A DNA stretch of 44,492 nucleotides. It comes from a virus (lineage: Duplodnaviria; Caudoviricetes). Positions 1 to 44,492 of the stretch are shown in pieces. Under the pieces are notes generated by a model. That model ran no database searches and had not been told where the DNA came from. It saw nothing but the letters and a program-made list of their open reading frames with translations. Both the position numbers and the translations under genes were made by a program. The stretch covers positions 1 through 44,492 of IMG/VR virus record IMGVR_UViG_3300033480_000005. One strand, written 5' to 3'. How positions within the stretch are numbered: the first letter of the stretch is position 1; every line of letters begins with the position of its first letter.

Positions 1-115
1 CGCGCCTGCGATGTTCGCGCCTGCGAGGTTCGCGCCTGCGAGGTCCGCGCCTATGAGATTCGCGCCTGCGAGGTCCGCGCGTGTGAGGTCCGCGCATGCG
101 AGGTCCGCGCCTGCG
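1..115. repeat. Terminal overlap, left copy (identical to 44378-44492); circular-assembly signature
   Basis: Direct comparison of the two ends: cgcgcctgcgatgttcgcg...ccgcgcctgcg, 115 nt identical. Confidence 0.9.
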
Positions 116-336
116 AGGTTCGCGCCTGCGAGGTTCGCGCCTGCGAGGTCCGCGCCTATGAGATTCGCGCCTGCGAGGTCCGCGCGTGTGAGGTCCGCGC
201 ATGCGAGGTCCGCGCCTGCGAGGTTCGCGCGTGTGAGCGATCTTCCTTCCTTTAAAGCTATCCCAACAAGATCTTTTAAAGTTGCGGCTTCAGCGGAAAA
301 GATCACCTCGTTGGTAAAACGATTACGTATTTTCAT
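1..336 (-). CDS. Pentapeptide-repeat protein, N-terminal part (continues at 44377 across the circular join)
   Basis: Not in ORF track. ATG at 336 reads MKIRNRFTNEVIFSAEAATLKDLVGIALKEGRSLTRANLAGADLACADL..., i.e. A(D/N)Lxx repeats encoded by 15-nt units; in frame with 43961-44377. Confidence 0.9.
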   Translation of the reverse strand, partial: MKIRNRFTNEVIFSAEAATLKDLVGIALKEGRSLTRANLAGADLACADLTRADLAGANLIGADLAGANLAGANLAGADLACADLTRADLAGANLIGADLAGANLAGANIAGA

Positions 337-338
337 GT

Positions 339-533
339 CTATTTAACCTTGTTCAATTCGTGCAATACACCTATCACCCTTGTCAACGACTCACGGCATT
401 CCTTGAGTTGCTTTTCAGCATCACGCCATCGACCTTCAATGTCGAAGTAGGCTGTTCGCCAGTTGCCGGCGCATTTACGCCAGCACTTGACTGCATGCCG
501 GGATTTCTTGGCGACATGTTTCCATACGAGCAC
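339..533 (-). CDS. Small hypothetical protein
   Basis: Fills the gap between co-oriented genes; purine-rich RBS upstream; start and frame uncertain. Confidence 0.45.
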   Translation of the reverse strand: MLVWKHVAKKSRHAVKCWRKCAGNWRTAYFDIEGRWRDAEKQLKECRESLTRVIGVLHELNKVK

Positions 534-539
534 ACTTTC

Positions 540-1118
540 CTATCCTTCCTCGGATTCGGTGAAACATTCCGGCATTGCGGATATGTCCCAATCTGGATCC
601 GTGATAATCCAAGTACAGTCTTTCTCTACCGCGAAAGTATTCATGATCTTTCGTCGCCAGTTGAAGGAACCACCAGGGAAGGCGGCAGTAGGCTTTCCTA
701 CATTCCACATCCCGGGGGCTATAATTCGGTTTAGTGGAACGCTAAGAATTCTGGCATTGCTTAGTTCGACAACGAATATCCATACCTTAGTAAAGGTTGT
801 TTCTTGGAGTCTTAGGTATTGGTCTCGATAGTGAAGATCGAAACCATGAACCAATTCATGCCACCCTCCCCACATAACGGGTGCATCTTTCGTTTTAACC
901 TCTACCCATCGGCGGCCATTAGGATTCGAGATGTCGAAGTCGGCAAGCACCGTGCAAAAACCGTTGTCGTTCTCAATCCTTGGCGCTCTTTCTCCATCGG
1001 GTCCGACAAAATCCTTGCTCGATATGATTGAACATCGACAACGTTTTAGAAGCATGGCTACAAGACTTTCCCCAAACTTCCCCCGTTCAACCTCCTTGGA
1101 GGTTCTGTCGTAACTCAT
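540..1118 (-). CDS. PD-(D/E)XK-superfamily (restriction-endonuclease-like) nuclease
   Basis: GKFGESLV ... LADFDI ... WVEVKTK matches the E...(P/A)D...EVK motif; ATGA overlap with the upstream methyltransferase. Confidence 0.7.
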   Translation of the reverse strand: MSYDRTSKEVERGKFGESLVAMLLKRCRCSIISSKDFVGPDGERAPRIENDNGFCTVLADFDISNPNGRRWVEVKTKDAPVMWGGWHELVHGFDLHYRDQYLRLQETTFTKVWIFVVELSNARILSVPLNRIIAPGMWNVGKPTAAFPGGSFNWRRKIMNTFAVEKDCTWIITDPDWDISAMPECFTESEEG

Positions 1119-1684
1119 GCTTCATTACCCCATCTTGTCCAGTTTCTTCTATTCCCTTCAGAAATAAGGTCAGCAGGGCGATTGCGGGCGAATAGTTCGA
1201 TGTATGGTCCCGAAGAAAGACTTTCGATTATGTTGTAGAATTCAACTGGCTTTGCGCTATGTTTGCTGCGGGGCCACTGAAAGGCATGCCCGCGCTGGTT
1301 ATATCTTTCAAGACCCTTTTTACCCTTCTCTGCCAGGATTAGGATTTCTGTAGAGGGTCTTAGCCAACGCCCAATTCCAAGACGTTCGCCCTTGAACCAA
1401 ACTATTTCACCAACCCATCTGAACCCCCAGGCATCAAGGACACAATGGGGAGCAGCTTCACGGATCATTGGCCATGTGGTCCACATCCATAGATGTGCAC
1501 CGTCTGGCAAGGCGAGTTTTCCAACTGGTAGCCTACAGATATCGTCTACAGACATAGTGGAATATTCGTGCCCAACCCCACCATCACATGCTTTATCGTT
1601 ATAACTCCAAGGAGGGTCGGCATAGATGCACCCGAATTTACCAAATCCAGAATCCAAACACGGAAGTAAACCTTCGGCCTGCAT
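1115..1684 (-). CDS. MT-A70 family N6-adenine methyltransferase
   Basis: IYADPPW, YSTMS, LWMWTT, WGF..VW.K, HSAKP and IELFAR motifs characteristic of MT-A70. Confidence 0.92.
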   Translation of the reverse strand: MQAEGLLPCLDSGFGKFGCIYADPPWSYNDKACDGGVGHEYSTMSVDDICRLPVGKLALPDGAHLWMWTTWPMIREAAPHCVLDAWGFRWVGEIVWFKGERLGIGRWLRPSTEILILAEKGKKGLERYNQRGHAFQWPRSKHSAKPVEFYNIIESLSSGPYIELFARNRPADLISEGNRRNWTRWGNEA

Positions 1685-1693
1685 CTCTATTTC

Positions 1694-1954
1694 CTATAGA
1701 TGAACAAAAACCCCGGCGAGACCCGGACCATCCGAGTTTTTATTCCCGCCGGGGTAAACGGAAGAAAGGGGGAGAATGAGCGAAATAGAGGGCCGGGACT
1801 TTGGGGTTATTGAGTGAGTTTGGGTCGACAGGCTAAATGGAAATCGTATTCGTCCCGGCCCGAAGGGTGAGTAAAGACAAGGCCCCGGCGATGCATCCCG
1901 GGGCTTAAACGACCCGCAGCAAAACCGGATACCAACCGCCAACACGCCAACCAC
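1694..1954 (-). CDS. Putative leader ORF crossing hairpin array 2
   Basis: GTG preceded by GGAGAGGG; stops about 10 nt before the MTase ATG; sequence does not look like a folded protein. Confidence 0.35.
   Translation of the reverse strand: MVGVLAVGIRFCCGSFKPRDASPGPCLYSPFGPGRIRFPFSLSTQTHSITPKSRPSISLILPLSSVYPGGNKNSDGPGLAGVFVHL
1706..1755 (-). terminator. Terminator-like large-loop stem upstream of the MTase gene
   Basis: 9-bp perfect GC stem (12 bp with G-U on the - strand) followed by a U tract (plus-strand A run 1706-1710). Confidence 0.55.
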
Positions 1955-2005
1955 GTTCCCTCTCCGACTTCTCTTCTTGCACGCCCCCTACCCCCCTAAG
2001 GCGTG
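1706..2005 (-). ncRNA. Hairpin array 2: putative structured antisense RNA(s)
   Basis: Stems 1710-1718/1747-1755, 1790-1799/1852-1861, 1882-1888/1898-1904 and 1980-1985/2000-2005; G-U extensions favour the - strand; loops and linkers are complementary to phage gene starts. Confidence 0.6.
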
Positions 2006-2011
2006 GTCCCA

Positions 2012-2225
2012 CCTACGAACGAACTACGACGACTCTACCAACTCCACGTAGAGCATCTTGGCTGATTCCTCTGCCAGCCAATTGCGTTCGGCCATGGAAA
2101 GTTGCTTCAATTCCACGATCGTCACGGGACGACCTGGGATATCGAAGAATTTCTTTATGGCCGAAATGCGAGTTATCTTCTCCAAGATGAACCTCCTCTA
2201 ATGATTGTTGCCTACGAACGAACTA
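2012..2225. repeat. 15-bp direct repeat CCTACGAACGAACTA (2012-2026 and 2211-2225)
   Basis: Exact copies; on the - strand each begins with the TAG stop of consecutive genes. Confidence 0.9.
2024..2185 (-). CDS. 53-aa hypothetical protein (MEKITRISAIKKFFDIPGRPVTIVELKQLSMAERNWLAEESAKMLYVELVESS)
   Basis: Not in ORF track; TTG start with strong AGAGGAGG RBS; fills the gap. Confidence 0.75.
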   Translation of the reverse strand: MEKITRISAIKKFFDIPGRPVTIVELKQLSMAERNWLAEESAKMLYVELVESS

Positions 2226-3074
2226 TCCGTTGCTTCCCGGTTCCGGTGGCTCCTCTGCCATCGATGCGGGTCTATTAAGGTCCAGGCTTCTCTTCACTCC
2301 TGGACTCCCGTTATTGTTTTCGCCGAAGATTTCCTCAACCGTAGAAGACTCCTCATTGATTGCCGTAGCGAATCCTCTAAGTATGGCAATGTCTTCGGCA
2401 TTGATATCGCTAACGTTATTTCGATTCAATTTGTGGAGGATCTGTTCCTCTGTTACTCCCTTCGTACGGAACCATTTGATGGACTGTTCACGTTTTTTTA
2501 GGACATCTGAGTTCTTCCCGACCACACGATCCATGGCAGCCTGAAGTACCGGCTTCCATACCGTCTGGGGAACAACCTTGAAGATACTGTTACGGAAGGC
2601 GATAGAAGCCGCAGCGTTGCATGTCATAAGGATCATGTCATCGTTGTAACGGCGACCATCCTTGCTGGTGATTCGTCGTTTCACTTCGGACGATACCGCC
2701 ACGTTTGATTCTAGGTCGTGGCAGACAGATGCGACGGTGACTTCCTTCTGTCCTATGTCCATCACCCGGGAAGCAACGCGCATATTGCCCCATGAGTTGG
2801 CGACGATCTCAGCTAGTCGTACTGACGGCCCCGTGATCGACTTGCCACCACGAGGCATGACGTAATAACATTCCGCCGCCGATTCTTCCGTATCTAGCGC
2901 GATAGCTGCTATCTTCCGTTTGCATGCGGTCAACTCTCGGGGGAACCTTTTGGCCGTGCTTATTTGCATATCGATCTCAGCACGACTAATCTGTTCCAGT
3001 GCATTCCCCTGGGTTACCGCTGGTAGCACTTCTACCTGTTGGGTATCTTCGAATTCGTCTCGCATGGTTCTCAC
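2223..3074 (-). CDS. Putative single-strand annealing/recombination protein
   Basis: EIDxQIxTAKRFPR and GPSVRLAE..WGN motifs of a widespread phage family; directly downstream of a Cas4-like exonuclease (Red-like pair position). Confidence 0.55.
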   Translation of the reverse strand: MRTMRDEFEDTQQVEVLPAVTQGNALEQISRAEIDMQISTAKRFPRELTACKRKIAAIALDTEESAAECYYVMPRGGKSITGPSVRLAEIVANSWGNMRVASRVMDIGQKEVTVASVCHDLESNVAVSSEVKRRITSKDGRRYNDDMILMTCNAAASIAFRNSIFKVVPQTVWKPVLQAAMDRVVGKNSDVLKKREQSIKWFRTKGVTEEQILHKLNRNNVSDINAEDIAILRGFATAINEESSTVEEIFGENNNGSPGVKRSLDLNRPASMAEEPPEPGSNG

Positions 3075-4120
3075 TCCTTCCTTTTTAGATAACTTTGAGG
3101 AATTACGATTACCGCCCCTTTAGTACGATCTTTGAATCGTTCCTTTCCAGCCTTGAGAGTAGACCCGTCCTGATTCAGTTCCTTCCATTTGTGGGAGTAC
3201 TTGTCTTCCAAGTCACCGATTCTTACCTCGGCGCATTCGAGGAACTCCTCTTGTGTGAGGATGTCTCCCACGGCGTTGAATGCCTCGCAGACATTAGCCA
3301 CTTGCCGCAATGTCCTCTGAGCGAGTGTCCAGCCAGGAATCTCCGTGCCTTCCTGGATCATCTCCCGGGCGTGGTTCCGGACGGCCTTCGCCCATGGTTC
3401 AATCATCTGGGCGAATTCCAGAGCCTTAGCTACCTTGGTAGGGTCAAGGACCGCGAGCGATTCCTTGGTAGCCGGGAGAACGTTCATCACCTCTTCCCGG
3501 AACTCGGGGCAAATAGACTTACCTCGGCAATAACGGCAGGCCGTTGCGCTGGGGCGAAGAATCTCCGGATGCTCGAAGGCAATATTTATGATCTTTTGGA
3601 TTTCGTCCGCGATCTTTTCCGGATGGGAGTAGGTTCCTATGAATTCCGTCTCCTCTCGGGGCTGGTAGACCCATACCGCAGCACGAGGAACGGCAAACTC
3701 CTGCATGGCAGCCCCGGCATAGGCTCTGGCCTGAAGTTCCACGGTATCTGTCCCAACTGGAATGCGCCCAAACTTGTTCTCTACAATGCGAACCTCACTG
3801 GGGTAGATACCCACGATATCGCAAGTTCCCCAGGTAACGGGTTCGTTGTCCTCGCCCCACAGAACCATGGTTTCTTCGTAGAGTACTTTAGAAGCCCCAG
3901 CCAACTTGTCGGCAGCGTATGTCCGTGCATTATCCACGGCATGCCGTTGTTCGTCGTTTAACCCCTCAAGTGAAATCGTTGGTTTGGTAGCGGAATGAAG
4001 AGTAGTTCCTTCAGCGGCTTCATCCGAAGACTCATCAGCCCTAAGCCCTTCGGTCATGCGATATGATCCGGGGCATAGTCTGAGGCGAGGAAGTTGCGAA
4101 GGCCCGCAGGGGTGATGCAT
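3071..4120 (-). CDS. DUF2800-type Cas4-like PD-(D/E)XK exonuclease
   Basis: N-terminal PS...CPGS, A.EGT.LH, WGTCD, ENKFG, Q..AYA and C-terminal CRYC.....CP (4-Cys Fe-S pattern). Confidence 0.85.
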   Translation of the reverse strand: MHHPCGPSQLPRLRLCPGSYRMTEGLRADESSDEAAEGTTLHSATKPTISLEGLNDEQRHAVDNARTYAADKLAGASKVLYEETMVLWGEDNEPVTWGTCDIVGIYPSEVRIVENKFGRIPVGTDTVELQARAYAGAAMQEFAVPRAAVWVYQPREETEFIGTYSHPEKIADEIQKIINIAFEHPEILRPSATACRYCRGKSICPEFREEVMNVLPATKESLAVLDPTKVAKALEFAQMIEPWAKAVRNHAREMIQEGTEIPGWTLAQRTLRQVANVCEAFNAVGDILTQEEFLECAEVRIGDLEDKYSHKWKELNQDGSTLKAGKERFKDRTKGAVIVIPQSYLKRKE

Positions 4121-4123
4121 AAC

Positions 4124-4372
4124 TCACCCCCTCACATCCACAAGTTGGCCAGTAGGGGATTCCTTCTCCTCGGGAAGTTGATGGAGGAATGAAAGGATTT
4201 CTTCGAATGCTGGTATAGCCTTACGATCTATGTAGAATGCTAAATGATGATCGAAGATGGCCTGTACGTAAGGATTGCCTTCTCTGTCTGTGACAACAGA
4301 GACATCCGCATGAACCTTGGATCGTGACCTCTGGTGATATCCTACCGATATTGAGTTTTCCATGTATGTCAC
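4124..4372 (-). CDS. Hypothetical protein
   Basis: Strong AGGAAAGGAAGG RBS; tiles the operon; start is GTG 4372 or ATG 4363. Confidence 0.7.
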   Translation of the reverse strand: MTYMENSISVGYHQRSRSKVHADVSVVTDREGNPYVQAIFDHHLAFYIDRKAIPAFEEILSFLHQLPEEKESPTGQLVDVRG

Positions 4373-4393
4373 CCTTCCTTTCCTATGCCTGTC

Positions 4394-4552
4394 CTATGTC
4401 TGGTCCCTATCGTCTTCGAAAACGTGGTCCTCAATCATCTCTGGATCTATTGGTAGAAATGAGGTGTACGGAGTACATGATGGACAATTGCGATCGTCCA
4501 TTTCTTCATCCAGAAGAACTGGGAAAATTACTCCGCATTCGGGACAACGCAT
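4394..4552 (-). CDS. Small zinc-ribbon protein (MRCPECG...CPSC)
   Basis: Two CxxC pairs; GGAGA RBS; true start reassigned to 4552, 3 nt after the upstream stop. Confidence 0.7.
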   Translation of the reverse strand: MRCPECGVIFPVLLDEEMDDRNCPSCTPYTSFLPIDPEMIEDHVFEDDRDQT

Positions 4553-4554
4553 GG

Positions 4555-5232
4555 CTATCTCCCGTGTTTCTTCAGGTACCAACGCAACCGCGATAATTGC
4601 CATTTTTGTTCGGCGGCCCCTGCGGCCCCTGCGGCGGCCCTTGCGGCCCCTGCGGCCCATGCGGCCCTTGCGGCCCCTGCGGCCCCTGCGGCCCCTGCGG
4701 CCCCTGCGGCCCATGCGGCGGCCCCTGCGGCCCATGCGGCGGCCCCTGCGGCCCATGCGGCCCATGCGGCCCCTGCGGCCCATGCGGCCCATGCGGCCCA
4801 TGCGGCCCACCCTGCGGCCCTTGCGTCGTCCCTTGCGGCGTTTAAAGTTGCTATATCAATTTCGCCACGGGCAAATTTCCGTGCCGCTTCTATAGCCTCA
4901 CGGGGCCGTTTGTCTTCGGGTCGTTCCTTCTCGAAGAACTTCAAGACATGTTCGGCGCAATCTGCTGCGTAGAGTCGCAACGCGCAATCGTCCAGGAACA
5001 CATTCCGTTCGATTGCCCAAATGCGATCTGCGGCCGGAACCTTCTTGAGCCCAAGGATGTCTATGGCCGTGAGTTTCTTTTTACGACCAAAAATCTCGGT
5101 CAATACCTCGCGGCTGTATCCCGGACACGGACCCCATGACAGCACGTCATCGATGGTTACGGATACCATCCGGTTCGACGTGCGTTTCGTATCCGGTTTC
5201 CTCGTCACAACACTACGCACCTTCCACCTCAC
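4555..5232 (-). CDS. Imm5-like phage protein with Ala/Trp/Gly repeat tail (start may be ATG 5169)
   Basis: [15 protein letters not shown]...P.D.RPR.AIEAAR..A.G motif, then AAW/AAG repeats and E.KWQ. Confidence 0.8.
4612..4822. repeat. Coding tandem repeat of 9/12-bp units GCGGCCC(C/A/T)T
   Basis: Visible tandem array encoding AAW/AAG/AAR; unit lengths are multiples of 3. Confidence 0.9.
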
Positions 5233-5479
5233 TTCCGATTTTCACCGCCCACGTCGCGGCAAGTCTTCCCGTCAGACGGTCCTTTCGTGGTAGCATCCGG
5301 ATCACCACTCCCTTGCGCTCCATGCTCGCCAGCCTCTTGTGGGCTCCTGATACGTATTGATCCAATTCCGCCCCCGTCGAGGCGGTGCCAATCGCCTTCA
5401 TGGCTGCGATTACGGACCGTTCGACCACGGGCAATCGCGGCTTTATTGCCCTGTATGCGAGCACGCTTGTTTGCTGCAT
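5213..5479 (-). CDS. Small winged-HTH DNA-binding protein
   Basis: TS..AY..I...L....R.V...TGAEL....HKRLA.ME.KG.V.....R....TGR.A..W pattern typical of phage wHTH proteins; AGAGGATAGG RBS. Confidence 0.7.
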   Translation of the reverse strand: MQQTSVLAYRAIKPRLPVVERSVIAAMKAIGTASTGAELDQYVSGAHKRLASMERKGVVIRMLPRKDRLTGRLAATWAVKIGSEVEGA

Positions 5480-6323
5480 TCCTATCCTCTTTCTTCCGTT
5501 GTATGTATGCTTTTATGTCCTGGTCCGCCTCTCGACCTATCCTCTGAATAAACGTTGTAAGACATGGACCGAAGTATAAAAGCATCCACTCCTTCATTGG
5601 TTCATTTGTCACCATATTGACGGTAGCTGAATATGTACATGCTCGAGCCTCTCCAAACTCGGGCGATATGACATACTCGCGGAACAGCCACTCCAGCAAT
5701 TCGTTATGCAAATGCTGGAGGTCGACGTTTTTTCTTCCCACCTCCCTATTCCAATGGGAGGCCACGATTGTTATCCTTTCATCCAACAGGCAGATCATTA
5801 GAGGGAGAATTGATCGATACCACGCGCCACATCTGGTGATGCTGTTGTCACCGGATATTTGCCCGTGAGCCCTAATCAGACATGGTACCGACCATTGTAG
5901 AGTCCCTTTGTCTAATGTTCCGGTAACATCATAATGGACCTTATCGGACCGTACACAGGTCAGAGTAATTCGTTTGATAGTGTTCGTCATCAACTCCAGA
6001 GTGATAGGCGAACATCTGTTCTCAAAAAACCGTAGCCCCCGTGACAAACTTCGCGATCCAGTGGGTACCTCGGGGGCTACGGAGGCCAGAGCGACCTCCG
6101 CTCGGGCCGTTCGTGGACAAAGATGGCCGCAGTCTCTTGTAGTGGTTCTGTGGGTCGAGGCTGCGGCCTGCCCCTGGGTGTCAGGGGCTGTCAGAGTAGT
6201 GAGATCGGAGTTAAAAGCCCCAGCTCCCATGGAAAGGTAAACCATATGACCTGTCTCGATATTGGCAGGCTGGGAGCCGGGACCTATTCTTCCAGGATCG
6301 AGACAACTAAGAAACTCACTCAT
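5229..6323 (-). CDS. Hypothetical protein with two plausible in-frame starts: leader ATG 6323 and ATG 5990
   Basis: One open frame; RBS GAGGAAAGG before 6323 and GGAG before 5990; protein-like sequence only from 5990 to about 5480; 3' end overlaps the HTH gene by 251 nt. Confidence 0.5.
   Translation of the reverse strand: MSEFLSCLDPGRIGPGSQPANIETGHMVYLSMGAGAFNSDLTTLTAPDTQGQAAASTHRTTTRDCGHLCPRTARAEVALASVAPEVPTGSRSLSRGLRFFENRCSPITLELMTNTIKRITLTCVRSDKVHYDVTGTLDKGTLQWSVPCLIRAHGQISGDNSITRCGAWYRSILPLMICLLDERITIVASHWNREVGRKNVDLQHLHNELLEWLFREYVISPEFGEARACTYSATVNMVTNEPMKEWMLLYFGPCLTTFIQRIGREADQDIKAYIQRKKEDRNAANKRARIQGNKAAIARGRTVRNRSHEGDWHRLDGGGIGSIRIRSPQEAGEHGAQGSGDPDATTKGPSDGKTCRDVGGENRK
6024..6082 (-). 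terminator. Attenuator-like terminator within the leader
   Basis: Perfect 12-bp stem CCGTAGCCCCCG/CGGGGGCTACGG, 29-nt loop, followed by U6 on the - strand. Confidence 0.65.
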
Positions 6324-6337
6324 ACGATTACCTTTCC
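6024..6337 (-). ncRNA. Hairpin array 1: structured 5' leader / putative antisense RNA(s)
   Basis: Stems 6030-6041/6071-6082, 6125-6136/6157-6168, 6170-6176/6182-6188 and 6219-6229/6271-6281; alternative pairings 6231-6240/6328-6337 and 6252-6260/6297-6305. Confidence 0.65.
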
Positions 6338-6343
6338 TCGGGG

Positions 6344-6371
6344 AGGATACCATCCTGAAAAAGAGTGTCAA
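6344..6371 (-). promoter_or_regulatory. Sigma70-type leftward promoter
   Basis: TTGACA (6371-6366), 16-nt spacer ending in TGG, TATCCT (6349-6344); sits in the AT-rich divergent region. Confidence 0.7.
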
Positions 6372-6428
6372 GGAAAAAAATTATTTTTTTCGCAAGAACG
6401 TGGTATGCTCCACGGAACGGAGGTAAAC

Positions 6429-6536
6429 ATGCAGAAAGTACGAGATTGGTTCCATAGAGTGTTGTTCAAGATCCTGCTCAAGACCGGGTTGATAGATAGG
6501 TTCTTGAGCGATGACGCAGAGGATGAGCTTGGGTAG
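6429..6536 (+). CDS. 35-aa hypothetical protein
   Basis: GGAGGTAAAC-ATG; extended -10-like TGGTATGCT at 6401-6409. Confidence 0.6.
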   Translation: MQKVRDWFHRVLFKILLKTGLIDRFLSDDAEDELG

Positions 6537-6540
6537 AGAT

Positions 6541-6879
6541 ATGCTTGCAGCCTACAACTGGACCGTCGCAAAAATTTTGCTGGCCGTGGTGCTCACAAGC
6601 ATCTTACTCGGGTTTGCCGGCGTCGCGGCAGTGTCGGGGTACATATGCTGGATGTATCAATCCAGGGAATCAAAGAATAGCAGGGCTGTAACCACCTCAC
6701 AGACTGACCTTCTTCCATCTGGGAGGCCAAAAGGGTATTGGGATAAGTTTATTCGTCCGAGCACTTCCCCGACTTCGCCATCTTCTTCAAAGCGGCCATC
6801 TTCCCCTTCTTCTTCGCCTTCCTCATGGGGAGATCTTCCTGATCCGGATATTCATTCGCCCAACGATCAGCGATCTTAG
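6541..6879 (+). CDS. Putative membrane protein with Ser/Pro-rich tail
   Basis: Hydrophobic ILLAVVLTSILLGFAGVAAVSGYICW segment; the tail is antisense to 6749-6928. Confidence 0.5.
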   Translation: MLAAYNWTVAKILLAVVLTSILLGFAGVAAVSGYICWMYQSRESKNSRAVTTSQTDLLPSGRPKGYWDKFIRPSTSPTSPSSSKRPSSPSSSPSSWGDLPDPDIHSPNDQRS

Positions 6880-6928
6880 GATGCTTCATCCACATGAATC
6901 GGCGTTGCTTTTCAGACTGAAAGGGCAT
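6749..6928 (-). CDS. 59-aa basic phage protein (MPFQSEKQRRFMWMKHPKIADRW...)
   Basis: Not in ORF track; MPFxSxxQRR..HP.IA..W is a recurrent phage morphogenesis-region motif; TAATG coupling to the upstream gene. Confidence 0.8.
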   Translation of the reverse strand: MPFQSEKQRRFMWMKHPKIADRWANEYPDQEDLPMRKAKKKGKMAALKKMAKSGKCSDE

Positions 6929-8529
6929 TACTGATTTCCTCCTGCAAGAATTGCCCGCATGACCTGATTGGGAATTACCCTTTTGGCATACGGTGCTCCT
7001 GCGATCCGAATTCCCTTGGGCGCTGAATGCTGCAAGACTGCTTCAGCGACTCTACCAGCGACATCTGCGGCCCGGGTACCAGCTCCTATCGTCCCTCCCC
7101 ATCCTAATCCAAGCCACTTGCGTAGCTCTCGTCCTCCTACTCCAGTGAAATACCGATCCATTTCATTTGAGAATTTCGTACCCTTGGCTCGTTCCCCTTG
7201 CGCGATATCTCGTTCGAGTCGGCGACGAATGAGCGTTTCCTTATAGGGGCGAATCTTCTCGATGGGTTCCGCGATGGCGTTCATGATCGCGTTTGATGCG
7301 ACTTTCGCATCAGTGCTCGTCCCCTGTCCTGCAATCAGGTTTGCCGTCGCCTTCTGTTCAGCGTCAGACAGCACCTTTAGGTTTTCGCGCATCCATTCGC
7401 CCGTTCGTTTCGCGAGACTTTTGGCGATGTCATCAACTTCTTGTGCCGTCTTGCCCATGGCGAGCCCTTGGAGATAGCGATCGGCGTTCGCCATGGATTC
7501 GCTTCCGATTACATTCCGGAAGCCGTGCCCAAGTTCCTCCTGCCAGATTTTCCTTAGTCCCGGCACGTACTGGAGGTTCGCAGCCTTCACGCCGAAGGCG
7601 GGATGGACCACATCCGAGATCATGCGGAAGGCTGGCGTTTCCGTGCTGGAAAAAGCACGTTCGATATTCTCGGGTGTGGCTCTTTCAGCTTGCCGAATCC
7701 AACCTTCCCCGGCAACCTTGGGCGCTATCCGTTCCGCAGCTTGCGGGGGCAATCTCATGGCGACTTCGGTACCCGAGACCACACTTGAGGTTTCAGGCAT
7801 AGCCGCGAGTCGTGCCTTTGCGAGATCTTCGGCAGCCACCTTAACGGCATTGGAAGCCTCACGCGCCGCGATTTCCTTGTCTGATCCGGTGATTGCTCGT
7901 TCCAGGGCGTAAGGCATTCTCAGCGGGTTGGCCGTACCTAATTTTTTAAATATCGGTTTTGCCGCCGAGGCAACCCCTCGCAATGCACCTTCCGAAATCC
8001 CTCCTAGAGCCGTTTCAACTCCGATATCGCGTAATGCCTCGCCTCCAGTCTGCTTGAATCCAAGTAGTCTACCAAGGCCTTGTTTTGCTGATTCTGCCAG
8101 ACCACTACCGAGAGCCGCGCCACCAGCTCCAGCTGCAACAGCCCCAGGTCCAGTAGCCAATGCCGCCCCACCGGCCATAGTTCCACCAACGCCAGCGGCT
8201 ACTCCCTTACCGATGTCTGTTCCTATGTCCGTGATATCCTTCCAGTCGAAACCGGTGGGATCGAGCTTACGCCATACCTTTTCCCCAGGTCGACGAACAT
8301 TGAAGTCGTAATCCGCGCCGAGTTCCTTAACCTCGAATCCCTTTTCACGAAGATATTGCGCTGCGGCCCGTGAATTGGGAGCAAGGTTCATGACGTAGGT
8401 GCGCGGGACTTCGGGATGCTGTTCGTCGACAACGTTAGCATTTTCCTTCCTAGCATATTTGGACCAAGTGTCATCCTGAGGAACAGAAGATGCTTCCGAA
8501 CGAATATATGAATCCCATTTATCAGGCAT
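6928..8529 (-). CDS. Probable DNA-ejection / internal virion protein
   Basis: Last large gene of the structural operon; Gly/Ala-rich hydrophobic stretch (GVAAGVGGTMAGGAALATGPGAVAAG). Confidence 0.65.
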   Translation of the reverse strand: MPDKWDSYIRSEASSVPQDDTWSKYARKENANVVDEQHPEVPRTYVMNLAPNSRAAAQYLREKGFEVKELGADYDFNVRRPGEKVWRKLDPTGFDWKDITDIGTDIGKGVAAGVGGTMAGGAALATGPGAVAAGAGGAALGSGLAESAKQGLGRLLGFKQTGGEALRDIGVETALGGISEGALRGVASAAKPIFKKLGTANPLRMPYALERAITGSDKEIAAREASNAVKVAAEDLAKARLAAMPETSSVVSGTEVAMRLPPQAAERIAPKVAGEGWIRQAERATPENIERAFSSTETPAFRMISDVVHPAFGVKAANLQYVPGLRKIWQEELGHGFRNVIGSESMANADRYLQGLAMGKTAQEVDDIAKSLAKRTGEWMRENLKVLSDAEQKATANLIAGQGTSTDAKVASNAIMNAIAEPIEKIRPYKETLIRRRLERDIAQGERAKGTKFSNEMDRYFTGVGGRELRKWLGLGWGGTIGAGTRAADVAGRVAEAVLQHSAPKGIRIAGAPYAKRVIPNQVMRAILAGGNQ

Positions 8530-9791
8530 TAGCGCTCCTCGGTTGCATTGGGATGATCACGCAAAAAAGCCTGTACTTCATTCACGGGAATGTCGTAGAT
8601 CACACCATTCACAGAATAGGCTCTCGTATTTCCTGCCGATTCACCCTCATCCATGAGTGGGGCCACGTTATAGCCCATTTTCCCGTACATCTTGAGTACG
8701 CCATTCTTACGTGTCTTGACGATCTCCTCGAAGTTGTCGAGCAGGGCTTTGAATTGCTCCGGATCTTGCGCGATATTTGGTCCAGCCTGTCGCAATCGAT
8801 TGAACTCTTGATTGCTCACGGCGACACCCGAAATGCTTTGAACCTGCCGGGCCATGAGTTCCACGAGATTGGCATTGGTGACGGCCATGTTGGGTTCGGC
8901 AATTCCGACATTCACCAGGATGTTTTGGATGCGACCTTGAATCGGGCCGATCCCAGACTCAATCTCGGGAAGTTTGGATCGAATGCGATTGATGGCCGAA
9001 AGTGCATTATCTGCAAAAATCAATTGTTCCTGTCCCTTGGGTGGCAACCTGCCGGCCATCATGTCCGCTCGATCCTGGGACCGGAGTCGTTGTTCCTCCA
9101 GGAAGTTGCGATAGTCTTGATTGGTTGCCATCTGATCCCGTCGCAGTTCACGGTTCTCTTGCCCTTCCAACGCCTTCATCTGCATGCCGGCATTCCCGGT
9201 CATTGCCGCCCCGAGTCCGGAACCACTTTGAAGGTTGGGAACTGGTGGCGCACCGGTACGAATGGCCGATCCGGTGGTCAGAAGAAGTTTCATGGCATTT
9301 GACATGCCTTGTTCGCCGGCTTGCAGCCCTCGTCCCATACGATCGGCTTTAAGGATCTTCTGGAGTGTGTCCCGATAGCCGGTATCCCCCATCTCCGACT
9401 GCGGCCTATTCTGCGGCCTTTGGGGTGTTTGGGTAAGTTTGGGCAACGGTGATATTTCATCCGCATTGTAAGGCTTGAAGTCCGGCCCTGGAAATTGCTG
9501 AAATTGCTTGGCTTGTCTTGAAAATTCAGCATCCGGCAACGTATTTGATGTTGGCGTGAGCCAACCTTTCATCTGTTTCGGAATACCCTGGATGAGCACA
9601 TTGGGCGGAGTAGATTTGCCAGCATCCTCAATGGCATTTCGTGTGGCTTCATCCATCATGTCAGGAGGAGGATAGCCAGTATCTTCAATGGCATTCTGTC
9701 GGCGAATCTCGTCAGGCGTCAATTCCTGTCGAGCCATGGGAGGAATAGGTTGAGTGTTTGAAAACCTTCGAATGTACTCGTAGATGTCCAT
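8529..9791 (-). CDS. Probable DNA-ejection / internal virion protein
   Basis: Position; helical Q/E/R-rich sequence; ISGVAVSNQEFNRL resembles the SG.AVS..E..RL motif common in podovirus ejection proteins. Confidence 0.65.
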   Translation of the reverse strand: MDIYEYIRRFSNTQPIPPMARQELTPDEIRRQNAIEDTGYPPPDMMDEATRNAIEDAGKSTPPNVLIQGIPKQMKGWLTPTSNTLPDAEFSRQAKQFQQFPGPDFKPYNADEISPLPKLTQTPQRPQNRPQSEMGDTGYRDTLQKILKADRMGRGLQAGEQGMSNAMKLLLTTGSAIRTGAPPVPNLQSGSGLGAAMTGNAGMQMKALEGQENRELRRDQMATNQDYRNFLEEQRLRSQDRADMMAGRLPPKGQEQLIFADNALSAINRIRSKLPEIESGIGPIQGRIQNILVNVGIAEPNMAVTNANLVELMARQVQSISGVAVSNQEFNRLRQAGPNIAQDPEQFKALLDNFEEIVKTRKNGVLKMYGKMGYNVAPLMDEGESAGNTRAYSVNGVIYDIPVNEVQAFLRDHPNATEER

Positions 9792-9800
9792 GTTTACCTC

Positions 9801-10763
9801 TCAGAATCCGCCCAAAAGTCCGCCGCCGGAATAGGCTGAAAAGGCCGTATCGCCAAGACCACCGATTCCCTGTCCAATACCTGCAAGTGCATTGATCTTG
9901 CCTTGCCGTTCCGCATCCTTCGCCCATCCATATTGGTTATAGGCTCCGGACAATGCGCCAGCCTTGTTCATAGAATTTTGGAATTCCTGTTGGTTCATCT
10001 GGTTAGGATACTGTTGGTTGTAGACCTTGAACTGATTCGCCGTTTGCGTATTTTGGTTCGCGGTGTTTTGGGCATTTTGGGCATTCCAGAGGTTGGCTTG
10101 ATTTTGCGATTGAGCATTCTGGAGGCCTGTCTGCGCGGCGAGTTGTCGATTAGCCAGGTTGTACCGATTGATGATTTCGGCGGCCTGTCGCGAGGTGTCC
10201 ACGTCCTGGCCTCGAATCTCGCCGGCGAGGTTGCCTGACTGCATGATGGCGTTGAGCCGGTTCTGGATGGCCTGCTTTTGAAGGTCAGACCCCATTCCCC
10301 GGCCCAACTCCGCCGCTTGTTGGCCAGAGGCCAACCGGGCTCTTAGCTCGGATCCGCCCCCGAGCCTACCTCGTGCGGCAAGATCTTGTAACATAGACTC
10401 AGAGCCCCTATGCTGCTGCATCTGCATGGCATTCTGAGCCTCGATTGCCGCAAGTCGATCCGCCTCGCCTAAACCCTTATCCGCAATTTCCTGTAACTGC
10501 CCCAGGGCCTTGTATTGGGCTTGCTTCATTGCCGGCGTATCGACGAGGTTTTTAACCTCTTCCGGAGCCTCTTGCCGGTATATCTCAGGCTTGTATTGGG
10601 CGACAAGTTTCCATTGCTCGGGTGTGATCTTGGATTTGTCGAAATTGGGTTCTTGTACGGCCTTGATAACTTCAAGAGCCTTCTTGTATTCATCCATCCC
10701 ACCGCCGCCGATGAGAAGTCCGCCGATTCCAGCCCCAAGAGCCCCGAGTGATTCACCTATCAT
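9801..10763 (-). CDS. Probable DNA pilot/ejection protein
   Basis: Gly-rich hydrophobic N- and C-termini, Q/N/A-rich coiled coil, LAARGRLGGG motif. Confidence 0.7.
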   Translation of the reverse strand: MIGESLGALGAGIGGLLIGGGGMDEYKKALEVIKAVQEPNFDKSKITPEQWKLVAQYKPEIYRQEAPEEVKNLVDTPAMKQAQYKALGQLQEIADKGLGEADRLAAIEAQNAMQMQQHRGSESMLQDLAARGRLGGGSELRARLASGQQAAELGRGMGSDLQKQAIQNRLNAIMQSGNLAGEIRGQDVDTSRQAAEIINRYNLANRQLAAQTGLQNAQSQNQANLWNAQNAQNTANQNTQTANQFKVYNQQYPNQMNQQEFQNSMNKAGALSGAYNQYGWAKDAERQGKINALAGIGQGIGGLGDTAFSAYSGGGLLGGF

Positions 10764-10771
10764 TTTTCACC

Positions 10772-12532
10772 TCATGCCGGCTTATTGCCGCCCAAAGTCG
10801 TTTTATTAACCTTCTTCTTCTTGTTCGCTTCGATTGCACCGGAGACCATGAAAGGCTCTACGCTACTCACGGCCATCTGGGGGTTGGTAAGGTTCCCCAT
10901 TAGGTCGCCAGTTGGCGTAGAACTTGAAATTGTCCTCGAAAGTTGGGAGGTCATTTTCCCGATGTCGAGTGGGTTGAAGGACCATTTATTTTTATCGTAT
11001 TCCCGTTCGGCCTTTTTGGCCTTGGACCACCAATCCTGGACGGCCTCAGTCGGAAGGTCATTCCATAACTGTTGTCGTGCAGCCTCATCGGCAAGATACT
11101 TCTCTGTGTCGAGGTTCAAGGTTGGATCTCGATAGGGGTCGAGTTGCGTCATCCCTATCTGGTCGAGTAGTTGCGCAATGCGGTTGTATTGGGCGACCTC
11201 CTCGTCCGTAGCGACATTGGCTGCATTTGGTGCAATTCCGGGGTCGACCGTGGCATAAGGAGACAGGGAAGCCATCTCATAGGTGGCGGGCAACGTGTCT
11301 GCGGTATTGGTGTCACCCGCGCCGTAGAGTGGCATGTAAGACGAGTATTTCCCTTCAGTCCTAGGGTTGAAAAGGGCTTCCAAGGCGTCTTGCCGTGCAA
11401 GCATGAGCTGTCGTTGCGCCTTCGTGGACCCCGGATGCGCCTTCATCCACTTGCTCCAGCCGCCTTCAGGCTCACGAACCGGAGTTCCATGGGGCGATTG
11501 GGTGAGTTGAAGCAATTCCAGATCCTTGATAGGCGCGTACTTGGGATCATTCATAATCGTATCCCAAGCGTTTTTGGCCTCAGTCATGCCCTTTTGGATG
11601 TCCGAGCCGGTGATTGCCTCAATACCAGGGGCCACCTCTGCACTAGGAAGTTGGCCCGATGCCGTGAGTTGTGCCAATGCGTCTTCAACGGCCTTCTTCT
11701 TGGTCTCGTAGTTCGTCCCGGTTACCCGCTCGTTCCAGGTGCCTTCTATGCCGGTTTGGGTGGCCTTTGTCCATTCCTTGGCCGCCTTTTGGATATCCGA
11801 CTCCTCTTGCGCTCTCTGCTTGGCAAATGCCTCGGTCTCAGTTCCTTGGGCCTTAGCCCAGTCTGAAGCCTCCTTGGCCTGCGCCTGGAGTGGGGTCAAT
11901 TGAGATACCCACCCGGCATCCCTTGCAAGCTGTGCGGCGTCATAGCGGGCCTTCCCTGGCGTCTGGGACGGGTCTACTGCCTGGACATAGCCGGCTAGCT
12001 CTTTGCCCGCCCTAAGGGCCTGGGAACGGCCGTAGAGGTCTTCTATTGCCTGTTGGGACTTGGCGTATTCCTGCGCGTCAAGTGCCTGCGGGCCGGTGTA
12101 GGTCGTCCCGAGCAGGTTTTTGGCCTCGTCCAAACCAGTACCCGTTTGGACAGCCTGCCCGAAGAGGTTAGCCCCACCCATGCTTTCCCAAGTACGGGAA
12201 GGCCCGGCTTGCTCCTGGAAGGCATCCCGTAACCCCTGAATATTCTGCCGCTCGGTGGTCGTACCCGTCTTGATGGGGTTCAGCAGTTTTTCTTGTAGCG
12301 TCCCACCCGTTTGTTCATAGGCAGAAGTGACGGGGGCCGCGGTTGTCTGGTCAGCCTCAGCCCCCGTCTGGGGGGAAGATTGGGTGGACGGTCCTTGTTC
12401 ATAGCCGGTTACCGAAGGGGCCTGCGATAGCTGGACGATATTCGAGGTGGGCTCTGGACCCATCCCCGTCAGGTAATCTTGATTCTGCTCGAATGGCGTC
12501 TTACCTTGTGCAGCAGAGGCATCCCATACCAT
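10772..12532 (-). CDS. Probable internal virion protein
   Basis: 586 aa, A/Q/T-rich and helical; lies between nozzle and pilot genes. Confidence 0.6.
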   Translation of the reverse strand: MVWDASAAQGKTPFEQNQDYLTGMGPEPTSNIVQLSQAPSVTGYEQGPSTQSSPQTGAEADQTTAAPVTSAYEQTGGTLQEKLLNPIKTGTTTERQNIQGLRDAFQEQAGPSRTWESMGGANLFGQAVQTGTGLDEAKNLLGTTYTGPQALDAQEYAKSQQAIEDLYGRSQALRAGKELAGYVQAVDPSQTPGKARYDAAQLARDAGWVSQLTPLQAQAKEASDWAKAQGTETEAFAKQRAQEESDIQKAAKEWTKATQTGIEGTWNERVTGTNYETKKKAVEDALAQLTASGQLPSAEVAPGIEAITGSDIQKGMTEAKNAWDTIMNDPKYAPIKDLELLQLTQSPHGTPVREPEGGWSKWMKAHPGSTKAQRQLMLARQDALEALFNPRTEGKYSSYMPLYGAGDTNTADTLPATYEMASLSPYATVDPGIAPNAANVATDEEVAQYNRIAQLLDQIGMTQLDPYRDPTLNLDTEKYLADEAARQQLWNDLPTEAVQDWWSKAKKAEREYDKNKWSFNPLDIGKMTSQLSRTISSSTPTGDLMGNLTNPQMAVSSVEPFMVSGAIEANKKKKVNKTTLGGNKPA

Positions 12533-12534
12533 TT

Positions 12535-12903
12535 TCAGGCTCCAAACACCGTTAGGTTTACCGTTGCACCGACCACGGAGATATCCGCCCAGTTAACGGT
12601 AATTGCAATCGTGGTCTCATCGATGACTCGCCAACAAGTAGACCAAGGGGAGTAGGCTGAAGTCCAATCGATGATTACTTTTTTGGCCTTACCACGGATA
12701 TTGGTCTTTATTACTTTTTCCAACCCATGATTCGTGACGTAACTGATCTCAGCCGCATTCATGTTCTCGCGGAAGTTGGTGTTTCCCTGAAGGCATTGAG
12801 TGAGTTCATCAATCTGGCCTGATAGGGACTCGATATGCGGCCTTATCGCCGATGGGATCTTGCCCAACTCGTCCGTAGGTCTTTTGAAGTCAGATGGTCT
12901 CAT
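12535..12903 (-). CDS. Small tail-associated protein
   Basis: Coupled to the nozzle gene; N-terminal helix plus a beta-rich HGL...domain. Confidence 0.6.
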   Translation of the reverse strand: MRPSDFKRPTDELGKIPSAIRPHIESLSGQIDELTQCLQGNTNFRENMNAAEISYVTNHGLEKVIKTNIRGKAKKVIIDWTSAYSPWSTCWRVIDETTIAITVNWADISVVGATVNLTVFGA

Positions 12904-15446
12904 CTCGGTAATTTCGTCGTGATGTCAGTCAAAGGTCTATACGTCAATGCCATACTGATTAAAGCGAAATGCTCTCGTGCATATGCATGCTTGTAGAGCA
13001 ATGAAAGAGCGGCACACTTACGATAGTTGGTCGGAACCGAGTTGCGAAGCATGGCCTGAATCGAAGGGTCATCATCCCCCCAACCACCTTCGCCGTATAA
13101 TCCAAGACCCCAGCCACGATCGGCCTCCTGCCGGACTGAATGGTAAAGCACATCCGATAGGTGATTATTGGCGAATCCAATTCCGTGATGGAATCCTACC
13201 TGATGATGCAGTGCTCCATCATCCTCGAACATGAATTGGTATGAGGTGAAGTCCTTGATGACGTGCGGATTGTTCGCCGTCTGCGGTCGCCACCGGAGAA
13301 TCGACGTAATCGGCATTTCAGCCGTAGCCGCCCCATTGACGAGGCCGGGTATGTTCTCCGATAGAGTTACGGTGTAAGATCCCCCACCGTTATTTACGCA
13401 GGTCTCTACGCATGCGGCATCCGATCCCTGGACAATGACCCATCCCACGCCGAAAGTCGCTAGCGCGTAGGAATAGGCCACCGTCGCCTGACTCACCGTA
13501 TATCCATCGGCATCGGTGGTCGTCGTGACGCCAGAAAGCGTAACGGCAATGGATTCGTCGGAATAATCGTTGAAGCTGGTTACGTAGCTTTTTCGTTCCT
13601 TGAGGACGTAATACTCATCGGCTTTGGCCAAGTAGAGTTTATCTTCCGTCCTCATGAGGTGAGTGCAACCGATGTTCTTCCTCCAAGGTCCGGACCATTG
13701 GCCGCCTTCAATCAGGAAGTTGTAGACCCATCCCACCGTTGCATAGGTGTCTATGGAGGATTCAGGTGCCCAAAGGATGTACAAACGTTCCGATGGGTAA
13801 TGCGTGGCATGACAAATGGTCTGGAAATTTGGAGTGGCAAAAATCTCTTTAATGGTGTTGTCCACTTGGAAGCTGATAATCGCGACGCCGTTCTCATCTA
13901 CCCGGACAACGCCTTGATCCGAAAGGCCCACCGCCTGATTGTTCAAGACACCCCAACTATCCGGAGCAAAACATCGGATGGTCGGGTCCATAGGCTTGAT
14001 TGAGAAATTGTCGATCGTATCTCCGGATAGCCGGTAGATTCCTACCTCCTTGACGATGATGACCGAGTCTTGAAGAGGAATCACCCGCATGATCGCGGAG
14101 TTCTGACTTCCAACATCATCGTAGTTATTCCACGGAACTGCGTCGGGTTGATCCACCCTGGATTCACATAGTCGATTCGGATTCTCGTCAGCCTTGCTTT
14201 GAACCGTGGTTCCGCTGGTGGGTAGAACCGGAGTGAAACATGCGCCACATCCGGCATCATTCGCCGTAACGGCAAACTGCGCCGTTGCCAACGTGCGTCC
14301 CCAAATGGTGAAATGGCCCGGCTCCTCATTTACGTCATAGAAATACGTGGCGTAATAGGAAGACGAGGCAAGATTGATGATCTTACAAAGGGATTGTGTC
14401 GTGTCCTCGACGTTGTCGGCAGCCGTGCCACCTGTGAACAACTGGAATTTCTTGTTTGCTACGCTTTCCGCGGTGCTCGCCGTGTAGGTCTCCGAGCCGA
14501 TTGTGATTGAATCCGTATCCGCTACGATTCCAGTCAATGAAATAAGGTGAAGGTCTAATATCTGCTCGCGTTTGGTCGCACCGTAAAGAGTGATCCCCTT
14601 GAAGGTGCAAAGATCCACGGCATAAGGAGGAGGATCATTCCCTTGGTCGATTGTATTCTCGTTAGGATTCGAATAGAGATTAGAACCATCAACTATCGAT
14701 AGGTTGTCGGCGAATGAGATATACCCGTTGGTGATGTCCCCGGCGACAACCCCCACCTCTTGCACGAGGTAGCATGAGTCCCCCACATCGACGGCCAAGG
14801 CGGCATAATCGGTACGATATATGCGGTAGTAATCTCCGGCCTGAATCCCATCAGGAATCGAAGAGGTTAGGTCGATATCCTTCGCCACCGCCGCATCGCC
14901 GACGATGATGTAGAGGGGCGTCGGATAACTCTCTATCGGCCTGCCATTGGCATCCTTGATGAGCCATGTCAGACGATATCCCATGAACTTCGTTGCCGGC
15001 AGGACTGCTCCAGTCCCGGTGTGAAGGGCCAATGTGAGGTCCAGACCACGAGGACATCCCGCAGGTCTCACCGTCCCAGGAAGCGCATCGAGCCGTTGTA
15101 TTCCAGTCGTAGTAGGGAAGTAGAGGCATTTTTGCTCCTCCATGAATCGCATCCGATGACCAGTCGGAGGAGAGGCGGAATACGATAACGTGGTCAGGGT
15201 TCCAGCCACGTCATACTTGAGCGCGGTTCCATCCAATGCGATGAGCGTGTCGTTATATTCCCCGAGTGCCACAACGGTACTTGTACTCGTGGCATACCGA
15301 TTCATCCCCCGGCGGTTCTCGGCAATGCCCGGCCTGTTTGCGACGGAATTTTCCATCACCTCCAAAGAGCCTTCGGGATCGGTGATGGGATTGGAGTTGG
15401 TCCCGAGCCCGTTAATCTTGCTGGAGATGATCTGTAGTTTGCCCAT
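12900..15446 (-). CDS. Tail nozzle / packaged-DNA stabilization protein (P22 gp10 / T7 gp12-like)
   Basis: GL.T.......PEG....MEN....RPG....RRG N-terminus; beta-propeller-like composition; follows the adaptor; start moved to ATG 15446 (TGATG overlap). Confidence 0.75.
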   Translation of the reverse strand: MGKLQIISSKINGLGTNSNPITDPEGSLEVMENSVANRPGIAENRRGMNRYATSTSTVVALGEYNDTLIALDGTALKYDVAGTLTTLSYSASPPTGHRMRFMEEQKCLYFPTTTGIQRLDALPGTVRPAGCPRGLDLTLALHTGTGAVLPATKFMGYRLTWLIKDANGRPIESYPTPLYIIVGDAAVAKDIDLTSSIPDGIQAGDYYRIYRTDYAALAVDVGDSCYLVQEVGVVAGDITNGYISFADNLSIVDGSNLYSNPNENTIDQGNDPPPYAVDLCTFKGITLYGATKREQILDLHLISLTGIVADTDSITIGSETYTASTAESVANKKFQLFTGGTAADNVEDTTQSLCKIINLASSSYYATYFYDVNEEPGHFTIWGRTLATAQFAVTANDAGCGACFTPVLPTSGTTVQSKADENPNRLCESRVDQPDAVPWNNYDDVGSQNSAIMRVIPLQDSVIIVKEVGIYRLSGDTIDNFSIKPMDPTIRCFAPDSWGVLNNQAVGLSDQGVVRVDENGVAIISFQVDNTIKEIFATPNFQTICHATHYPSERLYILWAPESSIDTYATVGWVYNFLIEGGQWSGPWRKNIGCTHLMRTEDKLYLAKADEYYVLKERKSYVTSFNDYSDESIAVTLSGVTTTTDADGYTVSQATVAYSYALATFGVGWVIVQGSDAACVETCVNNGGGSYTVTLSENIPGLVNGAATAEMPITSILRWRPQTANNPHVIKDFTSYQFMFEDDGALHHQVGFHHGIGFANNHLSDVLYHSVRQEADRGWGLGLYGEGGWGDDDPSIQAMLRNSVPTNYRKCAALSLLYKHAYAREHFALISMALTYRPLTDITTKLPR

Positions 15447-16414
15447 CAGTAGCTCATACCCTTGCCGTAGATCGTTCTCCGAATTCCAGCCATGACATGG
15501 GGTGAGTTCCAAACGGAGACCGTGACATTTTCGCTTTCGTCACGTTTCGAGAAAAGCGTGTATTGCCTTTGGAACATGGCTTGTAGTTCCGCATTAGATA
15601 TGGTGAACCGTTCGGGGTCCGTGCTCTCGAGGAGTCGGCATACGGTAGCCTGCGCAAGAACGGGGTGGAGTTCACGAGGGAGACCCGGAAGGGCGCAAGT
15701 CTCAGAAACGCACACCCAATCTCCTACCTCCACCGGCAATCGTCCGATTGTGGTCCCGTTGAGGTCCGCGGCGGTGAATGTCATGTCATCACCAGACGCC
15801 ACACTGGCCGTGATATTCCACGCCTTGAGTTCAGCTCCGGAATACTGCGAATGGATGTCATAGGTCAATGAAGTCGTCCAGGTCGCGGGGAAATTAGAGG
15901 CAAGCACGATAGCGCCCGTCGCCGGCGTGTAGCTTGTTATCTGCCGGCAGGCAGTCGATAGGACGAGTTCACCTGGACGCAGGAAATAGATGATTTCCAA
16001 ATATCCGGAGAAAGAGCCATCCACCGGTAGCATCTGGATGTGATTGCCTTCAAAGGTGTAGCCGAGCGGCGTCCCATCCCCGGTAGATGTGTGGCAAGGT
16101 TGTTCCTCTAAAGGAATAGGGTAGAGGTTATGTTTCGTACCATCGGCCTCTACCCATAGAACATCCCTGATTCGATTGTGCATGGCTCGCACGGGTAGAC
16201 GATATTTCGTGGCGGTGGTAAGGGTCACTCGTTCCCTGGTGACGTAGAATTCCTCGCGGCACCTTTGGACAACCTCGTACATCGTGGTCAACGCCTCTTC
16301 GTTAATGACGTTGAGGATGTCCGAGTCGGAAGTGCCCGAGGAATCGGTATCATTGAAGCCGCCACGTTGCCGGACTACGGCAATTAGCTCCTCACCCGTG
16401 TAGAGTCGAGCCAT
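15446..16414 (-). CDS. Head-tail adaptor (tail tubular protein A-like)
   Basis: ELIAVVRQRG...SDSDILNVINE N-terminal helices, Y.LP, and LP.E.HP.L motif. Confidence 0.75.
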   Translation of the reverse strand: MARLYTGEELIAVVRQRGGFNDTDSSGTSDSDILNVINEEALTTMYEVVQRCREEFYVTRERVTLTTATKYRLPVRAMHNRIRDVLWVEADGTKHNLYPIPLEEQPCHTSTGDGTPLGYTFEGNHIQMLPVDGSFSGYLEIIYFLRPGELVLSTACRQITSYTPATGAIVLASNFPATWTTSLTYDIHSQYSGAELKAWNITASVASGDDMTFTAADLNGTTIGRLPVEVGDWVCVSETCALPGLPRELHPVLAQATVCRLLESTDPERFTISNAELQAMFQRQYTLFSKRDESENVTVSVWNSPHVMAGIRRTIYGKGMSY

Positions 16415-16420
16415 TTGCTT

Positions 16421-16666
16421 CTACCCCTTGTAGTCAAACGATCTATTTACATCCGCATGCAGATCGGTCATGACATTCGACAGACGTTCTATGGCCAACG
16501 TGATTCGTTCGTTGAATTGCGTTTGCTCTTTCGCAATTCCAGTTGCCATAGTTCCGCCCATCCAGAAGGCTCCGACAGCTAGCACCGCCGCCGGCAGTTG
16601 TCCCGCAATTTTGGAAATTACACCCATAAATCCTTGTTTGTCTCCCATTGGATTTCTCCTATGCAT
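16421..16666 (-). CDS. Small membrane protein (holin-like candidate)
   Basis: One hydrophobic helix followed by a coiled coil. Confidence 0.45.
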   Translation of the reverse strand: MHRRNPMGDKQGFMGVISKIAGQLPAAVLAVGAFWMGGTMATGIAKEQTQFNERITLAIERLSNVMTDLHADVNRSFDYKG

Positions 16667-18824
16667 TGATGTATGGAATCCATTTACTTAGGGTACTGTC
16701 GTAAATCAACTCAACCATATCAGGGCCAGTATCACTTAGAACAGTGCCCCTGTAGATATTCCCAGAGGTTCCAAGGGTGACATCGCCTGATCCCGGCGTC
16801 GGCCTAATCAGAATTATTTGTTCGTTGCTACCTCCTGTTATCGTTTGTAAGGTTCCCGTGTTCGATATCACCACGTAATGAGTATCATGATCGATCGTGA
16901 TTTCATTGCTTGCAATTGCTCTGGAAACTTTCCCGGATGCTACGATAAGTCCTGTTATGCTAAGACTTCTAACGGTGGGATCTCCGGCCTTGGTAACATA
17001 CCAAGTCGAAGAAGTACCCTCTACGTCGTAGCCAGTTCCGGAGTTGGAAATGTAGAGTGCAGAGCCAGCGCCAGCGCCTACCTTGTCGATTTCAAGGCCA
17101 ATTTGGTTGGCATTCTGGACGAAAGCCACACTTGGAGAATTACCATCTTGGTTGACCCTGAATGCGATACCGGCTCCATCCTGGTGAATGTTCAATCCAT
17201 CGCCCGTACCGTCGTTATGGATGCTTAGGGCATCGCCCGCACCCGCACCCGTCTTGGTAAGGGTGGCTACGGAATTGTTTGTTGACTGAGAAACCGTCAG
17301 TCCTGCGGCGGCTCCCGTCTGCGTCACATTGAGGCCGACTTCAGCCGCTTCATTCGTTATCGAGATCGCACCCACATCACCCAACTTACCCGCCGCATTC
17401 CTATTGCCACGTTGGATGCAGGTCTTGGGAATGTCATTGATTTCGGTGGTAGCCCCGGTGATGTAGTTGTTTGAGATGAGCCCTACGGCCGTGGTCGTTG
17501 CCGAGCTGCGAATTCCATTCGTTGAGCCTGAACCCTTGATTGAATTCCCCTGGATGTTCATGTATCCAGAGGTGGTCTCGACAAGGATTCCGTAAGTGAA
17601 TGCGCTATCGATGTTGTTCGATGAAACGGTGACATCCGAGCCATCATTGACCCAGATGGCTACCTTATCCGTGCCCGTGTCCCCGCAGTTTTTCAGGGTG
17701 TTGTCCAGGATGGCCAGCAAGGTTGACTGAACAGCGATGCCGTAATTGTTGCAATCGTTAAAGTGGTTCCCAATGATCTTGGTATTTATCGCGCTTTCAA
17801 TACCTATTCCGTTGTCGCAATCAGTGATAACGTTATTTTCAATTAGGGTGTTGGTAGGATAATAGGTAGTCGTTTCACTGACGTAAATACCGTCATTGAG
17901 CCAATTCTTTATCGTGTTGTCGTTGCAGTGAACATCCGTGCAGCCGATGAACTTTATCCCATGGCTGGCCGGATATGTGGGACTACCCACCCCAGGTCCG
18001 GTGATTCGGTTGTTACTTACGAAAACGTTAGAATGCCGAACGAGGTAAACGCCGTGTTGCCCGGCTGCTCCTATCGAAAAAGTGTTGTTATAAATATGAA
18101 CATCACTGGCAATCGAACCGCTGATACCTATGCAGTTCAGGGTAGGACCGAAATAATTATCATGGATGTAAATCCTACTGCATTGGGTTGATGCAGCGGG
18201 ATTGATTTCAATCGCAGAAACCGTGTTGGTGATTGCATCGGTCTGAAACTGGAACCCGCATATTTCAATGTCAGTGAGACCAGCCCCGATTGGGAAAATG
18301 TAGTTCGTGGTCGAGTATTGCTTAATGCAAGGATACCCGATGCCTACGATCTTGATGTTTGAGTGCCCAATCGAGCAATCGCCATTGACCTTGTAAAAAG
18401 AGGAGGCCCTAGGGACGATGAGCATCCCACCGGTTGCCGCAGCAATCGCCGCGACAAATGCGGCGGTGTCATCCGTGGAACCATCCCCCACCGCGCCATA
18501 GGCCCTTACGTCGACATATGGAATCGGTCCTCTGAGTTGTAATCCTCCGGTCCCGTTGATTTCTACCGGTCCGTCATCAGCATTGATGGCATGGTTCCCG
18601 TCATAGGCTGTGTCGAGTGTTGCGGAACCCGAGGTCAACGAAAGCGCTCCGGCACCGTTCGAGTACATGTATCCGGCTGCATCGGCTGCGGGTAGGGTCC
18701 AGACTACATCGCCGGCCAATGAATCAGGTGCCTTGATTGCGAGTTTGCTTGACCCATTGGCCAACAATTCGTAGAACTCTATCCGGCCGCCGTTCGTGAC
18801 CTTCAGGTAACGCCCTGCACTCAT
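16659..18824 (-). CDS. Tailspike/fibre with right-handed beta-helix (pectate_lyase_3-like) domain
   Basis: VDVRAYGAVGDGSTDDTAAF motif, followed by many Ix(D/N)Nx(F/I) parallel beta-helix repeats. Confidence 0.88.
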   Translation of the reverse strand: MSAGRYLKVTNGGRIEFYELLANGSSKLAIKAPDSLAGDVVWTLPAADAAGYMYSNGAGALSLTSGSATLDTAYDGNHAINADDGPVEINGTGGLQLRGPIPYVDVRAYGAVGDGSTDDTAAFVAAIAAATGGMLIVPRASSFYKVNGDCSIGHSNIKIVGIGYPCIKQYSTTNYIFPIGAGLTDIEICGFQFQTDAITNTVSAIEINPAASTQCSRIYIHDNYFGPTLNCIGISGSIASDVHIYNNTFSIGAAGQHGVYLVRHSNVFVSNNRITGPGVGSPTYPASHGIKFIGCTDVHCNDNTIKNWLNDGIYVSETTTYYPTNTLIENNVITDCDNGIGIESAINTKIIGNHFNDCNNYGIAVQSTLLAILDNTLKNCGDTGTDKVAIWVNDGSDVTVSSNNIDSAFTYGILVETTSGYMNIQGNSIKGSGSTNGIRSSATTTAVGLISNNYITGATTEINDIPKTCIQRGNRNAAGKLGDVGAISITNEAAEVGLNVTQTGAAAGLTVSQSTNNSVATLTKTGAGAGDALSIHNDGTGDGLNIHQDGAGIAFRVNQDGNSPSVAFVQNANQIGLEIDKVGAGAGSALYISNSGTGYDVEGTSSTWYVTKAGDPTVRSLSITGLIVASGKVSRAIASNEITIDHDTHYVVISNTGTLQTITGGSNEQIILIRPTPGSGDVTLGTSGNIYRGTVLSDTGPDMVELIYDSTLSKWIPYINA

Positions 18825-19087
18825 CCCACTACCCTCAATTTACCGGTTGTGGCGTTGAATGACATCTTGATGACTTGGTTTCCATCTATGCAAGTGCCAT
18901 ACGTCCCGGACCCTGCAATGGGATCGGCAATCCTCAACGCATGAAGTGCTGGAACATACAACGCCTTGATGATGTGGTTGGCGTCAATCTTGAGACCCTT
19001 TACCACGTCCGGATCGGTATACGTTACACGAAGGGCGTGCGCCGTTGGGTCGTAGCAGTCTTTTATGATCTGTGCGGCGTCAATCAT
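18821..19087 (-). CDS. Small virion protein, paralog 3 (three repeat units)
   Basis: IDAAQIIKDCYDP...ALRV / IDANHIIKALYVP...ALRI / IDGNQVIKMSFN...KLRVV. Confidence 0.8.
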   Translation of the reverse strand: MIDAAQIIKDCYDPTAHALRVTYTDPDVVKGLKIDANHIIKALYVPALHALRIADPIAGSGTYGTCIDGNQVIKMSFNATTGKLRVVG

Positions 19088-19338
19088 ACAAACACCACTC
19101 GGATTGCAGCATTGGTGGGATCATAGATCTTTTGCCAAACCTGATTTTCGTCGATGTGCGTCCCATGGGTTCCACTTGCAGTCCCGGCATCCACGCATTT
19201 GATTCCCTTGTTCGTGGCGTCATAGACCTTCTTGAGAACCTGATCCTTGCTCATACGAGTCCCGTAATTTACCGATGAGGCGGGCAACGAAAAGGCTAAG
19301 GCACCTTGCCCTTGCATGAGGATTAAAGGATGCGCCAT
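19084..19338 (-). CDS. Small virion protein, paralog 2 (two repeat units)
   Basis: Closely similar to 19340-19549 (LPAS..NYGT.M.K.QVLK.VYDAT.KG.KCVDAG.ASG..GT.ID.NQVW..I.DP.N.AIRVV). Confidence 0.85.
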   Translation of the reverse strand: MAHPLILMQGQGALAFSLPASSVNYGTRMSKDQVLKKVYDATNKGIKCVDAGTASGTHGTHIDENQVWQKIYDPTNAAIRVVFV

Positions 19339-19339
19339 A

Positions 19340-19549
19340 TTACACCGCCACCACTCGTATAGCCGAGTTGTCAGGGTCGAAGATCATTTTCCATACTTGG
19401 TTTGCATCAATCGACGTGCCGAAGTCGCCTGAAGCAACGCCAGCATCCACACACTTAACGCCTTTCTTCGTTGCGTCGTAGACTGTTTTTAGGACTTGGT
19501 TTTTGTCCATCTTCGTTCCGTAGTTGGCCGATGCTGCCGGAAGTGCCAT
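19340..19549 (-). CDS. Small virion protein, paralog 1 (two repeat units)
   Basis: Tandem duplicate of 19084-19338; TAATG coupling to the upstream gene. Confidence 0.85.
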   Translation of the reverse strand: MALPAASANYGTKMDKNQVLKTVYDATKKGVKCVDAGVASGDFGTSIDANQVWKMIFDPDNSAIRVVAV

Positions 19550-20733
19550 TACACACTCGTGGGATCAATTGCCGTTACGGGGTTGCCAGCGGTCTTGGTG
19601 ACTACCGCAGTCCAGCTTGCAGTCGAATCGTTTTCCTTGTAAACGGTCATGTCCGTCCCGGAGATCGCCAGTTTGTTGCGAAGCGCTCGTAATGCCTGAA
19701 GCGGAGTCCTTCTCGTTTCCGAGCTGGTATCGGAGACATCCGACATGTCACGGTCGAGATGCTCATCTGCTATTTTGCGAGCTCCGTCGGTTGCAATCGA
19801 ACCAGCATCAATAGCGCCATCGGCAATCGCTGCGGCATTGATTGCACCAGCGGCAAAGGTCGCAGCCGCAATACCCCCTGCGGCGATAGACCCAACCGAA
19901 CCCGTTACATTTCCGCCAACGTTTCCGGTGACGTTTCCACCGACGTTTCCCGTAACGCTGCCAACTGCTCCAACGACCGAGGCAACCGAGCCCCCAACGT
20001 TGCCGGTGACTGCCGCCACCGTGGCACCTGCCGTATGCGCATCTGCCGAAACCTTCACTCGCGCATCGGTCCCAAGTTGGATTTCCGCGTCCGTAGACGT
20101 GATATTGTCCGGACCCGTAAGTGTGCGATTGGTATAAGCCCACACGTCAGCCGTGGTGGCCAACGTAGGCAATGCGCCTGAATTCCAGTTGACGACATTT
20201 GCCTGGGCAACACCAGAAGCGGTAGCTATTTCTCCCGTTCCGGTTCCCGACTTAACCGTTACCTTGGGGTACCCTGCCGTGTCAGCCGCGGCCAAGGCCG
20301 TACCCTTCCATCCATGAGCATCCACCTTGGGGCATCCGTTGATGTCGGTGGCAATAACGGCATTCCCAGTCCATTGAGTGACATCGGCCTGGACCGTATC
20401 CGTTCCACCGATCAAGGAATCGTAAATGTTCGCCGGGACAACCATGCACTCTTGCCACACGGGCAATGCTCCGGCCATCGCCACTTGAACTTTTAGATTC
20501 CCCACCGTGCCTGTATCAGTAGTGGTAAGAGGAATTGGGTACCATCCATCGGCATCATAAGTAGTCGTTGGGGAAGCAGCGGAAGTCTGGGCGAAGGCTC
20601 CCCCATTTTTCGAAATCTGGATGTCCGCCTGTGCGATGGTCAATCCGGCCTCTGCGGTTTTGCCATCCGTGTCATCGAGGAACGGACCCATTTTCAAGAT
20701 AACTGCCGTGCTTTGCTTAATCCAAAGACTCAT
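19549..20733 (-). CDS. Virion accessory/fibre-like structural protein
   Basis: N-terminal GPF.D.TDG.T...GLTI..ADI.ISKNGGAF domain; VTGNVGG(N/S) heptad repeats; AIxAAAIAxGAI repeats. Confidence 0.75.
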   Translation of the reverse strand: MSLWIKQSTAVILKMGPFLDDTDGKTAEAGLTIAQADIQISKNGGAFAQTSAASPTTTYDADGWYPIPLTTTDTGTVGNLKVQVAMAGALPVWQECMVVPANIYDSLIGGTDTVQADVTQWTGNAVIATDINGCPKVDAHGWKGTALAAADTAGYPKVTVKSGTGTGEIATASGVAQANVVNWNSGALPTLATTADVWAYTNRTLTGPDNITSTDAEIQLGTDARVKVSADAHTAGATVAAVTGNVGGSVASVVGAVGSVTGNVGGNVTGNVGGNVTGSVGSIAAGGIAAATFAAGAINAAAIADGAIDAGSIATDGARKIADEHLDRDMSDVSDTSSETRRTPLQALRALRNKLAISGTDMTVYKENDSTASWTAVVTKTAGNPVTAIDPTSV

Positions 20734-21977
20734 GCCGAGAACCTCCTACGGTAAGAAGCCATTTTGCACGGCACGGCATTACCACCGGCCGCCGGTGTTG
20801 CACCCATTGCCAAATAACATATTTGACGAGCCGTCGCGTCAGCCGTACCCCATGTCAGGGTAAATCCATCGGAATCCAACGTCTTGAGTTCAGCCGAAGA
20901 TTCGAGTGTTGGAGTACCAGGGGTGAAACTTTTGAAAATCTCGGTTCGATCCAAATCAGAATCGCATATCGTGGTTGCTTGATTGTCGGTTTCACCTGCC
21001 CAAATGCATCCACGAGCGGTTACAGATGTCCCTATTCCTATCGTCCTTCGGCTATTGGCCTGGAACCCGGTGGCTGCCACGGCCCCAAAACTCGTTAGGA
21101 ACAGGATAGCCGGAGTGAAACCTACTCCAGTGGTGGCTTGGTCTCCGGTGGATGTTGCTTGGTTGATGGCACCAACCTTATACGATCCACCTTTGAGGGC
21201 GAGGAAGAGGAATCCATTTGTGACCGTAGCCGATGCGGAATAGCTCAAAGTGAATCCATCCGCATCCATAGAAGTCAACGTCGCTTCAATGGGAACGGTT
21301 TCGGAGCTGGTGGAAGGGACCGCTACGCATGAGGCAGTTCTTTGATACCCCTTGGCGCTAGAAACGTCGGATCTTCCATTTTCCGCTCGATTGCATGAAA
21401 CCCAATTCGCCGAACCGGTGAACGCAAACATGCTGCAATTCTGCCCGGTGGAAGGAGAGGTGTTCGGAGCCGTTCCACATGCCATTCCGAGCACACAATC
21501 CGGCTGAAACCCAACTCCCGTTATCGAGCTACTACCAGCAGAGGCCGGCGAGGTGAATGTCCCACAATAGACATTCGAGATATCCGTTCCCCCGAGGGCT
21601 AAGTAATTAACGATCCTGGAATTTGTTGCGTCAGCCGTAGTGTTGTTGATCGTGAAGCCATCGGCATCTAACGATACGAGATCGGCGACGGCATTTGCCG
21701 TTGTGGACGTGAATAATGCAATGATCCTATCCGTGCGGAGGATTCTGCGGCATGCCGTCGGATCTTGCGCATCAAGCGAGGCAGTCCAGATACAACCTCT
21801 TGCCGTGCTGGATGTCCCCATACCATACATGGTGCCTGAAGACGCCACACTTCCATCGGCCGTTAGGTGGTTCCCTAAGAAGATGATGGCCTTCGGCTGG
21901 AATCCGACACCGGTAACCGATTGATTCCCGGTTGTAGTTGCCAGCGCGAACGAGCCTACCTTTGCAGACCAAGCCAT
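20730..21977 (-). CDS. Virion structural protein with three internal domain repeats
   Basis: TGVGF(Q/T)P and (S/T)(L/M)D(A/S)DGFT each occur three times at about 130-aa spacing. Confidence 0.8.
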   Translation of the reverse strand: MAWSAKVGSFALATTTGNQSVTGVGFQPKAIIFLGNHLTADGSVASSGTMYGMGTSSTARGCIWTASLDAQDPTACRRILRTDRIIALFTSTTANAVADLVSLDADGFTINNTTADATNSRIVNYLALGGTDISNVYCGTFTSPASAGSSSITGVGFQPDCVLGMACGTAPNTSPSTGQNCSMFAFTGSANWVSCNRAENGRSDVSSAKGYQRTASCVAVPSTSSETVPIEATLTSMDADGFTLSYSASATVTNGFLFLALKGGSYKVGAINQATSTGDQATTGVGFTPAILFLTSFGAVAATGFQANSRRTIGIGTSVTARGCIWAGETDNQATTICDSDLDRTEIFKSFTPGTPTLESSAELKTLDSDGFTLTWGTADATARQICYLAMGATPAAGGNAVPCKMASYRRRFSA

Positions 21978-21978
21978 T

Positions 21979-24876
21979 TCAACTCCTCAAGAACATGCAC
22001 AGTTTTTCGTTGCTCGGGGGCTGCGGAACCACGTAATTCACGGCGAATGGGTATACGCTCGACCAATCCGACCAAAGGCCATTTGTTCCTCTTGAGGCCG
22101 CACGCCAGTAGTAGGCCCCATTTGCAATCGTTTCAGTCTTGGACGAGGAGACTAAAGCAGTTTCATTAACAACCGTAGTAGCGAAGTCTGAAACTTCGGA
22201 TACCTGCATTTTGAAGAGGTCTACATCCCCGGTGAAATCCCAATCGAAGACCACGGTGTTCGAAGTAAGGATTTGTCCGTTGGAAGGGGCTACCAGATTT
22301 GGAGGATCAGGAGCCGTAGGCGTCGGAGGTGGAATAGTTCCATCCTCGTAGATTTGGAAGGTCCCTCCCCCGGTCGACGTGAAGTACAGGACTCCATCCA
22401 CTAGCGCTTGTGCAGACCATTTCCTTGTTCCACCCTGATCCACGCTATAGGTTTTGGTTCCATCCAGATCACAAATGACGTGATCCATGGGCAATGTGAG
22501 GATGGTCGTCGCCGTATAGGTCACCGAAGTTTCAGCGGGGACAGAGGCATATTGCTTGGAAAAGGCCGCTATTTTGCCTCGAATGGGATCCTTGATCTCA
22601 ACCACATGCATGGTTGAGGCCAGATAGTCAATAGTGTTGGCCGAAGGCGTTATTGAAGCCTTGGCCGCCTCTATGACGTTAAGGAAAGTTTCCTGAAGGT
22701 TGGCATTCGTGGAAGGTTCGATGTCGAGGTAGTAAGCCCCGCAATTGAATGCGCCATCCTCTTCAAGACTGCCATTCGGGTTTGTCAGATCGTTAGCCGG
22801 TACTCCACCTGGTGTATACGTCCCGTCATCCGACTCGAATTCATGGCCAGTTCCACCAACCTTGGTTATGACCGGGGAAGTAGGAAGCAAGCACTTTACG
22901 AATGCCTTGCCATCCGCACCCCATGCAGTCCCGTACGGATTTATGTCGGTCCCGTAATTTACCCCATCATAGGGATCATCAAGCGGGGTGTTAGGATAGA
23001 CTGAATTGTTGACGTTGTTGAAAGTCAGAAGAGTTGAATCTGAAGTCTGGTAGTGGCCAGTTGGACTTGTCCTTGTGTAGCCATTCCAGGACGTTATTTC
23101 ACTCCATGAACCATCGCAAAGGCAATCATAGGCGAATGCTAATTCCCAACGTTTCCTAATATGGTTGTTGGGGACAACGCATTTGTCGAGGATGACCACG
23201 TAGTCAGGTTGGGAACGAGAAGGACCACGAAATACGACGTAGTAACGATAATAACTAGTCAGGACTGTATCGCTGACATCGCGTGTGAAGTCCCACGCAA
23301 CCGCATTGATTCCGGCGGTATCGTTCCGATACTTAGGCCCTAACTCGTAGAACAAACGTTTATTCGAGGAAAGGTAGACGCTGAGATCTGTTGAACTGGA
23401 TGTCTGCCCCTGAAACCCGAAAGTGCTCACAATCGGGGTTACATTAGCATCCGTGAACCTCATCTCACAGTTCCGGAAGTCCATCTTGGAATCTTTGGTT
23501 GTAGCCTTCCGGAAGAAGATTGGTCCGTATTTGTGAAGCGAAAATCCCCTCGGTCTTACTCGAGGATTCCCCCATGAATGGTTATCCAGGCAGTAAAGGG
23601 GCGCTCCGATTTGGATTGAGGTGTCGGATACGTTCTGCCCGAATCCCGTTCGAATGGAGTAGATCCCATTTCCGAAGTAGAAGGATTTAGGAATCCCTGC
23701 ATCTGGGGGTGTGATTGGAGTTACTCCCCGATCTCCAAGAATGAATTCGGGGAGTAAGTTGTAAAGAGCATAGTCCGTTGCCGACCCGTCAGGTTCATAC
23801 CCGACTTGATTCGCATGCCATCGAGACACTCCGGACATCGTCGCATTCGTGTCCTTCAACGCGCCGGATAAGAAACGAATTATTTTCGCGTCCAGCGCGG
23901 TGTTGGCGTGCGTTTCTCCCCATTGTCCCTGCCGAGCTGCATCAATCGGCCGTGCGAAATGAGAATTCCAAACCGGCCTGTATTGGTAGAATGTTCCGGC
24001 CCATGGGTAATCAGGCGATACAGCCCCAGGGTTAGAAACCTCGCTGAAGTAGTTCTTATTCGTCGCAGTAACCCATGCATGCAGCATGTAGAGGAATCGC
24101 CTATGATGCCACGAGGCGTAGTATCCAATCTCGGAATCACATCCACCACCGTTACGAGCAACCCAATTGATGGATGTCAATGCGCCATCATTACCAAGTA
24201 ACAACTTGGTGAAGATGTCCGCAATCTCGGATGCATCCGTGTCCCAGATCCCATCATTCATGATGGCGAGACCTGGTTCCCACATGAAAAGGCCTTCGAA
24301 TAACTTTGATCCGAAGAGGCCCTCGGGCTTACATGTCACGGGGATCATGTTGCTTTCATCGCCATTTGCGATGTTGTAAAGCCCGTAATCCTTGAGCCAG
24401 GTTGCTATTTCTAAACGTTGCTCGGGGGTTAATTCGGGGTAAAGCCAATCGTAGACACGAGCCACCGAAAGATGGCAATAGCTTTCGCCATAACTTTCGC
24501 CCGCATTCCCGATATACCGCGGCATGGAAAGAGCGCGGATTAAATCGAGAGTCCTACTTATAGCCCGATCCCTGAACTGAGCCCATGTGTGGTTAGTAAT
24601 CGTACCCAAACCCATCACATAGGCGAAGGCATACGACTGACCGTAAGGAAGAGTTACCGATCCTCCCTCCTGATCCCAAGTACGATTGAAAAACGTGTTG
24701 GAATCGAGAAGGTTAAGGAAGTACTGATAGGCAGAGGTTACAGGATATCTGGGCGTTGTTACTAAATAGGAAGTTTGGATTTTGGTGCGTAGAGCCGGCA
24801 GAGTCGCCGCGGTGAAATTGAGGCGCGGATGCTCCCCATTTGCCGCTGGTGATCCTGCCGGCGCTACATATGCCAT
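21979..24876 (-). CDS. Heparinase II/III-like polysaccharide lyase with C-terminal FN3/Ig-like domain
   Basis: HPRLxF N-terminus, A..YDWLY..LT.EQR helical toroid, YSIRTGF, F.L.KYG, YVVILD, F.NVI; Pro/Thr linker; P.L.AP.NG...FDW...Q.S...DF...YYWR...WSDWS. Confidence 0.75.
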   Translation of the reverse strand: MAYVAPAGSPAANGEHPRLNFTAATLPALRTKIQTSYLVTTPRYPVTSAYQYFLNLLDSNTFFNRTWDQEGGSVTLPYGQSYAFAYVMGLGTITNHTWAQFRDRAISRTLDLIRALSMPRYIGNAGESYGESYCHLSVARVYDWLYPELTPEQRLEIATWLKDYGLYNIANGDESNMIPVTCKPEGLFGSKLFEGLFMWEPGLAIMNDGIWDTDASEIADIFTKLLLGNDGALTSINWVARNGGGCDSEIGYYASWHHRRFLYMLHAWVTATNKNYFSEVSNPGAVSPDYPWAGTFYQYRPVWNSHFARPIDAARQGQWGETHANTALDAKIIRFLSGALKDTNATMSGVSRWHANQVGYEPDGSATDYALYNLLPEFILGDRGVTPITPPDAGIPKSFYFGNGIYSIRTGFGQNVSDTSIQIGAPLYCLDNHSWGNPRVRPRGFSLHKYGPIFFRKATTKDSKMDFRNCEMRFTDANVTPIVSTFGFQGQTSSSTDLSVYLSSNKRLFYELGPKYRNDTAGINAVAWDFTRDVSDTVLTSYYRYYVVFRGPSRSQPDYVVILDKCVVPNNHIRKRWELAFAYDCLCDGSWSEITSWNGYTRTSPTGHYQTSDSTLLTFNNVNNSVYPNTPLDDPYDGVNYGTDINPYGTAWGADGKAFVKCLLPTSPVITKVGGTGHEFESDDGTYTPGGVPANDLTNPNGSLEEDGAFNCGAYYLDIEPSTNANLQETFLNVIEAAKASITPSANTIDYLASTMHVVEIKDPIRGKIAAFSKQYASVPAETSVTYTATTILTLPMDHVICDLDGTKTYSVDQGGTRKWSAQALVDGVLYFTSTGGGTFQIYEDGTIPPPTPTAPDPPNLVAPSNGQILTSNTVVFDWDFTGDVDLFKMQVSEVSDFATTVVNETALVSSSKTETIANGAYYWRAASRGTNGLWSDWSSVYPFAVNYVVPQPPSNEKLCMFLRS

Positions 24877-24879
24877 TTG

Positions 24880-25458
24880 TTAGCTCGTCGCGGCCGTAAT
24901 CGGAATGTAATGGACCGTGACGCGAACCTTTCCAGTCGAGAACACGCCGGCTGCGGCCGTCATAAGAATAGCTATAGCCGTAGCGTTGACGTGTGGAGCG
25001 GTATATCCCGTTGCCCCAGATGTCAGCGAATTGACCGAAGTGGTATCCGCAATCGCAAGCGTTGTTCCGTACCTGTCGGTATCGCTTGTGACTCCAAGAC
25101 TCCAGGTTGTGAGCGACGCACCTGCAAGGATGGGATGCACGTAGGCCGTAACACCGATGACCTGGCAAAGTGCCGGAATCTGCATCGCCAGGGTAAGCGT
25201 TCCGGTACCGGTACCCGTTGCCGTTGCGCAGTCGACGAGTTCAGTTAAATACTTGATCCCGGCAACCTGCCCATTTGCGGCCGTTTGCGTGATGTTCCCG
25301 GTGAATGCACCTGTGGTTCCGCTCACGGCTCCCGTAGCCGCAACGGCACCCGAAACACCGCCAGTGAAAACTGGCGCATCCGTGAATTCGACATGTCCTC
25401 TCGACCCCTTATCGATATAATCGATTTGGGTCGTTTTCTTCGTACAATCAATTTTCAT
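24880..25458 (-). CDS. Probable capsid decoration/cement protein
   Basis: Just after the capsid gene; IPA...VIGV...V.....G...D.DRY...FSTGKVRV.V.Y beta-sandwich pattern. Confidence 0.6.
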   Translation of the reverse strand: MKIDCTKKTTQIDYIDKGSRGHVEFTDAPVFTGGVSGAVAATGAVSGTTGAFTGNITQTAANGQVAGIKYLTELVDCATATGTGTGTLTLAMQIPALCQVIGVTAYVHPILAGASLTTWSLGVTSDTDRYGTTLAIADTTSVNSLTSGATGYTAPHVNATAIAILMTAAAGVFSTGKVRVTVHYIPITAATS

Positions 25459-25895
25459 GAATTCCTTCCTTCTTCAACCCACAGAGCCAGGGTTGAATCC
25501 CATGTCAATGAAAGCCAATCGCCAAGGCCGCCAATCCAGGCCCCATTGAGCCTGGTACCGGCTGCGTCAAGAATGGTTACCGTGTTTGTGTCACTGGTCC
25601 CCATGAGTCGAAGCATTTCCCCCTGCGTCGTACCCGCTGCAATTGCCGTCACAACAGAAAGAGTTACCGCTCCTCCACTTCCTGATACGCGATGCCTGGC
25701 AGCCGTCCTCGTTAAAGTTGTTCCGGCTGCAAGTGCAGTTGTAGCTGAGGTGAGAACAGGAATACCTACCGAGGTGGCCATGGAATTCAAGGCCGTGGCC
25801 AAAGCGATGAGGAATGACCTAACGGTGGAGCCCCATCGTTTTTCCTTATTCTCCGGCAACTGATAGGTAACGCCGAAAAGGGTCGTAGGAATCAT
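25455..25895 (-). CDS. Small virion protein with fibre-type N-terminal anchor
   Basis: G.TY..P...E..WG..V N-terminus; start moved to ATG 25895, downstream of the post-capsid hairpin. Confidence 0.65.
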   Translation of the reverse strand: MIPTTLFGVTYQLPENKEKRWGSTVRSFLIALATALNSMATSVGIPVLTSATTALAAGTTLTRTAARHRVSGSGGAVTLSVVTAIAAGTTQGEMLRLMGTSDTNTVTILDAAGTRLNGAWIGGLGDWLSLTWDSTLALWVEEGRNS

Positions 25896-25902
25896 GTAGA
25901 AT

Positions 25903-25928
25903 CGGGTGGGGCTATTACACCCCACCCG
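25903..25928 (-). terminator. Stem-loop after the major capsid gene
   Basis: 9-bp stem CGGGTGGGG/CCCCACCCG about 10 nt past the stop; weak U tract. Confidence 0.6.
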
Positions 25929-25938
25929 TCCCTATGCA

Positions 25939-27237
25939 TCAGTTGACGATTCCGGTGACTCGGACACCCTGGCAAGGGGCATCAGTTGTCAAAACTTCGT
26001 TCGAGTAGAGTTGCATCGAATACGAACCCTTACCCCCGGTGAGTTGGAAGAGGTCATCCCCTCTACCTGGAACCTTCGAGGACAAAGGATATGCCTGCAC
26101 CCTACCAAAGATCTCAGGGTTGAACATGTAGGCCGATCCCTCCCAGATGAACGGGTGGGACACGATGTCCACAAGCACACCTTGGCAATGAACGGTGATA
26201 TCATTGGCCCCCACCGTGTACTTATTCCCCTCTTGCGAGGTGAACCGGCGGAGTCCCCCTATATCAGTGATCATCTTGGAAACTGAGTTTGGATTCATGT
26301 AGAGCTTTACGCGGCCCTCCATGCCCTTCGGAATAGCCTGCGCGGCGATTTCCTGGATCGCCTCGACACTCATAACCGTGGAGCCAACGGCATAAGAGTT
26401 GGATTGCCACAGGCTGTAGTCGGCGCACGTAATTCCGAACAAGGTGGTATTGGCAGCATTGAGAATGCTATCGATTCCCTGTTGCTCATTCCAATATGCA
26501 GTTCCCGTGACATCCCTCGTGTCCTGGAACAAAATCTTGTCCGTGGCAACAGTATCATGAAGGTCGTCTGCCTCTACCTCAGTAACATCGTTGTACTGGG
26601 AAAGGTAGAGTCTTCGATTGACCATATCCACCTTCTTGATACAGAAGGGATAATTGGTATGGTTCCTCTTGGTTGCAAAGGTAGTATCGAAGATGTCGAT
26701 ACGCATGCCTTCGGCTCCGACCCACATGGCAGGAGCCCAAGTAGCCTTTGAAATGACGATGTAGTCATTGGTTACAGTGGTATCGTCTGTGTAGGACACC
26801 GATTCGATCTCGGCCAGACCTGACTGACCATACCATCCGAGCATCTCGATACGTCGTTTGGCCGACAAGTCGAGCGACTCAATGATATGCCCAACCGAAT
26901 CAACGAACGACTGACGGCTATTTGCCCCCTTGGCTGCGGTCTCGTAATCGATACCGCACCATCCGAACATCTGGAAGCCATCGGTCGTCGCGGACTTGAT
27001 GATTCCAGGCACCGTATTGTTAAATGTTACTTCTCCACCCCCGGCTTTCTTGAAGGTGAAGCCCTGCTCTTGCTTCAGAACCACCGGCCAGTTGTAGGAT
27101 TGACCAAGTCGGCCCTTCTTGGCCGAAATATCCCTCCAGTACCGGAATTGTTCCGGCAACAGGTACTTCAGCCGGTCGGAATAGAGAATCTTATAAGAGT
27201 CATTGAGTTGGGTGACCGTATTCGGGGTCATCGTCAT
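25939..27237 (-). CDS. Major capsid protein
   Basis: Follows portal and scaffold; 432 aa; G..Y..PV....EQG.TF, YG..GLA, and GI....Y.LW motifs of HK97-fold podovirus capsids. Confidence 0.85.
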   Translation of the reverse strand: MTMTPNTVTQLNDSYKILYSDRLKYLLPEQFRYWRDISAKKGRLGQSYNWPVVLKQEQGFTFKKAGGGEVTFNNTVPGIIKSATTDGFQMFGWCGIDYETAAKGANSRQSFVDSVGHIIESLDLSAKRRIEMLGWYGQSGLAEIESVSYTDDTTVTNDYIVISKATWAPAMWVGAEGMRIDIFDTTFATKRNHTNYPFCIKKVDMVNRRLYLSQYNDVTEVEADDLHDTVATDKILFQDTRDVTGTAYWNEQQGIDSILNAANTTLFGITCADYSLWQSNSYAVGSTVMSVEAIQEIAAQAIPKGMEGRVKLYMNPNSVSKMITDIGGLRRFTSQEGNKYTVGANDITVHCQGVLVDIVSHPFIWEGSAYMFNPEIFGRVQAYPLSSKVPGRGDDLFQLTGGKGSYSMQLYSNEVLTTDAPCQGVRVTGIVN

Positions 27238-27324
27238 CGGAGTTTCTTCCTAAACGCAGCGATTTACGAGTTCAGGAAGGTATGTTTCTTGGCGTCCCGG
27301 AAAGGTGGGTGGACGCCGAACGAG

Positions 27325-28407
27325 CTATCCGTGTTCCGCCATCTCCAAGATCGATTCGTGGAAATTTCGGCGTGTCTGAATCTTTTGCCTCGGGGCTCGT
27401 TCCTGCGTTTCCTTCTGACCCTCATCCTTTTTCTGGGTAGAGGTGAAGGGAGGAGTGGAGGGAGGCTTCCGACGTTCGATTAGCTTCTTTTCGATTTCCT
27501 CGGCTCGCTTAGGATCTGACAGCAACTCGTCAATGGATGGAGGCTGGGATACCTGAGCAGTTTTCGAGGATTCTACTTCGGCTTTTACTTGAGCAACGGC
27601 CTCCTCGGGAGTTACGCCCAAATCGTAATCGAGCGACTCTTTGAGGATTTCCGTTACCTTACGAACGTTTTTCTGATTGTCCTCAAGGCCGGACGCCTTG
27701 AAGGCTTTGATGATCTGTCGTGTGTATTCTTCTTGGGTACGTTCAGCCAGGGCGGCTTGCTTTTCGGATTGAATTCGAGCCTTTTCCGCTTCCCATGACT
27801 TACGTTCTCGATCGAGCTTTTGCTTTTCTTCGTACCGGGCTAGGTCCTCGGGGTTATCACTGACCATTGCCCAAGGCCTTAGATAATCGATCATGTCTTT
27901 TCGAAGATTCGACAAACCACGATTATCGTCTCCGGAACGGTGCGAGTAGAGTTGTTCCAGAAGCCCGAATGGATCTTTCTCGAACGCCTCCTTGATGCCC
28001 TCGGCGGCTTCCGCCCGTTTGTGCGCCTCGCGGAACCTCTTATCCGCCGCCTCTTCCTTCTGGTAACGCCGGATGAGTTCATTCGCCGTTACTGTCTGTT
28101 CCTCGCCATCGACCTTGAAAGTAAAGGTTTGGGGGGCGGTGGGCGATTTGGCCTCAGTTTTTGAATCATTTTTAGGCGTTTCTGCCTTATTTTCTTTTGC
28201 AGCTTCGCCGGGCTCGCCCCCCTCCTTCTTACCCTCTCCAGAAGTTTCCGGCGACGTTTGTATTTGACCATCCTTCTTGCCTGTTTCAGACTTGGCATCG
28301 GTGGTAGTCGCCGGATTCTCTTCCTTCACTTCTACCTTGGGCATAGTCTCCTTGTTCTCGGTTGCGGTTTCGAGTTCATTCGAAATCTGGTCGCTTAAAC
28401 GTCCCAT
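27325..28407 (-). CDS. Capsid scaffolding protein
   Basis: Acidic disordered N-terminus, FKVDGEEQTVT..EL...YQK..AADKRF.EA motif, coiled coil. Confidence 0.85.
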   Translation of the reverse strand: MGRLSDQISNELETATENKETMPKVEVKEENPATTTDAKSETGKKDGQIQTSPETSGEGKKEGGEPGEAAKENKAETPKNDSKTEAKSPTAPQTFTFKVDGEEQTVTANELIRRYQKEEAADKRFREAHKRAEAAEGIKEAFEKDPFGLLEQLYSHRSGDDNRGLSNLRKDMIDYLRPWAMVSDNPEDLARYEEKQKLDRERKSWEAEKARIQSEKQAALAERTQEEYTRQIIKAFKASGLEDNQKNVRKVTEILKESLDYDLGVTPEEAVAQVKAEVESSKTAQVSQPPSIDELLSDPKRAEEIEKKLIERRKPPSTPPFTSTQKKDEGQKETQERAPRQKIQTRRNFHESILEMAEHG

Positions 28408-28452
28408 TACTTCCCTCCATAACTGGTTCGATGCATTATGTCAAACTGTAAT

Positions 28453-30480
28453 CTACTGTTTTGGTGCCTGCGGTGGCGGTGTCGCCTGCTTCGGCATTTC
28501 TACAGACGAAGGAGTACCCGGGGGAACACTCACCGCCTGCGCCGTATTTTGAGTATTTGTTGAAGGCTTTCCCACGGCCTGTGGCGGTGCAGCCATTGGT
28601 AAACCCATAGGGCCAACAGGCATAGTAAACTGAGGTGGTACAGGGTATCCAAGTGCAGCCATTGTCCTCTGAACATCCGGAAGCATAAGCAGTTGCTCAT
28701 GTTCCATTATGTGAGCCAACACGAATTGAAGAACCCGGGGGTTTGATCTCGTGTTCTTGGACCCCAGGACGGAATGATGCTCCTTAATGTGCATTACGTG
28801 GTTGTCGATACGAATAGCCGAAACTTGTTCGCCCCTTTGAAGGGCCTCATTCTCCTCGTTTATGACATTGCGTTGCGCGTCATCAGATCTGAGCAATGGT
28901 TCCAGGTTGCCAGTCTCATATACGGTTAAAAGTTGCTTGGGATTCTGGACCGCTCCCATCTGGATCAACTTCTCCGCTATGGCTTCCTTCCCGGCTGTGG
29001 TCTTCGACATTGCGTTTACAGAGTCGACCACCACCCTATCAACATATTGGAGGTCGGTTCCGGTGAACTTCTGTTGCTCGGGTTGGTTCGTCTTGCCGAT
29101 GATCGTGATGATCCGTTCGTTGGTTCCATACTGGCGAAGGGTTCGAATGGTTGCAGTTGCCACATCCTCGCCAAGTCGACCATAGGCACGCACGAATGCC
29201 GTCGCGAATTGAACGGATTTAGCATCAAGCAATGCCATAGCATTACCTGCGGTGACGCCTGTTGGCGGCTCTCCTCGTGTGCTACCCGAGATCCCAAGCA
29301 AAAGGCCCATGGTCTGGTCCAGATACTTGGCGAAATTCCAAAGGTCGGCTTGTGGGGCCAACATGGGCAATGGTTCCGGTTTCGCAGCTCCGGAAAAAAT
29401 CTGAACCCCACCCTTGGCCAAAATCGTCTTGACCTTTTCCGCACCTTCGGGAACCCATATCTTTTGGGTGGCACATGTGGAATGGTTTGTTGCGATGGAT
29501 GTCAACTCGCCATTGAGCATTTCTTGCGGGCCTTGAAGGCTAAATGCGGGTGTCCACCCGGTTCCTTGACCTACCCATTCCCCGGGCGAGATCGTGGATA
29601 TGGGGATGTCCTTGTAGGGCAACTCGGAATCAGTGAGATGCTGATCCTTGACGAATAGGGTGAAACGGCCCTTGGGAATTGCCTGTGTTCGCTTATGGAA
29701 GAACTTGTAAACCGGGATAAGGTCGTCTTTGTTGATCTCCTGTTGGCTACGGTACAGGTTGAGTCGTTCATTCTCCTCTTCCTGTACGCTTATGATTGCC
29801 TCTTCGTACTCGGGAAACTGTGAAGCAAGATCCCATTTGTTCTGGTAGACCTTCACAATAGCCCATTGGGATTCTTCCCACGGTCTTTGGTCGTTCCAAC
29901 ACACCTCATTGACCAAAGGATTACGATAAACGAGATCCCCGATTGGCTGGCCGGTCAATTGGTCCGGCTCACCGACTGATGGATCCCATTCGTGAAGCAC
30001 TAATCCTCGAGCGAAGATCAAAGAATGCCATGCCGCAGCCCTTAGATAGTCCTCGAGGTTCTTCTCGCGTTTGTAGTAGTCCAAAACCCCATCTGAAATC
30101 TTGGCCGAGGCTAAAGACTGGTCATCTGAATTCGTGGCCCTGGACTTGAGTTCCAGTTTATCCCGTGCCGCCAACTGGAAGTAATGCTCAAGAAGGTTAC
30201 GGAATTGGTTCGTTGCGAAGTGAAGCAATTCCCCCTGAGGCCCACCCACCTTGAGTTCCATGTCAATCTCGTCTGCTCCGGCCTGGAAGAATTGGCCGTG
30301 AACATAGGCAAGATTCCTGAGAACTCGTTCCCAGTAAAGAGAAGACCTACGTGTGCTTTTATGCTTACGCAACTTCTCCATCAGGCACAGAATCAAGTCC
30401 TCGGGTGGATCGGTTGCCCAGTAATGATCGGAGTAGGAATCAGACCCAGCGCCGGCATTATTTCGTACACGATTTTCCAT
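28453..30480 (-). CDS. Portal protein
   Basis: 675 aa directly after TerL; N....L...L.L...K, D..S..SA......LDYY, RG.P..GVTAG.A.ALL, DNH..HI.EH; Pro/Gln tail. Confidence 0.88.
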   Translation of the reverse strand: MENRVRNNAGAGSDSYSDHYWATDPPEDLILCLMEKLRKHKSTRRSSLYWERVLRNLAYVHGQFFQAGADEIDMELKVGGPQGELLHFATNQFRNLLEHYFQLAARDKLELKSRATNSDDQSLASAKISDGVLDYYKREKNLEDYLRAAAWHSLIFARGLVLHEWDPSVGEPDQLTGQPIGDLVYRNPLVNEVCWNDQRPWEESQWAIVKVYQNKWDLASQFPEYEEAIISVQEEENERLNLYRSQQEINKDDLIPVYKFFHKRTQAIPKGRFTLFVKDQHLTDSELPYKDIPISTISPGEWVGQGTGWTPAFSLQGPQEMLNGELTSIATNHSTCATQKIWVPEGAEKVKTILAKGGVQIFSGAAKPEPLPMLAPQADLWNFAKYLDQTMGLLLGISGSTRGEPPTGVTAGNAMALLDAKSVQFATAFVRAYGRLGEDVATATIRTLRQYGTNERIITIIGKTNQPEQQKFTGTDLQYVDRVVVDSVNAMSKTTAGKEAIAEKLIQMGAVQNPKQLLTVYETGNLEPLLRSDDAQRNVINEENEALQRGEQVSAIRIDNHVMHIKEHHSVLGSKNTRSNPRVLQFVLAHIMEHEQLLMLPDVQRTMAALGYPVPPQFTMPVGPMGLPMAAPPQAVGKPSTNTQNTAQAVSVPPGTPSSVEMPKQATPPPQAPKQ

Positions 30481-30482
30481 CG

Positions 30483-32009
30483 TCAGTTTCCTATCATGTA
30501 TTCATGCTGTTCAAGCACCTCCAAGGTATTAATGCCTGTGTCTTCCGTCGGGATAAAGATCGAGTGTTCACCCGTTCCGACGGTGAAACCTTCAACCGGA
30601 TACGGATTGGACCTCCACATTGCCCTTCTGTGACCGTAGATTAACGCGGCGAGTGCATCGCAGTGCCCCATGTCTGGATCATCAACCTTCCTCACGAATT
30701 CCTTTGGATTTGATTCGGAGTACGTGCCATTGGCTAGTTGGTAAAGCAGTCGTGTGCATTTTGGTGCCACAATCCTTATTTTCTTCTGCCGAACCGTATC
30801 CCGTAACGCGATAATCGACGCGGCCTTTTCCGTCTTGTCCACCGGCAATATGATGAAGTTGAGGAGTTCCGCCATGTCCATCTGTAGTTGAGGTGTCATG
30901 TCTGCTTCGTAAAGAATGGAATGTGGCGGATTGGGGAACACCTCTGCTGCCTTGCCCATGATTACGTCGCGCAACTTCCTAGTGTTCGACCGGTTGATCC
31001 AAACCTCATCCTCGATGACGAGTAGTTGTGCCCTCCAGTCGACGTAGTAATATAGTGCAGCGGTGTAATCTTTGTTTCCGAAGTCTATGCACACCCTGGG
31101 GAAGTAAAATGGAGGCCTTTTATAAGATTGCACCACCACAACGGAGTATGCCGGCTGAGTCTTCTCGAGGTGTTGCAACTCGGCGAATTCGGGTATGATC
31201 AATCCCCGTGGATCTGGAATCAACTCGCATAACGCCTCACGTCTCCACCAAATCGAATTCTCATCGCCGTTCTGAAGAAGTGCCCTACGATCCTCTTCAG
31301 AGAAATCAGGATTTTCGGTGATGGGAATGCACTTGTATCCGCCCTTCGCCATACTTTCGGGTATGAACCTACGAACCATTGGATGGTCCATGGTCGCCGG
31401 CGGGGTTGAAATGATGAGTAGAAGAGGCTTATGTCTCTGCGCGAAGTGGAACCTAATGATATCGTCAATGAGGTAATCCGGATCTTCCATGTCCCGGAAC
31501 TCGTCCAGGACAACGATATCCGAGGCCACACCACGTTGACGATTTCCCTTCTTGTGCTCGCTACCCTCTAAGTAGAGAGTAGAGTAAGCATCCTTGTTCC
31601 ACATTGGATTCTTGAAGACGTACTTGTTCCCTGACTGATGTGGATAAAGATGGTTAGGGCAACGACGAAGGATAAGGTCTATTTGGGGACGACTTATCTT
31701 TTCGCAGTCCTTGTCCGTTGGTGCAATGAGTCGAACCTCTTGATCCGGCAAGGCCAAGCATCGTTCAATGCAGATTGCCGCAGCTAGATAGGATTTTCCA
31801 AGCCTTCGGTGGGAGTTGACGACAAGAGGTCCGAAATCGCGTGGGTTAGATTCTTTCCATCCTCGAATCCACTTGTAGATGCTTTTCTGCCCATGTGGAC
31901 GAAGGATGTAGTCTAACTGTCCGTAGACCCATGACCAATACGGGATTTCATCTTTATTTATTGTTACCGACTCATGAGCCATTTTTCGCCCGTTCCAAGT
32001 CCTCTTCAC
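30483..32009 (-). CDS. terL: Terminase large subunit (start possibly ATG 31982)
   Basis: Walker A HRRLGKS, RG...VVLDE Walker B, coupling motif ISTP, RNase H CIDFG, C-terminal HCDAL. Confidence 0.93.
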   Translation of the reverse strand: MKRTWNGRKMAHESVTINKDEIPYWSWVYGQLDYILRPHGQKSIYKWIRGWKESNPRDFGPLVVNSHRRLGKSYLAAAICIERCLALPDQEVRLIAPTDKDCEKISRPQIDLILRRCPNHLYPHQSGNKYVFKNPMWNKDAYSTLYLEGSEHKKGNRQRGVASDIVVLDEFRDMEDPDYLIDDIIRFHFAQRHKPLLLIISTPPATMDHPMVRRFIPESMAKGGYKCIPITENPDFSEEDRRALLQNGDENSIWWRREALCELIPDPRGLIIPEFAELQHLEKTQPAYSVVVVQSYKRPPFYFPRVCIDFGNKDYTAALYYYVDWRAQLLVIEDEVWINRSNTRKLRDVIMGKAAEVFPNPPHSILYEADMTPQLQMDMAELLNFIILPVDKTEKAASIIALRDTVRQKKIRIVAPKCTRLLYQLANGTYSESNPKEFVRKVDDPDMGHCDALAALIYGHRRAMWRSNPYPVEGFTVGTGEHSIFIPTEDTGINTLEVLEQHEYMIGN

Positions 32010-32283
32010 TTGGATAGGGCAATAAGCTGGGTCCCTTTTGAGCCGTCAAGGTAGTTTTGTAGTTGGCTTGTTTCTCGGAAACGGTGATTCCAACGACGAT
32101 GGCTTTAAGAGCCGCTTCCGCCGCCTTTGAGGCTGCAATTGCAACCTGTGGATCTAGCCCCTCTGTCAAAATGAGGTCTATGATCTTGATCATGGAACGA
32201 TACACGCGCTTGGCCTGGGGGGCCAAGGTAAGTTCAGCGTTGTTCAACGCCGCGGCGCGTATAACCTCCCATTCACCTGCCAT
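31972..32283 (-). CDS. Terminase small subunit candidate
   Basis: Helical 103-aa protein immediately upstream of and overlapping terL. Confidence 0.5.
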   Translation of the reverse strand: MAGEWEVIRAAALNNAELTLAPQAKRVYRSMIKIIDLILTEGLDPQVAIAASKAAEAALKAIVVGITVSEKQANYKTTLTAQKGPSLLPYPSEEDLERAKNGS

Positions 32284-32495
32284 CAGTTGATTCCCAAGTG
32301 CGTTTGCACAAGCCCCATTACCCTCTTGATGTCCTTGCTATCCTTCATCCACGGCGGTTCGTCGTCATAAATCTGATTGACGACCTGGACGAAGGTAGAA
32401 CACGCAGAGGAGAATATCTGCGGATCGATCTTGCCACGCTGCTTAATCTTATAAGCAAGCGACTTCGCCACATCTTCGAGAAGTTTCTGTCTCAC
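32283..32495 (-). CDS. Hypothetical protein
   Basis: Start/stop-coupled to both neighbours. Confidence 0.65.
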   Translation of the reverse strand: MRQKLLEDVAKSLAYKIKQRGKIDPQIFSSACSTFVQVVNQIYDDEPPWMKDSKDIKRVMGLVQTHLGIN

Positions 32496-32914
32496 AACTT
32501 CCTCGATCCCATGTTGAAATCAGGCGGCTCTGAATTGAGTACGAAATCCGAGAAATCTTGCTGCGCATCCAACTCGGATAGTTCCTTCAGCCACCGGATA
32601 CGACGTAAGCAACGAACGTGTTTCCTGATGAACTGCGCAACTGAGCAAAGACGAATGCCTATGATATCCTCTACAATTTCAAGCCTCACACGTTTGGGGA
32701 CGTGGTTCATGAACACTTTTCTAGGAATAGAAAACATCATCGTCTTATCTCGGTTCAAAAGGTCTATGGGCCTTGGCGCTGGAATCAGAACAAACCAGTT
32801 TCTGGTAGTCTCATTCCATATGTGTGCCCAACGACCAACCACGATCCACGTAGGCTCATCCTGCGAGTAGGTAGGTACGGTATCCGGCAAAGGACAACGG
32901 TAAAGGAAGATCAT
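32492..32914 (-). CDS. Hypothetical protein
   Basis: Tiles the operon; AGGAAGGG RBS. Confidence 0.6.
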   Translation of the reverse strand: MIFLYRCPLPDTVPTYSQDEPTWIVVGRWAHIWNETTRNWFVLIPAPRPIDLLNRDKTMMFSIPRKVFMNHVPKRVRLEIVEDIIGIRLCSVAQFIRKHVRCLRRIRWLKELSELDAQQDFSDFVLNSEPPDFNMGSRKL

Positions 32915-33127
32915 TTACCCCTTCCTGTTATATTTCTTCGAAAGGAACTGCTGCGCCAGTCTGAACTGCCACATTGCATGCGTGAGCATGGCATGCTCAT
33001 CTTCAGTGACTTCGGCAAACCTACCCCACGTTGTACGGGTTGAATCCTCGTAGAAGTAGTAAGGGTTCAGCTCATCCTGCTTAATTCGTATTTTCAAAAT
33101 TGCCCTCCTTTTCAATCTGGAGTTCAA
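32915..33127 (-). CDS. Hypothetical protein (start probably near 33097)
   Basis: AGGAGG precedes a TTG near 33097; tiles the operon. Confidence 0.6.
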   Translation of the reverse strand: MNSRLKRRAILKIRIKQDELNPYYFYEDSTRTTWGRFAEVTEDEHAMLTHAMWQFRLAQQFLSKKYNRKG

Positions 33128-33305
33128 TCTCCGCCCTCATGGCCTGACGGGGCGACATCCGGGCGATATCCGCCATTTGAAGATCCTCCTCCAACTTCTT
33201 GACTTCGGCCTTTGCCTTCTCGTCGCCATCCAGGTAGTCGGCCTTGCACATCCTTTGGCACATGGCCCTGTACTTGGCCTGCCTTTCCTCGAACAAATCA
33301 CTCAT
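33081..33305 (-). CDS. Hypothetical helical protein
   Basis: ATGA overlap with the upstream gene. Confidence 0.65.
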   Translation of the reverse strand: MSDLFEERQAKYRAMCQRMCKADYLDGDEKAKAEVKKLEEDLQMADIARMSPRQAMRAEIELQIEKEGNFENTN

Positions 33306-33520
33306 AGCCCGCTGATCTCTCTTTCAGCCGCTTGGTATGCCTCTAAGGCTGCGGCAACCATGGCACCTAACATTCCGGGGTGGATGAACATCGACTCTGG
33401 CTTGCGAACGTAAAAGCCGCCATTGGGTCTTCGTTCGATACGACAGTCCACGGTAAAGATACCCGACCTAATCCTCACCGAATCACCCTGCACACTAACT
33501 ATCCGGAATTCGGCTGGCAT
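33302..33520 (-). CDS. SpoVG-like small nucleic-acid-binding protein (tentative)
   Basis: Beta strands, then NGGFYVRKP and a C-terminal helix AAALEAY, resembling SpoVG G.FV.MP...vLeaY. Confidence 0.4.
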   Translation of the reverse strand: MPAEFRIVSVQGDSVRIRSGIFTVDCRIERRPNGGFYVRKPESMFIHPGMLGAMVAAALEAYQAAEREISGL

Positions 33521-33789
33521 TTTCCTATAGGACTTTCTCGATATGGATATCGCTTCATGATTCCTATAAGAGCCCTGGGGTATATTTGAAAGTTTTCCAG
33601 TAACCTATCGAAAGATACAGAACCTATTTCCCCTTCTTTGTCCAAGTAAAGCAAATGATAAATAAAACCTTCCCTTTTTTCTGGAAACCTAAAGAATTGC
33701 GGACATATTGGAATGGGATTAATACCAGCATCTACATTTACAGTTTCTTCATCTATGCTCATGTCAGGTAATTCTCGGTGTGTTGGCAT
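33499..33789 (-). CDS. AT-rich hypothetical protein (MPTHREL...)
   Basis: Internal ATG of ORF 33499-33924 chosen to reduce overlap with 33764-33991. Confidence 0.5.
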   Translation of the reverse strand: MPTHRELPDMSIDEETVNVDAGINPIPICPQFFRFPEKREGFIYHLLYLDKEGEIGSVSFDRLLENFQIYPRALIGIMKRYPYRESPIGKCQPNSG

Positions 33790-33991
33790 AACTGTCTCTT
33801 TTCTTTTTGGTGAATCTCTCCCAGTCTTCATCCGACCATCCCTTGTCGTTGGGCTTAAGGTCTCGATAGTCGTAGTTGATAGGACCAGACCACCAGAAAC
33901 GACAACCTTTAGAACGAGGGCCATCTGGTTTTCCTAGCTGGTTCACAATTGCACCTGTTCGCCCGTTTCCAAAATGTCGACTTCCGTCCAC
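33764..33991 (-). CDS. Hypothetical protein
   Basis: Tiles the operon; start uncertain. Confidence 0.45.
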   Translation of the reverse strand: MDGSRHFGNGRTGAIVNQLGKPDGPRSKGCRFWWSGPINYDYRDLKPNDKGWSDEDWERFTKKKRDSYANTPRIT

Positions 33992-34188
33992 TTCCGAATA
34001 ACCTTCGACATTCTATTGAAGTGGGTCCCTACCAAATCCTTGAATGTCACGAACACCAGTCGGCCCTTTCGCGTGTACTTGAAGTCTGGGTCCTTTGCGG
34101 CATGCGACAAAAGTCGCTTCTTGTGGCGGCGATAAGCACTCACTGTTTTGCCTCGTCGCATTTCTTCTTGAGTTGGTCCATGAGACAT
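33943..34188 (-). CDS. Basic hypothetical protein
   Basis: Tiles the operon; start uncertain. Confidence 0.5.
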   Translation of the reverse strand: MSHGPTQEEMRRGKTVSAYRRHKKRLLSHAAKDPDFKYTRKGRLVFVTFKDLVGTHFNRMSKVIRKWTEVDILETGEQVQL

Positions 34189-34394
34189 TCCAATTCCTCA
34201 ATCCTCTTGTGAGCAAGGTCGAGGTCTGCTATGAGGTCGGCCCAACCCGCGTAGTCAATGGTGTGAGTCCAGGTAATATCATCAGGTGCTGGACCAGCGC
34301 TTACGGTGATACTCCTACCTTCATACAAGGGGCGTTTACGTGGGGTCATTGAACTTCTCCATAGGTACGAATTTACCGTTTCGCATATATCCAA
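34140..34394 (-). CDS. Hypothetical protein with C-terminal coiled coil (start likely 34349)
   Basis: GGAG precedes ATG 34349; AHKRIEELE coiled coil. Confidence 0.6.
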   Translation of the reverse strand: MDICETVNSYLWRSSMTPRKRPLYEGRSITVSAGPAPDDITWTHTIDYAGWADLIADLDLAHKRIEELECLMDQLKKKCDEAKQ

Positions 34395-34593
34395 GAGGCT
34401 CGTTTTGCTCTGCTGGAGTCCAATATTTACCGGTATTCAATTCCTTTACCGGCTCCAGGTTGGAGTGGTGCTGGCAACGACCATTTCTATCCCATTCAGT
34501 GCCGCCATAACCTTTGTCATAGTTATAGAAGCAATTCCCTTCCTCGAACCAGTAACACGTATCGCAACAAACCTTGTCAGTCATTCTCAGCAA
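34336..34593 (-). CDS. Cys-rich small protein (CDTCYWF...C...CQHH)
   Basis: CxxCxxF metal-binding pattern, similar to 34789-35022. Confidence 0.6.
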   Translation of the reverse strand: MLRMTDKVCCDTCYWFEEGNCFYNYDKGYGGTEWDRNGRCQHHSNLEPVKELNTGKYWTPAEQNEPLGYMRNGKFVPMEKFNDPT

Positions 34594-34792
34594 CCTTGTT
34601 TCTTTTCAGCCTCATTGCTTCCGGCTCAACACCACATAAATCGTGTTCCAAGAAAGCCTGGATATACGGAGCGAAAATGCCCTTAGGAGAATGGTCGACT
34701 GGACACCCTTCCTTTTCGCGTTTGGCCGTGTCGGCCTTGACCTTAGCCCAGTCTATGTGACCGTCTTGTTTGAGATAGGTCATTGTCATCAC
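34577..34792 (-). CDS. Hypothetical protein
   Basis: Coupled to the upstream stop. Confidence 0.6.
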   Translation of the reverse strand: MMTMTYLKQDGHIDWAKVKADTAKREKEGCPVDHSPKGIFAPYIQAFLEHDLCGVEPEAMRLKRNKVAEND

Positions 34793-35022
34793 TCATCGAA
34801 GAACAGATACTCTTTCTGGCCCATGCTTTCCCTGTAGCTACGTTCGAGTTTTCCTGTGTCTATTTTCACGTAGTGATTCAAGCAAGCGACATCATCCTCT
34901 TTTCGGAACTGGTTTTGGACATTCGCCTGACAACGATGCCATGGGTTCTTCGGTAAATGGTACGGATCGAAGAAATAGCACGTCCCACATGATGGTATAG
35001 CCATGCCCCACCTCCTGCGCAA
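34789..35022 (-). CDS. Cys-rich small protein (CGTCYFF...C...CLNH; start likely 35004)
   Basis: AGGAGG RBS before ATG 35004; CxxCxxF pattern. Confidence 0.6.
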   Translation of the reverse strand: MRRRWGMAIPSCGTCYFFDPYHLPKNPWHRCQANVQNQFRKEDDVACLNHYVKIDTGKLERSYRESMGQKEYLFFDE

Positions 35023-35040
35023 ACGGTCGACGACAAACCA

Positions 35041-35358
35041 TTAGACTGCCTTGATAATCAAACCGGCGAACCTCGCCACGGCTTCGATGATCTTCCAAAT
35101 GGTATCTGCTGCAATAGACTGCTCCTCATGTGCAATCAGTGCAGCCACAACCAATGACCGTGCCTTGAGCAGGTCGAAGATGTTTTTCGCCTCTGCATTA
35201 TCGCCGTTGGCAGATGCAGCCATGGCATAGGTCACTGTCGTCTTCGCGATGTCCTCTAACTCGTCCTTGTATTTTACAAGCACATCCTTGGACGAAGAAA
35301 GTGAGGACTGAAGGACCTCGAGGATGTCATCCTTGAGTTGGTTTGGATCGTACGTCAT
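35041..35358 (-). CDS. Helical protein with amphipathic C-terminus (MTYDPNQLKDD...)
   Basis: AAAGGA RBS before ATG 35358; hydrophobic C-terminal helix. Confidence 0.7.
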   Translation of the reverse strand: MTYDPNQLKDDILEVLQSSLSSSKDVLVKYKDELEDIAKTTVTYAMAASANGDNAEAKNIFDLLKARSLVVAALIAHEEQSIAADTIWKIIEAVARFAGLIIKAV

Positions 35359-35536
35359 GTTTCCTTTTGCTCCATGTTTTAAGTACCGATACCAATACGA
35401 TAGAACCCCATAACGGAGCAGTGACCCATAACCAGGACCAGTCAATGACCCCACAAAGACGCAGAGTCAAAAAGACTATAAACGTAGCCCCGGAGAGATC
35501 AATCCCCGAATTGGACGAAGAACTTGAGTCACTCAT
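35327..35536 (-). CDS. Two-TM phage membrane protein
   Basis: SSSSG.....FIVF..L.L.GVIDWSW.WV.APLW is a widespread phage family motif. Confidence 0.85.
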   Translation of the reverse strand: MSDSSSSSNSGIDLSGATFIVFLTLRLCGVIDWSWLWVTAPLWGSIVLVSVLKTWSKRKHDVRSKPTQG

Positions 35537-35770
35537 TCACCGCACCACCATTGAATCTGGGGAGTTAATTTCCTGACCACCATCAAACAGGTTGCCTTTG
35601 ATCTCGGCATAGGCAAATTTCGAAAGATCGCTTAAGTCGAACACCACACCATCTAATAGTATTTTGCAGTCTTGTATAATTAAAATTCCTTTACCTTTTT
35701 TTTTAGGACAAAACTTTACAATACGTTGGCGTTGATTGGTAGCTGAGTGATTAATGATATTTCTTGTCAT
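35537..35770 (-). CDS. AT-rich hypothetical protein
   Basis: Exactly fills the gap; ATGA overlap; lower GC than its neighbours. Confidence 0.55.
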   Translation of the reverse strand: MTRNIINHSATNQRQRIVKFCPKKKGKGILIIQDCKILLDGVVFDLSDLSKFAYAEIKGNLFDGGQEINSPDSMVVR

Positions 35771-35994
35771 TGCTTTACCTTGGCCTCCAATAGAGCCGTG
35801 ATATCCGCCACCAGTGCACGCCGTTGCTGTTTTTGCGCATCGGTCAATCCGACATCCGACTCAACATAGGTCAGATACTCAGGCGACATGAGCCGCCAGC
35901 TAGTATCAATGGCCTGAAACGCCAGTTTATCCGCCGGCGTCGACGTACAACCGGTCATGCAAAAAACAAAAACAATACTCAAAAACAGTTTCAC
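35767..35994 (-). CDS. Lipoprotein
   Basis: GGAGG-N7-GTG; MKLFLSIVFVFCMTG^C signal II/lipobox. Confidence 0.8.
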   Translation of the reverse strand: MKLFLSIVFVFCMTGCTSTPADKLAFQAIDTSWRLMSPEYLTYVESDVGLTDAQKQQRRALVADITALLEAKVKQ

Positions 35995-36059
35995 GATGAT
36001 GCCTCCAAAATACGTATTCCTTGGACATCCCTGCGCCGAGTTGCCACATCTATTCGCCA

Positions 36060-36260
36060 TGGGCGTACATCGTCGATATCAGATGCGGTGTGTCAAACCG
36101 ATTTTTGTAAAGGTGTAAAATCTTTGTTACACCAAAATGTAAAATGGCCGTTTTTAAGGGCGTGTGCAATTTTTGCAACATGTTTATCCAAGACAACTTA
36201 CAAAACCTAATTTTTATGATTTTAAGGGCACGGAAATTGCTAATAGTTAATCAGCGCAGA
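36060..36260. promoter_or_regulatory. AT-rich divergent control region (late leftward / early rightward promoters)
   Basis: Non-coding gap between divergent operons; TTGACA on - (36096-36091); TTTTAAGGGC twice; TGTAAA three times; TGCAA-N3-TTGCA palindrome. Confidence 0.6.
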
Positions 36261-36282
36261 TAGTGCGCGGAAAGGTAAACCG

Positions 36283-36525
36283 ATGAAGAGACCGATGACC
36301 GTCCCGATTGCCCAGCGTATAGACCAGCTTATCGAGCGTAGGGGATACAGGGCGATGGATCGTCAGATCCATGCTGCCTTCCCCGGGATGGTGAATGTCA
36401 TTACCATGATTCGGGAGGCGCGTGAGTATGCCGCGCAGCGTAGGGCGGTGGCACGCAGGAGGATCGAGGAGTTAGGATACGACGTGGACGCTGCCGAGAG
36501 GATCGCTATAAGAGGGGAGGAGTAG
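36283..36525 (+). CDS. Hypothetical protein, first gene of the rightward operon
   Basis: GGAAAGG RBS. Confidence 0.7.
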   Translation: MKRPMTVPIAQRIDQLIERRGYRAMDRQIHAAFPGMVNVITMIREAREYAAQRRAVARRRIEELGYDVDAAERIAIRGEE

Positions 36526-36527
36526 CC

Positions 36528-36989
36528 ATGACACAGCATACCCATCACATCTACTATCGACGAGTGGATGAGTTCCCTGCCCACCATCCGGATGATATCG
36601 AGATCTCAGGGACGCCGCATCCAATAGGTACCGGCGATACAGATTGGCGCAAGGTACGCAGCGATGACGGACTCGCTGAAGATCTCCGTATCGCAGGGTC
36701 GCAACGATACCATGAATGTGTCCTACTCGCGGATGCTCTCGTGATCTATCGCGCTCTCCTTGGTAGCGGACTCGTCGATGATCATTGGACTCCTGGCTCG
36801 TGGACGCTGTACACGTATGACGAGCTGGAGGCCAGCGATCCAGAGGACTATGCATATCTCTGCGACGCTCTGCAGTTATTTTCGCGCGAGGACGCCATCG
36901 CACAAGCTCGAACTCTCGTCCGCACATGCTCCGATGACACGCACGGGCATGACGTGCGAGAAGCATTAAGCGATAGGATAAAGCCATGA
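36528..36989 (+). CDS. Hypothetical acidic protein
   Basis: GGAGGAG RBS; tiles the operon. Confidence 0.75.
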   Translation: MTQHTHHIYYRRVDEFPAHHPDDIEISGTPHPIGTGDTDWRKVRSDDGLAEDLRIAGSQRYHECVLLADALVIYRALLGSGLVDDHWTPGSWTLYTYDELEASDPEDYAYLCDALQLFSREDAIAQARTLVRTCSDDTHGHDVREALSDRIKP

Positions 36990-37318
36990 CACAGCATACG
37001 CCTGGACCGTGGTATTTCGATGCAAATACCTTTGATGAGTTAGATGTTATAGTACAAAATAAATACAAAACAATAATAATTGCAGATTGTTGTGGATTAT
37101 TGAACCTTTCCCCACCTTTACAGGAAGCTATCGCCAACGCCCGTCTAATCGCCGCTGCGCCGGAGTTACTTGAGGCGCTACGGAAGGTAGTAAATATGCA
37201 CTGTGTTAAACTTCCGGTGCCGGGCGGAGAGGTCATCTATAGTTACCGTGATTACACCGGAGTTATGGATAAGGCACGCGCCGCCATCGCCAAAGCGGAA
37301 GCGGTAACCAGGAGTTAA
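36986..37318 (+). CDS. Phage protein of the HTPGPW...ANARLIAAAPELLEAL family
   Basis: Both hallmark motifs present, plus C-terminal ARAAIAKAE. Confidence 0.85.
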   Translation: MTQHTPGPWYFDANTFDELDVIVQNKYKTIIIADCCGLLNLSPPLQEAIANARLIAAAPELLEALRKVVNMHCVKLPVPGGEVIYSYRDYTGVMDKARAAIAKAEAVTRS

Positions 37319-37325
37319 TTAAATC

Positions 37326-37538
37326 ATGTGTGATTGTCGAATTGTTAAATCTACACAACGCGTAGGAACCATAACTGGAGAACTTGTCCCCCAAGGAGAA
37401 ATCATCGTCTATTGCCCGTTGCATGCGGCTTCTCTTGAGCTTCTCACAGCACTCAGAGAACTCCGTGCATGGGTCGCGTTTGATCATCCATTGCGGTCCA
37501 AGGTAGATGCCATCATCGCCAAAGCGGAAGGCAAGTAG
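37326..37538 (+). CDS. Related small protein (C.C...YCPLHAAS.ELL.AL...IAKAEG)
   Basis: Shares its C-terminal module with the upstream gene; AGGAG RBS. Confidence 0.75.
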   Translation: MCDCRIVKSTQRVGTITGELVPQGEIIVYCPLHAASLELLTALRELRAWVAFDHPLRSKVDAIIAKAEGK

Positions 37539-37546
37539 CCATATCC

Positions 37547-37780
37547 ATGCGTGTCCCGAGTCTGAAGTTGAGACTAAAACCTGGGAAGCGCCAACTTAAG
37601 TGGCATCGTCTGTACGAACGATGTGCGTTGTGCTATACAGGGGATCCCACGAGGCCGATGACAATGTTTGAGGGTGTGGTTCCTGGTCACGGTCCGGCAT
37701 GCAAACGTTGCTACAATCGTTGGTACTACAGGGCGCATCCAGAACCTTGGATAAAGGCTGGACTTAAGAAGCCGAAGTAG
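37547..37780 (+). CDS. Basic zinc-finger-like protein
   Basis: CALC ... CKRCY pairs. Confidence 0.6.
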   Translation: MRVPSLKLRLKPGKRQLKWHRLYERCALCYTGDPTRPMTMFEGVVPGHGPACKRCYNRWYYRAHPEPWIKAGLKKPK

Positions 37781-37792
37781 TTAGATTTATGA

Positions 37793-37830
37793 CAATCCCC
37801 CTGGCATAAGCTGGGGGGATTTCTTTTAAA
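37793..37830 (+). terminator. Rho-independent terminator of the rightward operon
   Basis: AATCCCCC-TGG/CTG-GGGGGATT stem with G-U pairs on +, followed by TCTTTT. Confidence 0.8.
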
Positions 37831-37946
37831 AACCTAAAACCTTCACATTTGCCCCACAATCGATTTTCTTTGGCTTTAATGATACATGTATCGTTAGGAC
37901 TCATTATTTTCGAACCTGGGCCAATTCTGTGCGTTTTACGGCCATA

Positions 37947-38447
37947 TCAGAACGGAACGTCATCAACCAAGTCGGAGTTTGCGAAGTTTTCAGATGGGAT
38001 TGGATTTAGAGCTTTGGTGTCAGGAAAGATCCTTTCTACAACCACTTCGACCACGTCCGGGTTCTCGGACAAAACATTCTCTAAGAGTGTACTTTTCCCG
38101 GTGCGGCGTTTGAACTCAGAGAGGCTCATTTCCTCTTCATCTTTGTAGTTCCTATGTCTAATGTGCGCCTCATTTTCTCGAAGCACATCCTGCAACATTT
38201 CTAAGCTACACCATGGGAGGCCAGTTTTGGAATCTTCGCCGTTGAACGGGACGAAAGATTTCTTGGAGGGGCAATATAGCCCGTCCCATTCGATTATTCC
38301 CTCGACGCCATTCGAGGATGTGAACTTGCTACCCCGTATCGTGCGGAGTCTTGCTATTAGCCGTTCTCGGTCGCTTGTCGGTTTCGGTGCCGAATTCGAA
38401 GATACCGGGTGTTCTACGGGTGGTAGTTGGCGTCGATACCTGGCCAT
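37947..38447 (-). CDS. Replication-associated hypothetical protein with SSB-like acidic tail
   Basis: Follows the initiator; ends DLVDDVPF. Confidence 0.55.
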   Translation of the reverse strand: MARYRRQLPPVEHPVSSNSAPKPTSDRERLIARLRTIRGSKFTSSNGVEGIIEWDGLYCPSKKSFVPFNGEDSKTGLPWCSLEMLQDVLRENEAHIRHRNYKDEEEMSLSEFKRRTGKSTLLENVLSENPDVVEVVVERIFPDTKALNPIPSENFANSDLVDDVPF

Positions 38448-39300
38448 AGGTTATGTCCTTACGACGATATTTGCCTTCGAGGAATTTTTGAAGCGAGGCC
38501 GGTCGCATGAGGAAGTCGAAGTCTATGAACCGTTTATCATGCGCAAACTGGCCCAATCTGCCTGCCTCGTCGATGATTCTCGTCCAGAGGTCAGGAAAGT
38601 CGGTCAGTCGACCGCGCATGGCAATCTTGCGGTTCTCGGTGAGCTTCTCAATCCGTGGACAACCGGGAAGTTTTGGGGCCACCTCCAGGTTGTAGAAGTC
38701 CATGTGGTCTTGGAAGGTGGTTTCTTTGGTTTCTTCTTTACTACCAGAAACGGTAGCGTCACCGTTAGGTGACGATGATGTTTCGCTAGAAACATCACTA
38801 GACATCATCTTCTCTTCTCTTCTCTGGTGACGAGAAAGTGACGGAGAAGTGACGCTGGGCTCGTCACTCCCCGTAACGCGATTTCTATACTTCGCCTGCC
38901 GTTCTGAACCCGTAAGCGGAGCGTTGTATTTCTTGAAATTTGGTAATCTTATGCGATTTTCATTTGCCTCGTAAATCAGCCATCCCACCTCCTCCATAGC
39001 CGCCCCAAACCCCGGAGCTTGGGCAATTGAGTCGATGTCTTTGGGGTCTAAACCAACCAAAATCAGGTCATCCCCATCGAATTGTCCGTGTTCGCGTGAC
39101 GCGCTCCACGTCACTCCAAGTAACGCGGCCGTCACGCACCGTAACGGATAGTCTCCTACAACTTGTCCGTTGATTGGTCCACCTCCCCCTGGAGTGAGCC
39201 AATCCCGAAACTCCTCACTCTTCATGAGGATCTTTGACATCCGGATCACTTCCGGAAGCGAAACGAGGTCATGCCGCCACTTGATCCAATCACCAGCCAT
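38329..39300 (-). CDS. Phage replication initiator (replisome organizer-like)
   Basis: MAGDWIK, ID.....PGF..AM..VGWL, LPNF..YN, ERQAKYR, low-complexity linker, C-terminal LT..R......R...W....DFDFL.....QKFLEGKY domain. Confidence 0.85.
   Translation of the reverse strand: MAGDWIKWRHDLVSLPEVIRMSKILMKSEEFRDWLTPGGGGPINGQVVGDYPLRCVTAALLGVTWSASREHGQFDGDDLILVGLDPKDIDSIAQAPGFGAAMEEVGWLIYEANENRIRLPNFKKYNAPLTGSERQAKYRNRVTGSDEPSVTSPSLSRHQRREEKMMSSDVSSETSSSPNGDATVSGSKEETKETTFQDHMDFYNLEVAPKLPGCPRIEKLTENRKIAMRGRLTDFPDLWTRIIDEAGRLGQFAHDKRFIDFDFLMRPASLQKFLEGKYRRKDITYGQVSTPTTTRRTPGIFEFGTETDKRPRTANSKTPHDTG
38769..38878. promoter_or_regulatory. Putative replication origin iterons inside the initiator gene
   Basis: GTGACG at 38769, 38827, 38838 and 38849 (last three at an 11-bp period), inverted at 38862, GTAACG at 38873; 9-bp inverted repeat 38776-38797; TTCTC repeats. 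Confidence 0.65.
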
Positions 39301-39308
39301 CCCCCACC

Positions 39309-39563
39309 TCAAACTTCTTTCAGCTCATATTTCCTATGGCACCTTTGGCAACCTAATAACTCGCCAGTCGCTTCCAGATGCCCTATAACGCAAACAGGGC
39401 ATGGGCCATAAGTTAGATGCCTGGTTAAGAGTTCATCCCGTTCTCGCTCGGCACGTTGACATCGAGCTATCCAATCCCCCAAGGTATGGCAATGCGAAGG
39501 CTCGAATGACTCCCTGACCGCGCAACTGGAAGGCTTATGTGCTGCGTCGGGGTTGTGGCTCAT
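39309..39563 (-). CDS. Hypothetical protein with C-terminal zinc ribbon
   Basis: CPVC...CQRC; start reassigned to ATG 39563. Confidence 0.6.
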   Translation of the reverse strand: MSHNPDAAHKPSSCAVRESFEPSHCHTLGDWIARCQRAERERDELLTRHLTYGPCPVCVIGHLEATGELLGCQRCHRKYELKEV

Positions 39564-39900
39564 GGTTCTGGCGTCCCTCGTATGCGTCAATCGCGTCTTG
39601 CAGCGACCGCGCAACCGTGACCATTGCCCCACAGTCGGTAAGATCCTTGAGTTGGTCTTCCTGGCCTTCCTGGTACTTCCCTTTTGGGGTTTTGACCTCG
39701 ATGCACCACATACGACCTCCGGGAAGCAGAGCGGTTATGTCAGGCCAACTTTTGCGCATCTTGCGCCGGCGAAGTCGTGCATTGACTCCGGAGTCGGTTA
39801 TCGTATGCTGGATATGCAGAGTTTTGAGGTAGGCGACGATATCGAGCTGGATCTCGCGTTCGGACTTTACGTATAGCGGACCAAATACTTTTCTCTTCAT
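39535..39900 (-). CDS. VRR-NUC domain nuclease
   Basis: SEREIQ..I..YL, WPDI, IEVK.PKG....Q, VARS..DA motifs. Confidence 0.9.
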   Translation of the reverse strand: MKRKVFGPLYVKSEREIQLDIVAYLKTLHIQHTITDSGVNARLRRRKMRKSWPDITALLPGGRMWCIEVKTPKGKYQEGQEDQLKDLTDCGAMVTVARSLQDAIDAYEGRQNHEPQPRRST

Positions 39901-39935
39901 TTTTCTTTTCCTGACTAAATTTGTTTAATCAATGA

Positions 39936-40214
39936 CTAACGACACTTTCTTAATTTATCTGTGGCTTTTTGGAAATCTCTTGCATCTAAATGCAACGAAC
40001 CTATGATTGAATTAATTATATCATATTTTGCTCCAAATAATTCATCCGTTGCATAACGAATATCATTAAGGTCGTCTAATGCATTAATAAGACTAATGAA
40101 GTATTCCCGAGTGTTAGAAGTACATTCAACAGGTTTTCCATACTTTACCCTTTGGATATCGGATACAATACGATCACGTAATTCTTTAAGTTGGCCGTCA
40201 CTAACTCTTGCCAT
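39936..40214 (-). CDS. AT-rich hypothetical protein
   Basis: AGGAAGAG RBS; markedly lower GC. Confidence 0.65.
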   Translation of the reverse strand: MARVSDGQLKELRDRIVSDIQRVKYGKPVECTSNTREYFISLINALDDLNDIRYATDELFGAKYDIINSIIGSLHLDARDFQKATDKLRKCR

Positions 40215-40464
40215 TACTCTTCCTTTCTTTTCCCAGTGGGTTCAGGTGGGCCGGTACTTCCACTATCTTTACCTTAACGAACCTCCAGCCGCGTTTCTTA
40301 GCATCGCGAATGCTGGCGTCCCACTTCTTCCAATACTTGTTACGCCACTCATCGCCTTCGATCCGAGAGACGAAGTCAAATCCATAGCCCCATACTAAAG
40401 TTATATTGCTCCCAGTCAGTTCTACGATTAGACGGCCTTGTGGGTCCTTGAGCGTCCAGAGCAT
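40201..40464 (-). CDS. Hypothetical protein
   Basis: TAATG coupling. Confidence 0.7.
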   Translation of the reverse strand: MLWTLKDPQGRLIVELTGSNITLVWGYGFDFVSRIEGDEWRNKYWKKWDASIRDAKKRGWRFVKVKIVEVPAHLNPLGKERKSNGKS

Positions 40465-40736
40465 TACTCCACCGCCTTTCGCAGTGCGACGATGGCGGCG
40501 TCTCTACGATCCATGCTCTTGGCGAGTTTCAGAACGATATTAGGCCGTTCGCCCTTCTCCCGAAGCTGCGCTCTCATCTTTTGAATCTCTGCGTCCTTCT
40601 CGCACATCGCCCGCGCCAGCTTGCGGATGTTGTGATACCCCTTCATTAGTTTCCCCAAAGTCAAGCGCCCGATGTCTTCGTCTATGCCGAGATAATATGC
40701 ATAAGGCTCAAATAGTTTAGTCATCTTCTTTATCAC
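40464..40736 (-). CDS. Hypothetical protein
   Basis: GTGA overlap; ends ALRKAVE. Confidence 0.65.
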   Translation of the reverse strand: MIKKMTKLFEPYAYYLGIDEDIGRLTLGKLMKGYHNIRKLARAMCEKDAEIQKMRAQLREKGERPNIVLKLAKSMDRRDAAIVALRKAVE

Positions 40737-40966
40737 TGTTTCACCGCCTTCCGTAGTGCGTTTTCGGCTTTTGCATATTCCCGCGTGTCCGGTTCATCGT
40801 CCAAAGACAACATCACTTTATCACGTTCCAGGAAGTACTTTCGTGTTAGCTCGCGGAGATCACGGAGGTCGAAGGCAAGGCTATAAAATGTATATGACTG
40901 TGCCTCCTCAGTCTTCTTTGCTCCGTCGAGGATCTTGGATAGTTCCGTTTTACTCACTCTTTGCAT
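40733..40966 (-). CDS. Hypothetical protein
   Basis: AAGGAG RBS; ends ALRKAVKQ. Confidence 0.7.
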   Translation of the reverse strand: MQRVSKTELSKILDGAKKTEEAQSYTFYSLAFDLRDLRELTRKYFLERDKVMLSLDDEPDTREYAKAENALRKAVKQ

Positions 40967-40993
40967 CGTCCGTCTCCTTCGGCTCGGGGGTGG

Positions 40994-41197
40994 TCATTCG
41001 ATTTCCTCCAGTTCTTTCCGAATCGACGGATCATCGAGGTAGACTTCGATCGCGCCTCGTACGCTACCCGCGTCGAATTCACCAACGGCCCAATCGAGAT
41101 AGCGAAGCCCCCTATCGCTCTCTGCGATCTCGTCGAGCGTCTTACCCTTGTGCTTGCCGAATGGCATCGTGAACGTCTTCGCCTCCTCAAAGGTCAT
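40994..41197 (-). CDS. DUF3820/QSregVF_b-like small protein
   Basis: MPFGKHKGK.L.EI......YL.W motif. Confidence 0.8.
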   Translation of the reverse strand: MTFEEAKTFTMPFGKHKGKTLDEIAESDRGLRYLDWAVGEFDAGSVRGAIEVYLDDPSIRKELEEIE

Positions 41198-41199
41198 CG

Positions 41200-41385
41200 C
41201 TACCCCCTCTCCCCCTTGCCCTCATGCCGTATCTTCGCAAGCCGCTTCAGGTTTTCTCTGCACTCATCGAAAGCCAACGTGTCTTTAATTTCTTTTGCAG
41301 CACGGATCTCCGTGGTCCAATACTTCTCCTCTTCAGTCTTGGGGTCCATGGTGATTTGCATCCAACGTGGGATTCGTCGAATCAT
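41200..41385 (-). CDS. Hypothetical protein
   Basis: AAGGAG RBS; tiles the operon. Confidence 0.6.
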   Translation of the reverse strand: MIRRIPRWMQITMDPKTEEEKYWTTEIRAAKEIKDTLAFDECRENLKRLAKIRHEGKGERG

Positions 41386-41560
41386 TACTTACTCCTTGAT
41401 TTTGATCATGGGGCTTCTCAAACGGACATCCCGGCACTGGGAATGCGCAGCGAGGGCAATCCATTTTGAGTTTGACAACTTTGAATTTACATAAACGGGA
41501 ATTGGAGCATACGCCGTAATAATCCCATTCCATTATTACGTCATAACATGTGCTCGGCAT
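41333..41560 (-). CDS. Cys-rich hypothetical protein
   Basis: GGGGAG RBS; several Cys residues. Confidence 0.55.
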   Translation of the reverse strand: MPSTCYDVIMEWDYYGVCSNSRLCKFKVVKLKMDCPRCAFPVPGCPFEKPHDQNQGVSNDSTNPTLDANHHGPQD

Positions 41561-41561
41561 G

Positions 41562-41795
41562 TTACTCCCCCTTGCCCTCGGCGGTCTTCACCAATCTTGC
41601 GGCGCTCTCTTCCCGCCACTTGCGGTTCCACGTTGCCACCTTGGCCCATGCGATTAGATCGCGCAGGCTTTCAAGAGCGCCTAAGGACAACTCAACCCGG
41701 TAAGTTCGATCGCCATTCGCAGCAGCGATGCGAGCGTCGATCCACCGTTCCCAACTCGGCAGGTTCTTGTACGCCTTTGCGGTAACGATCTTCAT
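41562..41795 (-). CDS. Hypothetical protein
   Basis: AAGGAG RBS; tiles the operon. Confidence 0.7.
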   Translation of the reverse strand: MKIVTAKAYKNLPSWERWIDARIAAANGDRTYRVELSLGALESLRDLIAWAKVATWNRKWREESAARLVKTAEGKGE

Positions 41796-41797
41796 CG

Positions 41798-42184
41798 CTA
41801 CTCCTTCCCTTCCGCTCCCCCCTTCGTCTGCTCGGGCGAAGCCTCTTTTAATTCTTCAGGAAAAGCATGTTCCCGACATACATAATTTCCGCGCCCGCTA
41901 CTGAATAAAATTGCCTGTTTATCACAACAGGCACAACGCAATGCCACAGAGGATTCATCTTTCTGTACGGCATCCCGCAACAGCATCTCCCTCTCCCGAC
42001 ACCTCTTGCACGGCTGCGGATCGAGAACTTTGTTTTCTTCGGCTAATGCGTCATTGAGCATAGCTTCGACTCGCGCTTTCGGGAGCCGTACCATGCCAGT
42101 CCATTTCACACGGGCCATCCTTTTTCGTGTATCTTCGAGGTCCGCCTGGTCTGTTCGAATCCGTCCCTTGTCATCAGTCCACAT
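41798..42184 (-). CDS. Hypothetical protein with PQPCxxC and CxxC...GNYVC modules (start reassigned to ATG 42184)
   Basis: GAGGAG RBS; modules shared with 42174-43964. Confidence 0.65.
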   Translation of the reverse strand: MWTDDKGRIRTDQADLEDTRKRMARVKWTGMVRLPKARVEAMLNDALAEENKVLDPQPCKRCREREMLLRDAVQKDESSVALRCACCDKQAILFSSGRGNYVCREHAFPEELKEASPEQTKGGAEGKE

Positions 42185-43964
42185 GGGGATTCTCCTCTGG
42201 CCGTGACCTTGCCGGTTGAACGATCCGGCCACAAGCTCGACACACGTAGTTCCCACTCAGATCGTTCCACATGAAGGCACGCGCTCCACACCGAACACAG
42301 TCCATGGGGAGGTCATGCTTTTCTGGGAGTGGCTGCTTCGTCTGCTCGGGCAAGAGTAGACTGTGCTCGTGTCCACTTCTCCATGACGTCACAGCGGCAA
42401 CGGCATCGATGATGTCAAGCACCCACTGTTTCCACAGCTCCCCCGAAGGTCTGTTTTGGAATGCCGCTTTCCGCGCCGCTTCTTCGACCTTGAGTAGCAG
42501 GGCGATCTCCTCACCCTTCAGTTTGCACCGCTCGCACGGCTGCGGCGAAGCCCCAGAAGATTTCTTGGCGCACAGCGGGCATACAGTATCCCGCAACGTT
42601 CCATCACAATCGTCATCGCCCTCTGCATTGAAGCAACTGGGCATATCTCTATGGTGATATCTTCCACAGTCATCACATTGCCGAACTACTCCAGATCCTT
42701 CGCAAAGTTCGCACGGTTGCGGCGTGGGCGAGTCGGCGATCAGCGATCGCGTCCGTGTGATGAGGTCGCATTGATCGCAACAATCTACGGAGCATCCCAC
42801 GGGCATCAGATTGCCCGAAGAATTCTGTGACCATCGTTCATGATCCGTCTCAATCCAGTCGAGACATTTCCTCAGCGCCTCGACCAGCCGCGCATTGTGA
42901 GAGCGGAGGTCTATATTTTCGTGGAACAACTTCAGCGCAGACAATCCCGCCGTCTTCGTTGCCTTATCCTCGGATTCCGTAAGCTCAGGAAGTTCTTCTC
43001 CTGGCTTCATTCCGATAGAAGCACATGTCTTCTTTGCTTCTTCGAGCTTCTTACGAAGACAAATATTTTCGCTAACCAGAGCTAAAGCCACTTCTTTCGC
43101 TTCTTCTCCAAGATCATGAAGATTTGACCATTCAGATGTCACACCGAGACTGCGAGCTACTTCTGTGATCTGTCTTTCTCTAAAATCACGCTCATCAATG
43201 GTACGATTGTGGGTTCTCTCCTCTTCTTGTAGTCGCTTGCGAAGATCCGCAATCTCAACGGCCGCTACCTTCCTTAGTCGAATCACCTCGTCGGGATCTA
43301 ACTTCTCGTATGTACCATCCGCCTTGTACCAGAGTCGCGATTGCGTCTGAAGGATACTTACTTTATTTTCAAGACATCGAATACAGTTACCGCATGCAGC
43401 AGGATCATCCGATGCTATACCACAACTTACCTGCTGCCGCGCCTCATCTCGTTCACAGATCGCGGCGTCACGCTCGGACTTCAGTTGCTCGATCTCACTG
43501 GACTTTTCCATCACTCCTCCCCAAATGTCCTTAAGCAATGCATTAGCTTGCTCGCGTAGTGTTGTTGCGTCTTCTATAAAACGGACACGATATTTTTCGA
43601 TTAGTTGAGAAAGAGCCTCCTCAATAGTCTTGCCCTTAGAAAACAAGGCTCTACCCACAGCCAGGGGAGATGAGGTTTCTGTTGTGGCAAGCCACGAAAT
43701 ATTTCCATCCTCATCGAAGCTGTTCGAAATCTCTATTCTCTGGTAACGCATATGACGAAGCAGGGCGTCCTGTTTTTCTTCTCTCTTTACCAGCTTGTCG
43801 ATTTCCCCTTCAATTTCGGCCCGAAAGGTGTCGTAAGCTTTTTTGCATGCATACTCGTTGCAAAAGAAGTTGGGCCACGGAGCGAACCTTTCGCTCATCA
43901 CTTTATCTACATTGGGAAGCAGATTACGTAGTGTCTCAATGATTGATTCGTTTTGTTCGGTCAT
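42174..43964 (-). CDS. 596-aa mosaic coiled-coil / Cys-rich protein
   Basis: Alternating coiled coils and CxxC clusters; AAGGAG RBS; ATGA overlap. Confidence 0.7.
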   Translation of the reverse strand: MTEQNESIIETLRNLLPNVDKVMSERFAPWPNFFCNEYACKKAYDTFRAEIEGEIDKLVKREEKQDALLRHMRYQRIEISNSFDEDGNISWLATTETSSPLAVGRALFSKGKTIEEALSQLIEKYRVRFIEDATTLREQANALLKDIWGGVMEKSSEIEQLKSERDAAICERDEARQQVSCGIASDDPAACGNCIRCLENKVSILQTQSRLWYKADGTYEKLDPDEVIRLRKVAAVEIADLRKRLQEEERTHNRTIDERDFRERQITEVARSLGVTSEWSNLHDLGEEAKEVALALVSENICLRKKLEEAKKTCASIGMKPGEELPELTESEDKATKTAGLSALKLFHENIDLRSHNARLVEALRKCLDWIETDHERWSQNSSGNLMPVGCSVDCCDQCDLITRTRSLIADSPTPQPCELCEGSGVVRQCDDCGRYHHRDMPSCFNAEGDDDCDGTLRDTVCPLCAKKSSGASPQPCERCKLKGEEIALLLKVEEAARKAAFQNRPSGELWKQWVLDIIDAVAAVTSWRSGHEHSLLLPEQTKQPLPEKHDLPMDCVRCGARAFMWNDLSGNYVCRACGRIVQPARSRPEENPHVD

Positions 43965-44492
43965 TGGTCCTTCTCCTTGCGCGGACTCACCAATTTAGAA
44001 ATATCCTTCTCGCCCACCACTTTGCATCGAAATACGCGAAACTTGCCGTCCGTAGCCGTGGGGATTGCCGCGATGTCCTTGGCCTTGAATTCGACAATAA
44101 AGACTCGATATCCATCCTCCCAATTTTTTAAGCACCAATCCAAAGTAGCTAAAGAAATTCCCACCGCGCATTGCTGATTTATGTCCGTGCAAGCGTCCAA
44201 TACCTCGTATTCCTTACCTATTTCGTAATTGATGGGTGTTCCCCCATTTTGCTTTGCCATTGGACTAAGGCCTTCATTAGTAACCATCTTATAGGCATGT
44301 ATTTCTCCTGGTTGATCCAATAGCATAAGGAGCGGAGTGCAACGTTCTGGTTGTATGCCATTAGCGCCTGCGAGGTCCGCGCCTGCGATGTTCGCGCCTG
44401 CGAGGTTCGCGCCTGCGAGGTCCGCGCCTATGAGATTCGCGCCTGCGAGGTCCGCGCGTGTGAGGTCCGCGCATGCGAGGTCCGCGCCTGCG
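43961..44492 (-). CDS. Pentapeptide-repeat protein, C-terminal part (full gene = 336..1 + 44377..43961, about 250 aa)
   Basis: ...ADLAGANGIQPERCTPLLMLLDQPGEIHAYK...Y..GK.Y......D....C..G......LDW...IA.IP...DGKFRV..C.VV.E; in frame across the join. Confidence 0.88.
   Translation of the reverse strand, partial: AGADLACADLTRADLAGANLIGADLAGANLAGANIAGADLAGANGIQPERCTPLLMLLDQPGEIHAYKMVTNEGLSPMAKQNGGTPINYEIGKEYEVLDACTDINQQCAVGISLATLDWCLKNWEDGYRVFIVEFKAKDIAAIPTATDGKFRVFRCKVVGEKDISKLVSPRKEKDQ
44378..44492. repeat. Terminal overlap, right copy of 1-115
   Basis: Exact identity by inspection. Confidence 0.9.

Follow-up and report, generated by a model that had tools for sequence, protein, structure and literature searches.

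To our knowledge, few phage RNAs act in trans on the genes of the phage itself, and those described have one or two targets. Guide arrays of the repeat-spacer, CRISPR-like kind are built from repeated units that flank unique spacers. According to the accessible parts of the sources cited here, CarZ and OppZ of Vibrio cholerae are small RNAs from the 3' ends of operons that carry an intrinsic terminator and pair with a translation start of their own transcript; CarZ pairs with the first gene, and pairing by OppZ also triggers early termination (PMC7398697). RNAs of this type are further marked by RNase E maturation, Hfq dependence, and demonstrated repression. The phage RNA C4 of P1 and P7 (RF01695), which is cut from a longer transcript, uses two single-stranded segments to pair at and beside the RBS of its target (PMC5320573, PMC2864571). 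In satellite phage P4, the antisense RNA CI derives from the operon transcript that it prematurely terminates; its partners, both inside the leader region, are seqA on its upstream side and seqC on its downstream side (PMC4825925). The accessible part of a review of phage small RNAs names single-target or host-directed RNAs (PMC12197685).

Here, we analyze an element at the end of an early gene block in a phage contig of 44,492 bases, which is the whole window of this study. On balance, the sequence makes it probable that positions 1940-1703 of the minus strand are a noncoding RNA at the 3' end of the early transcript, which would pair with the starts of the first genes and damp their translation. 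As with CarZ and OppZ, the element lies at the 3' end of an operon before an intrinsic-terminator-like hairpin (it would be cotranscribed from position 6344) and has predicted complementarity to a start of translation on the transcript from which it would come. Unlike CarZ and OppZ, it resides in a phage, is ~240 nt long, and has several separate complementary segments with at least two or three predicted targets.

The likeness to C4 is one of sequence only, with two segments (1849-1842 and 1821-1811) facing adjoining sites at 6329-6312. In contrast to C4, the element has no match to the RF01695 covariance model, exceeds the ~77 nt of C4 with its ~240 nt, and holds its two segments in one 52-nt loop on a 10-bp stem in place of three stem-loops. 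C4 belongs to a lysogeny or immunity setting with an antirepressor target; here, 13 plus 49 Pfam and 13 plus 35 PHROGs queries, covering a subset of the ORFs and leaving most proteins without any match, found no integrase, repressor, or antirepressor. The element shares a predicted logic with P4 CI, in that its pairing is proposed to cause termination, via a hairpin 240 nt past the AUG; unlike CI, it lies ~4.3 kb downstream of its main target, and its main targets are 3.3-4.5 kb upstream. Unlike CRISPR-like arrays, it has no direct repeat of at least 10 nt with both copies inside 1690-2030, and its stems share only short CCGG-rich words. In our best reading, the element would combine the geometry of CarZ and OppZ with a C4- or CI-like logic and, of C4 and CI, is a member of neither.

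Early gene block of the phage contig

Family searches identify a terminase, a P22-like portal, a tail spike, and a replication initiator on the contig, whose minus strand carries nearly all genes and whose two ends are joined in the related strain L096. The label "early" for the gene block follows from gene content and position, and the early, middle, and late classes follow from position. Between the middle and late blocks, 36000-37950 holds plus-strand ORFs and few minus-strand genes, with no family match among those scanned. A tandem-repeat tract of 15-nt, pentapeptide-like units spans the contig ends (44354-237), and another of 9-nt Ala/Gly/Trp units lies in the Imm5-like gene (4611-4830); L096 has a different copy number or sequence in both.

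A sigma-70-like promoter (6344..6371, minus strand; TTGACA-16-TATCCT with TG), the best of four sites in 1-7000 by consensus match only, likely drives the early operon. The genes that follow are a 364-codon ORF, the HTH-like gene, the Imm5-like gene, two small genes, the nuclease gene, and the genes for a 280-aa and a 53-aa protein. The 364-codon ORF (5229..6323, minus strand) starts at AUG 6323; its leader part has a poor coding score, and the part from ~5747 has one homologue (P0122, 47%). Over 5479-5229 (minus strand), ~83 codons of this ORF overlap the HTH-like gene in a different frame; its one homologue ends near 5480. The HTH-like gene (5213..5479, minus strand) encodes an 88-aa protein of phrog_1123, for which HTH is a lead only, taken from Atlas clusters with 13% HTH_24. 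For the Imm5-like gene, GTG 5220 has a strong Shine-Dalgarno sequence and overlaps the stop of the HTH-like gene; ATG 5169 has none, yet one homologue begins at its equivalent.

An earlier note on this DNA had placed a gene start at 4372, with positions 4369-4377 at that start; the start is more likely ATG 4363, which gives a 79-aa product and puts 4369-4377 at its RBS. The DUF2800/PD-(D/E)XK nuclease gene, called Cas4-like in that note, starts at 4120. The gene for the 280-aa protein, at 3065, belongs to phrog_3657, and the homologues of this protein are spread over many phyla and pointed to no single host. The 53-aa gene (2024..2185, minus strand) ends at 2024, directly upstream of the element, and is followed by 330 bases without a credible gene and then by an MT-A70 gene at 1684. 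A 15-nt direct repeat (2012-2026 and 2211-2225) flanks the 53-aa gene and begins with the stop codons of the 53-aa and 280-aa genes.

Fold and coding status of the element

The element ends in an intrinsic-terminator-like hairpin with an inner hairpin and a U tail (1703..1755; z -3.9 versus shuffles), and the U tail sets its orientation on the minus strand. Upstream of this hairpin, in order of transcription, stand segment S1 (1905..1940), hairpin 1 (1882..1904; z -2.6), the anti-Shine-Dalgarno-like linker S2 (1862..1881), a 10-bp stem (1861-1852 with 1799-1790) closing the 52-nt open loop (1790..1861; z -2.9), and linker S4 (1756..1789). The earlier note had described four stems; three stem-loops beat shuffles, but 2016-1975 does not (z -1.3). 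Over longer spans, 1650-2060 as a whole folds no better than shuffles (z 0.39), and 1915-1694 reaches z -1.9.

The segments between the stems had been taken as single stranded, and the predicted fold of 1912-1700 leaves five of the six mostly open (mean P(unpaired) 0.78-0.98); the exception is 1922-1932 in the partly paired S1 (0.44-0.52). Folding predicts that a purine-rich segment (1936..1990, minus strand) masks the pyrimidine linker in a long precursor, and in the 2023-1700 fold this stretch cuts the mean P(unpaired) of the segments to 0.33-0.70. The first bases of the 72-nt stem-loop 1861-1790 are GG; this is compatible with the RNase P processing that trims C4 to ~77 nt, without demonstrating it.

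The element is likely noncoding, as judged from codon usage. Positions 1881-1756 are the most pyrimidine-rich of 4,437 minus-strand windows, and the linkers contain 8 G per 106 nt. The Rfam/Infernal search assigned the element to no family: the whole window has no match at gathering score, and at E up to 5 the sole match in 1600-6500 is a 15.9-bit terminator match (RF02837). An 86-codon ORF at 1954-1694 was considered as a gene and rejected; all 192 coding windows outscore it, it is without homologues, and 12% of shuffles contain a frame of this kind.

Complementarity to early gene starts

All six inverted matches reported in the earlier note are exact. The longest pairs 1757-1768 in linker S4 with 5489-5500 at the RBS of the HTH-like gene (12 nt). 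That it could be extended over the RBS and AUG of this gene is borne out, since S4 complements 5473..5500 and continues over AUG 5479 with one mismatch and one bulge (-26.2 kcal/mol); among 63 starts, 5479 is the best partner of S4. The first AUG of the operon is addressed by three separate segments. Two of them lie in the 52-nt loop and complement adjoining halves of a stretch that spans the spacer, the AUG, and the initial codons of the first ORF (6312..6329): 1811-1821 matches 6312-6322 (11 nt), on the AUG, and 1842-1849 matches 6322-6329 (8 nt). The third is linker 1789-1756, which pairs in two parts of 9 bp each with the first RBS and AUG (6339-6331 and 6323-6315; -22.9 kcal/mol).

Segment S1 contains 1922-1932, which matches 5189-5199 (11 nt) within a 16/18 match to 5182..5199, between GTG 5220 and ATG 5169 of the Imm5-like gene. 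S1 also complements 5477-5470 (8 nt, after AUG 5479), and the 5220 region is its best partner among 63 starts. The position of the 11-nt target just upstream of ATG 5169 was correctly noted, but the strong Shine-Dalgarno sequence belongs to GTG 5220; the target lies at +22..+32 if 5220 is the start and at -30..-20 if 5169 is. Linker S2 has two weak targets, the RBS of the 79-aa gene (1862-1870 with 4369-4377, 9 nt) and that of the nuclease gene (4122..4131; 1865-1872 with 4122-4129, 8 nt exact), the latter buried in a local hairpin. Opening the target would cost 11.3 kcal/mol at 4129-4122 and 4.3-6.6 kcal/mol at 6329-6312. Both rank low in co-folds over -60..+40 (-4.0 and -7.8), where the 6323 window includes untranscribed bases, and transcript-based co-folds for 6323 give -20 to -25. 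With these two targets buried in their own hairpins, binding would need nascent RNA.

Linker S4 further has 9-10 nt matches to the RBSs of 41560 and 41197, it forms its strongest contiguous helices at the RBSs of 41197 and 41795, with start regions accounting for 6 of its 10 best helices; 1789-1770 reads as the complement of an RBS and start that has no full partner in this genome. These features would suit a generic anti-Shine-Dalgarno RNA, whose C/U-rich linkers act against many purine-rich RBSs, of middle or host genes, with early starts as only some of the targets. We regard this as very unlikely; the longest exact matches involve non-Shine-Dalgarno sequence in the first early genes, and the seven start regions with matches of at least 9 nt are all among the 26 early and middle genes, with none among the 37 late ones.

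The two loop segments are permuted relative to 6329-6312, an order that, as reasoned by hand, agrees with the segments pairing to either side of the closing stem and disagrees with one inversion event. The permutation also bears on whether the element is an inverted relic of start regions or a set of plus-strand mini-ORFs (13, 8, and 23 codons from 1776, 1810, and 1837, read by hand). Plus-strand 1757-1785 does align with the HTH-like start, including its ATG, and inverted matches of this kind occur elsewhere: the plus-strand gene start 36513-36531 and the minus-strand start 41792-41810 share a near-identical RBS, and the resulting inverted match to the RBS of 41795 spans 19 nt. However, one inversion would not yield the permuted loop, the pieces derive from four places over 2.2 kb, and the U tail is on the minus strand, with no plus-strand promoter match near the element. 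We hold such an origin to be highly improbable.

In a read-through transcript, 1790-1782 could pair in cis with the RBS of the MT-A70 gene (1685..1693, minus strand; 9 nt, 1782-1790/1685-1693), and this pairing appears in the 1912-1670 fold. In addition, 8 nt in the 3' arm of hairpin 1 could pair with the 5' arm of the terminator (1883-1890/1747-1754). Both matches favor a cis element only, a switch for read-through or translation of the MT-A70 gene and middle genes in which 1790-1782 hides the MT-A70 RBS. We give this exclusive reading scarcely any weight, as it leaves the 11-12 nt matches 3.3-4.5 kb upstream unexplained, and in folding the terminator still formed after removal of the 5' arm of hairpin 1. 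A cis switch can nevertheless coexist with antisense action in trans.

Chance and signal in the matches

We compared hand-checked start regions (-30..+18), 10 early (5220 and 5169 both counted) and 54 others. Matches of at least 11 nt occur in 3 of the 10 early regions versus 0 of the 54 others; none of 2,000 dinucleotide shuffles reaches three, and label permutation among the phage's own 64 start regions gives p 0.003. In narrower windows, the permutation p weakens to 0.022 and 0.155 (the latter for -20..+10), and the summed statistic stays at 0.005-0.013. Without start 5169, 2 of 9 early starts match at 11 nt or more versus 3 of 1,747 automatically called foreign start regions (P ~1e-4). Enrichment at start regions is seen for these long matches and is weak for those of 8-9 nt, which are near the purine-rich RBS background (P 0.04-0.19 against purine-matched RBSs); by length, the foreign-start comparison yields P 0.08-0.19 for the 8-nt count and 0.016-0.074 for the 9-nt count. 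Nor do all matches of at least 11 nt in the genome lie near gene starts; three of the five from 1694-2023 are near early starts, but 1944-1954/18974-18984 and 1913-1923/1262-1272 (11 nt each) are mid-gene.

Other intergenic regions served as a second comparison, 509 in all from 180 fetched loci and the window, with the element counted once, through L096. The element is the only one with two matches of at least 11 nt, and nine others have one. Stricter gene calling removes the HTH-like start and leaves the element with one such match, as in 3 others of 356 regions. Along the genome, 4 of 803 sliding windows have two matches of at least 11 nt, and all four overlap the element. A same-sense control window has a summed score of 75 versus 74 for the element, coding sequence at 5480-6000 yields two 11-nt matches to start regions, so that chance cases exist, and once the two best matches are masked, the remaining enrichment is mild (p 0.02-0.14).

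Taken together, what finds support in the interpretation of the earlier note is a likely noncoding minus-strand RNA at the end of the operon, more complementary to early starts than expected from shuffles, the phage's other RBSs, 1,747 foreign starts, and 508 other intergenic regions. The complementarity is real for this genome and is carried by two or three matches. The element was, however, picked post hoc from a very large scan, and by our estimate, luck in such a scan could give two matches, so a post-hoc chance pick is possible. Under this explanation, chance and selection would have combined in a terminator zone before the MT-A70 gene, with C-rich, G-poor, unstructured linkers (8 G in 106 nt) as Rho-loading-like or pause elements and two lucky matches of 11-12 nt. 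The short matches are near background, and one 11-nt match is present in about 9 of the 508 control regions; by a rough estimate, two would then occur in ~1-2 of 10,000 regions, a rate at which scanning some 250,000 windows would turn up two-match regions many times. Chance alone would not account as readily for matches that include non-Shine-Dalgarno sequence, for three segments that converge on the first AUG, or for a third, 16/18 match near a start, which 2 of 400 shuffles reach (17 of 400 anywhere in the operon). The main target is, moreover, already under predicted cis RNA-structure control. We rate chance as a somewhat unlikely explanation.

The leader around the first AUG

The leader at 6345-6010 of the minus strand, which the earlier note did not mention, is strongly folded (z -4.3), with several hairpins. 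In its main stem (6231..6337), 6337-6320, which holds the RBS and AUG 6323, pairs with 6249-6231 (z -4.75; 0 of 200 shuffles). A terminator-like hairpin with U6 (6082-6024; z -3.2) lies inside the 364-codon frame, 240 nt past the targeted AUG, and the frame across it is open in L096 too. A hidden RBS and AUG combined with a terminator inside the reading frame is the layout of a translation-coupled attenuator. The leader is predicted to be attenuator-like, with the first AUG already hidden in a stem, and may itself act as an independent regulatory RNA. A 17/18 inverted match between a leader loop (6160-6143) and 3867-3850 was set aside; it is no longer than many chance pairs in the genome and lies in a module that is replaced in L096.

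Relatives of the contig

Eight viral scans, one metagenome scan, and two genome scans found one true relative, L096, which is 96-99% identical, and an L096-type variant was seen in a second sequencing run. The element is identical in L096, as expected at a divergence of 7 differences over the 1,985 bases of 241-2225, and this low divergence makes the identity uninformative. The targets at 6312-6329, 5489-5500, 5189-5199, and 4369-4377 are likewise without change. Near the third match, a change at 5200 makes it 12 nt long, and a change at 5182 replaces a G-C pair with G-U. The 8-nt matches at 4122-4129 (to 7 nt) and 5168-5175 are shortened or broken, without compensation. With a near-identical sole relative and an invariant element, there is no covariation to draw on, a point in favor of chance.

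Between 4118 and 2225, L096 has the nuclease and 280-aa genes swapped for a different gene pair, and the second start of this pair matches the element over 7 nt or less. The replacement (window 2226-4117, L096 2645-4522) is an unrelated-looking pair in reverse order, a 315-aa and then a 310-aa nuclease-like protein, with the same RBS. Its right border is the 15-nt sequence 2211-2225.

Searches with single proteins against viral contigs revealed no close relative through the 280-aa (one distant locus), terminase, 53-aa, or HTH-like proteins, and alignment of ORF-5990 gave no locus in genome contigs. The element has no match in phage or plasmid records, and a 24-nt pattern has 0 matches. Patterns of the stems hit five metagenome loci, namely the window itself (L095), L096, and three chance matches in coding sequence, plus four chance matches in viral sequence. 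Neither the 160 loci with homologues of the 280-aa protein (37-50%) nor the 11 with relatives of the 53-aa gene carry a copy of the element or leader (blastn best E 0.1-0.3), and the latter have no such element downstream. By eye, none of five better-scoring or structured regions of those loci, among the regions listed, resembles the element. One locus (L083, 8166-8400) has a 230-nt multi-hairpin stretch with pyrimidine-rich loops past its 53-aa homologue; the matches of this stretch within its own locus do not exceed 10 nt.

Proposed mechanism and significance

The sequence contains the complementarity, a terminator-like end, and a self-folding leader with a terminator in the first frame. Our best reading from these features favors one ~240-nt antisense RNA at the 3' end with several seed segments, which would exert delayed negative feedback on the early operon. 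A single transcript would run from the promoter at 6371 to ~1703, which needs read-through of 6082-6024. The 3' RNA would then be released or trimmed, because the purine-rich 1990-1936 would otherwise mask the linker. It would bind nascent leaders ahead of ribosome loading at AUG 6323, and blocked loading there would favor the leader terminator at 6082-6024. At 5479, the RNA would directly obstruct the RBS of the HTH-like gene. Middle genes whose RBSs are long purine tracts (41795, 41560, and 41197) may be damped as well, by the C/U-rich linkers. The feedback would be delayed because the RNA brake arises only once the operon has been transcribed to its end.

In a second form of antisense action, the element would be a multiplex silencer, a precursor cut into several short guides, each for a different early or middle gene. 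The 72-nt stem-loop would then grip the first AUG with the two segments flanking its closing stem, in a three-way junction that would explain the permuted order of the loop segments. If true, RNA alone, with no protein repressor, would time the switch of the phage from early to later expression. We consider it quite doubtful, and the polycistronic array of separate guides proposed in the earlier note finds little backing in an element that lacks direct repeats of at least 10 nt, whose short matches are near the RBS background, and whose enrichment outside the two best matches is mild.

For the single 3'-end RNA that we favor, literature searches, with subscription papers mostly outside their reach, found no published description of such an element. 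If it holds, trans-acting antisense autoregulation would occur here in a variant form not described before. The proposal makes sharp predictions, in the form of named base pairs. If true, it would mean that the phage times its early genes without a repressor, through an RNA from the 3' end of the transcript that feeds back on several starts via an attenuator-like leader.

Follow-up and report, generated by a model that had tools for sequence, protein, structure and literature searches.

The structured leader at the head of a minus-strand operon of this uncultured tailed phage on balance appears to yield an antisense RNA of the C4/CI type, predicted to terminate at 6024, that would act both in cis and in trans to block translation of the two likely early operons. 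The leader is a real regulatory RNA, a conclusion that rests on one genome and on computation, and it is probably a new multi-target variant of phage antisense control. In what follows the complementarities, the open reading frame and the genome layout are computed and the folds are predicted, and from these we infer the processing, termination, repression and biological role of the RNA.

The direct terminal repeats of the window (the whole stretch of DNA analyzed, 44,492 nt) identify it as a complete virus record. It encodes a P22-like portal, a terminase, a tail spike and an O-like replication initiator, as well as a VRR-NUC nuclease, a DUF2800 nuclease and an MT-A70 methylase. Nearly all genes lie on the minus strand; the plus-strand exceptions are a block of five genes (36283-37780) and two small frames (6429-6879). 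The operon led by the leader runs from 6323 through recombination genes and then round the circle to the replication genes. Neither a tyrosine integrase nor an HTH_3 repressor was found anywhere in the complete genome, using probes that were positive in 14 of 14 control genomes, and family scans of 44 and of 30-31 frames name no integrase or repressor. The leader RNA likely keeps both early blocks and the nuclease gene off; no repressor protein was found in the genome. Also observed in the genome are a 9/12-nt tandem repeat coding an Ala/Trp/Gly run within an Imm5-like gene (4593-4835), a 15-nt repeat spanning the terminal repeat (44319-44492/1-295), and a 12-pair terminator-like stem (37794-37821) where the plus-strand operon and the replication operon converge. 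The two small plus-strand frames belong to a divergent unit (6373-6879) that stands back to back with the leader promoter and comprises an A/T inverted repeat (6373-6391), an extended -10-like site (6401-6409) and a strong ribosome site. The frames themselves encode 35 aa (6429-6536) and 122 aa (6511-6879), the longer one including a hydrophobic stretch, and neither has a family match.

The leader is preceded by a sigma-70-type promoter candidate (TTGACA-16-TATCCT with an extended -10, 6371-6344 on the minus strand) that matches the consensus at 10 of 12 positions and has the top score among the 22 promoter-like sites listed in a scan covering 1-20000 and 25000-44492 (20001-24999 lies outside the scan). 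Beyond it lies the cis target of the first hairpin loop (6337-6297), comprising a ribosome-binding site (6337-6328), an ATG (6323-6321) and a second block (6305-6297): within the loop, 6240-6231 is an exact 10-nt complement of the ribosome site and 6260-6252 an exact 9-nt complement of the second block. The stem of this hairpin, 6281-6271/6229-6219, consists of 10 Watson-Crick pairs and one G-U, and lengthens to 15 pairs if wobbles are allowed. Three further stems follow (6188-6182/6176-6170, 6168-6161/6132-6125 and 6082-6071/6041-6030, the last with U6). The promoter-like site, both pairs of complementary blocks and all of these stems had been described in a sequence-only reading of this DNA, and each was confirmed at its place.

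The hairpins differ in character. Hairpin 1 (6285-6215) has a closing stem of 11-15 bp and is predicted to carry its two seeds (~6262-6252 and 6243-6231) in two loops. Hairpin 2 (6188-6170) has 7 bp and a 5-nt loop for which no target was found, and hairpin 3 (6168-6125) has 8 bp and an open 28-nt loop (6160-6133) that matches a distant site at 17 of 18 positions. Hairpin 5 (6082-6024), the predicted terminator, has a G+C-rich stem of 12 bp, a 29-nt loop (6070-6042) and the U6 tract; such a loop is unusual for an intrinsic terminator, and the hairpin is unlisted by the terminator scan because the loop limit of that scan is 8. Hairpin 4 (6100-6080) overlaps the first 3 nt of the terminator stem, and its small stem (6085-6080/6100-6095) is the exact complement that had been reported, but a role for it as the switch is not supported: forcing it costs 7.8 kcal/mol, and in the ensemble the terminator pairs keep a probability of 0.97-1.0 against it. 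Hairpin 4 barely competes with the terminator and was rejected as the main antiterminator. The linkers between the hairpins were also rejected as guides (68/300 and 219/300 shuffles are equally good), and Rfam gives 0 matches at the gathering score in the window.

The leader as a whole (6340-6015, minus strand) folds at -133.8 kcal/mol, with a z of -4.41 and none of 100 shuffles equally good. Folding recovers the two competing folds proposed earlier, one with the ribosome site hidden (-133.6 kcal/mol) and one with hairpin 1 formed (-131.0 kcal/mol), separated by a gap of 2.6; in the full leader the ribosome site is paired at a probability of 0.98. When growing prefixes are folded, the anti-RBS duplex is already complete at 6231, ahead of the synthesis of the hairpin 1 3' arm, so that the order of synthesis favors the hidden state too. 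Without its first ~55 nt the RNA is predicted to fold hairpin 1 as a three-way junction with inner stems of 4-6 bp and one seed in each loop. A GGT (6284-6282) lies at the base of the extended hairpin 1 stem; in C4 RNA, RNase P cuts at a GGW motif at the 5' base of the closing stem, but a motif of 3 nt has little weight.

The longest complement of loop 1 in the genome is found not in the leader but 14 kb away round the circle, where an exact 13-nt block (36269-36281, plus strand) covers the ribosome site directly before ATG 36283. This ATG opens the first gene of the one long operon on the plus strand. The second seed pairs with 36295-36308 with one bulge and one mismatch, giving a trans target of 36269-36308. 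The energy of the two-block duplex is equal in cis and in trans (-35.2), and the two blocks of the cis and trans targets stand 33 and 32 nt apart, respectively, against 22 nt in the loop. When 4415 windows are ranked against the anti-RBS half of loop 1, 36268(+) comes first and the leader itself second; by duplex energy with the whole loop, 36268 ranks third. Of 271 Shine-Dalgarno start contexts, the plus-strand reading of the loop itself, 36283 (-25.9) and 6323 (-23.8) take the first three places, followed by a fourth at -20.1, with a mean of -10.2. The two-block score reaches its genome maximum of 18 at 36269, a value attained by 13 of 400 shuffles with block ends that were set after the trans site had already been seen; the runners-up (17 and 16) both lie on non-coding strands, and the 13-nt block alone is matched by 55 of 300 shuffles. 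By score alone the distant match is modest. Its weight comes from its position, since it outranks all 271 start contexts except the loop's own reading. A weak promoter candidate (36237-36264, 8/12, spacer 16), recognized by eye and below the scan threshold, stands ahead of the trans target, and with it both targets of loop 1 would sit at the very 5' end of their messages. A ribosome site at 6419 was considered as a third target and rejected (co-fold gain 0.0). The pairing of loop 1 with its own leader is borne out as first described, but that account was incomplete, as the loops also match the second early operon and the nuclease gene.

A rival explanation is a cis-only attenuator: a single operon would be gated by the leader frame together with the two folds, and a shared ribosome-site motif plus chance would account for the distant matches. 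The cis duplex does dominate the ensemble, GGAAAGG occurs 11 times in the genome, neither the trans block alone nor loop 5 alone is significant, and the nuclease target is missing from a sibling contig. However, the complementarity is longer in trans than in cis (13 versus 10 nt), the trans site lies on the first start codon of the other early operon, and its second block has the same spacing. A cis switch would also have little need of a 15-bp closing stem on which both seeds are displayed; on this evidence purely local control seems unlikely. A role at the level of DNA or of the other strand is very improbable. Here a protein would recognize the repeated blocks as its operator at the two early starts, the third copy being inverted, or loop 1 would supply the translation start (ribosome site plus ATG 6246) for a plus-strand frame of 96 aa. 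Loop 1 read on the plus strand indeed presents a ribosome site and then ATG 6246, in frame with the 35-aa frame at 6429, and a 9/12 plus-strand promoter-like site occurs at 5908-5935, but such sites are no commoner than chance would give (3 found, 2.4 expected), codon use in the 96-aa frame is neutral and no family matches it, and the genome has yielded no repressor to bind an operator. Furthermore, the block spacing in the loop differs from that in the targets by about one RNA helix turn, and the G-U pairs of the stems fit a minus-strand RNA.

In the antisense reading loops 3 and 5 add a further target region. Their best sites, 3867-3850 for loop 3 and 3832-3805 for loop 5, lie 17 nt apart (together 3867-3805, minus strand) inside the DUF2800 nuclease gene (4120-3071), ~250 nt past its start. 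The 17/18 match of loop 3 has an ungapped score reached by none of 300 shuffles (by duplex energy, 2 of 29 reach it) and is the best among 14 large-loop hairpins on the minus strand, where 12 others score 9-13 against its 15; a score this high is attained by 5 of 153 hairpins in 25 other loci, where no neighboring hairpin pair among 19 shares a target. For loop 5 the site is the genome-wide best under both scorings, with imperfect pairing, and taken alone it is not significant genome-wide (249/300 shuffles; 11/26 by duplex energy), while locally only 5 of 2000 and 6 of 1500 shuffles do as well. The score of loops 3 and 5 as a pair is reached by 0/300 shuffles. The idea that the two loops are relics of a related nuclease gene was rejected: the mismatch hits the second position of a codon, and a 1-nt bulge is required for loop 5 to pair.

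The mid-gene position of these sites is not the usual one for a translation block, which suggests another use for them, namely that loops 3 and 5 are sensors: the nuclease mRNA, or a piece cut from it, would bind the nascent leader, open the terminator and titrate the antisense RNA, a positive feedback in the direction of lytic growth. The loop of the terminator is loop 5 itself, and pairing along most of its 29 nt would strain the stem. Against this, co-folding of the leader with the nuclease site pairs loop 3 and leaves loop 5 unpaired on a terminator stem of 9-10 bp, and binding in trans would have to outrun closure of the hairpin; a sensor function therefore appears quite improbable. In one contig of run X2 the segment 2226-4117, which includes the target of loops 3 and 5, is replaced by 1878 other bases, and the sibling proteins P0001 and P0003 are unchanged across both loops. 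If that contig and those proteins belong to one genome, the loops persist without their nuclease target, unless the swap is recent or the new module has like sites. It is observed as well that the DUF2800 and phrog_3657 genes are swapped as one module in the sibling contig.

The leader is crossed by an open reading frame. As first noted, the frame from ATG 6323 stays open through the whole hairpin array; it spans 364 codons (6323-5229, minus strand) with in-frame starts at 6323, 5990 and 5765. The gene that it enters had been placed at 5990, and this start is not upheld: a search with the 5990 part against 1.84 billion representatives returns the sibling and three distant proteins, the distant relatives match only from residue 81 of the 5990 product, and they align from their first residues with a gene that begins at GTG 5765. 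ATG 5990 is accordingly rejected as the start of the conserved gene, which codes for ~95 aa (5765-5466; three distant relatives, E 5e-18 to 6e-7) and is preceded by a Shine-Dalgarno signal of its own, as scored with an E. coli probe. Its product is predicted to be helical, in a low-confidence model (pLDDT 65.6, pTM 0.34) that gives no Foldseek match at E 0.001 or better and no usable Atlas match. Ahead of it are 186 open codons, and 6323-5766 is stop-free in just 4 of 6000 dinucleotide shuffles. The leader frame also stays open in two sibling proteins. Its codon use is not coding-like, as would be expected if the frame is maintained so that ribosomes can pass rather than for its product, and its length suits translation-coupled termination. 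One cluster of relatives (P0019/P0020) is called with an in-frame upstream extension of 95-102 residues; no sequence similarity was found between these extensions and the leader frame, and they at most hint at a shared layout. At its other end the 5765 gene lacks a stop at the point where the related proteins finish and continues for ~83 codons (5479-5229, minus strand), overlapping an 88-aa phrog_1123 gene (5479-5213); the siblings share this run-on, which is stop-free in 432 of 6000 shuffles.

From these elements a course of events can be proposed. In the nascent RNA, loop 1 is predicted to reach back and pair with the ribosome site of the leader while the 3' arm of hairpin 1 is still to be made. 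With ATG 6323 untranslated, hairpin 5 would form and most transcripts would end at ~315 nt. Processing would then remove the first ~55 nt, upon which hairpin 1 would fold and display both seeds, and the processed RNA would bind both newly made leaders and the beginning of the plus-strand operon message. More tentatively, loops 3 and 5 might bind escaped read-through mRNA within the nuclease gene and lead to its decay or to polarity. A ribosome loading at 6323 first would cross all the hairpins and prevent termination, and the recombination/replication operon would thus be opened. The off state could serve either immunity, with the phage carried without integration, or the shut-off of early genes as lytic growth turns to its late phase; extrachromosomal prophages do exist (PMC7157519).

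The operon contains one other long non-coding gap (2023-1705, minus strand), with a G-rich first half (44 G/96) and a C-rich second half (36 C/95). The gap ends in a stem plus U5 (1755-1705), folds no better than shuffles (z 1.08) and has no Rfam family. Within it, 1821-1811 is an exposed 11-nt exact complement of the leader start-codon region (6322-6312), a result reached by 2 of 3000 shuffles, and three other 11-mers with such complementarity occur in coding DNA. The stem at 1755-1710 was rejected as another open guide loop, as it folds internally. A tentative and rather doubtful extension of the antisense reading would make the leader a multi-guide RNA repressor that replaces a CI-type protein, its three tandem loops silencing two early operons at their starts and the nuclease gene in its coding region while gating its own operon by translation-coupled termination, with the RNA from 2023-1705 as an antagonist that pairs with the segment open in the off fold. 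A tailed phage that does not integrate would then switch its life cycle by RNA only.

Searches of viral contigs, metagenomes, species genomes and cultured phages turned up no diverged relative of the leader, and hence no covariation is available. In viral contigs no relative is found by scanning with the 5990 frame, the 5765 family, the DUF2800 protein or the 432-aa virion protein, and a scan with phrog_3657 gives one locus, at 39%. Alignments of the DUF2800 protein return 24 viral and 11 metagenome loci, that is, the window's own contig and 34 others at 24-34% identity; in 27 of these 34, plus the locus L002, no like hairpin array is found upstream of the DUF2800 gene (the remaining 7 have <900 nt upstream and were left out of the screen). 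The seed-gap-antiseed pattern occurs in 10 loci, all of them rejected as chance matches in coding DNA of unrelated phages, and a 22-nt pattern taken from the window is found in 0 viral contigs. No relative came from species genomes, and none from cultured phages searched by DNA or with the 360-aa virion protein. In one unrelated phage locus (L035:4972-5027) a 14-bp G+C stem with an open, C-rich 28-nt loop stands upstream of recombination genes and is possibly an anti-RBS hairpin.

If the antisense reading is true, one leader RNA governs the starts of two distant early operons, with further loops on a coding region, and a full-size tailed phage can run its central on/off decision by RNA alone; the leader would also be a compact natural design for multi-target riboregulators, testable with reporters. 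A literature search whose scope left out most subscription journals, the primary P4 and P1 papers included, found no multi-loop leader aimed at several operons.

The leader works like the C4 RNA of P1 or the CI RNA of P4 but is a member of neither, because it has no model match, its second seed lies on the other side of the start, and it comes with no seqC-like site, no Ash domain and no integrase. As far as the available portions of the cited papers go, C4 and CI RNAs act on the operon that encodes them (PMC5320573, PMC12197685, PMC4825925, PMC10111431). The C4 antisense RNA of phages P1 and P7 (RF01695) is described in PMC5320573 and PMC12197685 and entered in a table of PMC2864571, and its other seed binds upstream of the ribosome site (PMC5320573, in the part available). 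The leader resembles C4 in the closing stem with two seed loops (as predicted for hairpin 1 folded alone), in a seed that covers the ribosome-binding site with exact complements of 10 and 13 nt, and in a target within its own operon and probable excision from a longer transcript. Unlike C4, it has a second seed that pairs 12-26 nt after the start codon in both targets rather than upstream of the ribosome site, a second, distant target operon, and two extra hairpins that carry matches of their own; no icd or ant gene was found in the genome. The C4 covariance model gives no match up to E 10 in 6500-5900 and none elsewhere in the genome.

The P4-like architecture that the sequence-only reading had recognized stands as regards the two near-equal folds, the seqA-like target and the in-frame leader, but not as regards membership or a seqC-like site. 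The CI RNA of P4, with seqA and seqC and the nested eta and kil, is described in PMC4825925 and PMC10111431 (again in the portions available). Shared with it are a constitutive-type promoter, an upstream leader target and a premature terminator, all predicted here, as well as nested in-frame starts at which translation would prevent termination, and replication genes downstream. Shuffles equal the best seqC-like site in 6023-5700 in 39 of 300 cases for the whole loop, 202 of 300 for the first seed and 47 of 300 for the second, and no homology to Phage_ASH (Eta/Kil) was found in the proteins searched. Unlike P4, an integrating satellite, the present phage is complete and tailed, encodes a portal and a terminase and has yielded no integrase, and its leader frame starts inside the same transcript rather than from an upstream late promoter. 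A likeness in trans action on a read-through message is to IsrK of Gifsy-1, which according to the accessible part of PMC4825925 activates translation of its own long form, and for which Rfam gives no match here: both are short terminated leader RNAs with two alternative folds that act, or would act, on their own read-through message, but the pairing of the present leader covers the ribosome site and would repress.
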